Below, one piece after another: positions 1-64,000 of a stretch of 64,000 nucleotides of DNA. The stretch comes from a virus. Each line of letters opens with the position of its first letter. The stretch's first letter is position 1. Under the pieces are notes generated by a model, which ran no database searches, was not told where the DNA came from, and saw only the letters and a program-made list of their open reading frames with translations. Location of the stretch: positions 46,951 through 110,950 of IMG/VR virus record IMGVR_UViG_3300027736_000027; one strand, 5' to 3'. Made by a program: the position numbers and the translations under genes.

Positions 1-1893
1 AAAAGGGTTGAACGATTAAGCGGCAGCGACATGGGTGCAATGAGACAGGCCTCTCTTGATTTACGTAATAGACAACCGGTTAAGCCTAAAATATTTGAAG
101 AAGTTGCTGGTGAATTAATATTAAAATTAAGACAAATTAACAGGTCTGATATTATAGTTGAGCCTATTTCAAATACTCGAAACTATTATATTAAATTTCC
201 AACTGATATCGTTGAGTTAATGAAGTCTCTTAAATCAATTAATGAGTCTAAATTTGTTGATCTATTTGGAAAATGGAGAGATGTATTTCCAACCTATTCA
301 GATGCAATTAAATTTAAAATTGATGATGAAGACTCATTTCAAAGAAGCCATTTTCCCGGTGGAGGAATTCCACCTTCATTACGAGGTATTGGTCTAGGCT
401 ATAAAATGTACAGACAAGTATTAAAAACACTTGGCTATATTTCATCAAATCCATCTGGCTCAACTGAAAAGGATAAGGCTTGGGGTTCTCTACTTTCATT
501 TAAAGGAACCAATGGTATTGCAAATGAAGATGATGCTCATGCAATAATTGGAGTAAGAAATTGGTTAGCAATGGACAAAGCCTTGCCAACCGCTAAAAAA
601 ATTAAAGTTGCTGACTCTTTTATAGCTTCACTAGGTGGAACCAGCAGTACTTCACCAACTAAATTTGATATAGATGATGAGCTATTAGAAATTTTACCAA
701 ATACTGTATTAGTTAAATTAAACAGTGACTATATTCGATCGCTAGTTACAGATTCACGAATATCTAGAGAAAAGGCTGAGCAAATTGAGTCAAGTAGAGA
801 TGAAGCGGATCGCCTTGCTCAAGAACGCCAAGCTAGACAACAGCAAGTCGATCGAGAGAGACAAGCTAGAGAAGAAGTGGAAGTTCGCGAAAGACTTGCT
901 GACCGAATCAGACAATATGGTGCTGATCCAGATGCAGATTGGGATATTGGTGATTTTATTGTTGTGAAGACCTATCTATACGATGCAAACTATTCAGGGC
1001 TGCCAATTCGTAGAGTTGTTTCCAGAAATAATACAGAGTATCGAGCTGCCAAAATATCAGATGCAATCAGAATAGATAATGGAGAAATTACTCCAACTCA
1101 ATCAAATGATTCCAGAACAACAACCACAAAATCTTCATGGGTTAAGGTTAATATTAATCAAATACCTGACCTAACTAGAGTTAATTTATCAACTGCTGAA
1201 ATTAGATACGTTGAGGCCCTATTAAATCCAGAACTGGTTGCAGCTAGACAGGCTGAAGTAGAAGCGGCAACTGCCCGTAGATTAGAGACCGAGCGTACTC
1301 AAAATGCTGAGCGTGCTCAAAGTTTAGCTACATTTGGAACATTTCCGCCAACTGGTGCAGAACTTAAGCGCGACATGGCAAACCGGTCAGCGCTTAGAAA
1401 TTTTGAACTAGTAAAGAAATTTAAGTCACAAGATTTTACTAGAAATTTACAGTTTATTGTATTAGGCCCAGCACAAAGAGACATGTTTAGAAATAATTGG
1501 GGAATTCCAGTTTTTATTCCATGGAAAGGATCACAATATAACCCTAGACCAATTAGCAGCCTGGCTGAATTAACTGAGTCTAATGCTCAAAATATTACAC
1601 TAACCAATCCAGTAAATGGAGTTACCATAAATTATCCGTATGTTGGACTGGGTTTAACTGGCTATCAATTAAGTGAAGTTACAATGGATGATAAATTATC
1701 TGCAAGATCTGGTCAACACTATTATATTGCAGGTCACCAAAATGCATTTGGAATTATTGCGAAAAGTGAGTATGGTGCACGAAATACATCTGATCAGAAA
1801 TTTATTTATGTAAAAGCATATGGTTGGGGAGATCGTAGCGTGTCAGTTAGACTTGATCTACTTAGAAAGATTGGCGAGCCTATTCAAATTTAA
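1..1893 (+). CDS. Large hypothetical protein with a GNAT-acetyltransferase-like motif; probably 5'-truncated by the window edge
   Basis: Frame 1 is open from base 1 (KRVERLSGSD precedes the ATG at 31). PSLRGIGLGYKMY resembles the GNAT acetyl-CoA-binding motif A (R-G-x-G-x-G). Charged coiled-coil segments follow. Confidence 0.5.
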   Translation, partial: KRVERLSGSDMGAMRQASLDLRNRQPVKPKIFEEVAGELILKLRQINRSDIIVEPISNTRNYYIKFPTDIVELMKSLKSINESKFVDLFGKWRDVFPTYSDAIKFKIDDEDSFQRSHFPGGGIPPSLRGIGLGYKMYRQVLKTLGYISSNPSGSTEKDKAWGSLLSFKGTNGIANEDDAHAIIGVRNWLAMDKALPTAKKIKVADSFIASLGGTSSTSPTKFDIDDELLEILPNTVLVKLNSDYIRSLVTDSRISREKAEQIESSRDEADRLAQERQARQQQVDRERQAREEVEVRERLADRIRQYGADPDADWDIGDFIVVKTYLYDANYSGLPIRRVVSRNNTEYRAAKISDAIRIDNGEITPTQSNDSRTTTTKSSWVKVNINQIPDLTRVNLSTAEIRYVEALLNPELVAARQAEVEAATARRLETERTQNAERAQSLATFGTFPPTGAELKRDMANRSALRNFELVKKFKSQDFTRNLQFIVLGPAQRDMFRNNWGIPVFIPWKGSQYNPRPISSLAELTESNAQNITLTNPVNGVTINYPYVGLGLTGYQLSEVTMDDKLSARSGQHYYIAGHQNAFGIIAKSEYGARNTSDQKFIYVKAYGWGDRSVSVRLDLLRKIGEPIQI

Positions 1894-1896
1894 CCT

Positions 1897-2643
1897 TTAG
1901 ATAATTGGATGTAGTTTGTAAAATTTAGCAAGACGTTCCCTAAATTTAAAATAATATTCCTTCATTTCACTAGGACTAATTGAAAAGTGCTGAGGCTTAT
2001 CAGTAACCTCATTTGATATCCAAATTTTACAGGTGGTAGATTTAATATTAAGTCTATCCCAAATTGCAACTGAATAGGCTGCAACTTGATGTTTATAATC
2101 CTCTATCCATTTCTCGTCCTTTGGTTTTTTTGCAGTTTTAAAATCAACTACTCCAATATCTCCAGTTATTAACTCGGATACATTATCGACTGTTCCAGCA
2201 TAGCCGCCATCCCTAGAGGTCCATAGAAATTTTTCTTGAGCAATTACTTTGTGAATTTCATTAAATGAATTGGCCTTGATAAAATTGTAAAAGAGCATTC
2301 CGCCAACAATCTTAGCTCGGGTATCAAATTTTTCAATTTCGTCATCTAGTCTTGAAATTGATAGAGTCTCATCTAATCGGTCTTTTTGGCTTAGCGAACT
2401 TGGTAAATTTAGATAGAGTTCGCATAGTCTGTGCATCACAGTACCTCGATTTGCTGCATCCTGGCCAATTTGGTCAGCTTTTGCATGGCCAATTCGGTCT
2501 CTCCATTGATTGAGCCCGGTTTTGTCAGAGGTTTCCCCCAATACTGTTGTAACACTAGGAAAGGTTCCAACTATTCCAGACTCATTAATTACTTGATAAT
2601 ATCTGAATCCGTTTATTACTACTCTTTTTATTTTGTCGGCCAT
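1897..2643 (-). CDS. PD-(D/E)XK exonuclease (RecB/Cas4/MGME1-like phage exonuclease)
   Basis: Motifs FPSVTTVLG, RGTVMH, YAGTVD, VVDFKT and HQVAAY. Confidence 0.85.
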   Translation of the reverse strand: MADKIKRVVINGFRYYQVINESGIVGTFPSVTTVLGETSDKTGLNQWRDRIGHAKADQIGQDAANRGTVMHRLCELYLNLPSSLSQKDRLDETLSISRLDDEIEKFDTRAKIVGGMLFYNFIKANSFNEIHKVIAQEKFLWTSRDGGYAGTVDNVSELITGDIGVVDFKTAKKPKDEKWIEDYKHQVAAYSVAIWDRLNIKSTTCKIWISNEVTDKPQHFSISPSEMKEYYFKFRERLAKFYKLHPII

Positions 2644-2700
2644 GTGTTGATAAATAGATATAATTAATACTCTAATACAAAAAATATAGTTAAAGTTTAT

Positions 2701-3063
2701 ATGCTTAAGAAATTTGATGAATTTAATCAGGAATTAAATGAAGGATTTTGGGATTGGTTAACTGGAAAATCTGAAACAGGTGACGCTAAAAAACCTAAAA
2801 AGAGCAAGGACGATGGCCCCGGTATAACCGATTCAACTACTAACGACTATTATAAAACACTACAAGACTTTGCTGATTCAGGAAAGTCAATCGCAGTTCA
2901 AAAATATGGCAGTATGGAATATTCTAAAATGGTTGAAGATATTCAAATTGCTCTGAAATTTTTAGGATATCCACTTCCCAAATATGGAGTAGATGGATAC
3001 TTTGGTAAAGAGACATTTGACTCAATTGCTAAGTTTAACACTGATACTATAAGTAAAAAATAA
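2701..3063 (+). CDS. Peptidoglycan-binding domain protein with a capsid-targeting-like N-terminus
   Basis: VEDIQIALKFLGY...GVDGYFGKET matches the PG_binding_1 pattern; N-terminus MLKKFDEFNQELNE. Confidence 0.75.
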   Translation: MLKKFDEFNQELNEGFWDWLTGKSETGDAKKPKKSKDDGPGITDSTTNDYYKTLQDFADSGKSIAVQKYGSMEYSKMVEDIQIALKFLGYPLPKYGVDGYFGKETFDSIAKFNTDTISKK

Positions 3064-3072
3064 ATAAATTAA

Positions 3073-4323
3073 ATGATACGCAGTTTTAGCAAATTTATAA
3101 AAACACTTAATGAGTCAACCCTAATGTCACCATTGCCTGTCTTTAATGTAACTCACCCATTTGGAGAACCCAGGACATCACGTCCGCATAATGGTGTTGA
3201 TTTGGCGACATATAGAGATGGAAAAATTGCATCTGGAGTGCCAGTTACTTCACCAGCTGACGGAGAGGTAATTGTTGCTAATATAAATGGTAATAGTATG
3301 TGTGGCGGAACTATTAGAATTAAACATGCTAATAATATTGTAACCGGTTATTGTCATATTAAACAAGTTGATGTAAAAACCGGGGACCAAGTTAAACAGG
3401 GCCAAGTTATTGGATTAAGCGGTGGTGGAGCTGGTGATATAGGAAAAGGCAATTCAACCGGACCGCATTTACATTTTACCGTTACTGTAAATAATGAGGT
3501 GGTTGATCCAGCTGAATATATTGATAAACTTAATTTGCCACAATCTACTGAAAAAGTTGATGATAACACTGTATTAATTAATGCTGATTTAATTAACAGA
3601 TTAATTAAAAAGTTGAAGGAGAAGAATTTTAGCCAAAGCGATTTAAGCGCCTATTCTAAATCTAGCGATTCCAAATCTAGTGGTGGATCACAGTCTACTG
3701 GTAATATTAATATTAGTTCTGGAAACTTTGACACAAATCAAAAAGAAAATATTTCATTATTAATTAGTTCAATGACAGCTAAAGGAATAACTGATCCACT
3801 TACCCAAATAGGTATATTATCCGTAATTTCAAAAGAGTGTAATTTTAAACCTAAAAGTGAAGTTGGATATGACACAACCTCAAACTCAAGAATTAAAGGA
3901 ATATTTGGAAGTAGAGTTAGCAGCTTATCTGATTCAGAATTAGATGCTCTTAAGAGTAAGCCTGAAGATTTTTTTAATTTGGTTTATGCAAATATTATTG
4001 GTAATGGACCAGCGTCAAGTGGAGACGGTTGGACATATAGAGGTCGTGGATTTAACCAGTTAACCGGTAGAGCTAATTATAAAAAATACGGAAATATAAT
4101 AGGTAAAGACCTAGTTGGCAATCCGGATTTGGTAAACGATCCTAAAATAGCTGCAGATATTGCAATAGCATTTGCAACAAAAGGAAAACCTGCATCAAAC
4201 TTTCCAACCTTTACTGATAAAACTGCCGCTGCTGAATTTTTTGCAGATATTAACGCAGGCGGCGGAGTAAGTAGCCATCGAAGTCATGCAGTTGCTGCCA
4301 CTAATAAGTTTAATATTGCATAA
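3073..4323 (+). CDS. Two-domain peptidoglycan hydrolase: M23 peptidase + GH19 lysozyme/chitinase-like domain
   Basis: M23 Zn motifs HNGVD, YCH and GPHLHF; GH19 signature YRGRGFNQLTGRANY. Confidence 0.88.
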   Translation: MIRSFSKFIKTLNESTLMSPLPVFNVTHPFGEPRTSRPHNGVDLATYRDGKIASGVPVTSPADGEVIVANINGNSMCGGTIRIKHANNIVTGYCHIKQVDVKTGDQVKQGQVIGLSGGGAGDIGKGNSTGPHLHFTVTVNNEVVDPAEYIDKLNLPQSTEKVDDNTVLINADLINRLIKKLKEKNFSQSDLSAYSKSSDSKSSGGSQSTGNINISSGNFDTNQKENISLLISSMTAKGITDPLTQIGILSVISKECNFKPKSEVGYDTTSNSRIKGIFGSRVSSLSDSELDALKSKPEDFFNLVYANIIGNGPASSGDGWTYRGRGFNQLTGRANYKKYGNIIGKDLVGNPDLVNDPKIAADIAIAFATKGKPASNFPTFTDKTAAAEFFADINAGGGVSSHRSHAVAATNKFNIA

Positions 4324-4417
4324 TATTTAGTATTTCAGATACTATTCCAATAACTACTACCGTAATCATTAATGTAATACCGATACAGTCAACTGCTTTA
4401 TTTAGGAAAGTTTTCAT
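4310..4417 (-). CDS. Small membrane peptide (35 aa); the likely real start lies inside the listed 65-aa ORF
   Basis: MKTFLNKAVDCIGITLMITVVVIGIVSEILNIMQY has one hydrophobic helix and an A-rich upstream region. Confidence 0.35.
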   Translation of the reverse strand: MKTFLNKAVDCIGITLMITVVVIGIVSEILNIMQY

Positions 4418-4427
4418 ATGTTTTTTA

Positions 4428-4787
4428 TTAAAGATTAATTTCTCTCCATGGAGTCTCTTGACCGAACCATTCCCGAATCTCTCCAGGTTTAGGCTGCGAA
4501 CTTTCATAATTTGACCGCTCTTTATCTAAATATTTTTTTACATTAGCAGCTTTCATTGATTCAGAAATAGTGGTCCAAGTATTAGCCAGGTCAGCCAATA
4601 CAGAATCTTCAAAATTATATAGTAGACCATCTCGGTCAATCAGCACCCATTTTGCTGAATCTAATATAGCCCATCTGGTTGAAGTGGTTACCCCATATAA
4701 AAATAGCATACGCGACTCTTCAAGTTCACCGTGCTCTTTAACTAGTTGAGTGAACACTAAGTTCCCCAAGTCTATTAAGTCCTTCAT
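4428..4787 (-). CDS. Hypothetical protein
   Basis: ORF track 4428..4820; MKDLIDLG chosen as start to reduce overlap with the upstream gene. Confidence 0.5.
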   Translation of the reverse strand: MKDLIDLGNLVFTQLVKEHGELEESRMLFLYGVTTSTRWAILDSAKWVLIDRDGLLYNFEDSVLADLANTWTTISESMKAANVKKYLDKERSNYESSQPKPGEIREWFGQETPWREINL

Positions 4788-5379
4788 TATGTTTCTGTAT
4801 TGTTTGTTTAACCCATTCAAAATTTACTGGCGTATAATCCGTCAAGCAGGTACACACTGAATAGGCATTTTTTATTGGGTGCACAATTGTGTGTGAGTGA
4901 CCGTATAAATGATATGCACCATGGTGCTTTCCATTAAATTCAAGAATTGGATAGTGGAATAAGACAATTCTTCGATAACCAATTTGTTGGTCAGAATCAG
5001 GAAAGAAAATCTCATCATACTCTTTAAACTCTATAATCTTTGCGGCTTCACTAAGTTCTCTAAACCACATGTCGGTTATATGAGTATCGTGATTACCCTT
5101 TAACCAAATAATATTTCCATTAAGCTGACTAAAAATCCATTTAAGATAACTCAATTTAATTCGATACATTGAAGCATCACCTAGGAAAAAAACAGTATCG
5201 TCTTCCTGTACAACTGAATTCCAACGAGCAATTATTTCAGTATCATGCTCTTCAATTGACTTAAAGTTATGGAAACCTTCCTCAAATCTTAAAACATTAC
5301 TATGATCAAAATGTGGATCACTTATAAACCAGGTCTTGGCTGGGTCGTATATTTTATTGGGCGGTATTTGTATGCTCAT
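4738..5379 (-). CDS. Calcineurin-like metallophosphoesterase
   Basis: Motifs ISDPHFDH, LGD, KGNHD, FHYP and YGHSH. Confidence 0.9.
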   Translation of the reverse strand: MSIQIPPNKIYDPAKTWFISDPHFDHSNVLRFEEGFHNFKSIEEHDTEIIARWNSVVQEDDTVFFLGDASMYRIKLSYLKWIFSQLNGNIIWLKGNHDTHITDMWFRELSEAAKIIEFKEYDEIFFPDSDQQIGYRRIVLFHYPILEFNGKHHGAYHLYGHSHTIVHPIKNAYSVCTCLTDYTPVNFEWVKQTIQKHNEGLNRLGELSVHSTS

Positions 5380-6440
5380 GCTAGTTTTTTACTAACATAC
5401 TCAAAAGCGGTTTCGGCATCACTCATAACCTTAGCTCGTTGTTGATGGGCTAGATCAGTTTCAGCCTTATTATATTTAGACGAAGACGTGTGCTTGTCTA
5501 TTTTTATTTTGTAAATATTAACGACTTCCTGTAAGAATTCTTGAGAGTTCTTGTATTTAGATTTAGGCAGCTCAAATGTACCATTTTGCTCTAGCGTTCT
5601 GGCAAATCCCAAAATACCATTGCAAATCTGTTCAAGACTTAATGCAGTCACATCAATACCAGGGTGCTGTTGCAAGTATTGATCAAGCTGAACTGCTCGC
5701 TTCTCTCCACGCGTAAATTCATCAGTGAATTCTGCAAGCTGGGCTAGGAACCGGTTAAAATCTCTGGTGACAATTCTCTCTTCAACTCCCTTACGTAATA
5801 ATGGATTAACCAGCTCTCCGCCTTTAATCTTGGCAACAACACCTCGATCAGTTACCGAAACATCAAGCGCATTACCAAATGCTTGATATAAGAAACCTAC
5901 AACAAATCCTTTAATACCCCGAATTGGCGTATATCTGGCTTTTGCCCAATCTGATGAGTAATTAAATGTTGAAATAATATCGACTTGTACAGGTCCATCC
6001 TTTAAATTTATGACTAACTTAAGGGTACCTTCAGAGATGGCACTGGTTTCTTCTTTATCTAGGTCAGGTCGAGTTGTCTTGGCTAACCACTGTAAAAAAA
6101 GACCATTATATTTTTTAAGAGTATCAATTTCAGCTTGACGGCCTTGAGGCTCATTGAGCGGATACATTACAATAATATCAACATCACCATATGCCTTTTC
6201 AGGATTCTCTTCAAGATCCTTTTTGAAATAGACGCCTGATCCGCCAGGACCAACTACGGTTAATGAATCAAATCCATGAGCCTGTGCCCATTGATTAAAA
6301 TCGTTAAAAATATTTTCAAGAACCCCAATTGCCTCCTGTAAAACAGCCGGCGTTATTTTGGTTCCCTGCGTTTTAGTTGTTGCCCAGCCACCCATTTCAT
6401 TTATTTGTAAAAAGTCAGTAAATGATTTAATATTCTTCAA
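5376..6440 (-). CDS. Pol-beta-superfamily nucleotidyltransferase-like protein with a capsid-targeting-like N-terminus
   Basis: GGSG...YGDVDIIV...VQVDII gives GS, DxD and a third Asp; TTG start, MKNIKSFTDFLQINE. Confidence 0.6.
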   Translation of the reverse strand: MKNIKSFTDFLQINEMGGWATTKTQGTKITPAVLQEAIGVLENIFNDFNQWAQAHGFDSLTVVGPGGSGVYFKKDLEENPEKAYGDVDIIVMYPLNEPQGRQAEIDTLKKYNGLFLQWLAKTTRPDLDKEETSAISEGTLKLVINLKDGPVQVDIISTFNYSSDWAKARYTPIRGIKGFVVGFLYQAFGNALDVSVTDRGVVAKIKGGELVNPLLRKGVEERIVTRDFNRFLAQLAEFTDEFTRGEKRAVQLDQYLQQHPGIDVTALSLEQICNGILGFARTLEQNGTFELPKSKYKNSQEFLQEVVNIYKIKIDKHTSSSKYNKAETDLAHQQRAKVMSDAETAFEYVSKKLA

Positions 6441-6464
6441 AACTCTTAATATTCTTTTTGTTAT

Positions 6465-7271
6465 TTATCGCTGAAGAGTTGGCACCCAATGTGTAGTACG
6501 GCCATCTAGAGTCTCTTCACGAATAACAGTATTTCCGTTGAGATCGGTCTTTTGTGCATAGACCTCAAACTCAAAAGTAAATCCTCCAGTTTCTCCATTT
6601 ACTTGTCGATAATTTCTAATACTTGCTCCGCCTTGATCATATGAAGCCTGCATTATTAATTTACCCCAATTCCATAATTGACAAATCTCATCTTGTGTTA
6701 AATCTTGCACCAATCGATGTGGCGATATCAGGCAGCGATAAAGCATTTCACATTTAATATAGTTACCTATACCAGCAAATAGAGACTGGTTCATTAGGGC
6801 TTCAGCAACCGTTTTTTTCTGAATTTTAGGAATCTCAACTTTTCTAATAAAATCATAAATGCTCGAAGTTTGATCGTTTAACATATCTAGTCCAAGACTT
6901 GACAGTTTTTTTGAAAGCTCTGACTTCAGTGTAAACTTTAAGGTGCCAAATCGGCGCTGATCAACAAAGTACAGAGAAGTATCATCGTCAAAACCTATTC
7001 GGAAATGACTATGTGGTTTAAGGCCGGTTGACCAATAACCGCTCATGCCCAGTGTTATCCACAGGCAAGTCTCGTCACTAAATTCCAACCAGATAAATTT
7101 ACCTTTAACTCCTCCACCGCTCACACGGACTGGCACTGATGTTTTAACCGTAAGATCTGGTGCCCTTTTTAAGAAACGGCCACCAAGTACCTCAAATTGA
7201 GAAATTGTTTTATTTTTAGCGAATTCTGAGATTCCCTCATAAACTCGTCTGCATTCCGGTCCCTCAGGCAT
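6465..7271 (-). CDS. nei: Fpg/Nei family DNA glycosylase/AP lyase, zincless-finger type
   Basis: True start MPEGPE at 7271 (catalytic Pro2-Glu3); KGKFIW, LGMSG, DQRRFG, H2TH motif GIGNYIKCE; C-terminal GRTTHWVP has no Cys finger. Confidence 0.9.
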   Translation of the reverse strand: MPEGPECRRVYEGISEFAKNKTISQFEVLGGRFLKRAPDLTVKTSVPVRVSGGGVKGKFIWLEFSDETCLWITLGMSGYWSTGLKPHSHFRIGFDDDTSLYFVDQRRFGTLKFTLKSELSKKLSSLGLDMLNDQTSSIYDFIRKVEIPKIQKKTVAEALMNQSLFAGIGNYIKCEMLYRCLISPHRLVQDLTQDEICQLWNWGKLIMQASYDQGGASIRNYRQVNGETGGFTFEFEVYAQKTDLNGNTVIREETLDGRTTHWVPTLQR

Positions 7272-7307
7272 TATATAAATAACTTTATAAAAATATACCA
7301 AAAACAA

Positions 7308-7775
7308 ATGAAAAAATACGTTGAAATTTTTGAAAAGTTTGAAAAAGCTTTTGACAATATGCCAATTAAGAAAAAGAAGGTTGATCAAGATGCAGATGGT
7401 GATACTGATTTTATTGATGCAAAAGTTGCTCAATATCAAAAGGGCGGTATGACAAAAGGGCAAGCAATCGCAAAGGCAAAACAGTTTGCAAAAAAGAATA
7501 ACATCAAGGACTCTAATAAGTCAGTAAAAGAGGGCCTTTTTAATAGATTTATGAAACCTTCTATTGATCAAGCCTCTGATGATTCAGTAAAGGGTCAAGG
7601 ACACAGCCACCGAGGTAATGATGATTTTGCTACACCCGCTGGAGAATATATTATGTTCAACGGTCAAAAATTTAGCCAAGACGAAATTGATTATGCTGAT
7701 TATAACGATCTTGGCAAAATTCCTAGAGTTGAAGATGGCATGTTAATTATTGCCAATCCAAATTGGAATAATTAA
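7308..7775 (+). CDS. Hypothetical protein, possibly a head-internal protein
   Basis: MKKYVEIFEKFE N-terminus; EF-hand-like DQDADGDTD; TATAAATA upstream. Confidence 0.6.
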   Translation: MKKYVEIFEKFEKAFDNMPIKKKKVDQDADGDTDFIDAKVAQYQKGGMTKGQAIAKAKQFAKKNNIKDSNKSVKEGLFNRFMKPSIDQASDDSVKGQGHSHRGNDDFATPAGEYIMFNGQKFSQDEIDYADYNDLGKIPRVEDGMLIIANPNWNN

Positions 7776-7828
7776 TTTAAAACTGGTTAGCCGTTTCAAG
7801 TAAAACATATCAAATCAAAACTTAAAAT

Positions 7829-8026
7829 ATGTATTATTTAGCAAAACTACGCTTTGAGTCAGAAGATGACAATGGCAAAACAAAAAAAATTAGAGAACAA
7901 TATTTGGTACAGGCCTCATCAGTTGGGGAAGCTGAACAAAAATTAATGGATCGATTTGGTCAAGGAATTTCGCCTTGCCAATTAGAGGCAGTTCAGGAGT
8001 CTAAAATATTAGGACTAATTGAGTAA
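7829..8026 (+). CDS. DUF4494-like small protein
   Basis: YLAKLRFE...GKTKKIREQYLVQASSVGEAE resembles the Bacteroidota DUF4494 N-terminal unit (recalled, not searched). Confidence 0.6.
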   Translation: MYYLAKLRFESEDDNGKTKKIREQYLVQASSVGEAEQKLMDRFGQGISPCQLEAVQESKILGLIE

Positions 8027-8028
8027 TT

Positions 8029-8054
8029 AAAAAAAGGGACGTAAGTCCCTTTTT
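8029..8054. terminator. Bidirectional intrinsic terminator
   Basis: AAAAAAAGGGAC-GTAA-GTCCCTTTTT between convergent genes. Confidence 0.85.
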
Positions 8055-8067
8055 AAGTTTTTAAAGA

Positions 8068-8340
8068 TTACCATAATGGAGTTTCTCCGATTTGATCAAG
8101 TGCACAGTGAAAGCCTTGAAGCCGAGTTTTTGCTTCTAAAAAACAGCCACACAGTTTACATCTGGTAAATGTTGAGTCAAAGTGATCACACGTTTTACAA
8201 ATAGAAAGCCTATGATTTTTAGTAGATTCTGAAACAAATACCTTATTTATTATTTTAGAAAGAATTGTTGGCTGTGGAGTCTTTATTGCTGAAGAGCCAC
8301 CGCATCCGCAGTCTTCAGTCGTTGTGTTAGTTGTATCCAT
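8068..8340 (-). CDS. Small Cys-rich (metal-binding) protein, DUF6171-like
   Basis: RLSICKTC...RCKLCGCF...C...W pattern. Confidence 0.6.
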   Translation of the reverse strand: MDTTNTTTEDCGCGGSSAIKTPQPTILSKIINKVFVSESTKNHRLSICKTCDHFDSTFTRCKLCGCFLEAKTRLQGFHCALDQIGETPLW

Positions 8341-9315
8341 TTAGGATTGATTTTTTTCTAATATACTTTTATCATCAAATGGTAAATAGGTTTCACGTAG
8401 ATTTGCAAAGTACATTCGATATTTAATTAGGGCAAGGTCTTTCATTTTACACTCAAGCTCGATATCAAACGTACGGTTATAGGTATTTATTTGTTCATAA
8501 ATATAGTCCGCATGAGACCGCGCAATTACTGATGCATCTTCGTAGGTTTTTTTGCAACTTGAATAATGAGTTAATTGAGTAGCATTACCCCAAGTGGTTG
8601 AGGCTAGAATTAAAGCCTCTTCTTCAGTAAGCCCGCTGGTATTAAATCGGTGATGGTGAAAGTCAAAGGTAATTGGTGTTGATATTTTTTTATAAATTAA
8701 ATTATATAGGTCAACTACTGAATATTGAGTTTCTTTATCATCATTTTCAACAACAAGCCGCTTTTTTGTATTGGCTGATAACTTTTCAAAGTTAATACAG
8801 AATCGCTCAGCTGCTGCCTCTTTATCACCATACGTGCCGCCAACATGGATATTAATTGGAAACTCATGAGTTAACGGCAAGCCCATCAGATCCATAATTT
8901 CACAGTGCTGATCCAGATCCTTTAGCGTTTTTCTAACAACTGACTCGTTTGGAGATGGTAATACATCAAATTGACCAGGGTGCATTGATATGCGTATACC
9001 ATTTGCGGTAACAAACTCGCCAATCTTTTGTAAATCCTTTAAAATTTCAGAAAAATTAGGAAGCTTTTGAATTTCATATTCTGACATCCATGGAAAAATA
9101 TCGCTTGATATTCGATATACATAGATTTCATGTGTTAGATTCCAGCTTAGAATTGCAAGAACATCTTTTATATTTTGGTGTGCTAATAAACTACAGTAGT
9201 CTTGACCTTTTGCCTGAAAGGTCCTCTTAATCATTCCACGATTTGCTGTAATTTTTCTACTGGCTAATGATAAATTAATACAACAATAGCCCAAACGTAC
9301 ATTATTATCTTTCAT
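8341..9315 (-). CDS. uvsE: UV-damage endonuclease (UvsE/Uve1)
   Basis: RLGYCCIN, YRISSDIFP, SMHPGQF, NIHVGG, LVVENDD, FDFHHH, HADY, ELECKMKD. Confidence 0.93.
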   Translation of the reverse strand: MKDNNVRLGYCCINLSLASRKITANRGMIKRTFQAKGQDYCSLLAHQNIKDVLAILSWNLTHEIYVYRISSDIFPWMSEYEIQKLPNFSEILKDLQKIGEFVTANGIRISMHPGQFDVLPSPNESVVRKTLKDLDQHCEIMDLMGLPLTHEFPINIHVGGTYGDKEAAAERFCINFEKLSANTKKRLVVENDDKETQYSVVDLYNLIYKKISTPITFDFHHHRFNTSGLTEEEALILASTTWGNATQLTHYSSCKKTYEDASVIARSHADYIYEQINTYNRTFDIELECKMKDLALIKYRMYFANLRETYLPFDDKSILEKNQS

Positions 9316-9321
9316 AATATT

Positions 9322-9330
9322 ATTATACTA
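9322..9330 (-). promoter_or_regulatory. TAGTATAAT -10-like element, 6 nt before the uvsE ATG
   Basis: The same motif recurs at 12174-12182, 21539-21547, 22561-22569, 45201-45209 and 61876-61884. Confidence 0.6.
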
Positions 9331-9339
9331 CAAAATATA

Positions 9340-9972
9340 TTAAATTTGACCAGTTGATTGGTAATCGGTAGTTGCAGTTCTGATAACTCTAACCACATCT
9401 AGTGCATCTTGCAGAGCCTCATGGGCTACTTTACGTGTTAATTTACATCGATCCATACAGGTCTGTAAATTAGGTAAACTTTTATCAACCTGCCAATCCA
9501 TTAATAAGATTGCTGGATCTATAATTCGCTGCCGGATTTGAATTTTATTTGACCAACCTGATAATTTTTCTAAAAATAATTTATCAAAAGTGGCAAAGTT
9601 TTTGCCAGCAACGGTTATACTAATTTGACTGGCGGTTTCATTGACTGGGCCTAACCCATTTGAGTTTAGCCACATTGAAAAAGACTGGACAACCAGTGAT
9701 TCAGGTAAAATATTATACTCACTTCTAATTGCAAGACGATCCTCTTTATTTGAAGTTTGTAATTTTGCTAGAATTGATAAAATAGGTTGATTCATATCTA
9801 GAGCAAATGCCTGCCCAGTATATTTAGCGTGCTCAACAATACACTTAAATTTAGGCAGTTGATCAAACGGTACCACATTTAAGGTATCTTCAATAACTGC
9901 ACCAATTTGAAGAATTTGACAATATTCTGGATCTAATCCAGTGGTCTCAATATCAATACTAACAAACCGCAT
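9340..9972 (-). CDS. DEDDh 3'-5' exonuclease (DnaQ-like)
   Basis: SIDIETTGL, GKNFATFDKLFL and HEALQDA. Confidence 0.85.
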   Translation of the reverse strand: MRFVSIDIETTGLDPEYCQILQIGAVIEDTLNVVPFDQLPKFKCIVEHAKYTGQAFALDMNQPILSILAKLQTSNKEDRLAIRSEYNILPESLVVQSFSMWLNSNGLGPVNETASQISITVAGKNFATFDKLFLEKLSGWSNKIQIRQRIIDPAILLMDWQVDKSLPNLQTCMDRCKLTRKVAHEALQDALDVVRVIRTATTDYQSTGQI

Positions 9973-9981
9973 GGTTATATT

Positions 9982-10383
9982 CTAAAAAGGTAAATCATCA
10001 TCAGTTAACTCATCAAGTAGAGTTGTTGATTTAGTGATAGGTGCTGATGTATGAATATCATCAAAGTCGGTATCATCAGAAGAGTTTCCAATTTCTGCTC
10101 TTTTTTGACCACTAATTCTCCAAGCTTCAAGAGTTGTGAAATATTTTACTTGACCCGTTTTATCAGTCCAGTCGCGGCCCTTTGGGTTAAATGATACAGT
10201 AACAGTATCTCCGATACCAAATGACTCCAGCATATCGCATTTTTCTTGTACTAATTGAAATAGTATTTTTTGTGGGTACTTATCCCCTGTCTCAACGACA
10301 AATTCGCGTTTACGAAATCCTTTGTTAAATGTTTGGGCTGGAAATGCCTCAATGATTACCCCTGTTAATTCAAAATTGCTCAT
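9982..10383 (-). CDS. DUF3127 family OB-fold protein (SSB-like, acidic tail)
   Basis: FRKREFVVET..KYPQ, YFTTLEAWRI and C-terminal DDDLPF. Confidence 0.8.
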   Translation of the reverse strand: MSNFELTGVIIEAFPAQTFNKGFRKREFVVETGDKYPQKILFQLVQEKCDMLESFGIGDTVTVSFNPKGRDWTDKTGQVKYFTTLEAWRISGQKRAEIGNSSDDTDFDDIHTSAPITKSTTLLDELTDDDLPF

Positions 10384-10384
10384 G

Positions 10385-10867
10385 TTAAAAGTTTTGATTT
10401 GTTATTTTTATATTATAGTTTTTAAAGTTTTTAAAATCTTCGCGATCAGCCTCGAGTCTACGCTCAACTGAATCGCCTGGCATTTTTCTCTCCAGTAATC
10501 TCTGTTTTCTTACCTCTTCATCAATGTCTAAATAAATTACAGTTGATGTTTTTCTATCATCTTCGGATAATTGATTTAGACCAGACGGTGTCATAATAAA
10601 AATATCATCATTATAAAACTGCTTTTTAGTTGTTCCATAAATCCATCCATTAAATGCAACCCATTCATAAAATTCGCATTTATCAATCATGTCCTGCGCA
10701 TCAGGCTGTTTAATAAAAAAATAATCTTGACCGCCTATTTCATCTGGTCTTGGAGGTCTAGTTGTATAGCTCACAGCATATTTAAAACCTTGAGCCTCAA
10801 ATGTTTTACGAATATAGTCTTTGCCACTTGCAGCCTTACCTACTAATATTATTCGTTTGTGTTTCAT
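10385..10867 (-). CDS. gmk: Guanylate kinase-like protein
   Basis: GKAASGKD P-loop; SYTTRPPRPDE..GQDYFF; YGT. Confidence 0.85.
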   Translation of the reverse strand: MKHKRIILVGKAASGKDYIRKTFEAQGFKYAVSYTTRPPRPDEIGGQDYFFIKQPDAQDMIDKCEFYEWVAFNGWIYGTTKKQFYNDDIFIMTPSGLNQLSEDDRKTSTVIYLDIDEEVRKQRLLERKMPGDSVERRLEADREDFKNFKNYNIKITNQNF

Positions 10868-10871
10868 ATTG

Positions 10872-12167
10872 TTAAAATTCTCTAGCCTTTCCGTATATAC
10901 CTTTGAATACTGGAAATCTTAATGAATGTGCACCGTGTTGGTCGGTTGTTTGTTCAAAAAATTGTACCGTTATTATTTTACCTAAAATTTCATTTGGGTT
11001 TTGGTGATAGTATCTGCGCTGTTCAAGATTAAAACCTGAACCTACTCTTACCGTATTACCCTTATGCTCTACCATTACGGCCTTTAGCATAACCTCTTCA
11101 ACCTCTTTACCTGCATCAATTATACGATTGACATCTGAATCTAGTCCAGTTACTGTATACTCAGCATCGTGCATCTTTTTAACTTTTAACAGATTTTTTG
11201 AGCGACGGCCTTCATAACCAACATCATGTCTAATCATTATACCTTCATAGCCCATTGCTGATGCATCAGCTACTAATACTTCAAAATGATCACGACTCTC
11301 TACTTTAAACTGATACAGTGGCTCGGCAAATTCAAGTTCTACCTCTTCAAATAGTGTACTTATTATTACAAGCCTGGCGGTTAATGATATTTCGCCGGAA
11401 CCTTTTTCAAATTCATCAAGCGTTAATAGGTCAAATATATGATATTTTGGCGACTTAATTACGTGATCTTTTTTACCAATTTCTTTTATTACACCCTGAA
11501 AATCTTCAAGACCAGACTCTTGCATTAGGCAAACTTCTCCGTCCAGCACAGTTGACCTTAAGCCTAATTTTTTAAGATCAGTAGCTAGATTAGCCAAGGT
11601 TAAAAACTCTTTACCTTGTCTGGAAAAAAACTTTATTTCTCCAACCTTATCAATAACGGCAATACACCGGACTCCATCAAGCTTACGACTTGCCCACCAG
11701 GTTTGAGTCTCAAAGTCTATCTTTTTTTCAGCAGATTCAAATTTTTCAGCCAAGGCTACATTAAAAGTTGGAACTGTTCCAGGTAAAACTGAATTAATTA
11801 GGGTGGCCGTTGCTCGGGTTTTTATATTACGATCAACAATATCATAGATGACATCTGAGAACTCCGGATATGTTGCAATAAAACCATTAACACACTGAAT
11901 TGCAGTGTGGCCAGTCACATGCTTATCGTTTAGATCATCAAGTAACTGAAATAAGTCATTATAGTTATATACTAAAGTTAGATCTGATCGCTTTTTAAGA
12001 TTAGCAGAGGTTACATGGTACTGTTTAAATGGAGAATATGTATATTCAAATATTTTTCTTAAGAACGGAGAATCATATTTTAATAGAATCTGCTTCTTTA
12101 TAAGGACTGAAGAGTTAGATTTCATCTCTTCAATAAAGTTTTGTAACTGTATAAAATCATTTTGCAT
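10872..12167 (-). CDS. lig: ATP-dependent DNA ligase
   Basis: Motif I RKLDGVRC, LDGEV, YHIFD, EGIMIR, LLKVK, VGSGF and SLRFPVF. Confidence 0.93.
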   Translation of the reverse strand: MQNDFIQLQNFIEEMKSNSSVLIKKQILLKYDSPFLRKIFEYTYSPFKQYHVTSANLKKRSDLTLVYNYNDLFQLLDDLNDKHVTGHTAIQCVNGFIATYPEFSDVIYDIVDRNIKTRATATLINSVLPGTVPTFNVALAEKFESAEKKIDFETQTWWASRKLDGVRCIAVIDKVGEIKFFSRQGKEFLTLANLATDLKKLGLRSTVLDGEVCLMQESGLEDFQGVIKEIGKKDHVIKSPKYHIFDLLTLDEFEKGSGEISLTARLVIISTLFEEVELEFAEPLYQFKVESRDHFEVLVADASAMGYEGIMIRHDVGYEGRRSKNLLKVKKMHDAEYTVTGLDSDVNRIIDAGKEVEEVMLKAVMVEHKGNTVRVGSGFNLEQRRYYHQNPNEILGKIITVQFFEQTTDQHGAHSLRFPVFKGIYGKAREF

Positions 12168-12173
12168 AAAACT

Positions 12174-12182
12174 ATTATACTA
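12174..12182 (-). promoter_or_regulatory. TAGTATAAT element, 6 nt before the ligase ATG
   Basis: ATTATACTA on the + strand; recurrent motif. Confidence 0.6.
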
Positions 12183-12190
12183 AATAAAAC

Positions 12191-12219
12191 AAAAAAAGCC
12201 GAATTTCTTCAGCTTTTTT
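12191..12219 (-). terminator. Intrinsic terminator
   Basis: AAAAAAAGCCGAA...TTCAGCTTTTTT imperfect hairpin flanked by A/T tracts. Confidence 0.6.
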
Positions 12220-12239
12220 AAAAATTTATTTAAGTAAAA

Positions 12240-13742
12240 CTATTTTTTGTAAAAATCATTAAACGTTTTTAGTCGAGTAAAGTTAATAGATTCAGTAACT
12301 GCAGTGAATCCGCCGGTACCGCCTTGATCAGCTTGAGATGCTTCCTTTTGCATGCCTTGAGAAATCTTGTCAACTTGTCCAGCGAGAGGTCCTGATCCTG
12401 TAATACCTGCCCAATAACCGTTACATAGAGAAAGCATGTCTCCACTAATTTCAGAAGAAACACAATACTCGTAAAAGTCTCCGTCTTCTCCAAAATTCTT
12501 AGCCCATGATTGCATAACCGCCTGTGCTGTTTTTGGACTAAGTGTAGTAATCATGAATGTGATTTGTAATTCATTACTACCGTCTGTATAACCTTTTGCT
12601 AATTCTTTGATTTGCGTACAAAATGCAAATGCTGCATCTTCTGCTGTAAAGTTTTGAACTTCTTGTTGTTCTGGATCCTCTGAGGCGGCAGCCGCTAGTC
12701 CTTGGCCAGCCGCGAGGCCTGCACCTGCACCTGCACCGATTTTTGCACCGACTTTTGCAAAATAACCTGCCTTAGTTATTGCTGAGAAACCTGATTTTGC
12801 TAGGTCAGCGTCCTTTGCACCCTTTGCGAGCGTTGCAACGTTTGCCGCTCCGTTAATTCCAACCCCAGTTACTTTATTTGTTCCTTTTGCTGCAGTTAAG
12901 CCGCTTCTAAACCCTCTGAGACCGCCTTTTAATTTATTAATTGATCCAGCTGCTCTAACCATTTTGGCTCCACTAATAAGTCCTCTAGCAGCGGCACCAA
13001 CTCCAAATGTACAGAGTCCAATTGCAACGTCTACAACCAATGATTGTAAAAAATCTACACCTATTGCTGCTGAAATTTCTCCATCGGTAATGGTATCACC
13101 ATAAACTGCCCGAGCTAAAACTTCAGGAGTTCCAGAGAAGTCTGCTTCAACTGCGTCCATTAGAGACTCATTGTATGCGCTCTGATATGCAGTACCTAAT
13201 GCTTTAAATATTTCAGGTATATCCGCGTTTTTGTCATAACCAATACGATAAATTGCTCCAGCTAGTGCACCAAGTTTATCTTCATCTGTTCCAAAATTTA
13301 ATCCAAAAATTGAACTTCCTTCAACTCCTTTTCTAAATTGAGTTGCTAAGAAATTCATATCTAGTCCTTCAATTACCCGTGCCGTTGAATCAAAATCAAT
13401 ATAAACTCCAGATTTTCCATCTGCTGTTTTACCACCAGCTACATAGATTGAAATTGCGTATTCTTTATCTCCGATTTTTATAGTAAGTCTATTTGGGCCA
13501 GGCGAACGTGCTTCTACTAGATTTGCTGCCTCAGTATTAATTTTTAAAAATTCTGGATCTTGAACTGCCTTACCTGCGTTATCAATAATTAATTTCTTAA
13601 CTGCCTTAACTTCAGGAGAATCCGATTCTTGAATTGAAATAGTGTTTGTACTTACGTCACCAGCCGCTTCATTTAGCGAATAGTAGCCTAAAGATTTGTT
13701 CTCGTGTAGTAGTGCGTAATTTAATAGGTTAATCTGTTTCAT
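12240..13742 (-). CDS. Putative virion/ejection protein with two annexin-like repeats flanking a hydrophobic Gly/Ala-rich segment
   Basis: FGTDEDKL...AYQSAYNESLMDAVEADFSG and KGYTDG...SSEISGD resemble the annexin repeat; C-terminal RLKTFNDFYKK. Confidence 0.5.
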   Translation of the reverse strand: MKQINLLNYALLHENKSLGYYSLNEAAGDVSTNTISIQESDSPEVKAVKKLIIDNAGKAVQDPEFLKINTEAANLVEARSPGPNRLTIKIGDKEYAISIYVAGGKTADGKSGVYIDFDSTARVIEGLDMNFLATQFRKGVEGSSIFGLNFGTDEDKLGALAGAIYRIGYDKNADIPEIFKALGTAYQSAYNESLMDAVEADFSGTPEVLARAVYGDTITDGEISAAIGVDFLQSLVVDVAIGLCTFGVGAAARGLISGAKMVRAAGSINKLKGGLRGFRSGLTAAKGTNKVTGVGINGAANVATLAKGAKDADLAKSGFSAITKAGYFAKVGAKIGAGAGAGLAAGQGLAAAASEDPEQQEVQNFTAEDAAFAFCTQIKELAKGYTDGSNELQITFMITTLSPKTAQAVMQSWAKNFGEDGDFYEYCVSSEISGDMLSLCNGYWAGITGSGPLAGQVDKISQGMQKEASQADQGGTGGFTAVTESINFTRLKTFNDFYKK

Positions 13743-13774
13743 TAGTTATGTAAGATTTTTTTAATTTTTTTTGA

Positions 13775-14851
13775 CTAGACTGGTTTATTAATATAGATAA
13801 AACCGTTTGTACCGGCTGTACCGGCTGTGCCTGCCGTACCTGCAGTACCGGCAGTACCGGCGGTACCTGCTGTACCAGAGGTACCAGATTTGGTTAACTC
13901 AGAGGCATCCCATATTTCTGGTAATCTATTATTACCTGCTGGCTTGCTAGTTGGCACTAGTAATTTAACTAGTGTACAGTATTTAGCAAGTTTTTCTAGA
14001 TCAGCGGCTTCAATTGAATTATGTGGAGTATTTAACTTATCATCAAGTAGAGCACCATATGCCAGTGCAGTTTTTGGTCCGTATGTTCCGTCTGCTGAAC
14101 CAAGTATAGCTGAAAGTTTTAGATCAGGCAGGGCTTTACTAAATTCAGGAGCTAATAATATTAACTGAGCAAATTTTACTTCTCTACCCTTTAATCCAGA
14201 CTTAGCAAGTGTACCGATATTAGGAACACCTTTACTTAACAGCTTATCTTTTAAAAATGCAAGTACATCAGCATCGGCTGCTGGTAATACAATAGGATCC
14301 TTTTTATTTTGATCATCCTTCTTTTCCTCTTCTTTTATTTTTTCCTTATGCTCTTCCGTTTTAGGATTAACCTTTTGACCGTCTACAACCAGCTTATCCA
14401 TATCAGTATCTAACCAGACATTTATACCACCAGGTTTCAGATACGGCGGTACATTAGGGACCTTTGCCATATCAAAACGATCAGCCATTCTAAACGATAG
14501 TACTGCTCTTAATATCGCATTGTCATTATTAAATATTTGAGGTATAACTCCTCTTTGTTTGAGTGTATCTACTGTAATAAACACAAAGGTACCGGTTGCT
14601 GCCTTTTTAAATTTTTCATCACTTGCTAAATATGTTTCAAGATGTGTTTTAACTAGTGCTAGTGCTTGGTCTTTCGTTGCCTCATTTGGTGGATTAATTT
14701 TTGCAACTACTGAAAAGTTAGCTGTCTCACCGGCGTTTTTATCTGGTGTATTAAGGTTGAGTTTTACAACTTCGTCTTGTTTTTCGTTAATCGGTGAAAA
14801 ACTTGCTGAATTTGATTCAGTTAGGAATTGACTAAATGATTTAAATATCAT
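13775..14851 (-). CDS. Hypothetical virion protein with a peptidoglycan-binding-like domain and a Gly-Thr-Ala repeat tail
   Basis: MIFKSFSQFLTE N-terminus; GLKGREVKFAQ...ADGTYGPKT; (GTA)n near the C-terminus. Confidence 0.55.
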   Translation of the reverse strand: MIFKSFSQFLTESNSASFSPINEKQDEVVKLNLNTPDKNAGETANFSVVAKINPPNEATKDQALALVKTHLETYLASDEKFKKAATGTFVFITVDTLKQRGVIPQIFNNDNAILRAVLSFRMADRFDMAKVPNVPPYLKPGGINVWLDTDMDKLVVDGQKVNPKTEEHKEKIKEEEKKDDQNKKDPIVLPAADADVLAFLKDKLLSKGVPNIGTLAKSGLKGREVKFAQLILLAPEFSKALPDLKLSAILGSADGTYGPKTALAYGALLDDKLNTPHNSIEAADLEKLAKYCTLVKLLVPTSKPAGNNRLPEIWDASELTKSGTSGTAGTAGTAGTAGTAGTAGTAGTNGFIYINKPV

Positions 14852-14905
14852 AAATTTATTTACTTTTTTTATAATTAACTAAATAATATATTAGTTATAC
14901 ATAGT

Positions 14906-14935
14906 TATTTATATAGCATACATTAAGGATAAATA
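14906..14935. promoter_or_regulatory. Back-to-back T4-late-like promoters (TATAAATA on -, GATAAATA on +)
   Basis: TATTTATA at 14906-14913 and GATAAATA at 14928-14935 lie between divergent genes; the motif recurs before many structural genes. Confidence 0.55.
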
Positions 14936-14942
14936 ACTCTAT

Positions 14943-16070
14943 ATGAAATATCTTTTTGAATTTGCAGAATATTTAGAGTCAACTGCACCGGATCAATCAT
15001 TTGGAATACTTGGTGATGCTGGCACAGACTCTCAATTTGGTGAACAAACTGGTTATTTTAAAGAGTTAATTCAGTATGCAGCTGACTCAGGCGTTGATGC
15101 CTTTGTATTTACTGACTTTACCTCAACCGACTGTACGGCCTGGACCCTAGCTAATGATAACTGGACCTCATCCGTTAGAGGATTACCTGCGGTATTTTAC
15201 GATAGAAGCTTTAAAAATAAAACAGATAAAGGTAAAACTTCAAATACCCGATTTTTATTAAATTGTGGGTGTACTCCATTAAACAGTCCAGATTTTAGAA
15301 AAGTATCACTTGATAAATATTTAACCCATGAAACCTTAATAAATGAAGACCTTGGAAAATTAAAGATTCCATATACTCAAAAATACAGTAAATCAAGTCT
15401 TATTAAGTTTATGAGTAATTATCCTGAAGCTATTATTAAACCTAGATTTGGCTCAGGCGGTAAAGGTATAATTAAGGTATCTAAAAACAAGTCAGGCTAT
15501 TTAATTAACTATTTAGATAAGTCAACCTCTGCGACTGACTTAAATTTAGCAAATCGCATTGATGAAGTTCGTAAAAGCATGAGGTCCAATGGCCGAATTT
15601 ATATTATTCAGGAGTGTATTGCGCTACCTCAATATAATGGTGGAGTATTTGATGTTAGGGTAATGTATCAAAGGGATAAGGCTAAAAAACCAGTAAGAAC
15701 CGGCATGGCAGTTAGACTTGCTGCTCCCAGTAAAATTACAGCAAATTTACATCAAGGCGGCAGTAAAGAAACCCTAAGTAATATTTTAAAATCAATATTT
15801 AATCAAGACATAGACGGTCCCATTGCCCAGTCAATTAGAGATGCATCACAGGTAATATTTGATATTTTAGATAAAAAGTGTGGACCGATTGGAGAAATTG
15901 GATTGGATTTTTTAATTGATCAAAGCGGCGAAATCCACCTACTAGAGGTAAATTCAATTCCAGGAAGGAATTTATTTAAAATATTACCGGATATTAGAAA
16001 AACTGCAATTCAAAGGCCAGTTGACTATGCCAAACGGTTGTTAAAGGATCTTACCAAAAAAAGCCGCTAA
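14943..16070 (+). CDS. YheC/YheD-like ATP-grasp protein
   Basis: IIKPRFGSGGKGI, YIIQECI, FDVRV, TANLHQGG, IGLDFLID and LLEVNSIPG. Confidence 0.85.
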   Translation: MKYLFEFAEYLESTAPDQSFGILGDAGTDSQFGEQTGYFKELIQYAADSGVDAFVFTDFTSTDCTAWTLANDNWTSSVRGLPAVFYDRSFKNKTDKGKTSNTRFLLNCGCTPLNSPDFRKVSLDKYLTHETLINEDLGKLKIPYTQKYSKSSLIKFMSNYPEAIIKPRFGSGGKGIIKVSKNKSGYLINYLDKSTSATDLNLANRIDEVRKSMRSNGRIYIIQECIALPQYNGGVFDVRVMYQRDKAKKPVRTGMAVRLAAPSKITANLHQGGSKETLSNILKSIFNQDIDGPIAQSIRDASQVIFDILDKKCGPIGEIGLDFLIDQSGEIHLLEVNSIPGRNLFKILPDIRKTAIQRPVDYAKRLLKDLTKKSR

Positions 16071-16081
16071 TGCGGCTTTTT
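16056..16081. terminator. Bidirectional intrinsic terminator
   Basis: AAAAAAAGCCGC-TAAT-GCGGCTTTTT between convergent genes. Confidence 0.85.
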
Positions 16082-16100
16082 AATTTAAAATAAAACGATG

Positions 16101-16304
16101 TTACATTAGTTTAATTGTATTATAGAGTTTAAGTCTATTTTTAGCATTTCCATTTGAATATTTATCCCAAATAACAGAGGACTCAGTATCCATAAAGGAA
16201 TAGGCATCAGCCGCAGTCATGTATTTTTCAAATAATTCATGGCTAGATGAAGCTGCTGCTAATTTAATTAAGTCAATATCTAATAATCGCCTATGATATC
16301 CCAT
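16101..16304 (-). CDS. Hypothetical protein
   Basis: ORF is translationally coupled to the upstream gene (TAATG overlap). Confidence 0.6.
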   Translation of the reverse strand: MGYHRRLLDIDLIKLAAASSSHELFEKYMTAADAYSFMDTESSVIWDKYSNGNAKNRLKLYNTIKLM

Positions 16305-16828
16305 TAATTAGAGGCTGGGGTGGTTTCAGTTTCTCGTAATTTTGCAATTTCAGAATCTAATGATTTCATTTCCATAATTACAGTATTTAAAGCAATTGCA
16401 ATTCTAAATACACGCTGTGCAGTATCTAAGCCAGAGCCTTCATATCTATTTAAAATTAAGGCACAGGCTTCAATTGCAGATGCTGATAAATTTGCAGTAG
16501 GATTATCAATTCCACTATTAGTAGCTGCCTCTAGTGTTCCAATTGCAGACGAAAAGCCTAAATAGCAAGTCATTAACATAAAAGCCTCATTTGGACCAAT
16601 AAATGGAAATTTGTTATTACAGCCATTTTTAATCCATTTTAAATCAGTTAAGTCTAAATTAATAGCCCAATATCCAGTACGCTTATTAATTAATTTGTCA
16701 AGTTCTGACATTTCTTTAGCCTCAGGCTCAGTGGTAGTTTCAGTAGATGGTTCAGAGCCTGCAACTATTTCAGTATCAGGTGAATCCATTACTAGTGAAT
16801 CAGTAATTAAGTCGGTTGTTTTTTTCAT
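16304..16828 (-). CDS. Hypothetical protein
   Basis: 174-aa ORF in operon orientation. Confidence 0.65.
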   Translation of the reverse strand: MKKTTDLITDSLVMDSPDTEIVAGSEPSTETTTEPEAKEMSELDKLINKRTGYWAINLDLTDLKWIKNGCNNKFPFIGPNEAFMLMTCYLGFSSAIGTLEAATNSGIDNPTANLSASAIEACALILNRYEGSGLDTAQRVFRIAIALNTVIMEMKSLDSEIAKLRETETTPASN

Positions 16829-16879
16829 AAATTATTTGGTTTGTATTTAGATTATCTTACTAAAAAAAATAGGCAAGTT

Positions 16880-17347
16880 TCAGGAAATTCTATCTAAAAT
16901 TATTCTTTGAGCCGAGGCTATTTTAGAATAGGCTAGCTCAATATCAATAAACCCAGCCCAGTCAATTTCGCCACTTTGTAATTGTGATTTAGGCACAGTT
17001 AAACCAGTTAAGCCAATTTCAGATAGGCTATTGATATTACAAATTAAATAGTGAATATTATTAATAACAGTTTTTCCAGAATATACCTGAATTATTTCAG
17101 TATGTGGCTCTACCTGATTAGGCTTAATTAGTATACCAATTTCCTCGTATGTTTCCCTAACTGCAGCCTCTTCCGGAGATTCACCATCCTCTATTTTACC
17201 CTTGGGAATTCCCATAACCGGCTTAGCCCAGCTGCCATTGGTTGCATGCACTAATAAAATTTTTGAATTATAAATTATTGCAATTCCTGCACTGTCTCTC
17301 TTTTTTTTAGAGTCACGATTAGAGAACTTTTCAAATGTATTAATCAT
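16880..17347 (-). CDS. NUDIX hydrolase
   Basis: Nudix box GKIEDGESPEEAAVRETYEEIG. Confidence 0.9.
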   Translation of the reverse strand: MINTFEKFSNRDSKKKRDSAGIAIIYNSKILLVHATNGSWAKPVMGIPKGKIEDGESPEEAAVRETYEEIGILIKPNQVEPHTEIIQVYSGKTVINNIHYLICNINSLSEIGLTGLTVPKSQLQSGEIDWAGFIDIELAYSKIASAQRIILDRIS

Positions 17348-17356
17348 AGTTAGTTA

Positions 17357-18085
17357 TTAAAGTAAATAAGGACACTTCTTGGAAATCTCCTCTCTATTAA
17401 TATACTCACTTAAATATTTTTCAACTAATGATTTAGAGGTTTGGTGTTTATACCAATTTGGGATTTTTCCAAGTTTAGATTCATATGCTTGAAAATATAA
17501 ATCAACCAGTTCAGGTGTTTTTAATTTAAAATTTTCCATTGCCAATAGGATCGGGCCGGTTTTTGTAAAACCTATTCTAAATCTAGAAAATTCTGATGAT
17601 AATTTAGAATATAAGTTTTCAGAAATTTGAGATAATATTGGAATCTCAGGATATCTAGCTATATTTAAATGAATTGGCCTGCCGTCAATTATTTCTCTGG
17701 CTCCAATTATACGCCCTTCATAGGTGGCAACCTGAATTTGAGTATCAATTTTTGGTTTATTAAAATAAATTGAACCCTTTAATAAATTTGCACGGTTTAG
17801 GTGTCTAAAAGTTGGAAACGTTTGAATGGTAGAGTTTGGAGAAATTACTGAAATTGGCGTTTTTAATTTCATAGCCTTAAATCTGTCTCCTACAAATCCT
17901 GGAATTAGGTCAGATCCGGCTAATCTATTAAATACTTGATGCGTTGAATATTCGTTTGGGGTAATTTGTACGCTAATTTTTGCATCACTGTTAAATAGGT
18001 CAGGAATATTATGATTTTCCCCAATTAGGGCAATTTTTTTAGAAAAAATATCATGAACTTGAAACTCATCAAACGGTCTTATCAT
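17357..18085 (-). CDS. Hypothetical protein, possibly a degenerate ATP-grasp-like fold
   Basis: MIRPFDEF N-terminus; weak resemblance to the ATP-grasp layout, canonical catalytic residues not evident. Confidence 0.45.
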   Translation of the reverse strand: MIRPFDEFQVHDIFSKKIALIGENHNIPDLFNSDAKISVQITPNEYSTHQVFNRLAGSDLIPGFVGDRFKAMKLKTPISVISPNSTIQTFPTFRHLNRANLLKGSIYFNKPKIDTQIQVATYEGRIIGAREIIDGRPIHLNIARYPEIPILSQISENLYSKLSSEFSRFRIGFTKTGPILLAMENFKLKTPELVDLYFQAYESKLGKIPNWYKHQTSKSLVEKYLSEYINREEISKKCPYLL

Positions 18086-27068: not shown

Positions 27069-28816
27069 TATGAGTATTTTACTTTTATTCCGGTACTTAG
27101 TAAATCGTATATTGCATTTAATAGTTGAGAATTAAGTTCCGATTGTGAATTATCAACAGAGTCAGAGTCCTCTTTTGGTTCGTTAGGCTTAGTCGGGTCT
27201 TCAGGTTTAAGCGGCTGGGTATTATCAAGTTTGAATTGGTTAGCGGCAGCAGCCTTATTATTGGTTTTATTATTACTAGTATTTGTATTATTAATACTGG
27301 TATTAGTAGCGGTAGTTTTAGCGCTACTGACAAGAGTCTGTAATAACTTTTTTTGCTCCATTTGAAGTGGTGTCGGTGGCGTTTGGTTCAATTTTTTTAC
27401 GTCAATCTTCTCCTTTTTTATCTCACCAGGTTTAACAAACTTGTCGGTTTCCTTCTTCTCAGATTCTTTATTAATATTAGAGTCGCCCTTAATTTGAGCT
27501 TGGGTCGGTTCGTCAAATTTCTTTTGTTCAAATTCTAATGGTTTAGTAATATTTGATATAATCTTCTTAGCCGCACTATCATCATCAGAAGATTTGGCCG
27601 ACTCTTTAGTAATAGCAGCCGGTGTATTGTCCTTTGTATTATCCTTAGGTAATTTGGAGTCTTTTGCGGTAGGTTGGATCTTAATATCCGACGACTTAGT
27701 TTCTATTTTTGGGATTTCAGCTAATTTATTCGCCTCAGCTAAGTTAAACATTGCCTTTTCAACCCCAGCAGGTTTTTCGGCCTTTTCGCTATCTGTCTTT
27801 TTAGTTTGTGCCTCTGTTTTTAATTGTTCCTTTTTAACTTCAGCTTCTGTTTTATATTTGTTATCTCCAGGATGCGCCTTATTATATTTTGTAATCTCTT
27901 TCTTAATGTCAGCATCTACCTTAGCTAGTTCGGTCTTGGCTATTTTTAGGGTCTCGGCAGTATACTGATCTCTATTTTTTTTATCTAGAATATATTCGTA
28001 ATTGCTCTTAGACTTATATAAATCAGTAATTGTACGGCTATTGTCGGATACGTCACTAAATGTGTTGGTTGAAGAACTTGTTATTGCGTTTGATTGATTA
28101 TTATTAGTAATAGTAGTATTATTATTGACGTCTCCCTTGCTCTTTGACAGCTTTATTAACTCATTTTTCTTATCTAGATTAGCAACACTAAAATCAGTAG
28201 ACACATTTGATTTATTATCAGTAGGGGTTGCTGGCTGAGCAGATCGGTTAAACACGGGAGCCGATCCATAACCATCACTTTCATTCTTGATTTTTTGTAA
28301 TGCATCTGCATTAGTCAACAAATTACTTTCACTCTTAACAAACTCAATCATGCCCGATTTACGTTGAAAAGCGTCATTTTGATCAGTTGCAATACGATTA
28401 GGTGTTAGCTCCGGTGAGTTACCTAATGACTCTTTTGCAAATGGAAAAATAGTCGGTTCAGGAACAAGGTCGGCCTGTGCTCGTGTTACACCAGACGGAG
28501 AATTGTCAGTAATTCGCTCAGTAAGTTTATCTGGATCTGGATCAATAACCTCTGAATATCTATATAGAATAAGATCTCGAGACTCTGCAATTAAGTCCTT
28601 TAACACTCCTTTTCTTAAATTAGCTTCAACATATCCCTGGCTGTCAGCATCAGTCTCTCCCTTTTTATATTTTGTATATTTTGTAGGTTTGCTAGTTGCT
28701 ATTAAGTCTTCTTCAATAAATCCATTTCGTTGAATTACTATATATAATGAAACCGATAATCTAGATCTTTTTACATCGTTATTGATTTTATATTCAAAAC
28801 TGGCACCAGTATTCAT
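27068..28816 (-). CDS. Low-complexity Lys/Asn-rich hypothetical protein following the baseplate hub genes
   Basis: 582-aa ORF; TATAAATA upstream at 28847-28854. Confidence 0.6.
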   Translation of the reverse strand: MNTGASFEYKINNDVKRSRLSVSLYIVIQRNGFIEEDLIATSKPTKYTKYKKGETDADSQGYVEANLRKGVLKDLIAESRDLILYRYSEVIDPDPDKLTERITDNSPSGVTRAQADLVPEPTIFPFAKESLGNSPELTPNRIATDQNDAFQRKSGMIEFVKSESNLLTNADALQKIKNESDGYGSAPVFNRSAQPATPTDNKSNVSTDFSVANLDKKNELIKLSKSKGDVNNNTTITNNNQSNAITSSSTNTFSDVSDNSRTITDLYKSKSNYEYILDKKNRDQYTAETLKIAKTELAKVDADIKKEITKYNKAHPGDNKYKTEAEVKKEQLKTEAQTKKTDSEKAEKPAGVEKAMFNLAEANKLAEIPKIETKSSDIKIQPTAKDSKLPKDNTKDNTPAAITKESAKSSDDDSAAKKIISNITKPLEFEQKKFDEPTQAQIKGDSNINKESEKKETDKFVKPGEIKKEKIDVKKLNQTPPTPLQMEQKKLLQTLVSSAKTTATNTSINNTNTSNNKTNNKAAAANQFKLDNTQPLKPEDPTKPNEPKEDSDSVDNSQSELNSQLLNAIYDLLSTGIKVKYS

Positions 28817-28855
28817 TTAATTAAATAATTTAGTATTTCTTTTGGTTATTTATAA

Positions 28856-28896
28856 TAAAAAAACCAAACTGGCTAATTAAGCTGGCCGGTTTGGTT
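28856..28896 (-). terminator. Intrinsic terminator
   Basis: AACCAAACTGGC...GCCGGTTTGGTT inverted repeat with a U tract on the minus strand. Confidence 0.65.
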
Positions 28897-29056
28897 CAAG
28901 TTCAAAGACTTCATTTAAATTTTCATTAGTCTCATTTATTAAAAGTTTTAAATAGTACATATATTCATAATAAGGTAATTCATATAGACTATTAAATGAT
29001 TGATTAAGCTTCACTGCCAGAATCCGGTTAATATCAAATAAGTTCGTCAAGTCCAC
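28877..29056 (-). CDS. Unlisted 59-aa ORF, T4 gp51-like baseplate hub assembly/chaperone segment
   Basis: Hand translation VDLTNLFDINRILAVKLNQSFNSLYELPYYEYMYYFKLLINETNENLNEVFELEPNRPA; overlaps the end of the gp26-like gene; below the ORF-track cutoff. Confidence 0.6.
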   Translation of the reverse strand: MDLTNLFDINRILAVKLNQSFNSLYELPYYEYMYYLKLLINETNENLNEVFELEPNRPA

Positions 29057-30041
29057 CTGAAATAAGGAAAAAATCCCTAAACGTGAAGCTGGACTGTGTA
29101 AAAAGAGGTGATGTTACCTTGTTTCCACAATTTGGACAAACTGTATTTACAACAGATTCTCTAGCATTTTCTATTAATTCGGTAAACTTTTTAATAAATG
29201 TAAATTTATTAATATGCCAAGCATAAGAGGTATTAATCAAGTTATAATATTCCTGTTGAGTAAATGACTGCCAGTCTTGAATTAAATAGGATGATACTGA
29301 TAAAAATGCCATATCTGGTTTTCGATTTTTAGATCGAGCCTCAGCAATTCTGGCCCTTAATCGTTCAATTGCTCCAATCGTTGGCATATATAAATAAAAA
29401 GTCTCATTTAATTTTTCGGACTTTACTTCAAAGCATCTATATTCAGCTGAATAATATTTCATTACTTCCTCAGGTAAGTCAATAAAGTTTAACATTGAAC
29501 TCTTAATCTTAACTGAGTCTTTCCATTTAACCGGGCCTTTACATGATTCAGTACACTCAAATTCTGCAAATAATGAATTTTGATCAGCCGGAAATGTTAA
29601 TTCTTGAATTAGAAAAATAATAGCAACTCTATCTAATTCTGAAATATCTCTCCATGATAACCATGAAGTTCCGCCTTTTATTTTAAATCGACTGCACTTT
29701 TCAATAACATAATTTAGTTTATCATCAATATCTAATATGTCAGAGTCATCAATGGTAGACCAGTGTCTAATTTCAGCAACTGTTGCTGCCTTTATTGTAA
29801 TCTCTGCACCTGCTGGATAAAATAGTCCTTTACTTGGCAGGTTTTCAATTGGAATATTTTTCCAAAGTGAATCATTTGGGCCGCCAATTGTAGACTCTAG
29901 CATTGGAGTTAAGGCATTACCTAATGAGGTAACTGGAGCAGGTTGAGCTACCTTTTTAATATCAACATTTTTTCCGTAAATCTTATCTTGATTTTCCAAA
30001 AAAAGTGCAGCCTCATCTAATGGTTGTTCTTCTTCTATCAT
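29034..30041 (-). CDS. Baseplate hub assembly protein, T4 gp26-like
   Basis: NLPSKG..Y, CxxxC and CPNCG metal motifs, terminal FRDFF. Confidence 0.65.
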   Translation of the reverse strand: MIEEEQPLDEAALFLENQDKIYGKNVDIKKVAQPAPVTSLGNALTPMLESTIGGPNDSLWKNIPIENLPSKGLFYPAGAEITIKAATVAEIRHWSTIDDSDILDIDDKLNYVIEKCSRFKIKGGTSWLSWRDISELDRVAIIFLIQELTFPADQNSLFAEFECTESCKGPVKWKDSVKIKSSMLNFIDLPEEVMKYYSAEYRCFEVKSEKLNETFYLYMPTIGAIERLRARIAEARSKNRKPDMAFLSVSSYLIQDWQSFTQQEYYNLINTSYAWHINKFTFIKKFTELIENARESVVNTVCPNCGNKVTSPLFTQSSFTFRDFFLISGGLDELI

Positions 30042-30064
30042 AATTAATTGAGTTGTTTAGATAA

Positions 30065-30517
30065 TTATATCACAAATGCTAGGAAGGTTTTCGCTAGGTA
30101 TGATTTGGATTCGGTTAATCGGTTTAAACTTTCTGGATAAACTTCAACTTTCTTGAAGGTCTGTTGATCAGTAATAAATGCTCTAATTGTCTTGGTTCCT
30201 TTATCTATTGTCATGCCTTCGAATTTACCAATTATCATAGTTGGTTCCTTTTTCTTATTGGTAAATGTTGAATTAATTTTTACACCAGTAATTCTAGAGC
30301 CTTTTTTAAATTGATTATTTAGAGCTTTAAGATCAATATCAAATTCGTCAGTTACAACCACTTCAGGTCTAGATAAATCAGCTAATGGCAGTAATTTAAT
30401 TGAAATACCATTACTAAATGGCGATTTTGAGGCAACAAAATTAAAGTCAGATTTTCCATAAAATGGAAGACCTGTTAGTGCTTGCTGTCTTTGACCAAAG
30501 GTTAAAACTGGTACCAT
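30065..30517 (-). CDS. Hypothetical protein
   Basis: ORF with C-terminal LTESKSYLAKTFLAFVI. Confidence 0.6.
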   Translation of the reverse strand: MVPVLTFGQRQQALTGLPFYGKSDFNFVASKSPFSNGISIKLLPLADLSRPEVVVTDEFDIDLKALNNQFKKGSRITGVKINSTFTNKKKEPTMIIGKFEGMTIDKGTKTIRAFITDQQTFKKVEVYPESLNRLTESKSYLAKTFLAFVI

Positions 30518-30843
30518 TATAGAGAAACTTGAGTATTTGTTGTACCTAATAAAGTAACTGGTCCACTTGTGCCAACCGTTAATTTTGAAATATTTGCATA
30601 AAAAGTATCTCCTTGAGCTACATAAACGCTTACGCCAGTTCCAGCAGTTCCTTGTTCAACTGTCCATACTGAAATTGTTTGAGCAGCACTATAGTTATGT
30701 ACACCATAATACAGGGGAGTCCATGAACCAACTGATCCATTTGAGCTTCCAAAACCGGATAGGTCAGTAAAAGCTGGGGTATAATTTGTTGAATTCTCAG
30801 CAACCGTATGTTTTCTTAAAAATTTAGCAGGGGGTCCAATCAT
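30517..30843 (-). CDS. Hypothetical beta-rich protein
   Basis: ORF coupled to the downstream gene. Confidence 0.6.
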   Translation of the reverse strand: MIGPPAKFLRKHTVAENSTNYTPAFTDLSGFGSSNGSVGSWTPLYYGVHNYSAAQTISVWTVEQGTAGTGVSVYVAQGDTFYANISKLTVGTSGPVTLLGTTNTQVSL

Positions 30844-30858
30844 TTTAATATCTTTTTT

Positions 30859-31527
30859 TTAACAAGCACAATCGCTTGGGTCTTCATTACTTTTTACATA
30901 TACAATTAATCCAGTTACTTTAATACTAAAATTATCATTTGGATTAAATATCTCTATTTTATTTATCAAACTATCCGCTCCCCTGGTTTCAGGATTAGAG
31001 AAATGAGCGAAGAACTGATGTAATGAAACTGTATGGGTTTCAAGAGTTCGATTTGTTAATATTAAGTTACATTCATGATCTGCTGGTAATATATCATCTC
31101 CGTTTTTATCAAGAGATGGATAGGTTACATATAGTATACATCCTCTAGCATAGTTTCGGTCATTTGCCGTTAAGTAAAAAACTGTACCATTTCCAACCGA
31201 TTCAATATATTCAGCGTCAGCTCCAAGTGGATAATTAGATGGAGTACCGGATGCAGTATAGGAACTAATATCATCTAATCCATTATCAAATATTGATAAG
31301 GTTTCATTTGCGCATACTTCAAAATTAATTGATAATTGTCCATCTACTGGATAAATAAACTCCTCTAATTCACAAAAGGTAGCCTCTTTCTTTGACCCAT
31401 TAAAAATAGAAAAACATCGGTCTACTAGTTTTAAAAATTTCTTACTTGGAAATTTACTACATAGATTGGCATATGCTGCACTAACTCTTTTAGCTAAAGG
31501 ATCGTCCTTATATGTGATATATGACAT
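30859..31527 (-). CDS. Hypothetical protein
   Basis: 222-aa ORF in operon. Confidence 0.6.
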   Translation of the reverse strand: MSYITYKDDPLAKRVSAAYANLCSKFPSKKFLKLVDRCFSIFNGSKKEATFCELEEFIYPVDGQLSINFEVCANETLSIFDNGLDDISSYTASGTPSNYPLGADAEYIESVGNGTVFYLTANDRNYARGCILYVTYPSLDKNGDDILPADHECNLILTNRTLETHTVSLHQFFAHFSNPETRGADSLINKIEIFNPNDNFSIKVTGLIVYVKSNEDPSDCAC

Positions 31528-31543
31528 TCATCAGTTAATATTT

Positions 31544-32233
31544 TTATGGATCAAATGGTTTTTTTAAACCACTAAACCCTCTTGCAATGGCTGAATCTGT
31601 TATTTTAATGGATCCTCTAGGCTTATTAGGCTCAGGAGTATCTACAATAACTGGCTCAGCCGGTTCACTTGGTAAATATTGATCCATATAAGTAGTATTA
31701 GTGTCCTCAATTGGATCAGGCTCAATACTATTTATTATAGGAGTTGCTGATTTAATGTCAGGTTCAATTATATTATCTGATTTAACCTCAATTGGCTCAG
31801 GACTTGGCTTAATATAGTCAACCAGTGCTTTAATAAAGCCCAAGGCAATGACTGGTAAAATTGCACCGCTTACAATTGATAAAATTCGCTTTTGATAGAT
31901 TGGGTCCTCTTCGCTTAATCCAAACAGTTCAATCCAACCTTGGAAGTTTTCTAAATTAATATAGGCATAGTAGGTATTACCCATTGCCTGCATGCATGTT
32001 AAAATAATAAAAAGCCCCCATACAATACCCTTATTCATTTTATCAAGGGTTATTAATGACGCCAATGAGGCAGCTGCTCCAATTTCAAATGCAATAGCCA
32101 AGCTTATAGCTAACCATTGCGGATTTGATAATTCAAAAAAGCTGATTACGTGAATTGTAGAGATAACTGATACTAACAGGTATAGAGTTACAAATGTGCT
32201 AATTATAAAATATTTAACAGTATTTGACCCCAT
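31544..32233 (-). CDS. Four-helix integral membrane protein with a Pro-rich tail
   Basis: Four hydrophobic segments in the first ~140 aa. Confidence 0.7.
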   Translation of the reverse strand: MGSNTVKYFIISTFVTLYLLVSVISTIHVISFFELSNPQWLAISLAIAFEIGAAASLASLITLDKMNKGIVWGLFIILTCMQAMGNTYYAYINLENFQGWIELFGLSEEDPIYQKRILSIVSGAILPVIALGFIKALVDYIKPSPEPIEVKSDNIIEPDIKSATPIINSIEPDPIEDTNTTYMDQYLPSEPAEPVIVDTPEPNKPRGSIKITDSAIARGFSGLKKPFDP

Positions 32234-32535
32234 TACTTAGTTGATTCAATCTTTTTAATCTCTTTATCAATTTCAGCTTGACGATTTACATCAAATATCT
32301 TACGGTCAGTTGATTGAATCATTCTTTTTTCAGATTTTAAACCCTCAATTTCAATTAATTTAGCAATATCATTTTTAGTAAATAAAATAGCCTGAATTGA
32401 ATCTAATCGAGCATTTGTCATTTTTGACTGCTTTTCTAAACTTGAAGACTTTCGTGAAATTGTACACATTTGTATAAAGGTAATAATCGATACAATAATT
32501 ACAATTTTAGTAAAGTGTTGATCTATAAATTTCAT
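32233..32535 (-). CDS. Small membrane-anchored coiled-coil protein
   Basis: N-terminal IVIIVSIITFIQMC hydrophobic helix. Confidence 0.6.
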   Translation of the reverse strand: MKFIDQHFTKIVIIVSIITFIQMCTISRKSSSLEKQSKMTNARLDSIQAILFTKNDIAKLIEIEGLKSEKRMIQSTDRKIFDVNRQAEIDKEIKKIESTK

Positions 32536-32561
32536 TTGTAATTTATTTTTTAGTTATTTAT

Positions 32562-33062
32562 TTACTTTCGGTTAATAAAGTCCCCAAACCATGTTTGGAT
32601 TTGAGTATAGTTTAAACAGCCAGTATAGATCCAATAGGCAATAAAAGTTAAACAGGTTAACCAGCTTAATACATATACGTGGTTTGACACAGTAGCCATT
32701 GGTCTATATTTAATTTGAATTAGGTAGGCATAGTATTCAGAGGTTTTAATTCTGTCAGTTTTTGCCTCAATTAATTCAGTTAAATTATGGGTTTCAAAAA
32801 GTTCCTTCTTTTTAGCTAATGATTCAAATACTCTACTTTTTTCTAAGTCTAGTGTATCTTGGCCCATCATTAATAATTCAGGTTCAATATTTAATACATA
32901 ATATGCCCTAGCTCGGCGGTCTAATCTTAAACCTGTCTGTTTTAGAATTCCACTTTTATTGATATCGGACATTTTTGTTCTATAAAAAATAAAATTTTTT
33001 AAATTTTTAATTATGATTACGGTAGTTTCATAAAAAGTAACAGGGTTAATAAAATCTTTCAT
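32562..33062 (-). CDS. Hypothetical protein with a C-terminal TM helix
   Basis: VYVLSWLTCLTFIAYWIY. Confidence 0.6.
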   Translation of the reverse strand: MKDFINPVTFYETTVIIIKNLKNFIFYRTKMSDINKSGILKQTGLRLDRRARAYYVLNIEPELLMMGQDTLDLEKSRVFESLAKKKELFETHNLTELIEAKTDRIKTSEYYAYLIQIKYRPMATVSNHVYVLSWLTCLTFIAYWIYTGCLNYTQIQTWFGDFINRK

Positions 33063-33065
33063 AAT

Positions 33066-33692
33066 TTAAAAATAAGTAGTTAAATTTTCTTTCATTTGTG
33101 GATTTTTAATAAGAACTGAATCCTTTAACATCTTTCGAGCCTTTCTAATTTTAGTTTTAACAGTATTTAAATTCATATTATATTTAGAGGCAATTGCATC
33201 GCCTTTCATTGAATGAATTTCCTTGTCTACTAAAATTGATTTTTCAATACCATCCGGCAGAGATTGCAATTCGTCAGTTGTCATTTTATAGAGAGACTCA
33301 ATGTACATTTCTTTATCAAAATTAAAAACGCTATCGTCTTCAATATTTAAAGGTCTAGTCATATTATCAATCCTGATAGCATAATTTTTAATTAACTTAT
33401 GCTTATGTAATAGTGCCTCATTTTTTGCAATTGTATAAATCCAGGTCGTAAATCTAAATGTATCATTATACGAATCCAGGCCTTTAAATATTTTAAACAG
33501 AGTATTGTGTAATACCTCGGCAGTTTCATCTTCATCATTAAAAAATTTCCATATAAAATATTTTAATTTTGGATACATAATTGAAGCTAATCTGTTTCGA
33601 TCACGTTCAGTATAGTCTTTGCTTTTTATTTTTTCAGCAAGTTTTTGCATCTCATTATTGAGTTGCTTGTTTATTAGGTCGTATGCGCTCAT
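33066..33692 (-). CDS. Sigma-70 family (ECF-like) RNA polymerase sigma factor
   Basis: Region 2 FRFTTWIYTIAKNEAL; region 4 HTH IASKYNMNLNTVKTKIRKARKML. Confidence 0.88.
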   Translation of the reverse strand: MSAYDLINKQLNNEMQKLAEKIKSKDYTERDRNRLASIMYPKLKYFIWKFFNDEDETAEVLHNTLFKIFKGLDSYNDTFRFTTWIYTIAKNEALLHKHKLIKNYAIRIDNMTRPLNIEDDSVFNFDKEMYIESLYKMTTDELQSLPDGIEKSILVDKEIHSMKGDAIASKYNMNLNTVKTKIRKARKMLKDSVLIKNPQMKENLTTYF

Positions 33693-33709
33693 ATTTTGGT
33701 TTTTAAAAC

Positions 33710-34450
33710 TTACTTAAAAAATTGATGATTTGGGTTTGACTCTTTCCATTTATCGTAGCGGTCAGCTATTTGAATTAAAATTTTATTTCTTACAATATCT
33801 TCGTCGTTAAATTTATGAACGTCTAATCCGTTAATTCCAGATAGCACATTTATAAAATCCGGTAAAGCTACTTTACTCTTTGCAATATCATATTGGCTTA
33901 CATCTCCGCAAATCAATACTTTAGAATCTTTTCCCATTCTGGTTACAAATAACATTAATTGTTTAAAATCTGCATTTTGAGCTTCATCTAATATCATTAA
34001 GCAATTATCAAAGGTTGCGCCTCTCATATAGGCAAGTGGCCTAAATTCAATAACTCCAATTGACTCTAACCAACTAACTAAATTTGGGTCATGTATTAAT
34101 TTTACTAAATTTGATCGATAACTTTCCATAAATGGATCAATTTTATCCTTTATTTCTCCAGGTAAAAATCCAAGCTTTTCACCAGATTCTTGGATAGGCT
34201 TAGATAAAATGATCTTTTTTATTTTGCCATCTAAATATAATTGAAGAGCCGCTAGACATGCAGTAAACGTTTTAGACGTTCCAGCTGGTCCATAACAAAA
34301 GGTTATTTCATTTGCTATAATTTTATTAAAATATATTTGTTGAGACTGCTTTAGTGTAATATTTCTTAAATCCTTTTTTGAAATTTCATATGTCTCACGT
34401 TTAGGTTTATTTGACCTGGCCGGTTTTTTAGAATCCTTACGATTTTCCAT
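33710..34450 (-). CDS. phoH: PhoH family ATPase
   Basis: GPAGTSKT, LGFLPG, LAYMRGATF, ILDEAQN and GDVSQYD. Confidence 0.93.
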   Translation of the reverse strand: MENRKDSKKPARSNKPKRETYEISKKDLRNITLKQSQQIYFNKIIANEITFCYGPAGTSKTFTACLAALQLYLDGKIKKIILSKPIQESGEKLGFLPGEIKDKIDPFMESYRSNLVKLIHDPNLVSWLESIGVIEFRPLAYMRGATFDNCLMILDEAQNADFKQLMLFVTRMGKDSKVLICGDVSQYDIAKSKVALPDFINVLSGINGLDVHKFNDEDIVRNKILIQIADRYDKWKESNPNHQFFK

Positions 34451-34742
34451 TTTTTCTAGTTTTTTTAATTGGTAATTTAATTAATTGATTAAGATTTTTA
34501 CATCGCTGGCATGATTCATAATCTTCAATGCTTTCAAAAAAGGTTAAGGCTCTAGTTAAACAACCCGGCCATTCATCGCGGGTTGCGATTACATCAACCA
34601 CTTCTTCCATTAATTTAATATTCTTAATAAAAATATTTGGAGACTTTTTTAAATGAGAGCGCTCAATTGCATTAATAATTTTAGTAAAAATTATCTGCTT
34701 ATCGTTTAAAAAATCCGGTTTTTCTAAATCTGTAAATTTCAT
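34437..34742 (-). CDS. Hypothetical protein with a UVR-like C-terminal helix pair
   Basis: FFESIEDYESCQRCK. Confidence 0.55.
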   Translation of the reverse strand: MKFTDLEKPDFLNDKQIIFTKIINAIERSHLKKSPNIFIKNIKLMEEVVDVIATRDEWPGCLTRALTFFESIEDYESCQRCKNLNQLIKLPIKKTRKNGKS

Positions 34743-36691
34743 TAGTCAGTGTTTCCATAAAATTTTTGTAGAGTCAATTTATGATTATCAATATAATTTT
34801 CATCTAGTCTGCGGCTAGCCTTGCCTGTTTTAGCCGAGCCAGATCCATTCATAGAATTTATCATTTCAAAATCATAATTTGACTCTTTTGATAAATATAC
34901 TTCATTTAAAAAATTTAAGTAGATTTCTGCCATATATTCCGGTGGCTGTTTATCAAGTTCATCATTTGCTAATTCAAAAAAATTAGGTGATTCAAAAAAT
35001 GCAGCTGAATTAACACACGTCATTGCTAAATCATCATTACCACTTTGGCTACGGTATGTACCATTAGAGGTTCTGCCAAACGCTCCAAGCTCATGAACTG
35101 TCTTAAATTCATTTGGTAATATTTTATTAACGGCAGTTAAGTATTTAAAGCGTTCACAAAATTTAATTTTATTAGTGGTAGTTAATTTAAGCCCAGGCTT
35201 AAGGTGCTGTGCAGATTCGGTATGCTTTGAAAAAACAAGGAGTCCACTCCAATAGGCTTCATGTTTCATAATTTTATCCATTACATATTCGCCTTTATGA
35301 TTTAATTCAACCAGTAATCTTACCTTATCTGTATTAAATACAGTATATAATAAGTATTCTAATGAATTACAATATTGATTAATATCTTTGGTATTTGTCC
35401 TAAATGTTGCAACTTGAACTAGTGAAAAAATATCGGTTTCATTTTTAATGAAATCCTTTACTGGAGTCAGCATTTTTAGCGGCAGTGCAATAAACTTAAA
35501 AATATTAATTACTGAATAGTCACGATTTAAACCGTCAGCCGTATCAATTGAAAATATATAGTAGTTTTTATCATTTTTAATATCATCTAGGGTTAACTTG
35601 TTAAAGTTTGGGTGAACTGTCAGGCCATGTAATAGATCTAATGTAGTCGGGGTTTGCGCCCACTCTGGGATGACGTATTGAGTTCTAAGGGCAAATATTT
35701 TTTTAAGATCTTTAGACTGTAGTAATAATTTATCGGATGAAAAGAATTGTAGCCCATATTCCTGGTTAAAGTCTTCTTCTGACCCTAAATTCGCAATTGT
35801 GCTGCGTTTCCATTCTTCATCTCTTCCTGGAACCTGCCACCAATCTACTCGTAATGGAACATATTCATTATTATGATTCATTGCATCCATGTAAATTTCA
35901 TAGAAGCGATTCATGCCATTTGGAGTTGAAGTTATTATGATTTTTGAGTTCTTTGATGCTGAAATAGTTGGATAAATTGCTCGATAGAAAAAGTCCAAAT
36001 ATGAGGCATTAATATGCGCAAATTCGTCAATATAGAGTACATGGATTGTAAAACCAATACCAGTATTTTTAGTGGTAGTCCGGCCAATTAGTCTGCACCC
36101 ATTATCGTATTTCATTGACATTACATTATTTGAAACACAGCCAGGTTTTAGAAAGAACGGTAAATTTTCAAGTACTGATTTAATTTTATCTAAAACCTCT
36201 TTAGTGGTTGATGCAATATTGGCTACAGCCAATACATTTTTATCAGTATGAAATACCAGGTACCATGCAATAAATAGGCCAGACATTACCGTTTTTCCAA
36301 TTTGTCTAGACGCCATTAAGCAGTTAAATCTGTTATCTTTAAATGATTTAATTATTTCTTCCTGATAATCTCTTAGCCTAATTTGGTCAATGCCCTGTTC
36401 CTGCATTACTTGAGCATGTCTACTTGCAAAATAAACAGGATCAGCTTTACACTTTCTGATTTCGTCAAGCTCTTCTGGAGTATATTCAAATACTAGATTT
36501 GCTTTTTTCCAGGCTGGATCGTTATCTTTAAATGGAGAATTTTTAATTGTTTTAATATCAATTACTCCATTTTCAAAATCTTCTAATAGTTGATTAATCT
36601 TTTCGGATGTCCAAATTGCATTATTCTCAGGATCTAAATTTGAAAGTTTTAATTTAGAGGTTCCTCCACTATTTGTTATAAAATCTTTCAT
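34742..36691 (-). CDS. terL: Terminase large subunit (T4 gp17-like)
   Basis: LRDYQ, Walker A SRQIGKT, Walker B LYIDEFA, ITSTPNG, nuclease SIDTADG and GNDDLAM. Confidence 0.95.
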   Translation of the reverse strand: MKDFITNSGGTSKLKLSNLDPENNAIWTSEKINQLLEDFENGVIDIKTIKNSPFKDNDPAWKKANLVFEYTPEELDEIRKCKADPVYFASRHAQVMQEQGIDQIRLRDYQEEIIKSFKDNRFNCLMASRQIGKTVMSGLFIAWYLVFHTDKNVLAVANIASTTKEVLDKIKSVLENLPFFLKPGCVSNNVMSMKYDNGCRLIGRTTTKNTGIGFTIHVLYIDEFAHINASYLDFFYRAIYPTISASKNSKIIITSTPNGMNRFYEIYMDAMNHNNEYVPLRVDWWQVPGRDEEWKRSTIANLGSEEDFNQEYGLQFFSSDKLLLQSKDLKKIFALRTQYVIPEWAQTPTTLDLLHGLTVHPNFNKLTLDDIKNDKNYYIFSIDTADGLNRDYSVINIFKFIALPLKMLTPVKDFIKNETDIFSLVQVATFRTNTKDINQYCNSLEYLLYTVFNTDKVRLLVELNHKGEYVMDKIMKHEAYWSGLLVFSKHTESAQHLKPGLKLTTTNKIKFCERFKYLTAVNKILPNEFKTVHELGAFGRTSNGTYRSQSGNDDLAMTCVNSAAFFESPNFFELANDELDKQPPEYMAEIYLNFLNEVYLSKESNYDFEMINSMNGSGSAKTGKASRRLDENYIDNHKLTLQKFYGNTD

Positions 36692-37425
36692 ATTAACGAG
36701 TTAACATCATCTGAAAAATCATCAATCGAAGTTTCTGGCTTTATTACTTGAGTTAATCCACGTTCTTGCATAACTTCAGTTTTTCGATCAGGATGAGTTA
36801 GGTGGCGAGTATCTGATGGTTTATCAATTTCCTCAACTGTTATCTCTTTTATTAAATTTTTAGTACCTGCGGTTATATAATATTCATTACTAGACTCAAT
36901 TAATGGAGTTACTGACTTGGAGGATCCGCTGCCTCGTTGTTCAATATCTTGATGTACTTTTTTATAGGTATCCTCTAGAAATAACATGTAATTGGCTTGG
37001 GTTTTTACAACCATTGTTAATTTATCTTGTAACTGCCCAAATACTTCAAAAAGTCGTGGATGAGTATTGCCTTGATTAATTTCTTCTGTTATTTTTTCAA
37101 TTGCCATTCGAATTGTTTTTAACTGAAAAAAGATATTTTGAATATTTGAATTATCTAAAATTTGTTTCTGTTTTAAATATTCATGTTTTTCAAGTACTCC
37201 TAATTCTACATAAAATTTAAGCATTGAATTTGTAATATCCTTTGCCTGTTTCTCAAAGTTAGAATTCATCTCTTCAAAATCAAGAGGCGGAGCCATTGCA
37301 ATTTCGCCTAGTTGAGAATCCGCAATATCATCTACTGGATTTGGTCCGCCTTGGTATGTTGATAATAGGTCTTCAAGTTCACCACGAATTTGTGCCTTTT
37401 TTTCTTTGTTAAATACTTGAGCCAT
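36688..37425 (-). CDS. Terminase small subunit-like protein (T4 gp16-like)
   Basis: HPRLFEVFGQL resembles the gp16 HPRxxEV motif; lies directly upstream of terL. Confidence 0.65.
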   Translation of the reverse strand: MAQVFNKEKKAQIRGELEDLLSTYQGGPNPVDDIADSQLGEIAMAPPLDFEEMNSNFEKQAKDITNSMLKFYVELGVLEKHEYLKQKQILDNSNIQNIFFQLKTIRMAIEKITEEINQGNTHPRLFEVFGQLQDKLTMVVKTQANYMLFLEDTYKKVHQDIEQRGSGSSKSVTPLIESSNEYYITAGTKNLIKEITVEEIDKPSDTRHLTHPDRKTEVMQERGLTQVIKPETSIDDFSDDVNSLI

Positions 37426-37432
37426 GAATTAT

Positions 37433-37678
37433 TTAATTTAGTCGGTTTTCGTTTTTATCTAGTGCCGGATTGGCAAAAATTTTTATTTGCTTTACTGACT
37501 CTATATGCTCATAGATAAATGATTCCATATAGGTAAGAAATCCATCTAATATTGGATTAATTCCAAACATTTGATTAGATAGAGTCTTTTTTAAAACTTG
37601 ACCCTTATATCTAAATCCTAAATTTAGTCGACGGTCTTTTCTATTGTATATACCCCAATAAATTGAATTTCTTATCAT
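37433..37678 (-). CDS. Hypothetical protein (possible baseplate-associated)
   Basis: Overlaps the stop of the gp6-like gene. Confidence 0.55.
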   Translation of the reverse strand: MIRNSIYWGIYNRKDRRLNLGFRYKGQVLKKTLSNQMFGINPILDGFLTYMESFIYEHIESVKQIKIFANPALDKNENRLN

Positions 37679-39405
37679 AATAATTTTATTTTGTTACGTC
37701 TTGATTTAACTGCTTTTATTTCAATATTAATTGGGCTAAGTTGAGTAGTTGAGATAACTTCACTATACAAATTTTGGGCACGATCTCTCCAGCCTCCTCT
37801 AATAACTGGAAATTCATTAGACTTAATAATAATATCGTTAAATTCATCTAATCCAATTAATTCTTCAGGTTTAGCTATACTCAAAGCTGGCCTAACTGAG
37901 CTAGCAATTGCAGCCTTTTCATTTTCTTCAGATAATATAGTGATACTTACTGAGTCTACTCCATTTATCTCTTCTATAATTTTAATTAAATCACTTTTTG
38001 GAACTCGATCGTGCCTACTTAATTTAATAAAATATTGACCGATTGCATTGGTTATATCAGCTTTAATTATATCATTTGAAACATCTTCAAATCCAATAAC
38101 ACTTATATTTAAAACATATTTAGTTATGATAGGATCAATAATTATAATATCAGTGGAAATCATTTTAGTACCAGATCGCTCTATGAAATTTAAAAGTTGA
38201 TTTTTTTGATATTGTGTTAATCTAAACTTATCTGTATTCATTTTAAAATAGTCACTACCGTTTGTAAATAATTGTGAAATATCTGGTATTAAAAATAAAT
38301 TAATCATACGGGCAAGAGCAGAACCGGTTGCTCCAGCCAAAGGCGGCGGAGCTAAAAATACCCGAACCGTTGAAAACATTTGTAATTTATGTAATAAGAC
38401 TTCATAATTATCTACATTAATTAGTGCAAAATTCTTAGATGCCTTTGGAGCAATTAATTTGGTTAATTCAAGCTCTTCTGGGTCAACACCAAAGCTTGGA
38501 GGACTTATTACTGTAATTTCCAATACCGAATTTAAGTCAATTTCATCGCCTACTATTGAAAAACCAGTCTCATCAAACGTAAAGTTAATTTGTCTAACAT
38601 CATCTACCTTAATATTGCCACCAGCTCCTTCTGAACTAAGATATTCAACAACAATAGTAGAGCCAAGAGTTGGTATTTTACCAAATGATCCATTTCCAAA
38701 ATATAGATCTAATCCATTTGTTATTCCAGTTTTAATAATAAAACCTTTATCTCCTCTTGGTATATCTAATAGGGACTCATATTTAGTCCACATTTCTCCA
38801 TTTACATAAACATTTACTTTAAAATGATCAACATAATAATTATTTTGTAAACCCATTTGGTAACTCTCAAATGCAATACCCTTTGCGGTAAAGGTTTGAG
38901 ACTGAACATCCCCTTGCCTAATACTTACCACAGTTAAAGCGGTTGAATTAGTTAAATCAAGTCGAAGTTCATCTTGTGATAATTCAAGTACATATTGAAG
39001 TCCATTATTTGTACACTTAAGCTTAAGTAAATCATTTAATATTATAATATTATTTTCAAAGGTTATACCGGTCTTTGGCTTAATTCTAATTTGGGCAGTT
39101 GCCCCAATTGCTCGGCTTGGATTATGTCCAGCTAAACTAGCTAATGAGTATATTGAAGATGCCCTAGAGGCTTCATAAATATTAAGTTCAGTAATTGAAT
39201 CTTCAATATAATAAAAAATTAATTGACTTAAGTTTTCAAAAACAATTAATAATTGACCAAATGGAGAAGCTGCGGTAAATATTGTTTTAGTTTGTTTAAA
39301 GGTTTCCTGTAAAAAACCAATAGTTTCACCTAAGATATCACCGATTCTTATTTTAAGGCTTGTAAATAGCCTAAGCGAATTATTTTGAGTTGATAAATTA
39401 GCCAT
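37675..39405 (-). CDS. Baseplate wedge protein (T4 gp6 / baseplate J-like)
   Basis: ASRASSIYSLASLAGHNP, LYFGNGSFGKIP...VEYLSSEGAGGN and NVDNYE. Confidence 0.8.
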   Translation of the reverse strand: MANLSTQNNSLRLFTSLKIRIGDILGETIGFLQETFKQTKTIFTAASPFGQLLIVFENLSQLIFYYIEDSITELNIYEASRASSIYSLASLAGHNPSRAIGATAQIRIKPKTGITFENNIIILNDLLKLKCTNNGLQYVLELSQDELRLDLTNSTALTVVSIRQGDVQSQTFTAKGIAFESYQMGLQNNYYVDHFKVNVYVNGEMWTKYESLLDIPRGDKGFIIKTGITNGLDLYFGNGSFGKIPTLGSTIVVEYLSSEGAGGNIKVDDVRQINFTFDETGFSIVGDEIDLNSVLEITVISPPSFGVDPEELELTKLIAPKASKNFALINVDNYEVLLHKLQMFSTVRVFLAPPPLAGATGSALARMINLFLIPDISQLFTNGSDYFKMNTDKFRLTQYQKNQLLNFIERSGTKMISTDIIIIDPIITKYVLNISVIGFEDVSNDIIKADITNAIGQYFIKLSRHDRVPKSDLIKIIEEINGVDSVSITILSEENEKAAIASSVRPALSIAKPEELIGLDEFNDIIIKSNEFPVIRGGWRDRAQNLYSEVISTTQLSPINIEIKAVKSRRNKIKLL

Positions 39406-39427
39406 TATCTTGAGACTTCTTTTTAGT

Positions 39428-39435
39428 TATTTATA
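39428..39435 (-). promoter_or_regulatory. T4-late-like promoter TATAAATA
   Basis: Exact TATAAATA 22 nt before the gp6-like ATG. Confidence 0.55.
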
Positions 39436-39504
39436 ATCCCAATATTTATTACCTAATTTTTGATACCAGATAAATAATTATAGTATATTATTATTATACT
39501 AATT

Positions 39505-39886
39505 GGGGGCGACCGGATTTGACGTTAGTTATCCAATTGAGTCTGCATGTCGAGGATGATACTTAAAGCTCGTAAACCTGGTATTACTGTAAGTTAATTG
39601 ACAACAATATAACTTTCTGGAGCCTTGTTAACCAAGTTAACACTCCAGCTACTGAAGAGCTTTTATTAGCTGCATAAGTGGTAAGCGGCAACTGCTTAAG
39701 TAACCCAAAGTTGCAAACCGATATGATCAATATCGTTAAAAGTGATATAGAAGATAAGTTCTCAGTAAACCGACCTATTCAATAAGGGAACTGTGAAGTT
39801 TGTTAGTTTAGCAAAATTAACTAAGCATGTAAACGAAGGCCTAATTTGAGGCTATACGGACGAGGTTTCGAATACCTCCGCCTCCA
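39505..39886 (+). ncRNA. ssrA: tmRNA
   Basis: 5' GGGGGCG pairs with 3' CGCCTCC-A, giving the G3-U alanine identity pair; GACCGGATTTGAC D-loop-like start; T-arm GAGGT-TTCGAAT-ACCTC; internal tag ORF 39600-39677 ending LLLAA-stop. Confidence 0.93.
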
Positions 39887-39898
39887 CTGTGACTGTTT

Positions 39899-39929
39899 TT
39901 GCAAACAAGTTTTTATGGCTTGTTTGCAA
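39899..39929 (+). terminator. Hairpin downstream of the tmRNA (terminator or processing signal)
   Basis: TTGCAAACAAG...CTTGTTTGCAA perfect 11-bp inverted repeat. Confidence 0.55.
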
Positions 39930-39967
39930 TAAATAGTTAGATAGAAAAACTTAATATAAATAACTAT

Positions 39968-40321
39968 ATGACAGGACTAGTAAATGGAACCAAACTAATT
40001 TGGACCTTGGTAATTATAATTGTAATTTTAATTGTATCACTATGTATTTCAATTGACTCAGACCAGTCAGACAAGTATAGTAAAGAAAAGTCACAAATTG
40101 ATAGTTTATCAACAATTATCTCTAAATTAGAAAAAGATCAACTTAAATACGATAGCCTAATTATAGGGTATCAACATAACTTAGTTGTTGCAGATCAACA
40201 AATTGACTCAACTAAAAATAAAATAAAAGAAATACAAAATTATTATGGTAAGAAAATTAAAGATATTAGTCGGGCTACTCCTGTTGAACTTGATGACTTT
40301 TTCACAAATCGCTACAAATAA
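39968..40321 (+). CDS. N-terminally anchored coiled-coil membrane protein (i-spanin-like)
   Basis: Single TM helix followed by a heptad coiled coil; overlaps the next gene by 77 nt. Confidence 0.55.
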   Translation: MTGLVNGTKLIWTLVIIIVILIVSLCISIDSDQSDKYSKEKSQIDSLSTIISKLEKDQLKYDSLIIGYQHNLVVADQQIDSTKNKIKEIQNYYGKKIKDISRATPVELDDFFTNRYK

Positions 40322-40658
40322 AAAAGTTCACTGCTTTCCAGATAGTATTGCAAAGCAGATTGCAATAGATTTAGTAAGAGGCGACTCTGCTAAAATAGAA
40401 TTAACTAAAACTATTATATTAGTAAATCAGTTAGAAGAAAAGAATTTAACTAATGAGAGACTTGTTAATACATATGTTTCTAAAGTAGCTAATTTTTCAT
40501 CACAAATTGATTTATATAGACAAAAAGAGGTTAAGTACACACAAATTGTTACAGGTTTAGAAAAGGATGTTAAGAAAGAACGCAGTAAGAATAAAATTAT
40601 AAAAATTGCAGCTGGTGTATTTGCAGTATTGGCAGTAATCGGATTTTCATCAAATTAA
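40245..40658 (+). CDS. Secreted coiled-coil protein with a C-terminal TM helix (spanin-partner-like)
   Basis: Signal peptide ...LMTFS|Q; C-terminal IAAGVFAVLAVIGF. Confidence 0.55.
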   Translation: MVRKLKILVGLLLLNLMTFSQIATNKKVHCFPDSIAKQIAIDLVRGDSAKIELTKTIILVNQLEEKNLTNERLVNTYVSKVANFSSQIDLYRQKEVKYTQIVTGLEKDVKKERSKNKIIKIAAGVFAVLAVIGFSSN

Positions 40659-40671
40659 ATAATTAATAAAT

Positions 40672-41439
40672 ATGAATACCCTAAATACCGATGATATATT
40701 TTTAAGAAATTTAACAATTTCTCTGCTTGACTTATTAAACAGTGAAATGCATCTTACTATTTCTAGAGCAGATCATAAAGAGACATTTTCAGTGCCATTT
40801 TTATATAATTTTGCAACAGATGAAGGTTTCTTAAAAGATTTTTATGTAGGTTTACCAGATAATTGTGAAATACCGGTAGCTGAAGGAGCTTACGATATTA
40901 TCCCTAGGGGAATTGTATCATTGACTTCATTTGAGGTGAGTTCGGCTGATATTACAAATAAATTTGTTAGAGGACAATTTTCAGCTACTGAAAAAGGAGC
41001 TAATGATGCCAATATTCTTACTGGTTATTCAGCTCAACTCTATACACTTCCGCTCTCTGTAAAATTTGATATTAAAATTATTTGTGATAATTTAAATAAA
41101 GCATTTAAAATTGCTGAACAGTTATTAGACATATATTATTCAAATAGAGTAATGTATTTTCAATATAATGGAGTTAGAATTCCTGCGCAATTTTCATTTC
41201 CATCTACTGAACTTGTTGATAAAAAATATTCAACATTTACAATGAACACCGATAATAAAATAACGGTTTCATTATCGATTGCAATTGAAACGTATTTCCC
41301 TAGTTTTGAAAAAACTTCTAAACGTAAAAGTTCTAATATTATGGACAAAATTAATATAACTAAAAGGGATTCAATTAATAATAATACACTAGCAAGTGTC
41401 TGGGTTGATCAAACAACCGGTCAAGATCCAAATATATGA
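40672..41439 (+). CDS. Tail completion/sheath stabiliser protein (T4 gp15-like)
   Basis: VPFLY, IPRG and LPLSVKFDIKI...IAEQLL resemble gp15-family patterns. Confidence 0.6.
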   Translation: MNTLNTDDIFLRNLTISLLDLLNSEMHLTISRADHKETFSVPFLYNFATDEGFLKDFYVGLPDNCEIPVAEGAYDIIPRGIVSLTSFEVSSADITNKFVRGQFSATEKGANDANILTGYSAQLYTLPLSVKFDIKIICDNLNKAFKIAEQLLDIYYSNRVMYFQYNGVRIPAQFSFPSTELVDKKYSTFTMNTDNKITVSLSIAIETYFPSFEKTSKRKSSNIMDKINITKRDSINNNTLASVWVDQTTGQDPNI

Positions 41440-42233
41440 AGTATCTAGTAGAGTTTAAAACATTTACAATTAACGAAGGTGGAAATGCTTTTCCAGATGC
41501 ACAGAGTCTTACTCGTGCAGAAGTTGAGCCGGCCTTTGCTAAATTCCAAAGTGCAATGACTCAATTATTTGGAGAAGCTGAACTTGAATTAATTGGTTCA
41601 TGGAGACAAAAAGATATTTCTGGAGATCTTGATGCTCTATTTTATTCTGAGCTTAGTCTGCCTGATATATCAGCAAAAATTCAAACCGCTGGCTATGAAA
41701 CAAAAATATTTTATGGATTTAATATTGTGTCAGTTAAATTTGAAATTTCTACAGGGCACTTTGTACAATTTGATATGTTCGTCAAACCGTTAGACACAAA
41801 TCGTAATATAAATGATATTTTCTATAAGTCAATTGATGAAGAAGACTATTCCACTAAGCACCGAGTCTTTTTGATATTTTGTGCACTAGACTCTATGCAG
41901 TTTGATAAAATTGAAAAGAACGGTACGGTAACCCAGTTTAAAGGATATATGTTTAGACCGGATGGAATATATCAATTTACTAAAGAATTAAAAAAGATTA
42001 ATTATAAAATAGTTGATCGCAAGCTTATTGCAGATACAATTCCTGAAATTTCAGATATACTATTTGGAAAAAATTATCCATATGCTAAATGGAATACCTA
42101 CGAAAAGACAATAGCTTTATTAACAGCCGCTAGTCAAAGTACTAATCCTAAATTAAATATGCCTCTTATTTTAAAAGAATATCGAGCTAAACTAGAAGAA
42201 GAAGGTTTAGTAATTCCAGGCGGAATTGATTAG
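41436..42233 (+). CDS. Pol-beta-superfamily nucleotidyltransferase-like protein with a capsid-targeting-like N-terminus
   Basis: MKYLVEFKTFTINE-GGNAF; LIGS...SGDLD...VQFDMF. Confidence 0.6.
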   Translation: MKYLVEFKTFTINEGGNAFPDAQSLTRAEVEPAFAKFQSAMTQLFGEAELELIGSWRQKDISGDLDALFYSELSLPDISAKIQTAGYETKIFYGFNIVSVKFEISTGHFVQFDMFVKPLDTNRNINDIFYKSIDEEDYSTKHRVFLIFCALDSMQFDKIEKNGTVTQFKGYMFRPDGIYQFTKELKKINYKIVDRKLIADTIPEISDILFGKNYPYAKWNTYEKTIALLTAASQSTNPKLNMPLILKEYRAKLEEEGLVIPGGID

Positions 42234-42847
42234 TCAAAATCTAATTCCAAATCAAAATTATAATAGCTAAAAGTTGCAGTAAAATAGCTAAACTTTGGAA
42301 CCACTGATGAATAACTTAAGGTTAATTCACTAAGTTGTTTAAGTTGAGGCCGGTTAAATATTACTGAACTTACTGCATAACCCTCGTTATTTAATAGAGT
42401 TAATCGGATTGGACTAAAAAATGGATGATTATTATTGGCAATTGGCGCAACCGTTAACGATTGACCAAGTGAAGTATCTCCAATATAAGAGGTTGAGGTG
42501 TTTGCTGGTTCTAAATAATTTAGTGCATTATCTAAAAATATAAAATAGTTAAGATATGCATCAGTTAATTTAAAAGTTAATTTTAACTCTCTAGTAAACA
42601 TATCAGCAATAGGTTTTGCGCTCTGCACTTCTTGAATTTTGCCTAGTGTTCTAATTTGAGTAGGCAATACAGTTGTTAAACCTGGAAAATTAACTCCTTG
42701 AATGGTAGATGCCATAAAATCTGAAATTGATTTATACGGTAATAATAAATTTCTGTAATATTTATCATATCGGGTTTGAACCTCAGCATTAAAAAAATCC
42801 TGCGGTAAATTTATTAGAAATCCATTTTGTCTTGAGTTTAAAATCAT
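42230..42847 (-). CDS. Tail-tube-fold protein (gp19/gp3/gp54-like)
   Basis: IQGVNFPG, LKLTF, LSELTLSY and FTATFSY beta pattern. Confidence 0.5.
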   Translation of the reverse strand: MILNSRQNGFLINLPQDFFNAEVQTRYDKYYRNLLLPYKSISDFMASTIQGVNFPGLTTVLPTQIRTLGKIQEVQSAKPIADMFTRELKLTFKLTDAYLNYFIFLDNALNYLEPANTSTSYIGDTSLGQSLTVAPIANNNHPFFSPIRLTLLNNEGYAVSSVIFNRPQLKQLSELTLSYSSVVPKFSYFTATFSYYNFDLELDFD

Positions 42848-42857
42848 ATAGAATTAT

Positions 42858-45182
42858 CTATACGAGACCAAGTATCGTCTTTAATTGAGATATTACTGAG
42901 TCTGCGGTAATTAATTTAGAACATTCAAATTGTCTATCTGTACCTTTGTGTATCGGACACCAATTCCAGTCACTTGGATCTAACCTGTGTGTATTAAAAC
43001 AACCTGCACATTTACCAGCCGGCGAACAAATTCTAGTGGTATTGGTAAGTGGTTCAGTATAGGCATGTGAGAATCCTGAAATTAAGATAGTTGGAGTTCC
43101 TAGTGCCCAAGCTAACCAACTCAGACCGCTGCCGATTCCAATAAAAGCCTCAGATTTTGAAATTTCAGAAATAGCCGCCTCAATTGGACCGCTTGGTAAT
43201 TTTCTAATACCAGTAGGCTGAATATTTCCCATGAAACCTGAATCTTCTCTTGAAATTAGGACAACTTCATAATTATGGGAACTACACCAGTCAACAACCT
43301 CTTGCCAACCAGTTGGATTATTCCAATATTTAGCCTGACATGTTGCATGAATTGCAATTGCAACCTGTTTCTTTTTAGTTTCAGTTGGAATACTTAATTT
43401 TGGAACAACTTCTTGATAGTCAAGCCCTAAAATATCAAATGCAGTTTTTTGCATTGGTTGATTTTTAGTTTCATTAGGATTCATATTTGGATTTAATTCT
43501 TCATTTTCACCATAATACCACCCAATTGAGTATAGGGCTTTTACATCGTGTACTTCATCTCCCGGTTTAATAAATTCTATTTCTGGATAGGTTTTTTCAA
43601 AAAAATCATTTTGAAAAGTAGAGCATATAACTTTACACTTGTGTTTTTTACGAAATTCTTCAACTGCTGGAAACCAGGCTAGGGTATCACCTAATGATTT
43701 TGAATCAAGCGAAATATAGACACGTTTATCTAATAGATCTAATTTTTTGTTAAACACAATTTCTCCGGACGAAAGGTCTTTTACGGTTATTAACCAGTCA
43801 ATAAAATAGGTTTTACTGGTTTTAATCCACATACTATTTGAAATTTCTCCAGAGTGTTCAACTTTGCCGGTTGATTGATTTATAAATTCAACCCAATATT
43901 GATTAGGATCGCCTCCGGATAACTCAATATGTGCGCCTCTAACAAAATGATGGCCAATATTTAGCGGTTTGCTAGCAGCTGAGTTCACACGGTTAATGAT
44001 TTCAGACTGACTATTAATATGATCCATTGTCTCTTTTGCAATTTTATCCCAATTAAAATTTTTATGAATTTCCTTGGCCTGGGATAGTGCCTCCTTTTTA
44101 TATTTAGCCCAATTGGTATAGGCAGATCTCATTACCTTTGCTAGGTCTACAAAGTCAGGCTCATAATAGTTTCCAATACTCTCATTAAAATGAGCATAGG
44201 TACTTTCACTAATCGGCCTTTCACCAACTATTTTAACTGGTAAACCTTTACCTTCTGCAAATTCTAATTGAGCTGAGCAGTTTGAATAGATTGATGGAGT
44301 TCCACAAGCCATTGCCTCAATTAATGGAAGATTCCAACCTTCGGCTCGGGCACATGAAAGAAATACGTTAGTTGACTTTAATAATTTAATATATTCTTCT
44401 CTAGGTGGTAGGTGTAATACTTTAAGGCGGTCATCAGTAAAGTTATAATGGGCAAGTCTCTCTTCTGTACCGGTTAGCCCATCACCAGAGTATGGATTAT
44501 CAATACTTAATATTAGGTCAACTGGTTCATCTTTTGAAAATTCAGATAAAAAAGTTTCTATTAATTCCTTGGTTGACTTTCGGTAATCCCATCTTCCAAA
44601 TATAGAAAAGGTAAATCTGCCATTACTTGTTAGTGGATGGCTAACCTCTTCTGGAAAAAATATTTCAGAGTCAACGCCTTCTGGTATAACAAATATTTTA
44701 TCAGCTGGATAACCTTGAGCAATCGTACAGTCACGTTGCCATTTTGAAGGAACCCATAATTCATTAAAGTCTAATAGTCTATTAAAAAAAGCTTCAGGTT
44801 GTAAAGTTGATTCCCAAACATTATAGGCAATTGAATAGCCTTGATAGTCTTGATAAAAATAGTGATGATTTGTTTCATTTAAAACTACGTTAATATCTGC
44901 TTTGCCTGGATTATGCCAATTTTTATAAATTGGATAGTCAGACAGCCGCTTATTATGATCCCATAAACTTTGTTGAACTAACATTGTTTTTAGGGTATTA
45001 TCTAAATACGGCTCACCATTATGTGGTTCATCTGAATAATTAGTCCAGCTTTTACCTATTGTAAAATTTCTAACTTCAACTGGTGTATACTTTGATAGGG
45101 TTTTAAAAAATGACTGAGCATGATTATTATAACCGGTGGTTCCAATAAACGAAGTATGAGCCTTTATTTTTAAATTTGACAT
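42858..45182 (-). CDS. Fusion of a GT4 (GT-B) glycosyltransferase and an Aah/TibC-like autotransporter O-heptosyltransferase domain
   Basis: N-half: VWEST, WVPSKW, GRWDYRK, EGWNLPLIEAMACGTP. C-half: SLGDTLAWFPAVEEFRKKH, KYWNNPTGW, FIGIGSGLSWLAW and Cys cluster CAGCFN...WCP.H.GTDRQFECSK. Confidence 0.85.
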   Translation of the reverse strand: MSNLKIKAHTSFIGTTGYNNHAQSFFKTLSKYTPVEVRNFTIGKSWTNYSDEPHNGEPYLDNTLKTMLVQQSLWDHNKRLSDYPIYKNWHNPGKADINVVLNETNHHYFYQDYQGYSIAYNVWESTLQPEAFFNRLLDFNELWVPSKWQRDCTIAQGYPADKIFVIPEGVDSEIFFPEEVSHPLTSNGRFTFSIFGRWDYRKSTKELIETFLSEFSKDEPVDLILSIDNPYSGDGLTGTEERLAHYNFTDDRLKVLHLPPREEYIKLLKSTNVFLSCARAEGWNLPLIEAMACGTPSIYSNCSAQLEFAEGKGLPVKIVGERPISESTYAHFNESIGNYYEPDFVDLAKVMRSAYTNWAKYKKEALSQAKEIHKNFNWDKIAKETMDHINSQSEIINRVNSAASKPLNIGHHFVRGAHIELSGGDPNQYWVEFINQSTGKVEHSGEISNSMWIKTSKTYFIDWLITVKDLSSGEIVFNKKLDLLDKRVYISLDSKSLGDTLAWFPAVEEFRKKHKCKVICSTFQNDFFEKTYPEIEFIKPGDEVHDVKALYSIGWYYGENEELNPNMNPNETKNQPMQKTAFDILGLDYQEVVPKLSIPTETKKKQVAIAIHATCQAKYWNNPTGWQEVVDWCSSHNYEVVLISREDSGFMGNIQPTGIRKLPSGPIEAAISEISKSEAFIGIGSGLSWLAWALGTPTILISGFSHAYTEPLTNTTRICSPAGKCAGCFNTHRLDPSDWNWCPIHKGTDRQFECSKLITADSVISQLKTILGLV

Positions 45183-45231
45183 ATAATTAAATCTTTTAAG
45201 ATTATACTTATATTACACTAGTGGTTTTTAA

Positions 45232-45600
45232 TTAAAATGATAAAGGTACCCATTCAGATAGGGTTTCATTCCAAGTATAGTGACCACTACTTGGATAGGT
45301 TACTTGTGATTTCCATTTAAAATTAGCATCTAATACCCAACTCGGAAAGGGTTTAGGTGAAATAAAAACATTATTAATTTCATTCCAGGTGTCTCCTATT
45401 CCTGCATATTTACTTCTAAAATTTGAATTATAAGAGGTTTGTCTTACCGTATCATAATCATAAATACCTTTAATATTTAAAGAGTCTATTAAGTCAATAC
45501 CTAATTGTTCAACCTCAACTCCATTATCTGTAATTGTAGTATTATCAATAACAATTACGGCAACTACAATATTTTCTTTTATCAGTGCAAAATGTGCCAT
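45232..45600 (-). CDS. Small phage fibre-associated protein
   Basis: MAHFA...NIVVAVIV, QTSYN.NFR.KYAGIG and PKPFPSW; this family usually follows Gly-rich fibre genes. Confidence 0.6.
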   Translation of the reverse strand: MAHFALIKENIVVAVIVIDNTTITDNGVEVEQLGIDLIDSLNIKGIYDYDTVRQTSYNSNFRSKYAGIGDTWNEINNVFISPKPFPSWVLDANFKWKSQVTYPSSGHYTWNETLSEWVPLSF

Positions 45601-46575
45601 TTATTGGAATTTATATTTTATAATTACTACGCCTGATCCACCATTACCTCCATGTAAATAGCCTCCACCCGCTTCTCCATATCCACCTCCTCCACCACCG
45701 GTGTAATCAGTTCCATCTACTCCATTTGCGCTCGAGCCTCCAGTTGCTCCAGCTCCTCCACCGCCAGTACCACCAGCGCCGGCTGACCCGCCTGTATAGG
45801 TTGAACCACCGCCTCCGCCTCCGTAATAGTTACCATCAATTGCTGCTAAAACGCCTGTACCGCCATCACCTCCGTAAACTATACCACTATAATATCCATT
45901 TCCTCCAACTGCACCAGCTCCTCCACCGCCGCCTGCACCATAGTTACCTTTTCCTAATTCTCCTGTTCCATCTCCTCCTGTATTACCTTGACCGGCTGTA
46001 CCCGAAGCTCCGGCTATTGATGAACCATTACCGGTAACACCCGCGCCACCGCCACCTGATCCACCAGATAATGGTGCGGCATAATGTGCACCACCTCCAC
46101 CTCCACCATATGCTGTATTACTATCAAAAGATGAATTTGTACCAGTACTACCAGTATTAAAATAGTAATATGCACCGGCTCCACCACCACCAACTGCTAC
46201 TGAATAGGTTGTTGCTCCTGAAGATAAAGCATAACTTGTGTTTTCAATGACGCCGCCGCCACCTCCACCTCCACCGATATATTGTCCACCTCCTCCACCA
46301 CCTCCTGCAACAATTAATACTTGAAACTTATTATTTGGAGCAGTTCCAACTGTACTAACTACAAAGTTTGTACTACCTACACTAGTAAATGTATGTATTT
46401 TATAATTACCAGAAGTTGTTACGGTTCCGCCAGTTGCTGAAGTAAATCCACCAGAGGTTGTTGTAGTGGTAGTTGATATAACTGGAAGGGCTACTCCAGA
46501 TATTTTTGTTATAGAGGCTCGAGCAATTCCATTAATTTTAGTAATACTGGTAGTAGCTACTCCTTTAATTTTCAT
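45601..46575 (-). CDS. Glycine-rich (polyglycine-II-type) fibre/adhesin protein
   Basis: HTFT, VLIVAGGGGGG, many GGGGG runs and terminal GGSGVVIIKY. Confidence 0.75.
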   Translation of the reverse strand: MKIKGVATTSITKINGIARASITKISGVALPVISTTTTTTSGGFTSATGGTVTTSGNYKIHTFTSVGSTNFVVSTVGTAPNNKFQVLIVAGGGGGGGQYIGGGGGGGGVIENTSYALSSGATTYSVAVGGGGAGAYYYFNTGSTGTNSSFDSNTAYGGGGGGAHYAAPLSGGSGGGGAGVTGNGSSIAGASGTAGQGNTGGDGTGELGKGNYGAGGGGGAGAVGGNGYYSGIVYGGDGGTGVLAAIDGNYYGGGGGGSTYTGGSAGAGGTGGGGAGATGGSSANGVDGTDYTGGGGGGYGEAGGGYLHGGNGGSGVVIIKYKFQ

Positions 46576-46585
46576 AAACCGTGTG

Positions 46586-49500
46586 TTATAATTCTATCCA
46601 AGAGCTTTCAGGATTAAAATGTATTATTATTTTTGTATTCGTATTGCTGCTCCAAAATGTATGCCCTATTAATCTAACCGCATTTCCAACCGTTGTTGGT
46701 GCTGTTTTAGTCATACTGCCGGCAGTCGTAGCCATATATAAAGGCTCTCCAGATTTTACAACAGCTGCATAAGTAGCAGTTTCAACAAATCCATTAATTA
46801 ATATAGAAGTTGGATTGGTTGATGTTGAAGATTTAACACAAATACCTAACATATTAAATGCAGCTGCTGAGTTTGCTGCGGTTGCATCAGCTAATATCCA
46901 AGTGTTGGTTTGTGTCCTATAACATAATTGGCCAAAGGTAATTGTTCCTCCTGCTGTTTCTGAATATAGTACAGTACCTTGATAATAATTACTAGTCCAT
47001 GAATTTAAATCTCCAAGTACAGAGGTTACTCCATCTTGTATTGTTCCAGCTAATGGAGTTGGATTATATCCAGCAACTAATGAAGTTGTTGTCGCTTTTA
47101 TATTAGTTCCATCATCCGTTATTGTTGAATTACCAACAGTTGAAGAAGATGTGAATTTAACAAGGGTATTATTTGTTCCAGAAACAGCAACAGAAGTACC
47201 GCTAGAACCTGAAGTTCCAGAAGAACCACTTGACCCATTTGAACCAGTTGCACCACTAGAACCTGAAGTACCACTAGACCCACTTGAACCAGTTGCACCA
47301 CTTGATCCACTAGAACCTGAAGAACCAGAAGTTCCAGAAGAACCGTTTGACCCGGTTGCGCCACTAGAACCTGAAGAACCTGAAGTTCCACTTGAACCAT
47401 TTAAACCGTTTGAACCAGTTGCACCGGACGTACCGCTAGAACCTGAAGAACCTGAAGTTCCGCTTGAACCGTTTGAACCAGTTCCGCCTGATGTACCAGA
47501 AGTTCCATTTACTCCAGAAATACCTGAAGTACCTGAACTGCCACTAATACCAGAAGTTCCACTTGAACCGCTTGAGCCTGATGTTCCTGAACTACCGCTT
47601 GAACCTGAGCTGCCGCTTGTTCCACTTGAACCAGAAGAGCCTGATGTTCCAGAGCTACCGCTTGAACCTGATGTTCCACTAGAGCCATTTGACCCAGTTG
47701 CACCTGACGTACCAGAGGTTCCGCTTGAACCATTTATACCAGAAGTTCCACTTGAACCTGACGAACCTGAAGAACCGGAAGTTCCTGAACTACCACTAGA
47801 ACCTGAAGAACCTGAACTACCGCTTGAGCCTGAAGAACCAGAAGTTCCACTTGAACCTGAAGTTCCGCTTGAACCATTTGCACCGTTTAAGCCAGACGTA
47901 CCACTTGAACCTGAGTTACCGGAAGTTCCACTTGACCCGCTAGAACCTGAATTACCAGAAGTACCGCTTGAACCATTTGCACCAGAAGTACCAGAAGTTC
48001 CATTTACTCCAGAAATACCAGAAGTACCACTTGAACCGCTTAAACCTGATGTTCCAGAACTACCACTTGAACCTGAAGAACCAGAAGTTCCACTTGAACC
48101 AGAAGTTCCGCTTGAACCTGAACTACCACTTGAACCTGATGTACCTGAGCTACCACTTGAACCAGAAGTTCCAGATATTCCAGATGTTCCACTTGAACCT
48201 GATACGCCTGATGTTCCAGAACTACCGCTTGAACCGGAAGAACCTGAACTACCGCTTGAACCTGAAGAACCGGAAGTCCCACTTGAACCTGAAGTTCCAG
48301 AGCTACCGCTTGAACCTGATATACCAGAAGTTCCACTAGAACCATTTATACCAGAAGTACCGCTTGATCCTGAACTACCACTTGAACCTGATGTACCTGA
48401 GCTACCGCTTGTTCCACTTGAACCAGAAGAACCAGAAGAACCGTTTGAACCAGTTGCACCAGATGTACCAGATGTACCATTTATTCCTGAAATACCAGAA
48501 GTACCGCTTGAACCTGAAATACCAGAAGTACCGCTTGAGCCTGAACTACCGCTTGAGCCTGATGTTCCACTTGAACCACTTGACCCAGAAGTTCCACTTG
48601 AACCTGAGATACCGCTTGTTCCACTTGAACCAGAAGAACCTGATGTTCCACTTGACCCGGAACTACCGCTTGAACCAGAAGTTCCGCTTGAACCGCTTGA
48701 TCCAGAAGTTCCGCTTGATCCAGATTCACCACTTGAACCAGAAGAACCTGAACTACCACTTAAACCTGAGCTACCGCTTGTTCCACTTGAACCAGAAGTT
48801 CCAGAAGAACCATTTATACCAGAAGTTCCTGAACTACCGCTTGAGCCGGAAGTTCCACTAGAACCATTAGACCCAGATGTTCCAGAAGAACCTGAAGTTC
48901 CACTTGAACCATTTATACCAGAAGTACCGCTTGAACCCGATGTTCCGTTTATTCCTGAAATACCAGAAGTACCGCTTGAACCTGATATACCGCTTGAACC
49001 AGAAGAACCAGAAGTACCGCTTGAACCTGACGAACCGCTTGAACCTGAACTACCGCTTGAACCTGAAGTTCCAGAAGAACCAGCTGTACCAGAAGTACCG
49101 CTTGAACCAGAAGTTCCACTAGAACCAGAAATACCGCTTGAACCGCTTGAACCGGACGAACCACTTGAACCTGATATACCAGAAGTTCCGCTTGAACCTG
49201 AACTACCGCTTGAACCTGAAGAACCGGAAGTACCATTTATTCCTGAAATACCAGAAGTTCCGCTTGAACCACTTGAACCAGAAGTTCCAGAAGTTCCACT
49301 AGAACCAGAAGAACCTGATGTTCCACTAGAACCAGAAGTTCCACTAGAACCAGAAGTTCCACTAGAACCAGAAGAACCAGAAGTTCCACTAGAACCACTT
49401 GAACCTGAAGTTCCACTTGAACCATTTATACCCGAAGTTCCTGAACTACCATTTATACCTGACGTTCCTGAACTGCCGCTTGAACCAGAAGTTCCACTTG

Positions 49501-52500
49501 AACCTGAAGAACCTGATGTTCCGCTAGACCCACTAGAACCTGATGTTCCGCTAGACCCAGAAGTTCCACTTGAACCATTTATACCCGAAGTTCCACTTGA
49601 ACCATTTATACCCGAAGTTCCGCTTGAACCGTCTATTCCATTTACTCCGCTTAATCCACTTGAACCAGATGTTCCTGAACTACCGCTTGACCCTGATGTT
49701 CCAGAGCTACCACTTGAACCAGACGTACCACTTGAACCGTTTATACCACTTGTTCCGCTTGAACCGTTTATACCACTGGTTCCGCTTGAACCAGAAGTTC
49801 CACTAGAACCAGAAGAACCAGAAGTACCGCTTGAACCGGAAGAACCAGACGTTCCACTCGATCCTGAAGAACCAGAAGTTCCACTTGATCCTGATGTTCC
49901 ACTTGAACCGTTTATACCACTGGTTCCACTTGAACCAGAAGTTCCACTTGAACCAGAAGAACCAGACGTTCCGCTTGAACCAGAAGTTCCTGAAGAACCT
50001 GATACACCGCTTGATCCACTAGAACCAGAGGTTCCGCTAGAACCGCTTGAACCAGAGGTTCCGCTTGAACCGCTTGAACCAGATGTTCCACTTGAACCAG
50101 AGGTTCCAGAAGAACCATTTATACCGGAAGTTCCGCTTGAACCGGATATACCAGAAGTTCCGCTTGAACCGTTTATACCTGAGGTTCCAGAAGAACCAGA
50201 TGTTCCATTTATTCCTGAAATACCCGAAGTACCACTTGAACCAGAAGTTCCTGAAGTTCCACTTGAACCAGATGCACCGCTTGATCCTGAAGAACCAGAA
50301 CTACCACTTGATCCTGAAGAACCTGAAGTTCCGCTTGATCCTGAAGAACCAGAAGTTCCCGAACTACCACTTGAACCGGATGTTCCACTTGATCCTGAAG
50401 AACCAGAAATTCCACTTGAACCAGAAGAACCTGAAGTTCCACTTGAACCAGAAGAACCTGAAGTTCCACTTGAACCTGAAGAACCTGAAGTTCCACTTGA
50501 ACCTGAAGAACCTGAAGTTCCACTTGAACCACTTATTCCTGAAGAACCAGATGTTCCACTAGAACCATCGGAACCTGAAGTTCCACTTGAACCGCTTGAA
50601 CCAGAAGTTCCACTTGAACCAGAGCTGCCACTTATTCCACTTGAACCTGATGTTCCGTTTATTCCTGAAATACCAGAGGTTCCAGAAGAACCAGTTGCAC
50701 CGCTTGAACCAGAAGTACCCGAAGTTCCTGAGCTACCGCTTGAACCTGATGTTCCACTTGAACCGCTTGATCCAGAAGTTCCAGAAGAACCAGATGTTCC
50801 TGAACTACCACTTGAACCGGCTGTTCCACTTGAACCAGAATTTCCACTAGAACCAGAAGTTCCACTAGATCCATCAAAACCAGAAGTTCCAGAAGAACCA
50901 GAAGTTCCGCTTGAGCCTGAAGTTCCTGAGCTACCGCTTGAACCAGAGGTTCCGCTAGTCCCACTTGAACCTGAAGTTCCAGTAGTACCAGAAGTTCCGC
51001 TTGAACCTGAAATACCAGAAGTTCCAGAACTACCGCTTGAACCATCTGAACCAGAAGTTCCTGAACTACCGCTTGAACCAGATGCACCACTTGATCCTGA
51101 AGAACCAGAAGTTCCACTAGAACCAGATGTACCATTTATTCCGGATATACCAGAAGTACCAGAAGAACCGGAATTTCCGGAACTACCACTTGAACCAGAG
51201 GTTCCACTTGAACCTGAAGAACCAGAAGTTCCACTTGAACCTGAAGAACCAGAAGTTCCAGAAGTTCCAGAACTACCGCTTGAACCAGAAGTTCCACTAG
51301 ATCCATCAAAACCAGAAGTTCCGCTTGAACCGGAAGTTCCTGAAGAACCTGAAATACCAGAAGTTCCTGAAGAACCTGATGTTCCGCTTGAACCTGAATT
51401 ACCGGAACTACCACTTGAACCAGAAGAACCAGAAGTTCCATTTATTCCAGAAATACCTGAAGTACCACTTGAACCATTTATACCAGATGTTCCTGAAGAA
51501 CCAGAAGTTCCACTTGAACCTGAAGAACCAGAAGTTCCTGAAGAACCGCTTATTCCTGAAGAACCTGATGTTCCCGAACTACCACTTGAACCAGAAGTTC
51601 CTGAACTACCACTTGAACCAGAAGTTCCACTAGAACCATCAAAACCAGAAGTTCCACTTGAACCTGAAGTTCCACTAGAACCATCGGAACCTGAAGTTCC
51701 ACTTGAACCTGAAATACCAGAAGTTCCTGAAGAACCAGAGGTTCCTGAAGAACCAGATGTACCATTTATACCTGAAATACCTGAAGTTCCACTTGAACCG
51801 GAAATACCAGAAGTGCCGCTTGAACCATTTAAACCTGAAGTTCCACTAGAACCTGATGTACCAGATGTGCCGCTTGAACCTGAAGAACCTGAACTACCAC
51901 TTGAACCGGAAGAACCATCATTACCAGAAGTTCCACTTGAACCTGAAGTTCCAGAAGAACCAGAAGTCCCACTTGAACCTGATATACCAGAAGTTCCTGA
52001 GCTACCGCTTGAACCTGATATACCAGAAGTTCCTGAGCTACCGCTTGATCCTGAAATTCCACTTGAACCAGATGTACCATTTACTCCAGAAATACCTGAT
52101 GTTCCAGAAGAACCATTTATACCAGAGGTACCACTTGAACCTGAAGAACCAGAACTACCGCTTGAGCCTGAAGAACCAGAAGTTCCACTTGAACCAGAAG
52201 TTCCTGAGCTACCGCTTGAGCCTGAAGAACCAGATGTGCCGCTTGAACCTGATGTACCAGAAGACCCGTCTATTCCACTTGATCCAGAAGTTCCGCTTGA
52301 ACCTGAAGAACCAGAAATTCCACTTGAACCGGAAGTACCGGAAGTTCCACTTGAACCATTTATACCAGAAGTACCACTTGAACCTGAAGAACCGGATGTA
52401 CCATTTATTCCTGAAATACCAGATGTTCCACTAGAACCATTTATACCGGATGTTCCCGAACTACCACTAGAACCAGAGGTTCCGCTTGAACCAGAAGAAC

Positions 52501-55500
52501 CAGAAGTTCCACTTGAACCTGAAGAACCAGAACTACCGCTTGAACCATCTGAACCTGAAGTTCCTGAGCTTCCACTTATTCCTGATGTTCCACTTGAGCC
52601 ATCTGAACCAGATGTTCCACTTGATCCAGCTAAACCAGAAGTTCCGCTTGATCCGCTTGAACCAGATGTACCGCTTGAACCCGATGTTCCACTTGAACCT
52701 GAACTACCACTTATTCCGCTTGATCCTGAAGTACCGTTTATTCCAGAAATACCTGACGTTCCACTTGAACCGTTTATACCAGAAGTACCACTTGAACCTG
52801 AAGAACCAGAACTACCACTAGAACCAGAGGTTCCACTTGAACCAGAAGAACCAGAAGTTCCACTTGAACCGGAAGTTCCAGAAGAACCAGAAGTCCCACT
52901 TGAACCAGAAATACCTGAACTACCACTAGATCCATCGGAACCAGATGTTCCGCTTGAACCTGAAATACCAGAAGTTCCGCTTGATCCAGAAGTTCCTGAA
53001 CTACCACTTGAACCTGAAATACCACTTGAACCGGATGTACCACTTGAACCGGATGTTCCATTTACTCCAGAAATACCAGAAGTTCCACTTGAACCATTTA
53101 TACCAGAGGTTCCGCTTGAACCAGAAGAACCAGAAGTTCCACTTGAACCTGAAGAACCAGAAGTTCCACTTGAACCTGAAGTTCCTGAAGAACCAGAGGT
53201 TCCTGAAGATCCAGCTGTTCCACTTGATCCAGAAGAACCAGAAGTTCCACTTGAACCGTTTATACCAGATGTTCCACTAGAACCAGAAGTTCCGCTTGAA
53301 CCATCTGACCCGGCTGTTCCTGAAGTACCGTTTGAGCCTGAAGTTCCTGAGCTACCGCTTGAACCAGAGCTACCACTTATTCCACTTGACCCTGATGTAC
53401 CATTTATTCCAGAAATACCTGAAGTACCGCTTGAACCGTTTATACCCGAAGTTCCACTTGAACCTGAAGAACCGGAAGTTCCACTTGAACCTGAGCTACC
53501 ACTTGTTCCACTTGAACCTGATGCACCTGATGTACCAGAAGTTCCTGAGCTACCGCTTGAGCCTGAAGAACCAGATGTGCCGCTTGAACCTGATGTACCA
53601 GAAGACCCGTCTATTCCACTTGATCCAGAAGTTCCACTTGAACCGGAAGAACCAGATTCACCGCTTGAACCAGAAGTTCCGCTAGAGCCTGAACTACCTG
53701 AAGTTCCACTTGAACCGGAAGTTCCATTTACTCCAGAAATACCGGATGTACCGCTTGAACCATTTATACCACTTGTTCCGCTTGAACCAGAAGTTCCACT
53801 AGAACCGCTTGAACCAGAAGTTCCGCTTGAACCAGATTCACCACTTGAACCGCTTGATCCTGAGGTTCCGCTTGAACCAGATGTTCCACTTGAACCTGAT
53901 ATACCAGAGGTTCCACTTGAACCAGATGACCCATCAAAGCCTGAAGTTCCACTTGAACCAGATGTACCGCTTGAACCGCCTATACCACTAGATCCAGAAG
54001 TTCCACTTGAGCCATTTATACCTGATGTACCACTTGAACCAGAAGAACCGGCCGTACCGTTTATTCCTGAAATACCAGAAGTTCCAGAAGAACCATTTAT
54101 ACCGGATGTTCCAGAACTACCACTTGAGCCAGATGCACCACTTGAACCTGAAGAACCAGATGTACCACTTGAACCTGAAGAACCTGATGTTCCAGAAGAA
54201 CCATCAGAACCGGAAGTTCCTGAACTACCACTTATTCCGGATGTTCCACTTGAACCATCTGAACCAGATGTTCCACTAGAACCAGCTAAACCAGAAGTTC
54301 CACTAGAACCAGCTAAACCAGAAGTTCCACTTGAACCGGAAGTTCCAGAGCTACCACTTATTCCGGATGTTCCACTTGAACCTGAAGTACCGTTTATTCC
54401 AGAAATACCTGATGTTCCACTTGAACCGTTTATACCAGACGTACCACTTGAACCTGATGTTCCGGAACTGCCGCTTGAACCTGATGTTCCACTTGAACCG
54501 TCTATTCCTGAAGAACCAGAAGTTCCACTAGAACCGGATATACCTGAAGTTCCTGAGCTACCGCTTGAACCATCAGAACCTGAACTACCGCTTGAACCGG
54601 ATATACCAGATGTACCGGAGCTACCGCTTATTCCTGAAGTACCACTTGAACCTGAAATACCACTTGAACCGGATGTACCACTTGAACCGGATGTACCACT
54701 TGAACCGGATGTACCATTTACTCCAGAAATACCCGATGTTCCAGAAGAACCATTTATACCAGATGTTCCACTTGAACCTGATGTACCAGAAGAACCAGAT
54801 TCACCACTTGAACCAGAAGAACCAGAAGTTCCACTAGAGCCTGAACTACCGCTTGACCCATCAGAACCGGAAGTTCCACTTGAACCTGCTGTACCAGAAG
54901 TACCGCTTGAACCTGAACTACCACTAGATCCATCGGACCCAGAAGTTCCACTTGAACCATCAGAACCGGAAGTTCCTGAGCTTCCACTTATTCCTGATGT
55001 TCCAGAAGAACCGGAAATTCCACTTGAACCAGAAGTTCCGTTTATTCCAGAAATACCAGAAGTCCCACTTGAACCTGAAATACCTGAGCTACCGCTTGAA
55101 CCATCATTACCTGATGTACCGGAAGTTCCACTTGAACCTGATATACCTGATGTTCCAGAACTGCCGCTTGAGCCTGAACTGCCGCTTGAGCCGGATATAC
55201 CGGAAGTTCCGGAGCTACCGCTTGAACCATCAAAACCTGAAGTTCCACTTGAACCGGATATACCAGATGTACCAGAGCTACCGCTTATTCCTGAGGTTCC
55301 ACTTGAACCTGAAATACCGCTTGAACCTGATGTACCATTTATTCCAGAGATACCTGATGTTCCGCTTGAACCATTTATACCACTTGTTCCACTTGAACCT
55401 GATGTACCAGAAGAACCGTCTGAACCAGATGTTCCAGCTGTACCGGATGTACCTGAAGAACCAGATATACCGCTTGAACCTGAAGTACCAGAGCTACCAC

Positions 55501-58144
55501 TTGAACCGGAAGTACCACTTGAACCGTCTATTCCCGAAGAACCAGAACTACCGCTTGAACCTGAAATACCAGAAGTTCCACTTGATCCCGATATACCAGA
55601 AGTTCCACTTGATCCCGATATACCAGAAGTTCCACTTGAACCAGATGTACCATTTATTCCGGATATACCAGAAGTACCAGAAGAACCTGAAATACCCGAG
55701 CTACCACTTGAACCAGAAGAACCAGAAGTTCCACTTGAACCAGATGAACCGCTTGAACCGGAAGAACCAGAACTACCGCTCGAACCAGCCGTACCAGAAG
55801 AACCAGCCGTTCCTGAAGTACCACTTGAACCGTCTATACCGCTTGAACCTGATGTACCGGAGGTACCATTTACCCCTGAAGTTCCTGAGCTACCACTTAT
55901 TCCTGATGTTCCTGAGCTACCACTTATTCCGCTTGAACCTGAAGTACCGTTTATACCAGAAATACCAGAAGTGCCACTTGAACCATTTATACCGCTTGTT
56001 CCACTTGAACCCGATGTACCAGAAGAACCAGAAGTTCCGCTTGAACCAGATTCACCACTTGAACCGCTTGATCCTGAGGTTCCGCTCGAACCAGAAGAAC
56101 CAGAGCTACCGCTTATTCCACTTGAACCTGAAGTTCCAGATGAACCGTCAATTCCAGAAGTACCGCTTGAACCTGAAATACCGGAGCTACCGCTTGAACC
56201 TGAAGTTCCTGAGCTACCACTTATTCCACTTGAACCTGATGTTCCATTTATTCCTGAAATACCAGAAGTTCCGCTTGAACCATTTATACCACTTGTTCCG
56301 CTTGAACCATTTATACCAGACGTACCACTTGAACCTGATGTTCCAGCTGTACCAGAAGTTCCGCTTGAACCATCTGAACCTGATGTTCCTGAGCTACCGC
56401 TTGAACCAGAAGAACCGCTTGAACCTGAAGAACCAGAAGTTCCACTTGAACCTGAAGAACCAGAAATTCCACTAGAACCAGAAGTTCCAGAAATTCCACT
56501 TGTTCCACTTGAACCTGAACTACCGCTTATTCCACTTGAACCTGATGTTCCATTTATACCAGAAATACCGGAAGTTCCGGAAGAACCATTTATACCAGAA
56601 GTACCACTTGAACCAGATGTTCCTGAACTACCGCTTGAACCATCTGAACCGGAAGAACCACTTGAACCAGAAATACCCGAACTACCACTTGAACCGTCAG
56701 AACCTGATGTACCAGAAGTTCCATTTGAACCTGCTGCTCCATTTATTCCTGATATACCTGAAGTTCCAGAAGAACCATTTATACCACTTGTTCCACTAGA
56801 ACCGGCCGTTCCACTAGAACCAGAAGTACCGGAAGTTCCGCTTGAACCATTAGACCCAGAGGTTCCAGATGAACCAGAAGTTCCGCTTGAACCAGATGTT
56901 CCATTTATACCGGAAATACCAGAAGTACCGCTTGATCCATTTATACCACTTGTTCCACTTGAACCATTAGAACCAGAAGTTCCACTAGAACCATTAGACC
57001 CAGAAGTTCCAGACGAACCAGAAGTTCCACTTGAACCGGCTGTACCAGAAGTACCGTTAGAACCAGACGTTCCGTTTATTCCTGAAATACCCGAAGTTCC
57101 ATTTGAACCCGACGTACCGCTTGAACCAGAAGTTCCACTTGATCCTGAGGTTCCACTTGAACCGCTTGATCCTGAGGTTCCACTTGAACCAGAAGAACCA
57201 GAGCTACCACTTAAACCATCAGAACCCGAAGTTCCACTTGAACCAGAAGAACCAGAGCTACCGCTTGAACCTGAAGTTCCAGAAGAACCGTCTATACCAG
57301 ATGTTCCCGAGCTTCCGCTTAAACCTGAAGTTCCAGAGCTTCCACTTGAACCCGATGTACCAGAAGAACCAGAAGTTCCGCTTGAACCAGATGTTCCAGA
57401 CGAACCTGCTGTTCCTGAGCTTCCGCTTAAACCTGAGGTTCCAGAGCTTCCACTTAAACCTGAGGTTCCAGAAGAGCCACTAGTTCCACTTGACCCAGTA
57501 ATACCTGATGTACCAGACGTTCCACTTGTACCTACACTATCCGCAAGGGTATCACCAATATAATAAAAACCACGAATATATGGATTAATTGTTCCATAGG
57601 TTGAAGTTAAATAGGTAACCATTGAATCTGATAATAATAAAAGACCATTATCATAATTAAATACCCAGCTTACCTCAGTGCCAGCATTAGCCGTTGTTGT
57701 AATTTGAGTACCGCCACTTGCTGGATCTCCATTCCAGAATTCAATAGCCCAACCGATTGATGGTGAGCCGCTTGCTTGTAAAATCTTTTGAGGTTGAATC
57801 CAATCAAGTATTTGCGTTGTTATATCTCCATATGTACCGGCTACTACCCAGGTAGTATTATTACCAGATATAACTTGAGTTAATCTTATTCCAGTGGTAT
57901 ATGCATTTGCAACTATTCCATCTAGTGGATTACCGTTACCTAACAGAGCAAGAGCTGCTGCCTTATTTGCAACTGGGTTAGATTTAATTGCAGCAAACTG
58001 AGTTAATACCCTATTTGCTGCGATATTTGGATTAAAAGCAAATTTGGCCTCATACCAACTAAAATTAGAGGCAGCATCTATTACGTTTGCTGCTTGAACT
58101 TTAAATACGAGTTTTAATCTTTCACTATCAGTATATCCGGCCAT
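46586..58144 (-). CDS. Giant 3852-aa Ser/Gly/Thr-rich collagen-like (Gly-X-Y) fibre protein
   Basis: ~204-aa N-domain, 3447 aa of G-[STI]-[SND] triplets, and a ~200-aa C-domain resembling capsid cement/decoration domains. Confidence 0.85.
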   Translation of the reverse strand: MAGYTDSERLKLVFKVQAANVIDAASNFSWYEAKFAFNPNIAANRVLTQFAAIKSNPVANKAAALALLGNGNPLDGIVANAYTTGIRLTQVISGNNTTWVVAGTYGDITTQILDWIQPQKILQASGSPSIGWAIEFWNGDPASGGTQITTTANAGTEVSWVFNYDNGLLLLSDSMVTYLTSTYGTINPYIRGFYYIGDTLADSVGTSGTSGTSGITGSSGTSGSSGTSGLSGSSGTSGLSGSSGTAGSSGTSGSSGTSGSSGTSGSSGSSGTSGLSGSSGTSGIDGSSGTSGSSGSSGSSGSSGTSGSDGLSGSSGSSGSSGTSGSSGSSGTSGSSGTSGSSGTSGSNGTSGISGINGTSGSNGTSGTAGSSGTSGSSGTSGSNGSSGTSGSNGSSGTSGINGSSGTSGISGINGTSGSSGTSGSSGTSGSNGSSGTSGTSGSSGTAGSSGTSGINGSSGTSGISGINGAAGSNGTSGTSGSDGSSGSSGISGSSGSSGSDGSSGSSGTSGSSGTSGINGSSGTSGISGINGTSGSSGISGSSGSSGTSGISGTSGSSGISGSSGSSGTSGSSGSSGSSGSSGSSGTSGSDGSSGTSGTAGTSGSSGTSGINGSSGTSGINGSSGTSGISGINGTSGSSGISGSSGTSGSSGSSGISGSSGTSGIDGSSGTSGSSGISGSSGSSGSSGTSGSSGSSGESGSSGTSGSSGTSGSSGTSGINGSSGTSGISGINGTSGSSGISGSSGTSGISGSSGTSGVNGTSGTSGSSGIDGSSGTSGTAGSSGTAGSSGSSGSSGSSGSSGSSGTSGSSGSSGSSGISGSSGTSGISGINGTSGSSGTSGISGSSGTSGISGSSGTSGISGSSGSSGSSGIDGSSGTSGSSGSSGTSGSSGISGSSGTSGTAGTSGSDGSSGTSGSSGTSGINGSSGTSGISGINGTSGSSGISGSSGTSGISGSSGTSGISGSSGTSGFDGSSGSSGTSGISGSSGSSGSSGSSGTSGISGSSGTSGTSGNDGSSGSSGISGSSGTSGISGINGTSGSSGISGSSGTSGISGSSGTSGSDGSSGTSGSDGSSGSSGSSGTSGTAGSSGTSGSDGSSGSSGSSGTSGSSGSSGESGSSGTSGSSGTSGINGSSGTSGISGVNGTSGSSGTSGSSGTSGSSGISGSSGTSGISGSSGTSGISGSSGSSGSDGSSGSSGTSGISGSSGTSGSSGIDGSSGTSGSSGSSGTSGSSGTSGINGSSGTSGISGINGTSGSSGTSGISGSSGTSGSSGTSGLAGSSGTSGLAGSSGTSGSDGSSGTSGISGSSGTSGSDGSSGTSGSSGSSGTSGSSGSSGASGSSGSSGTSGINGSSGTSGISGINGTAGSSGSSGTSGINGSSGTSGSSGIGGSSGTSGSSGTSGFDGSSGSSGTSGISGSSGTSGSSGTSGSSGSSGESGSSGTSGSSGSSGTSGSSGTSGINGSSGTSGISGVNGTSGSSGTSGSSGSSGTSGSSGESGSSGSSGTSGSSGIDGSSGTSGSSGTSGSSGSSGSSGTSGTSGASGSSGTSGSSGSSGTSGSSGSSGTSGINGSSGTSGISGINGTSGSSGISGSSGSSGSSGTSGSNGTSGTAGSDGSSGTSGSSGTSGINGSSGTSGSSGSSGTAGSSGTSGSSGTSGSSGTSGSSGSSGTSGSSGSSGTSGINGSSGTSGISGVNGTSGSSGTSGSSGISGSSGSSGTSGSSGTSGISGSSGTSGSDGSSGSSGISGSSGTSGSSGTSGSSGTSGSSGSSGTSGSSGSSGSSGSSGTSGINGSSGTSGISGINGTSGSSGISGSSGSSGTSGSSGTSGSSGSSGTSGLAGSSGTSGSDGSSGTSGISGSSGTSGSDGSSGSSGSSGSSGTSGSSGSSGTSGSSGSSGTSGINGSSGTSGISGINGTSGSSGSSGTSGINGSSGTSGTSGSSGISGSSGSSGTSGSSGIDGSSGTSGSSGTSGSSGSSGSSGTSGSSGTSGSSGSSGSSGSSGSSGTSGINGSSGTSGISGVNGTSGSSGISGSSGSSGTSGISGSSGSSGTSGISGSSGTSGSSGTSGSSGTSGNDGSSGSSGSSGSSGSSGTSGTSGSSGTSGLNGSSGTSGISGSSGTSGISGINGTSGSSGTSGSSGTSGISGSSGTSGSDGSSGTSGSSGTSGFDGSSGTSGSSGSSGTSGSSGSSGTSGSSGISGSSGTSGSSGSSGTSGSSGTSGINGSSGTSGISGINGTSGSSGSSGSSGNSGSSGTSGSSGTSGISGSSGTSGSSGTSGFDGSSGTSGSSGSSGTSGTSGSSGSSGTSGSSGSSGTSGSSGSSGNSGSSGTSGISGINGTSGSSGTSGSSGSSGASGSSGSSGTSGSDGSSGSSGTSGISGSSGTSGTTGTSGSSGTSGTSGSSGSSGTSGSSGTSGSSGTSGFDGSSGTSGSSGNSGSSGTAGSSGSSGTSGSSGTSGSSGSSGTSGSSGSSGTSGTSGSSGATGSSGTSGISGINGTSGSSGISGSSGSSGTSGSSGSSGTSGSDGSSGTSGSSGISGSSGTSGSSGSSGTSGSSGSSGTSGSSGSSGTSGSSGSSGISGSSGSSGTSGSSGSSGTSGSSGSSGTSGSSGSSGSSGSSGSSGASGSSGTSGTSGSSGTSGISGINGTSGSSGTSGINGSSGTSGISGSSGTSGINGSSGTSGSSGTSGSSGSSGTSGSSGSSGTSGSSGSSGVSGSSGTSGSSGTSGSSGSSGTSGSSGTSGINGSSGTSGSSGTSGSSGSSGTSGSSGSSGTSGSSGSSGTSGSSGTSGINGSSGTSGINGSSGTSGSSGSSGTSGSSGSSGTSGSSGLSGVNGIDGSSGTSGINGSSGTSGINGSSGTSGSSGTSGSSGSSGTSGSSGSSGTSGSSGSSGTSGINGSSGTSGINGSSGTSGSSGSSGTSGSSGSSGTSGSSGTSGSSGTSGSSGSSGTSGTSGSSGSSGTSGISGINGTSGSSGSSGSSGSSGTSGISGSSGSSGSSGSSGISGSSGTSGSSGTSGTAGSSGTSGSSGSSGSSGSSGSSGTSGSSGSSGISGSSGTSGISGINGTSGSSGTSGINGSSGTSGSSGTSGSNGSSGTSGSSGSSGTSGINGSSGTSGSSGTSGSSGLSGSSGSSGSSGESGSSGTSGSSGSSGTSGSSGSSGSSGTSGSSGSSGTSGISGSSGTSGSSGSSGTSGSSGSSGSSGTSGISGSSGTSGISGINGTSGTSGATGSNGSSGSSGSSGTSGSSGTSGSSGSSGSSGTSGINGSSGTSGISGSSGSSGTSGSSGTSGSSGSSGSSGSSGSSGSSGTSGVSGSSGTSGISGTSGSSGSSGTSGSSGSSGSSGTSGSSGTSGSSGSSGSSGTSGLSGSSGTSGISGVNGTSGTSGANGSSGTSGNSGSSGSSGTSGNSGSSGTSGLNGANGSSGTSGSSGTSGSSGSSGSSGSSGSSGSSGTSGSSGSSGSSGTSGINGSSGTSGTSGATGSNGSSGTSGSSGSSGTSGSSGSSGTSGSSGSSGSSGTSGSSGSSGTSGISGSSGTSGISGVNGTSGTSGGTGSNGSSGTSGSSGSSGTSGATGSNGLNGSSGTSGSSGSSGATGSNGSSGTSGSSGSSGSSGATGSSGSSGTSGSSGATGSNGSSGSSGTSGSSGTSVAVSGTNNTLVKFTSSSTVGNSTITDDGTNIKATTTSLVAGYNPTPLAGTIQDGVTSVLGDLNSWTSNYYQGTVLYSETAGGTITFGQLCYRTQTNTWILADATAANSAAAFNMLGICVKSSTSTNPTSILINGFVETATYAAVVKSGEPLYMATTAGSMTKTAPTTVGNAVRLIGHTFWSSNTNTKIIIHFNPESSWIEL
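47192..57532 (-). repeat. 10,341-nt coding repeat = 1149 x 9 nt (Gly-X-Y), synonymously diverged, with a ~300-340-nt higher-order period
   Basis: Distance from the first to the last triplet is an exact multiple of 9; the GISG[IV]NGTS marker recurs periodically. Confidence 0.9.
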
Positions 58145-58151
58145 TTAATTA

Positions 58152-58379
58152 TTAAATTATTTCAGGTGTTTCATCTATTTCATTTGAAGGTACTATAGTA
58201 TTTTCATCAATTTCTAAGCTAAATAGCTGAGCTTGATATTCAGCAACCATAATATTAAATTCGTTTAGACTAGTTTTAAATACATTAACCATTTCATCTG
58301 AAACCTTCATACTTAAAGACACTGACTGTTTTTCTTTATTTATTTTTACTTTTAGTTTTTTATCAAAGCTTTTTTCCAT
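58152..58379 (-). CDS. Small hypothetical protein
   Basis: 75-aa ORF between the two Ser/Gly-repeat genes. Confidence 0.6.
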   Translation of the reverse strand: MEKSFDKKLKVKINKEKQSVSLSMKVSDEMVNVFKTSLNEFNIMVAEYQAQLFSLEIDENTIVPSNEIDETPEII

Positions 58380-58394
58380 TATTATGATTTATTT

Positions 58395-60857
58395 TTAATT
58401 AAAGGCAACGGTTATTGTATCAATTTTTATTCCACTATTACAAATTCTAATTTCAACATATATTCCATTTGTTGCATTAAATCCTCCAAAGGTACCATTA
58501 ATTGTGCCTCCGCTTGAAGAGCCTAATCTAATTCCTGGAGTATCAGTACCAGAGGTACTTCCATCAACAAATGTACCATTATCATATTCTGCACCGTGTA
58601 GCAGAAGAGGAGGTGAACCTGTCCCATAGTTACCAGATGTTGCTCCAATTTTTCTAACAAATACTTTTAAATATTGATTTTGTAAATCACTTAGTGCGGT
58701 ACCAACAAAGGTTCCAGAAAATACCATTGAAAAGCTTGGAATTGGAGTAACTGAGGCACTTAGTGTTGTATAAAATAACCTATAAAAACTGGCATCATTT
58801 GAAAAACTTGTATAGTTAGGATTTGTACCATTTTTATCAGGTTTATAGGCAGCAAGATTAGGTTGAATGGTTGCCGTACTTGGATCAGTTAAAAAGAATC
58901 TATCTGGTCTAACAATTGTTCCACCAACAACACAAGCTTCGCCATTTGATAACGCAGCGGTTGGATCCCATGCAGTTGAATAGTTTGAGGCTAATCTCCA
59001 TTGTTCATCATTAAAATACTCAATATATTGAGTGCTATTACCTGAGGTTGAATATGTGTCTACTAGTATTGAAGTACTTGCCGAAGTTTTGGTTGCACTA
59101 TTGCTCCATGGATCATATAATATAGCTGAGGCACTTCCACTAGTTCCACGATATCTATAATTTGAGGTAGAAACATCCCAACTTGCATAGGAATAGCTGT
59201 CATCAGTATCGTCATATGCATTAGTCCAGCCAGTCCAGGTACCTGGCCCTTGAGACCATGAATATTCAGCAAGAGCTGTAACTCCATAATTTGCTGCAGT
59301 AAATGAAAAATTTGTATTTGCTGCGCTTGCTCGACCCTGTGTATTTTGATTTAAATTATTAATTTTATCAACTGCCCCTTCGAATCTAGAACCAAGAATA
59401 TAATATTCAATGCCACTAAGGTGTTTTGTTAAAATATTACCTGAGGTACCTGATTCAGAAATGGTAGCAACCGACGCACCTCCAAAACTTGGAGTAGAGC
59501 CATTTAAGTCATAAAAAGCGTCAGGTTGAATATATGAATATTCAGTCCCGCCGTCAGTTGCCGTATCAGTAGTATGTGTTACTTTAATATGATATCTGCC
59601 TCCGCTTAATGAAGTTGTAGTAAATACAGTTCCAACATTTACCGCTGCTGCAATTGAGGCTTTATATTTTAAACCGTCTGCTGCATAATTAGTGATAGTT
59701 ACAGTTATTCCAGCATTCGGCGAAGAAGAGGTATTTACAGCATTTGCTGTGATTGATGGAGTTGTATAGGTTGCAAGAACCGTGGTTCCATCTCCGCTAA
59801 ACATTTCGACTTTAACCGTTGAATTTCCACCAACTCCCGTTACCGCATTTGCTGTTGAAAAAGTAACAGTTGGTTGAGAGGTTGTATGAGTTACAGAGGC
59901 TTGAGAGGTTGCGGCCCATAGTGAATTTGAACCTCCACCTGTATAATATGGAGAACCTTCTGTTGTTGGCGAGCTAATTCGAACAGTTCTTCTAGTAATT
60001 CCACTTTCACTAACTGCTCCTGAACTTGTTCCAGAAGTTGAATTATAATTACTTGCATAGGTTGGTGTTGGAATATAGATGTTGATTGTTGAAGCGTCTC
60101 CAGGTTTTTCAGCTGCATAAACACTGGTTCCAACAAAGTTAACCTTTGCATATGATCCAACAAGTCCGCCTTCATCATAAAATTGAATTGAACCGCCGGT
60201 TGCAGCTACATCAACTTGACCTGATGTTCCAGAAGTTGAAACGGTAAGGCCTGAACCAAAATTTATTATTTGAGTATTTGATAAAACAGAAGTTCCGCTT
60301 GTCTGTATTGCAACAGAAGAGCCAGTTCCAGATGTTCCACTTGAACCGCTTATGCCGGAAGTTCCAGAAGAACCATTTATACCTGAAGTTCCAGAAGAAC
60401 CACTTGAACCGCTTATGCCGGAAGTTCCAGAAGAACCATTTATACCTGAAGTTCCAGAAGAACCACTTGAACCGCTTATGCCGGAAGTTCCAGAAGAACC
60501 ACTTGAACCGCTTATGCCGGAAGTTCCAGAAGAACCACTTGAACCGCTTATGCCGGAAGTTCCAGAAGAACCACTTGAACCGCTTATGCCGGAAGTTCCA
60601 GAAGAACCACTTGAACCGCTTATGCCGGAAGTTCCAGAAGAACCACTTATGCCTGATGTACCTGAAGTTCCACTTATACCTGATGTACCTGAAGTTCCAC
60701 TAGAGCCTGATCCACCGGTTCCGCTTGTTCCAGCCTGTGGAGAATCATTCCAATATACTACTGTTCCAGTATCATTTATTGCTAGAAATCTAGTTTTAGT
60801 ATTATCTTGAGAAACCCCGGCAAGGTCAATTTGTTTAATTTTAATCTTATTCGACAT
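58395..60857 (-). CDS. Structural protein with a short Ser/Gly/Thr Gly-X-Y repeat and a Ser/Thr-rich beta region
   Basis: ~140 aa of SGTSGISGSS repeats near the N-terminus; GATAAATA upstream at 60885-60892. Confidence 0.75.
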   Translation of the reverse strand: MSNKIKIKQIDLAGVSQDNTKTRFLAINDTGTVVYWNDSPQAGTSGTGGSGSSGTSGTSGISGTSGTSGISGSSGTSGISGSSGSSGTSGISGSSGSSGTSGISGSSGSSGTSGISGSSGSSGTSGISGSSGSSGTSGINGSSGTSGISGSSGSSGTSGINGSSGTSGISGSSGTSGTGSSVAIQTSGTSVLSNTQIINFGSGLTVSTSGTSGQVDVAATGGSIQFYDEGGLVGSYAKVNFVGTSVYAAEKPGDASTINIYIPTPTYASNYNSTSGTSSGAVSESGITRRTVRISSPTTEGSPYYTGGGSNSLWAATSQASVTHTTSQPTVTFSTANAVTGVGGNSTVKVEMFSGDGTTVLATYTTPSITANAVNTSSSPNAGITVTITNYAADGLKYKASIAAAVNVGTVFTTTSLSGGRYHIKVTHTTDTATDGGTEYSYIQPDAFYDLNGSTPSFGGASVATISESGTSGNILTKHLSGIEYYILGSRFEGAVDKINNLNQNTQGRASAANTNFSFTAANYGVTALAEYSWSQGPGTWTGWTNAYDDTDDSYSYASWDVSTSNYRYRGTSGSASAILYDPWSNSATKTSASTSILVDTYSTSGNSTQYIEYFNDEQWRLASNYSTAWDPTAALSNGEACVVGGTIVRPDRFFLTDPSTATIQPNLAAYKPDKNGTNPNYTSFSNDASFYRLFYTTLSASVTPIPSFSMVFSGTFVGTALSDLQNQYLKVFVRKIGATSGNYGTGSPPLLLHGAEYDNGTFVDGSTSGTDTPGIRLGSSSGGTINGTFGGFNATNGIYVEIRICNSGIKIDTITVAFN
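60451..60630. repeat. Five perfect tandem 36-nt repeats encoding SGISGSSGSSGT
   Basis: GTTCCAGAAGAACCACTTGAACCGCTTATGCCGGAA x5, with another copy at 60388-60423. Confidence 0.9.
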
Positions 60858-60913
60858 CTAGGTAAAGGTTTTTTCTTCTGATATTATTTATCAGCAAAAA
60901 CCTAGATAATAAA

Positions 60914-61870
60914 TTAGGACCTCATTTCTTTTGCATAAATAATTGCATCTACGTATTTAGCAGATGCAGTATCCTGATCTATATTGGAAAAATCAAATTC
61001 AAATGGATTTCTATTAATAAATTCGCCTTTATAAAAAACCTTGCCTTCTTGATTTGAGGTAATTCCAGCATTGTGCATTATATTATTATTTAAATATTCA
61101 GCTAAATTAGAACTACCCCAACTAAATGAAAGGCCTGGCTCAATTACAGTTTGTGCACCTAATTTCCAAGCTCCCCAAAGAACTGCCCACATATCAGCAC
61201 ACCATTTTTGAACTGGATTATACACCTGTAATTCTTCTGGAGTTAAGGTAGTTCTTTCTAAATTTTCTCGATCTACCATATATTTGTAAAGAGCTAGTGA
61301 ATCATCTTTTACACCTTTCCAATAATTAGCGGTTACACCTTTCATTAAATATTGGGCTCCACCTGAATTTTTTTGATTTTGATCAACCACCTCTGGTAAA
61401 ATTCCAACAATATTACACATATCAACAAATAGATCATTTGATTTTGATCTAATATATTCAGCACCAATATACGAAATTGTATCACTTAAATACCAATAAA
61501 GATCCCCGTGCATTTCATCAAAATTTGGTAATTCTCTAAAAATAATATCTGAATCATGATATAAAATAGTTTCACCTCTAAGTTCTGGATACTTAATAAA
61601 ATGCTGTTCAATAATATCAGGTCTTAGAATTGGAATATATCCAAAATTATCAATAGGGGTTTTTTTATAGCTAAAAAATCTAACATATGGATACTTTGCG
61701 CTTAATGATAATAGTTCTACGGAAGGTTCATTATCATAGGCCCATAGAATTTCAATCCAATTTGGATTAATTCCGTGTTTAATAAAATTATGAATCATTA
61801 CCTCAACTTGCCAATGAAAATACGGCACATCTGGTTGAGCTGATAAAAATATGATTTTCTTTGTTAACAT
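60914..61870 (-). CDS. GT-A glycosyltransferase resembling plant peptidyl-serine galactosyltransferase / hydroxyproline arabinosyltransferase (SERGT1/HPAT)
   Basis: YFHWQVEVMIHNF, YIPILRP, YHDSDIIF (DxD) and KWCADMWAVLWGA correspond to recalled SERGT1 motifs YFDWQ..GLMHSF, YPAINKP, ILDADM and WISEMYGYSFGA. Confidence 0.65.
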   Translation of the reverse strand: MLTKKIIFLSAQPDVPYFHWQVEVMIHNFIKHGINPNWIEILWAYDNEPSVELLSLSAKYPYVRFFSYKKTPIDNFGYIPILRPDIIEQHFIKYPELRGETILYHDSDIIFRELPNFDEMHGDLYWYLSDTISYIGAEYIRSKSNDLFVDMCNIVGILPEVVDQNQKNSGGAQYLMKGVTANYWKGVKDDSLALYKYMVDRENLERTTLTPEELQVYNPVQKWCADMWAVLWGAWKLGAQTVIEPGLSFSWGSSNLAEYLNNNIMHNAGITSNQEGKVFYKGEFINRNPFEFDFSNIDQDTASAKYVDAIIYAKEMRS

Positions 61871-61875
61871 ACTAA

Positions 61876-61884
61876 ATTATACTA
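61876..61884 (-). promoter_or_regulatory. TAGTATAAT element, 5 nt before the glycosyltransferase ATG
   Basis: ATTATACTA on the + strand; recurrent motif. Confidence 0.6.
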
Positions 61885-61916
61885 AAAAATTAGTTATGGA
61901 TTTAGTTAAGTGTGTG

Positions 61917-63998
61917 CTATGCACAAGAACCGGTAGTGGTAAACATAGTACCATCCCAAGTATACCAATTTACCCCGCTTCCTCCATCTAAATTACCATA
62001 AACGCCAGCCGTCGCTAGGGTTGTTAATGCAGTATCTGAGTAAATAGAAGCACCATTAGCATACGCAGAGGCTAGTGTTGAATCAGTTGCAGTATAGACC
62101 GTAAATGCGGCATTTGCATTGGCTGAACAGAACTTAGGATAATTAGCGTTGGAATATCCGGTTAGTGTTTGGTATGCAGGCGGAGCCGCTGTTGTTGTAC
62201 TCGTAGTGCTGGTTGGGCCAGCAGTTGTGGTACTTGTTGTACTCGTTGGCGCAGCTGTGGTTGTACTCGTAGTACTCGTTGAGGTACTGGTAGTAGTCGG
62301 TGCAGCAGTTGTTGTACTTGTACTGGTTGGAGCAGCAGTTGTTGTACTTGTAGTAGTTGAACCGCCTGCACAAGTACCAGTAGTGGTAAATGTATTACCG
62401 TCCCAAGTATACCAAATGGTTCCGCCACCTCCATCTGAATTACCATAAATGGCAGCAGCAGCTAGGCTACTTAATGCAGTGTCTGAGAAAATCTGAGCAC
62501 CATTAGCATACGCAGAGGCTAGGGTTGAGTCAGTTGCAGTATAGACAGTAAATGCTGCATTTGCATTAGCTGCACAGAATTTAGTTGAATTACTATTAGA
62601 ATAGCCGGTTAGTGTTTGGAATGATGGAGCAACCGTGGTCGTACTAGTAGTACTAGTTGAGGTACTTGTTGTACTGGTTGGAGCAGCAGTTGTTGTACTG
62701 GTAGTACTGGTTGATGTACTCGTAGTAGTTGGGGCTGCAGTAGTTGTACTGGTAGTACTAGTTGATGTGCTTGTAGTAGTCGGTGCAGCTGTTGTTGTAC
62801 TTGTAGTACTGGTTGATGTACTGGTAGTAGTTGGGGCTGCAGTAGTTGTACTGGTAGTACTAGTTGAGGTACTGGTAGTACTCGTTGATGTACTGGTAGT
62901 ACTAGTTGAGGTACTGGTAGTACTCGTTGATGTACTGGTAGTACTGGTTGAGGTTGTTACTCGAATTACTGGTATATTAATAGTACAAGTAGGTGAAATA
63001 AATTTATAAGTTCCATATGAACTATTAATTGCTCCCAAATAGTAATTTTTTCTATCAAATACCCATGGTGTTTTAATTCCTGCACCTAAATAGTATTGAA
63101 TTCCACTGTCTAATTCAGTAAACATAACTGAATATGGGCCGATTGGCGAGCCTATAAAAGTTATAGTGGTTGGATTATTAAATGGATTAGGGGTTGCAGT
63201 TAATGAGTTTGCGCATGACGCTGTTGTTGTAGATGTGGTAGAGGTAGATGTAATTCCACCAGCATAGGCTTGAGTAGTTGTCGTGGTTGTATTAAGCTCA
63301 GGTACCGGTACGGAAATTGTATACGAACAGTTTGATGAATTTGTAAATACATATGTTCCAACAGTAGATGGAATACCTGAATAGTTTGGATTAGATAAGT
63401 TAAAATTCCAACCTAAGCTAATCATTGATCCAATTATTCCGGTTAAGTCGTGTACTCCTCCTAATGAATCGGTAAATACGACATTAAATGGCCCAGCTGG
63501 AGTTCCATAAAAAGTAATTTGAGTTGGTGCTAATACACTAGGTATTAAATAATTTATTAAATTAGGCGCACATGTAGTAGTTGTAGTTAAGTTAAGCGTA
63601 GTTGTTGTACTTGTTGAACTAGTCGTAGTTGTGATACTCTGGCCTTGAATTAAATAAAATGGACTAAATGAATCTACCTGTGCATAAATTAATCGGCTTG
63701 CATAGTTTGGAATATATAAATCTCCTGCAATATCTCCAACCTTAACGGTTTCATCAACTAGAACTGAATCAACCTCATGAAATATTTTAATTAAATTAAA
63801 CTCGGCTTCACTTAGTGATTGAGGTACTTTAAATTTAACAATTGCTCCAGTTGGATAGATTCCAGTTGGATCGGATATTGTATATGATAATATTGTATTA
63901 CTTAATGAATAACCGGTAGGTAAAGTGGCAGAGCCGGCGGTTAAATTAGGTATTTTACAAATAGTAATTGGGCCAGGCTCAGTTGGGGTTCCAATTAT
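61917..63998 (-). CDS. Mucin-like Thr/Ser/Pro-rich protein with duplicated Cys-bounded domains; 5' end lies beyond the window
   Basis: Frame is open from 63998 to the listed ATG at 63425 (hand translated); TTSTSTSTT and TTTAAP tracts; two ~85-aa near-identical domains. Confidence 0.8.
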   Translation of the reverse strand: MIGTPTEPGPITICKIPNLTAGSATLPTGYSLSNTILSYTISDPTGIYPTGAIVKFKVPQSLSEAEFNLIKIFHEVDSVLVDETVKVGDIAGDLYIPNYASRLIYAQVDSFSPFYLIQGQSITTTTSSTSTTTTLNLTTTTTCAPNLINYLIPSVLAPTQITFYGTPAGPFNVVFTDSLGGVHDLTGIIGSMISLGWNFNLSNPNYSGIPSTVGTYVFTNSSNCSYTISVPVPELNTTTTTTQAYAGGITSTSTTSTTTASCANSLTATPNPFNNPTTITFIGSPIGPYSVMFTELDSGIQYYLGAGIKTPWVFDRKNYYLGAINSSYGTYKFISPTCTINIPVIRVTTSTSTTSTSTSTTSTSTSTTSTSTSTTSTSTSTTSTTTAAPTTTSTSTSTTSTTTAAPTTTSTSTSTTSTTTAAPTTTSTSTSTTSTTTAAPTSTTSTSTSTTSTTTVAPSFQTLTGYSNSNSTKFCAANANAAFTVYTATDSTLASAYANGAQIFSDTALSSLAAAAIYGNSDGGGGTIWYTWDGNTFTTTGTCAGGSTTTSTTTAAPTSTSTTTAAPTTTSTSTSTTSTTTAAPTSTTSTTTAGPTSTTSTTTAAPPAYQTLTGYSNANYPKFCSANANAAFTVYTATDSTLASAYANGASIYSDTALTTLATAGVYGNLDGGSGVNWYTWDGTMFTTTGSCA

Positions 63999-64000
63999 TT

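Follow-up and report, generated by a model that had tools for sequence, protein, structure and literature searches.

The stability of collagen is usually explained by proline and hydroxyproline or by charge pairs. A fibre gene of an uncultured, AT-rich jumbo myovirus of ~270 kb, which is present here as a fragment and has complete relatives of ~271 kb, encodes a very long Gly-X-Y repeat with neither. This locus raises the questions of what such a repeat would form, how it would be held together, and which end of the protein would face the host. The window analyzed is a stretch of 64,000 nucleotides. The gene lies there in a myovirus structural module, whose other members include a second collagen-like fibre, a baseplate wedge protein, a gp15-like protein and a T4-type TerL. 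For most structural genes of the window, Pfam and PHROG give no match, and capsid, portal and sheath genes could not be placed in it. A GC content of 33% and links to phages of Flavobacterium and Tenacibaculum hint weakly at a host among the Bacteroidota. The account developed below, which we regard as moderately probable, is that of a homotrimeric virion fibre with an N-domain anchor, a glycosylated collagen-type rod and an exchangeable C-terminal tip.

The giant fibre gene and its repeat

The fibre gene, its parts and the genes upstream are as follows.

46586..58144, minus strand: giant fibre gene (P0001), 3,852 amino acids, open throughout, sense frame under purifying selection
57533..58144, minus strand: N-terminal domain, residues 1-204, putative virion-attachment domain (phrog_33494), conserved within the phage lineage
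47192..57532, minus strand: putative collagen-like triple-helical rod and glycan acceptor, residues 205-3651, proline-free
46589..47191, minus strand: C-terminal domain, residues 3652-3852, in which a short beta neck leads into a beta-tulip knob, predicted trimer (AF2, Foldseek, VIA)
58152..58379, minus strand: 75-residue ORF that separates the two fibre genes and is conserved in relatives
58395..60857, minus strand: second fibre protein (P0163), 820 amino acids, carries about 46 G-[ST I]-S triplets without proline; C-terminal region of the phrog_31482 type

The 75-residue ORF is 81-99% identical in four related records (L003, L004, L005 and L007), and the pairing of P0163 with the N-domain fibre is kept as far as Shewanella phage 1/4 and Vibrio phage 1.121.O.

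A sequence-only reading of this DNA had claimed 1149 proline-free, in-register triplets at 47192-57532, with X and Y dominated by Ser and Thr and with no Pro, Lys or Arg, and had proposed a scripted check of the glycine register. The scripted scan finds 1,149 consecutive G-X-Y triplets at residues 205-3651 without a single register break (0/1,149), encoded by 10,341 nt, i.e., 1149 x 9, and the residue counts bear out the described composition. Only 11 residue types occur in the repeat; P, K, R, H, C, M, W, Y and Q are all absent from the 3,447 residues counted. Position X is occupied by S (576), T (369), I (149), A (14), L (13), V (10), N (7), E (5), F (5) and G (1), and position Y by S (1006), N (82), D (33), A (17), T (10) and G (1), so that Ser stands at 88% of Y positions. 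Of the triplets, 78% are GSS (544) or GTS (355), and Ser and Thr together account for about 57% of all repeat residues. Hydrophobic residues are confined to X, and Asn and Asp are nearly confined to Y. Within the rod, a super-repeat of about 36 triplets is marked by GISG[IV]NGTSG. The Pfam Collagen model (PF01391) matches residues 1-715 with 247.1 bits (cut-off, 27.2; E = 7e-75), although the imino acids or charge pairs associated with this family are lacking: among the 3,447 residues there are 38 Asp/Glu, but Pro and Lys/Arg/His both number 0. The span of the repeat, calculated with a rise of 0.286 nm for each residue, is 986 nm, in agreement with the earlier estimate of ~1 um, and the monomer without modification would have a mass of 321 kDa and a pI of 4.05.

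On the plus strand, an ORF at 47151-57563 (3,470 amino acids, Pro/Glu-rich) was considered as a gene and rejected as an antisense shadow of the repeat. The sense frame differs from the orthologue by 214 synonymous and 54 non-synonymous changes; for the antisense frame, which is also open, the corresponding figures are 141 and 107. Only the sense frame continues into the conserved terminal domains.

Selection acts on the repeat itself. In comparison with the closest relative (L003), synonymous and non-synonymous codon changes number 63 and 0 at Gly, 43 and 42 at X, and 108 and 12 at Y, and all indels in the repeat are of whole triplets. The unbroken register, the selection on Gly codons and the X/Y asymmetry argue for a defined structure rather than a linker.

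As the contig is metagenomic and the protein is of low complexity, the extreme length might have arisen in assembly through repeat expansion or mis-joining. We consider this very improbable. At the DNA level the gene is degenerate: the longest exact repeat inside it is 102 bp, 99.5% of 75-mers are unique, as are all 151-mers, and the reading frame is unbroken throughout. Orthologous genes behind the same N-domain hold 869, 1,014, at least 952 and 554 triplets in four independent IMG/VR assemblies from different samples, two of these records being 271 kb long and estimated to be 100% complete. The L003 orthologue, on the other hand, has 280 triplets fewer, owing to block indels of 26 to 147 triplets. 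Real recombination could explain these, as could a collapse during assembly of one or the other record, and the count of 1,149 could deviate from the true molecule; judged from the assembled sequences, the extreme length itself is not a simple assembly artefact.

Terminal domains and fibre polarity

The N-domain is likely to be the virion anchor, because its conservation follows the phage lineage; the docking role is read solely from this pattern. It is 98, 84 and 78% identical in related jumbo-phage contigs and 30-38% identical in Shewanella and Vibrio myoviruses. In its homologues it is invariably at the N-terminus, and the C-termini of those proteins differ. Compared with L003, it has 23 synonymous and 4 non-synonymous changes. 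Its AF2 model is poor (pLDDT 43), and searches of Pfam, PDB profiles and the ESM atlas gave no significant match.

The C-domain contains the motifs that had been read from the nucleotide sequence, and the likeness to capsid cement or decoration domains suggested on that basis is confirmed as a fold. The AF2 model (pLDDT 82, core >90) has as its top 13 VIA neighbours 13 capsid decoration/cement proteins with Z of 11.9 to 8.3, and Foldseek agrees. HFTV1 is the best of them (Z 11.9; rmsd 3.5 over 123 aligned residues), and Pam3 (11.3), FCWL1 (10.4) and TW1 (8.8) are also among the matches. Residues 3712-3852 match the beta-tulip cement proteins of HFTV1, Pam3, TW1 (gp56), P74-26 (gp87) and lambda (gpD), together with phi29 gp8.5, at Z of 11.9 to 7.2. 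The Pfam model Phage_cement_2 (PF09956) stays under threshold (19.1 bits; cut-off, 24; E = 1.7e-3).

A trimer of this domain, also proposed in the sequence-only reading, is predicted. Three copies of 12 triplets plus the C-domain gave an ipSAE of 0.83, versus 0.00 for the best of three controls; that mark was reached by 20 of 30 proteins whose solved structure is a pair of one chain and by 1 of 23 whose solved structure is a single chain, counts that hold only roughly for a trimer because the calibration ran on two copies and on the tool's own alignments. Contact agreement between runs was at least 83% and partner pLDDT at least 77, and the predicted interface takes in Gly-X-Y residues 2-31 from all three chains. 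As trimeric cement proteins of the same fold have been solved, the pass may partly mirror the cement likeness.

Two further genes follow the C-domain.

45601..46575, minus strand: 324-residue glycine-rich protein (PF21722, Gly_rich_2), candidate tip adhesin or C-domain partner
45232..45600, minus strand: 122-residue protein (phrog_7759), third member of the tip cassette, possible assembly chaperone, in the same 9 loci

The 324-residue protein matches PF21722 at E = 1.6e-16 and contains 33% Gly and nine poly-Gly runs. In 9 loci, some of them with fibres that lack a collagen repeat, its gene directly follows the C-domain, and the 122-residue protein is 51-93% identical across the same loci. A poly-Gly protein is encoded directly downstream of the fibre, although a polyglycine-II bundle finds no support for the repeat itself.

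The cement fold could mean that the fibre is anchored on the head, the beta-tulip trimer sitting on capsid three-fold sites with the rod pointing outward and the N-domain at the free end. Besides the structural neighbours, all of them capsid decoration or cement proteins, and the sub-threshold Pfam match, the beta-tulip base of the phi29 head fibre gp8.5 (PMC7602432) and the head fibres of the distantly related Tenacibaculum jumbo phages PTm1 and PTm5 are consistent with such a head-binding role. The distribution of the domain speaks otherwise. In G004, whose TerL is 76% and N-domain 78% identical to those of this phage, the C-domain is absent from the fibre, whereas G009, a complete, unrelated 160-kb genome with a TerL of 27% identity and no N-domain, has a C-domain of 87% identity together with the same two downstream genes. 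The C-domain and these two genes recur in other phages at 57-89% identity, including behind repeat-free fibres, and the two genes always come after the C-domain, as in tail-fibre tip cassettes. The C-domain is C-terminal or stand-alone in all of its 2,938 homologues and ends proteins annotated as tail-fibre-like, including one of the cultured Flavobacterium phage immuto. The tail appendage gp12 of phi29 has this fold, too, in its C-terminal fragment (Z 7.9). Cement proteins are small, stand-alone proteins co-evolving with and binding their own capsid, whereas this domain ends a 3,852-residue fibre, is linked to a tip cassette and is exchanged between phages with unrelated terminases. Relative to L003 it has 34 synonymous and 21 non-synonymous changes, i.e., more amino-acid change than the N-domain. 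We thus read the C-domain as an exchangeable distal tip rather than a head anchor, since its cassette moves between unrelated phages and a capsid-binding module should track the capsid lineage. The head anchoring that had been suggested through this domain is improbable.

The distal-tip reading has a counterpart in the gp37-gp38 tip of T2/S16-type long tail fibres (PMC12032242), in which the fibre C-terminus is likewise followed by a gene for a protein that has conserved poly-glycine runs in alternation with variable segments, the whole being an exchanged cassette. The two systems are alike only in their architecture; gp38 was not matched in sequence or structure, and searches of the PDB with the glycine-rich protein, by sequence and by profile, gave matches at chance level.

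The folding of collagen commonly starts at a trimerisation domain at the C-terminus. It is conceivable that the C-domain, in the manner of a foldon or of the C-terminus of phi29 gp12, serves mainly as an intramolecular chaperone for trimerisation and registration, maybe removed after assembly, rather than as a host-binding tip. The predicted trimer and the likeness to the phi29 gp12 fragment fit such a role, which would be compatible with the fibre model as a whole; no cleavage motif was identified in the C-domain, and its close linkage with the variable glycine-rich protein suggests a lasting tip complex. We regard the chaperone role as the main function of the domain as unlikely.

Long accessory fibres occur in other large myoviruses. 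The neck fibre of Anabaena phage A-1(L) and the head fibres of PTm1 and PTm5 are long and flexible and are thought to aid early host contact (PMC10966104; PMC9973310). They measure 50-100 nm and consist of beads or unknown proteins, with no collagen-like rod. A profile match between the C-domain and the C-terminal, bead-forming domain of gp82 from A-1(L) is weak (E = 0.039) and a lead only.

The neighbouring glycosyltransferase and rod stability

Downstream of the tip cassette lies a gene for a two-domain enzyme.

42858..45182, minus strand: 774-residue two-domain glycosyltransferase (Pfam, PHROG, TIGR04414), 1.4 kb downstream of the fibre gene
44010-45146, minus strand: GT4 domain of this enzyme, residues 13-391 (Pfam/PHROG)
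42873-43970, minus strand: TibC/Aah-type O-heptosyltransferase domain, residues 405-770 (TIGR04414)

Residues 405-770 match TIGR04414 (BAHT) with 273.8 bits (cut-off, 200) over model positions 8-374 of 374, and the domain matches TibC (4RAP) at E = 4.8e-58. In TibC, Asp110 is catalytic and four Cys residues form the iron finger (PMC4358343). An LGD motif of the phage enzyme aligns with L108-G109-D110, conserving Asp110, and all four iron-finger Cys (C339, C342, C358 and C370) align with Cys. By these sequence criteria the C-terminal half of the enzyme is a true, full-length member of the TibC/Aah-type (BAHT) family with its key residues kept.

In E. coli, TibC and Aah use ADP-heptose as donor and hyper-glycosylate Ser in repetitive, elongated adhesins in the cytoplasm (PMC4358343). 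The acceptors in the TibC-TibA and Aah-AIDA-I pairs are beta-helical autotransporters, whereas the candidate acceptor here is a collagen-like fibre: the contig has no autotransporter, and among the proteins encoded nearby the Ser-rich ones are both collagen-like fibres. The phage enzyme also differs from TibC and Aah in its fused N-terminal GT4 domain and in the lack of ADP-heptose pathway genes in the phage. As gmhA and rfaE were not found in this contig or in two near-complete relatives (G000, G003 and G004), the donor sugar must be supplied by the host. No second glycosyltransferase gene was found at 58-64 kb; the single gene carries two glycosyltransferase domains.

The enzyme family and the rod occur together. 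BAHT members are present in 6 of 6 lineages with a Ser-rich, proline-free rod and in none of 9 records without (Fisher p = 2e-4), in a sample that is small, includes fragments and consists of lineages perhaps not fully independent. The nine rod-free records have homologous fibres; three complete genomes are among them, and three have collagen of the GPT or GFQ type. Our literature search found no paper linking phage TibC-type enzymes with collagen-like fibres.

In the host-guest peptides of Persikov and Brodsky, Ser, Asn and Asp at Y and Ser or Thr at X are reportedly among the less stabilising residues, and the rod without modification may thus be only marginally stable. O-glycosylation, already suggested in the sequence-only reading as a substitute for proline, is a serious candidate for the stabiliser because the adjoining gene encodes a TibC/Aah-type protein O-heptosyltransferase. 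More specifically, the rod might be an imino-acid-free, micrometre-long triple helix stabilised by hyper-glycosylation of its Ser/Thr by the phage-encoded TibC-type ring enzyme, possibly processive, instead of proline or charge pairs, with the glycan also forming a sugar coat. We put this forward tentatively, as somewhat less likely than not.

The same features could be seen in a protein that is not triple-helical at all, such as an extended and heavily O-glycosylated, mucin-like tether or a polyproline-II/polyglycine-II assembly held by the terminal domains only. The dedicated protein O-glycosyltransferase, the Ser/Thr content of the repeat and its lack of Pro and charge pairs would suit that arrangement, and the Gly-X-Y contacts in the trimer come from a predictor, not a measurement. 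A tether, however, needs no Gly at every third residue, and the repeat has a strict X/Y asymmetry, an intact register and no non-synonymous change at Gly. A folded polyglycine-II bundle, which had been named as the alternative fold, needs turns, but the 3,447 residues contain neither turns nor loops, leaving it without support for the repeat. Altogether, a non-triple-helical rod seems rather unlikely, and the collagen-type rod is kept in the model below.

A model of the fibre and its relation to known systems

In the proposed model, the 204-residue N-domain would dock the fibre to the virion at the baseplate, neck or head. The 1,149 Gly-(Ser/Thr/Ile)-(Ser/Asn/Asp) triplets would form a collagen-type triple-helical rod of up to ~1 micrometre, probably flexible, and the 201-residue C-domain would form a trimeric beta-tulip knob that sets the register of the chains. 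This domain, the glycine-rich protein and the 122-residue protein may jointly constitute an exchangeable distal tip for host contact. In the cytoplasm, the GT4 plus TibC-type enzyme would most likely O-glycosylate the rod at Ser/Thr with a nucleotide sugar supplied by the host, and the glycan might compensate for the absent proline and charge pairs. Because a proline-free, Ser-rich rod adjoins the gene of a TibC-type enzyme, the product is probably a sugar-coated fibre for catching the host. Such a fibre would probably pay off in dilute water, where it would widen the radius within which a host can be caught in an initial, reversible contact.

Trimeric phage fibres with Gly-X-Y segments have precedents. 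EPclA and EPclB of E. coli O157:H7 prophages are trimeric fibres with Gly-X-Y between an N-domain and a C-terminal trimerisation domain, and the triple helix of EPclA was shown by CD (PMC3368898). The SPP1 capsid binder gp12, by the account cited in PMC7602432, is likewise a trimeric phage protein with a Gly-X-Y segment. Segments of the EPclA/EPclB type have tens of triplets, with Pro at about half of X positions and charged residues (PMC3368898). The fibre described here differs from that type in its 1,149 triplets, its lack of Pro and basic residues, its predominance of Ser at Y and its dedicated glycosyltransferase.

A collagen-like rod with a C-terminal trimeric knob is also found in BclA of the Bacillus anthracis/cereus exosporium and in BclA1 of C. 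difficile. BclA is GPT-rich, with Pro at X. Collagen-like proteins of the BclA type are glycosylated, and the sugar has been suggested to aid a hydration network (PMC8968730). BclA differs from the phage fibre in having fewer than ~100 triplets, a location on the spore surface and different glycosyltransferases.

A strongly selected, natural rod of 3,447 residues with neither proline nor charge pairs offers a test of whether a triple helix can be stabilised by glycan and hydration only. The test is practical in E. coli, itself a producer of ADP-heptose, because the rod is genetically linked to the BAHT enzyme, and for materials science the rod offers a hydroxylase-free, glycosylatable collagen scaffold. 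If the rod is indeed a triple helix stabilised by its glycan, the fibre would be among the longest single-gene protein rods known and would represent a second, independent chemical way to build collagen. It would also extend virion glycosylation to a new enzyme family, and would mean that jumbo phages spend ~1 MDa per fibre on a long-range capture device.

Length, composition and conservation of the rod

The open reading frame (ORF) at 46586-58144 on the minus strand runs for 3,852 codons without a stop and encodes the giant fibre, which contains a single uninterrupted run of 1,149 Gly-X-Y triplets (the rod; residues 205-3651, window 47192-57532, minus strand) between N- and C-terminal domains (N-domain and C-domain). 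A scripted register check finds no break and matches the bounds and triplet count of the sequence-only reading, and a residue count bears out the absence of Pro, Lys and Arg that it had noted. The rod alphabet comprises 11 residue types; His, Cys, Met, Trp, Tyr and Gln are also missing. Ser, Thr or Ile occupies the X position in 95% of triplets, and the Y position is mostly taken by Ser (88%), with Asn or Asp in a further 10%; only X admits hydrophobic residues, and Asn and Asp are nearly confined to Y. The giant fibre matches Pfam Collagen (PF01391; E 7e-75). At 0.286 nm per residue the calculated rod length is 986 nm, and the unmodified chain has a mass of 321 kDa and a pI of 4.05.

On sequence evidence, the order of magnitude of the rod length is secure because the DNA repeat is degenerate, long rods occur in independent assemblies and the codons are constrained; the exact count of 1,149 is not secure. 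All six Ser codons and all four Gly codons are in use, exact internal repeats are at most 102 bp long, and 99.5% of 75-mers and all 151-mers are unique. The source contig is a 110,950-bp fragment (completeness estimate 41%). The N-domain is found in independent IMG/VR assemblies at 98, 84 and 78% identity, and the shared N-domain is followed by 869 uninterrupted triplets in L003 (the closest relative), and by 554, at least 952 and 1,014 triplets in the related genome records G003, G002 and G004, respectively; G004 and G005 are 271 kb each, with a completeness estimate of 100%. The rods of the window and L003 align over 825 triplets with 95.8% nucleotide identity, and their indels are always whole triplets (1 to 147 units). 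Changes at Gly codons are 63 synonymous and 0 non-synonymous, those at X codons 43 and 42, and those at Y codons 108 and 12.

The motif GISG[IV]NGTSG occurs 27 times in the rod, mostly at a spacing of 33-38 triplets, which reveals an old super-repeat:

47192-57532, minus strand: rod super-repeat of ~36 triplets (~324 nt), with the Ile-rich marker GINGSSGTSGISG[IV]NGTSG

This super-repeat is regular from triplet 107 to 709, and its period would be ~31 nm if the rod is triple-helical. Rod indels relative to the closest relative are near-multiples of it (36, 69 and 147). It may be a mere duplication unit, or else a periodic binding or association site.

The opposite strand of the repeat is also open:

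47151-57563, plus strand: antisense ORF of 3,470 codons, the repeat's shadow, reading (Pro-Glu/Val/Leu-x)n

Naive ORF finders would call a gene there. It is rejected as a real gene, as its constraint is much weaker than that of the sense frame (141 synonymous versus 107 non-synonymous changes) and it lacks the flanking domains.

The rods of G002, G003 and G004 are broken up by globular inserts of 111-178 residues:

L015 (locus of G004): residues 1270-1442 and 3360-3470
L005 (locus of G003): residues 414-585 and 1174-1322
L004 (locus of G002): residues 1176-1324 and 1805-1982

Two recurring insert types start with AGQ[IV]YYFNQSV... and PTGLVAS[ND]YVVQGYLAANQT... The inserts are possible hinges or nodes.

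A glycosyltransferase accompanying Ser-rich rods

A two-domain glycosyltransferase (GT) is encoded near the giant fibre:

42858..45182, minus strand, 1.4 kb downstream of the giant fibre: GT of 774 aa, with a GT4 domain at residues 13-391

Residues 405-770 cover the whole of model TIGR04414 (hepto_Aah_TibC), scoring 273.8 bits where the curated cut-off is 200. In TibC, Asp110 is catalytic and four cysteines form part of an iron finger (PMC4358343); this part of the GT matches the TibC crystal sequence (E 4.8e-58) and conserves all five residues. The TIGR04414 family is found in six of six examined lineages with a Ser-rich proline-free rod (the window group, G003, the G004 group, G007, G013 and G008), and is absent from all nine records with a homologous fibre but without such a rod, three of which are complete genomes and three of which carry GPT- or GFQ-type collagen (Fisher p = 2e-4, for a small sample with some fragments). 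Searches for gmhA and rfaE found no ADP-heptose synthesis genes in phage records G000, G003 and G004, suggesting that the host supplies the donor sugar or that another sugar is used.

Phage fibres with collagen-like segments are already known (PF01391; EPclA/B, PMC3368898; SPP1 gp12), as are glycosylated bacterial collagen-like proteins (BclA; PMC8968730). Unlike in EPclA/B, SPP1 gp12 and BclA, the giant fibre rod is wholly without proline and basic residues, is 10 to 50 times longer, and is partnered with a predicted protein O-glycosyltransferase of the bacterial autotransporter heptosyltransferase (BAHT) family. A literature search turned up no published link between BAHT enzymes of phages and collagen-like fibres.

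Terminal domains and fibre polarity

A search of 1.8 billion cluster representatives gives 2,938 homologues of the C-domain (201 residues) at E<=1e-3, in every case as a stand-alone or C-terminal domain. Its AF2 model has a pLDDT of 82 (core >90), and its 13 best structural neighbours are without exception capsid decoration/cement proteins (Z scores: HFTV1 11.9, Pam3 11.3, FCWL1 10.4, TW1 8.8); the next matches are both from phi29, namely the C-terminal fragment of gp12 (Z 7.9) and the base of the head fibre (Z 7.2). As far as the fold goes, these neighbours bear out the cement-like domain recognised earlier; the head-anchoring drawn from it is unlikely (see below). Among predicted viral structures, tail-fibre-like and collagen-repeat proteins bear the domain at their C-terminal end.

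Three copies of 12 triplets plus the C-domain are predicted to form a trimer, in agreement with the trimeric fibre suggested earlier (ipSAE 0.83, versus 0.00 for the best of three controls). Of proteins solved as one-chain pairs, 20 of 30 attain this ipSAE, as does 1 of 23 with a single-chain structure; these counts were calibrated on two copies and with other alignments, and so are rough for a three-copy fold. The runs have at least 83% of contacts in common, with a partner pLDDT of at least 77, and each of the three chains contributes its Gly-X-Y residues 2-31 to the predicted interface. As solved trimers of the same fold exist, the pass may partly reflect likeness.

The N-domain (204 residues) belongs to phrog_33494, annotated as function unknown; neither family nor fold was found in Pfam, a PDB profile search or the ESM atlas, and its AF2 model (pLDDT 43) is too low to use. 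It is invariably N-terminal, in proteins of 500-3,700 aa with differing remainders, some with ~50 proline-free triplets and some without any, and with unrelated C-terminal domains.

Anchoring of the fibre to the head through the C-domain would fit the cement-like neighbours, yet is unlikely in light of how the two ends are inherited. G004 and the window phage are of one kind (terminase 76% and N-domain 78% identical), yet the G004 fibre has an unrelated terminal domain in place of the C-domain. G009, whose 160-kb genome is complete and bounded by direct terminal repeats, has a terminase only 27% identical and no N-domain, yet carries the C-domain with 87% identity in a 658-aa protein without a collagen repeat. 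In nine loci, a ~300-aa protein with 33% Gly (PF21722), in which invariant poly-Gly runs alternate with variable segments, is encoded 4-11 nt 3' of the C-domain, and a ~122-aa protein adjoins it in eight of them (following it in six, preceding the fibre gene in two). With the C-domain, these form a putative tip cassette, present in the window and at loci L017-L023, L026 and L032:

45601-46575, minus strand: Gly-rich protein
45232-45600, minus strand: orf122

The cassette is passed between unrelated phages whether or not a collagen rod goes with it. Relative to L003, substitutions also alter the protein more often in the C-domain (21 non-synonymous against 34 synonymous) than in the N-domain (4 against 23), which tracks lineage. 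Such comparisons give the usual signature of a lineage-bound anchor, here probably the N-terminus, and an exchangeable host-facing tip, here probably the C-terminus. This pattern is not that of a capsid-binding module, and C-terminal head-anchoring is therefore rejected as the main model. The Gly-rich protein resembles gp38-type adhesins (PMC12032242) in its conserved Gly runs and variable segments, a likeness of architecture only; sequence and profile comparison with the PDB gave only chance-level matches.

Genomic setting and proposed mechanism

Judged by its genes, the window is the structural region of a myovirus, with a T4-type large terminase, a baseplate wedge protein, a gp15-like tail protein and a tmRNA gene, for which ARAGORN predicts a 25-residue tag peptide ending in LLLAA. 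The order orf318, 820-aa fibre, orf75, giant fibre, Gly-rich protein, orf122 and GT is common to the closest relatives.

39505-39889, plus strand: full-length tmRNA within the structural region (Rfam RF00023, 100 bits versus a gathering score of 47)
58395-60857, minus strand: second fibre protein, 820 aa, with ~46 proline-free G-[S/T/I]-S triplets and phrog_31482 as its C-terminal region

The phrog_31482 region is also found in P0007 and in the gene preceding that for the N-domain fibre in Shewanella phage 1/4, and the pair of 820-like and N-domain fibre genes is conserved as far as Shewanella phage 1/4 and Vibrio phage 1.121.O. The nearest cultured terminases are those of Sphingomonas phage PAU and Tenacibaculum phages PTm1 and PTm5 (31-32% identity); identity to uncultured huge phages is 34-36%. 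Most large ORFs (335-786 aa) within 10000-34000 are unmatched in Pfam and PHROG, except for an ATP-dependent DNA ligase (10872-12167) and a weak PHROG match to a function-unknown family (29034-30041). No capsid, portal or sheath genes of this phage group were identifiable by sequence profiles.

We infer the polarity, helix, glycosylation and function of the fibre as follows. The C-terminal knob would register three chains, which would then zip into a collagen-type helix. The rod residues are of low triple-helix propensity in host-guest peptide data, and glycans on the ~1,960 Ser/Thr per chain, added by the GT4-TibC enzyme with the rod as its proposed substrate, would offset this. The N-domain would dock the fibre to the virion and the knob would bear the Gly-rich protein as a host-binding tip. 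A flexible fibre of this length would widen the capture radius of the phage in dilute water.

Follow-up and report, generated by a model that had tools for sequence, protein, structure and literature searches.

The gene under study encodes a 318-aa glycosyltransferase (hereafter GT) and was found in the window, i.e., the whole stretch of 64,000 nt analyzed here, which comprises the final 64 kb of a 110,950-bp IMG/VR viral contig and carries T4-like tail genes (Table 1). Since a contig of this length was rated only 41% complete by CheckV, its source is probably a jumbo phage. The GT gene is separated by 46 and 56 nt from the co-oriented fibre-type genes that flank it. In the mucin-like protein encoded upstream, Ser/Thr runs of 5 or more residues occur 14 times, reach a length of 39, and together comprise 174 residues, which makes it by far the richest of the 134 ORFs of the contig; the same gene arrangement recurs in related loci. 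The only other run-rich protein of the contig lies outside the window (contig positions 19685-20479, minus strand); it has 264 aa and five Ser/Thr runs, the longest of 22 residues, and is a possible second substrate. In the collagen-like fibre encoded downstream of the GT, the longest Ser/Thr run has 4 residues. Between the two collagen-like fibre genes, a 75-aa ORF without family match (window positions 58152-58379, minus strand) may encode a fibre assembly factor, and the long plus-strand ORFs lying opposite the fibre genes (47151-57563 and others, with PEVPLEPE and similar translations) were read as mirror frames of the repeat and not as genes.

The same block includes a fusion protein of 774 aa, whose C-terminal half matched TIGR04414 with an E-value of 2e-81 and 273.8 bits (curated cutoff, 200). 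This is a recognisable protein-serine glycosyltransferase of phage origin, whose gene lies beside those of the Gly-Ser-Ser collagen-like fibres, and one may speculate that the fusion is a more natural candidate than the GT for the modification of these Ser-rich fibres.

Table 1. Features of the GT locus (window positions) and precursor genes in related Bacteroidota loci (L numbers, positions within each locus).
Feature	Position	Strand	Basis or remark
GT gene, 318 aa, soluble GT-A fold glycosyltransferase, family phrog_4417	60914..61870	minus	Open frame, translation
DxD motif D106-S107-D108 within HDSD, predicted metal/nucleotide-sugar ligand	61547..61555	minus	Both Asp invariant in 53 homologs and 40 fusions
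H266 (IMHNAG), predicted third metal ligand as in GT8-type enzymes	61073..61075	minus	Invariant column; role from GT-A/GT8 knowledge
WCADMWAVLW motif W223-W232, most conserved stretch of the family	61175..61204	minus	Column conservation
Mucin-like Thr/Ser-rich protein, upstream, co-oriented, cut by the contig end; predicted substrate	61917..63998	minus	Ser/Thr runs, 46-nt gap
Collagen-like tail fibre, 820 aa, downstream; possible second substrate, a weak candidate	58395..60857	minus	Pfam Collagen and tail-fibre PHROGs
Giant Gly-Ser-Ser/Gly-Thr-Ser collagen-like fibre, 3852 aa, same block	46586..58144	minus	Longest Ser/Thr run 5
Fusion of a GT4 domain and an Aah/TibC-type protein O-heptosyltransferase, 774 aa; second protein glycosyltransferase of the block	42858..45182	minus	TIGR04414, Pfam GT1/GT9
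Double-glycine-leader Thr-run precursors	L041:5636-5872, L051:253-498, L060:5608-5856, L075:5615-5863

An earlier note on this DNA had singled out four ordered motifs in the protein. All of them are present in the translation, namely YFHWQVEVMIHNF (residues 17-29), YIPILRP (78-84), HDSD (105-108), and WCADMWAVLW (223-232), and they coincide with invariant or near-invariant columns in an alignment of 53 homologs sharing 33-76% identity, which indicates that they are the core conserved across a genuine family and did not arise by chance. Invariant positions are Y78, D106, D108, Y134, G171, Q221, W223, M227, F249, H266, F279, and K281, whereas W20, N28, W228, L231, and W232 are conserved in at least 90% of the same sequences. 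D106, D108, and H266 are also invariant in 40 fusion proteins described below, and by analogy with characterized enzymes the DxD motif and the distal His would participate in metal and nucleotide-sugar binding. The WCADMWAVLW stretch served as the search pattern in the locus scans for the GT family. The protein has no membrane anchor, with a maximum 19-residue hydropathy of 1.07, and its structural model begins with strand beta-1 at residue 7.

The GT matched the phrog_4417 HMM with an E-value of 4.8e-63, residues 8-312 aligning to positions 3-290 of the 293 in the profile, a family annotated as of ‘unknown function’. The family is large: 2802 matches were found in a protein collection clustered at 90% identity, 848 representative clusters were counted at 50% identity, and it occurs in at least 596 IMG/VR contigs. 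It was also detected in 77 GenBank phage records, mainly from phages of Lactobacillus, Enterococcus, Staphylococcus, Lactococcus, and Clostridium, together with one Chryseobacterium phage; nearly all of these records lack a functional annotation, most of them reading ‘hypothetical protein’. The GT gave no match to Pfam at E<=10 or to NCBIfam. Specifically, Pfam Glyco_transf_8 (PF01501, CAZy GT8) did not match the GT at E<=10 or any of 53 family members at E<=1. Direct assignment through PDB sequences failed as well, as the family profile reached no solved glycosyltransferase there and returned only spurious TALE-repeat matches and a weak match to Stealth/GNPTAB.

The predicted fold is a Rossmann-like GT-A fold that can be superposed on structures of GT8, GT24, and GT77 enzymes. 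These retaining GT-A enzymes, which include glycogenin, LgtC, GlyE, and the xylosyltransferase domain of LARGE1 as well as UGGT (GT24) and the Skp1 alpha-GalT (GT77), share 6-12% identity with the phage protein; the latter, however, has no Pfam GT8 match. A fold search in BFVD retrieved family members first and then GT8-type viral proteins, none of them named HPAT-like. GT8-like retaining enzymes act mostly on glycans, and the best structural neighbors of the GT mostly extend glycans or use non-peptide acceptors, so that the fold alone gives no sign of an enzyme that initiates glycosylation on peptides. The GT is best explained as a soluble, metal-dependent GT-A enzyme, probably a retaining one, of a large unannotated family.

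Gene order in cultivable relatives points to the acceptor. In phages phiFL1A and phiCTP1, the GT gene directly follows the gene for the major tail (tube) protein, and in vipetofem ~300 bp separate it from the major head protein gene that precedes it. The upstream tail protein, of 200-218 aa, ends in a poly-Thr tail in all eight Firmicutes loci, and the vipetofem tail protein, encoded ~1.8 kb from the GT, also has a poly-Thr C-terminus. As a control, eight homologs of this tail protein were taken from phages of Paenibacillus, Streptococcus, Erysipelothrix, Clostridium, Bacillus, Butyrivibrio, and Ruminococcus. All eight end soon after a shared W[FY]..VY motif and have no Ser/Thr run longer than 4 residues, and the genes that follow them encode in every case a chaperone and the tape-measure protein. 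The GT family profile detected no GT in the eight control genomes, with the two positive controls scoring 1e-94 and 1e-85. The tail homologs devoid of the run thus come from genomes devoid of the GT, and the presence of the poly-Thr tail tracks that of the enzyme. Some Firmicutes prophages encode, besides the tail tube protein, further small ORFs with poly-Thr ends (L070:2353-2733 and 11815-12135, L071:3866-4201, and L082:3869-4189).

A large-scale comparison revealed the same pairing. A same-strand ORF lies upstream of the GT gene in every one of 80 IMG/VR loci, and Ser/Thr runs of at least 6 residues were present in 58 of these 80 upstream ORFs, compared with 12 of the 75 ORFs lying downstream and 26 of the 414 remaining ORFs, raw counts that are inflated by related contigs. 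Dereplication, which corrects this inflation in part, left proportions of 43/56 upstream versus 24/258 when GTs were collapsed at 90% identity (Fisher p=3e-24) and of 20/30 versus 17/138 at 70% identity (p=4e-9). Likewise, in loci from genomes and MAGs, a run-bearing neighbor was found at 9 of 25 solo GTs versus 1 of 490 background ORFs. One of the run carriers has the N-terminal domain of a major tail protein, and several of those examined consist of small Cys-containing domains strung on Ser/Thr linkers, like the mucin-like protein of the window. The pairing has exceptions: approximately one quarter of the phage loci left after dereplication lack any Ser/Thr run within 4 kb, among them an entire clade (IMG/VR loci L130-L134, L137, L138, L143, L145, and L150). 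A radical SAM/SPASM gene located directly downstream of the GT in one viral contig of 176 kb (L151:4921-6006) hints at further peptide modification.

A different setting was found in Bacteroidota chromosomes, where the GT domain constitutes the N-terminal half of fusion proteins of 400-900 aa. The idea that these copies belong to polysaccharide loci was rejected, as Pfam identified the neighbors as RiPP genes, including those for radical SAM proteins, LanC-like proteins, the N-terminal domain of lantibiotic dehydratases, and C39-peptidase ABC exporters. RiPP markers were located within 6 kb in 41 of 55 Bacteroidota loci. In around 30 loci, small peptides are encoded that combine an LxLxKx5L...GG leader with Cys-rich cores, which often open with a Ser/Thr stretch. 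Clear Thr runs are present in four precursors (Table 1), three of which (L041, L060, and L075) are encoded 129-157 nt upstream of the GT. This leader type is that of Bacteroidetes class I lanthipeptide precursors, described in a paper that makes no mention of the present enzyme (PMC7268733). The Bacteroidota precursors may give rise to glycosylated lanthipeptide-like RiPPs.

Taken together, we consider it probable, with some room for doubt, that the GT transfers sugar directly onto the Thr/Ser hydroxyls of long unstructured Thr/Ser runs. The enzyme would bind a nucleotide sugar through Mn or Mg held by D106, D108, and H266, and would move the sugar, probably with retention, onto the runs in the infected cell before virion assembly. 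For this phage, the predicted target is the mucin-like protein whose gene lies 46 nt upstream, a likely substrate in view of the family-wide pairing; if so, the virion would display glycosylated stalks.

The earlier note had regarded the GT as kin to plant cell-wall protein glycosyltransferases with the flanking Ser/Thr-rich proteins as possible acceptors. The gene pairing supports a Ser/Thr-run protein as the likely acceptor, but the kinship to the plant enzymes was not established. A specific evolutionary branch within the plant and algal GT95/GT96 (HPAT/SGT1) peptidyl O-glycosyltransferases, a reading compatible with direct transfer onto Thr/Ser, is possible but in our view rather unlikely. 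Plant HPAT and SGT1 retain the configuration of the sugar on peptide hydroxyls, which counts for such kinship. In the ESM Atlas, among the named clusters, PF23452 was the label on 22 of the 30 nearest and DUF7164 on 6 of the 30, and a GT8 cluster appeared in no row; the top PF23452 cluster, in which 58% of members bear the label, scored 0.96 and shared 207 of 256 features, although the Atlas's own calibration rates this result as borderline, with 6 of the 10 top matches agreeing. In contrast, the PF23452 HMM (cutoff, 23.9 bits) gave no match at E<=10 in the GT or in the whole contig, matched 1 of 53 family members at the noise level (E=0.23), and matched 0 of 40 fusion proteins at E<=0.01. No PF23452 members were found in 301 genomes from the phylum of a Myxococcales MAG, 401 from the phylum of a gammaproteobacterial genome, or 5 further genomes, nor DUF7164 in 301 genomes from the phylum of a Clostridium genome. 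In all, PF23452/PF23741 members were absent from ~1,000 sampled prokaryote genomes and from the contig itself, and divergent and compact members of the GT family provided no bridge to them. HPAT or SGT1 chains did not appear among the PDB search results, and we know of no solved structure of either.

HPAT (GT95) and SGT1/SERGT1 (GT96), both under PF23452, thus resemble the phage enzyme in their predicted GT-A-like fold and as its nearest named neighbors in ESM feature space, whereas similarity at the HMM level is absent. Their acceptor is a peptide hydroxyl in repetitive wall proteins, as is predicted for the phage GT, but it is Hyp or the Ser of Ser-Hyp4 and not the predicted Thr runs. The plant enzymes are also anchored in the Golgi membrane (PMC8012813), unlike the soluble phage GT, a difference that counts against kinship, although the anchor may not define prokaryotic relatives. 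A distant relationship is plausible, though less likely than not, since a GT-A-like fold has been predicted for GT95 (PMC8476585) and a link between GT95 and GT96 has been described (PMC8012813); the phage enzyme is not filed under either family.

The main rival, though an unlikely one, is that the GT, in the manner of GlyE or the Skp1 alpha-GalT, extends a glycan begun on the same Ser/Thr-rich proteins by another enzyme, supplied either by the host or by the neighboring GT4 and Aah/TibC fusion. Extension is how several structural neighbors of the GT work, the fusion of the same phage could be the initiating enzyme, and extra GTs occur in some loci. However, among 10 downstream genes sampled in other phages, only 2 were GTs and 7 had no Pfam match. 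Moreover, in phiFL1A, a small phage, the GT is the only annotated glycosyltransferase, and the pairing with Thr runs spans Bacillota, Bacteroidota, and MAGs labelled Saccharibacteria and Proteobacteria, which makes a common starter enzyme unlikely and supports a role of the GT in adding the first sugar. A non-protein acceptor (host wall polysaccharide, teichoic acid, lipid, or phage DNA), with the Ser/Thr-rich neighborhood as a mere preferred site for accessory-gene insertion, seems very improbable: DNA and the surface glycans of hosts are known targets of phage GTs (review PMC12619734) and the GT8-like LgtC and WbbM build polysaccharides, but the poly-Thr tail and the GT co-occur and co-vanish among homologous tail proteins, the same domain sits in RiPP clusters beside Thr-run precursors and not in polysaccharide loci, and the GT gene lies within the structural module, adjoining the gene of its predicted target, in temperate and lytic phages alike. 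DNA glycosylation and lysogenic conversion were also judged unlikely from the gene context.

Direct transfer onto Thr/Ser runs, the preferred reading, admits a broader formulation that we put forward only tentatively, as a conjecture with the balance against it: the family would be the prokaryotic and viral counterpart of mucin- or extensin-type glycosylation, a dedicated poly-Thr/Ser peptide O-glycosyltransferase and distant sister of GT95/GT96 that coats virion stalks and tail tubes in phages and lanthipeptide-like secreted peptides in Bacteroidota. If direct transfer onto Thr/Ser runs holds, numerous phages infecting Firmicutes, Bacteroidota, and other hosts would have O-glycosylated virion surfaces produced by one enzyme family that databases do not name, with a bearing on phage stability, adhesion to mucus or host, and immune recognition of therapeutic phages, as the family is present in phages of Enterococcus and Staphylococcus. 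Furthermore, a class of glycosylated RiPPs would be predicted in Bacteroidota, and glyco-engineers would gain a compact soluble enzyme together with a simple poly-Thr tag. The existence of cultivable relatives (phiFL1A, VPE25/vipetofem, and phiCTP1) makes the prediction amenable to direct test.

Several known systems share parts of this proposal. The Bacteroidota copies, like glycocin and other glycosylated-RiPP transferases (SunS-type GT2) and the Bacteroidetes class I lanthipeptide clusters (PMC7268733), adjoin GG-leader precursors, a C39-ABC exporter, and LanC/LanB-like genes; nevertheless, the GT domain is not GT2/SunS-like, and a glycosylated product of such lanthipeptide clusters is not reported in the literature consulted for this comparison. 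The ppGalNAc-transferases (GT27) and the glycosylation of serine-rich-repeat adhesins (GtfA/B with GlyE and others) work as proposed here, by dense O-glycosylation of unstructured Ser/Thr stalks, but the phage GT falls outside both, being viral and cytoplasmic and having neither the GT27/lectin nor the GT4 GtfA architecture. By function, the closest known system is the virion glycosylation of mycobacteriophages, in which, according to a published summary, phage-encoded GTs glycosylate capsid and tail-tube subunits at their C-termini (Freeman et al. 2023, as summarised in PMC12619734). As far as that summary describes it, the mycobacteriophage system differs in its hosts and in its targets, which are capsid and tube subunits, whereas the enzyme studied here belongs to an unannotated sequence-orphan family and has as predicted targets a large mucin-like protein and poly-Thr acceptors. 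In the Firmicutes relatives, however, the GT gene comes right after a tail-tube gene that encodes a poly-Thr C-terminus, an arrangement that resembles the mycobacteriophage case as summarised.
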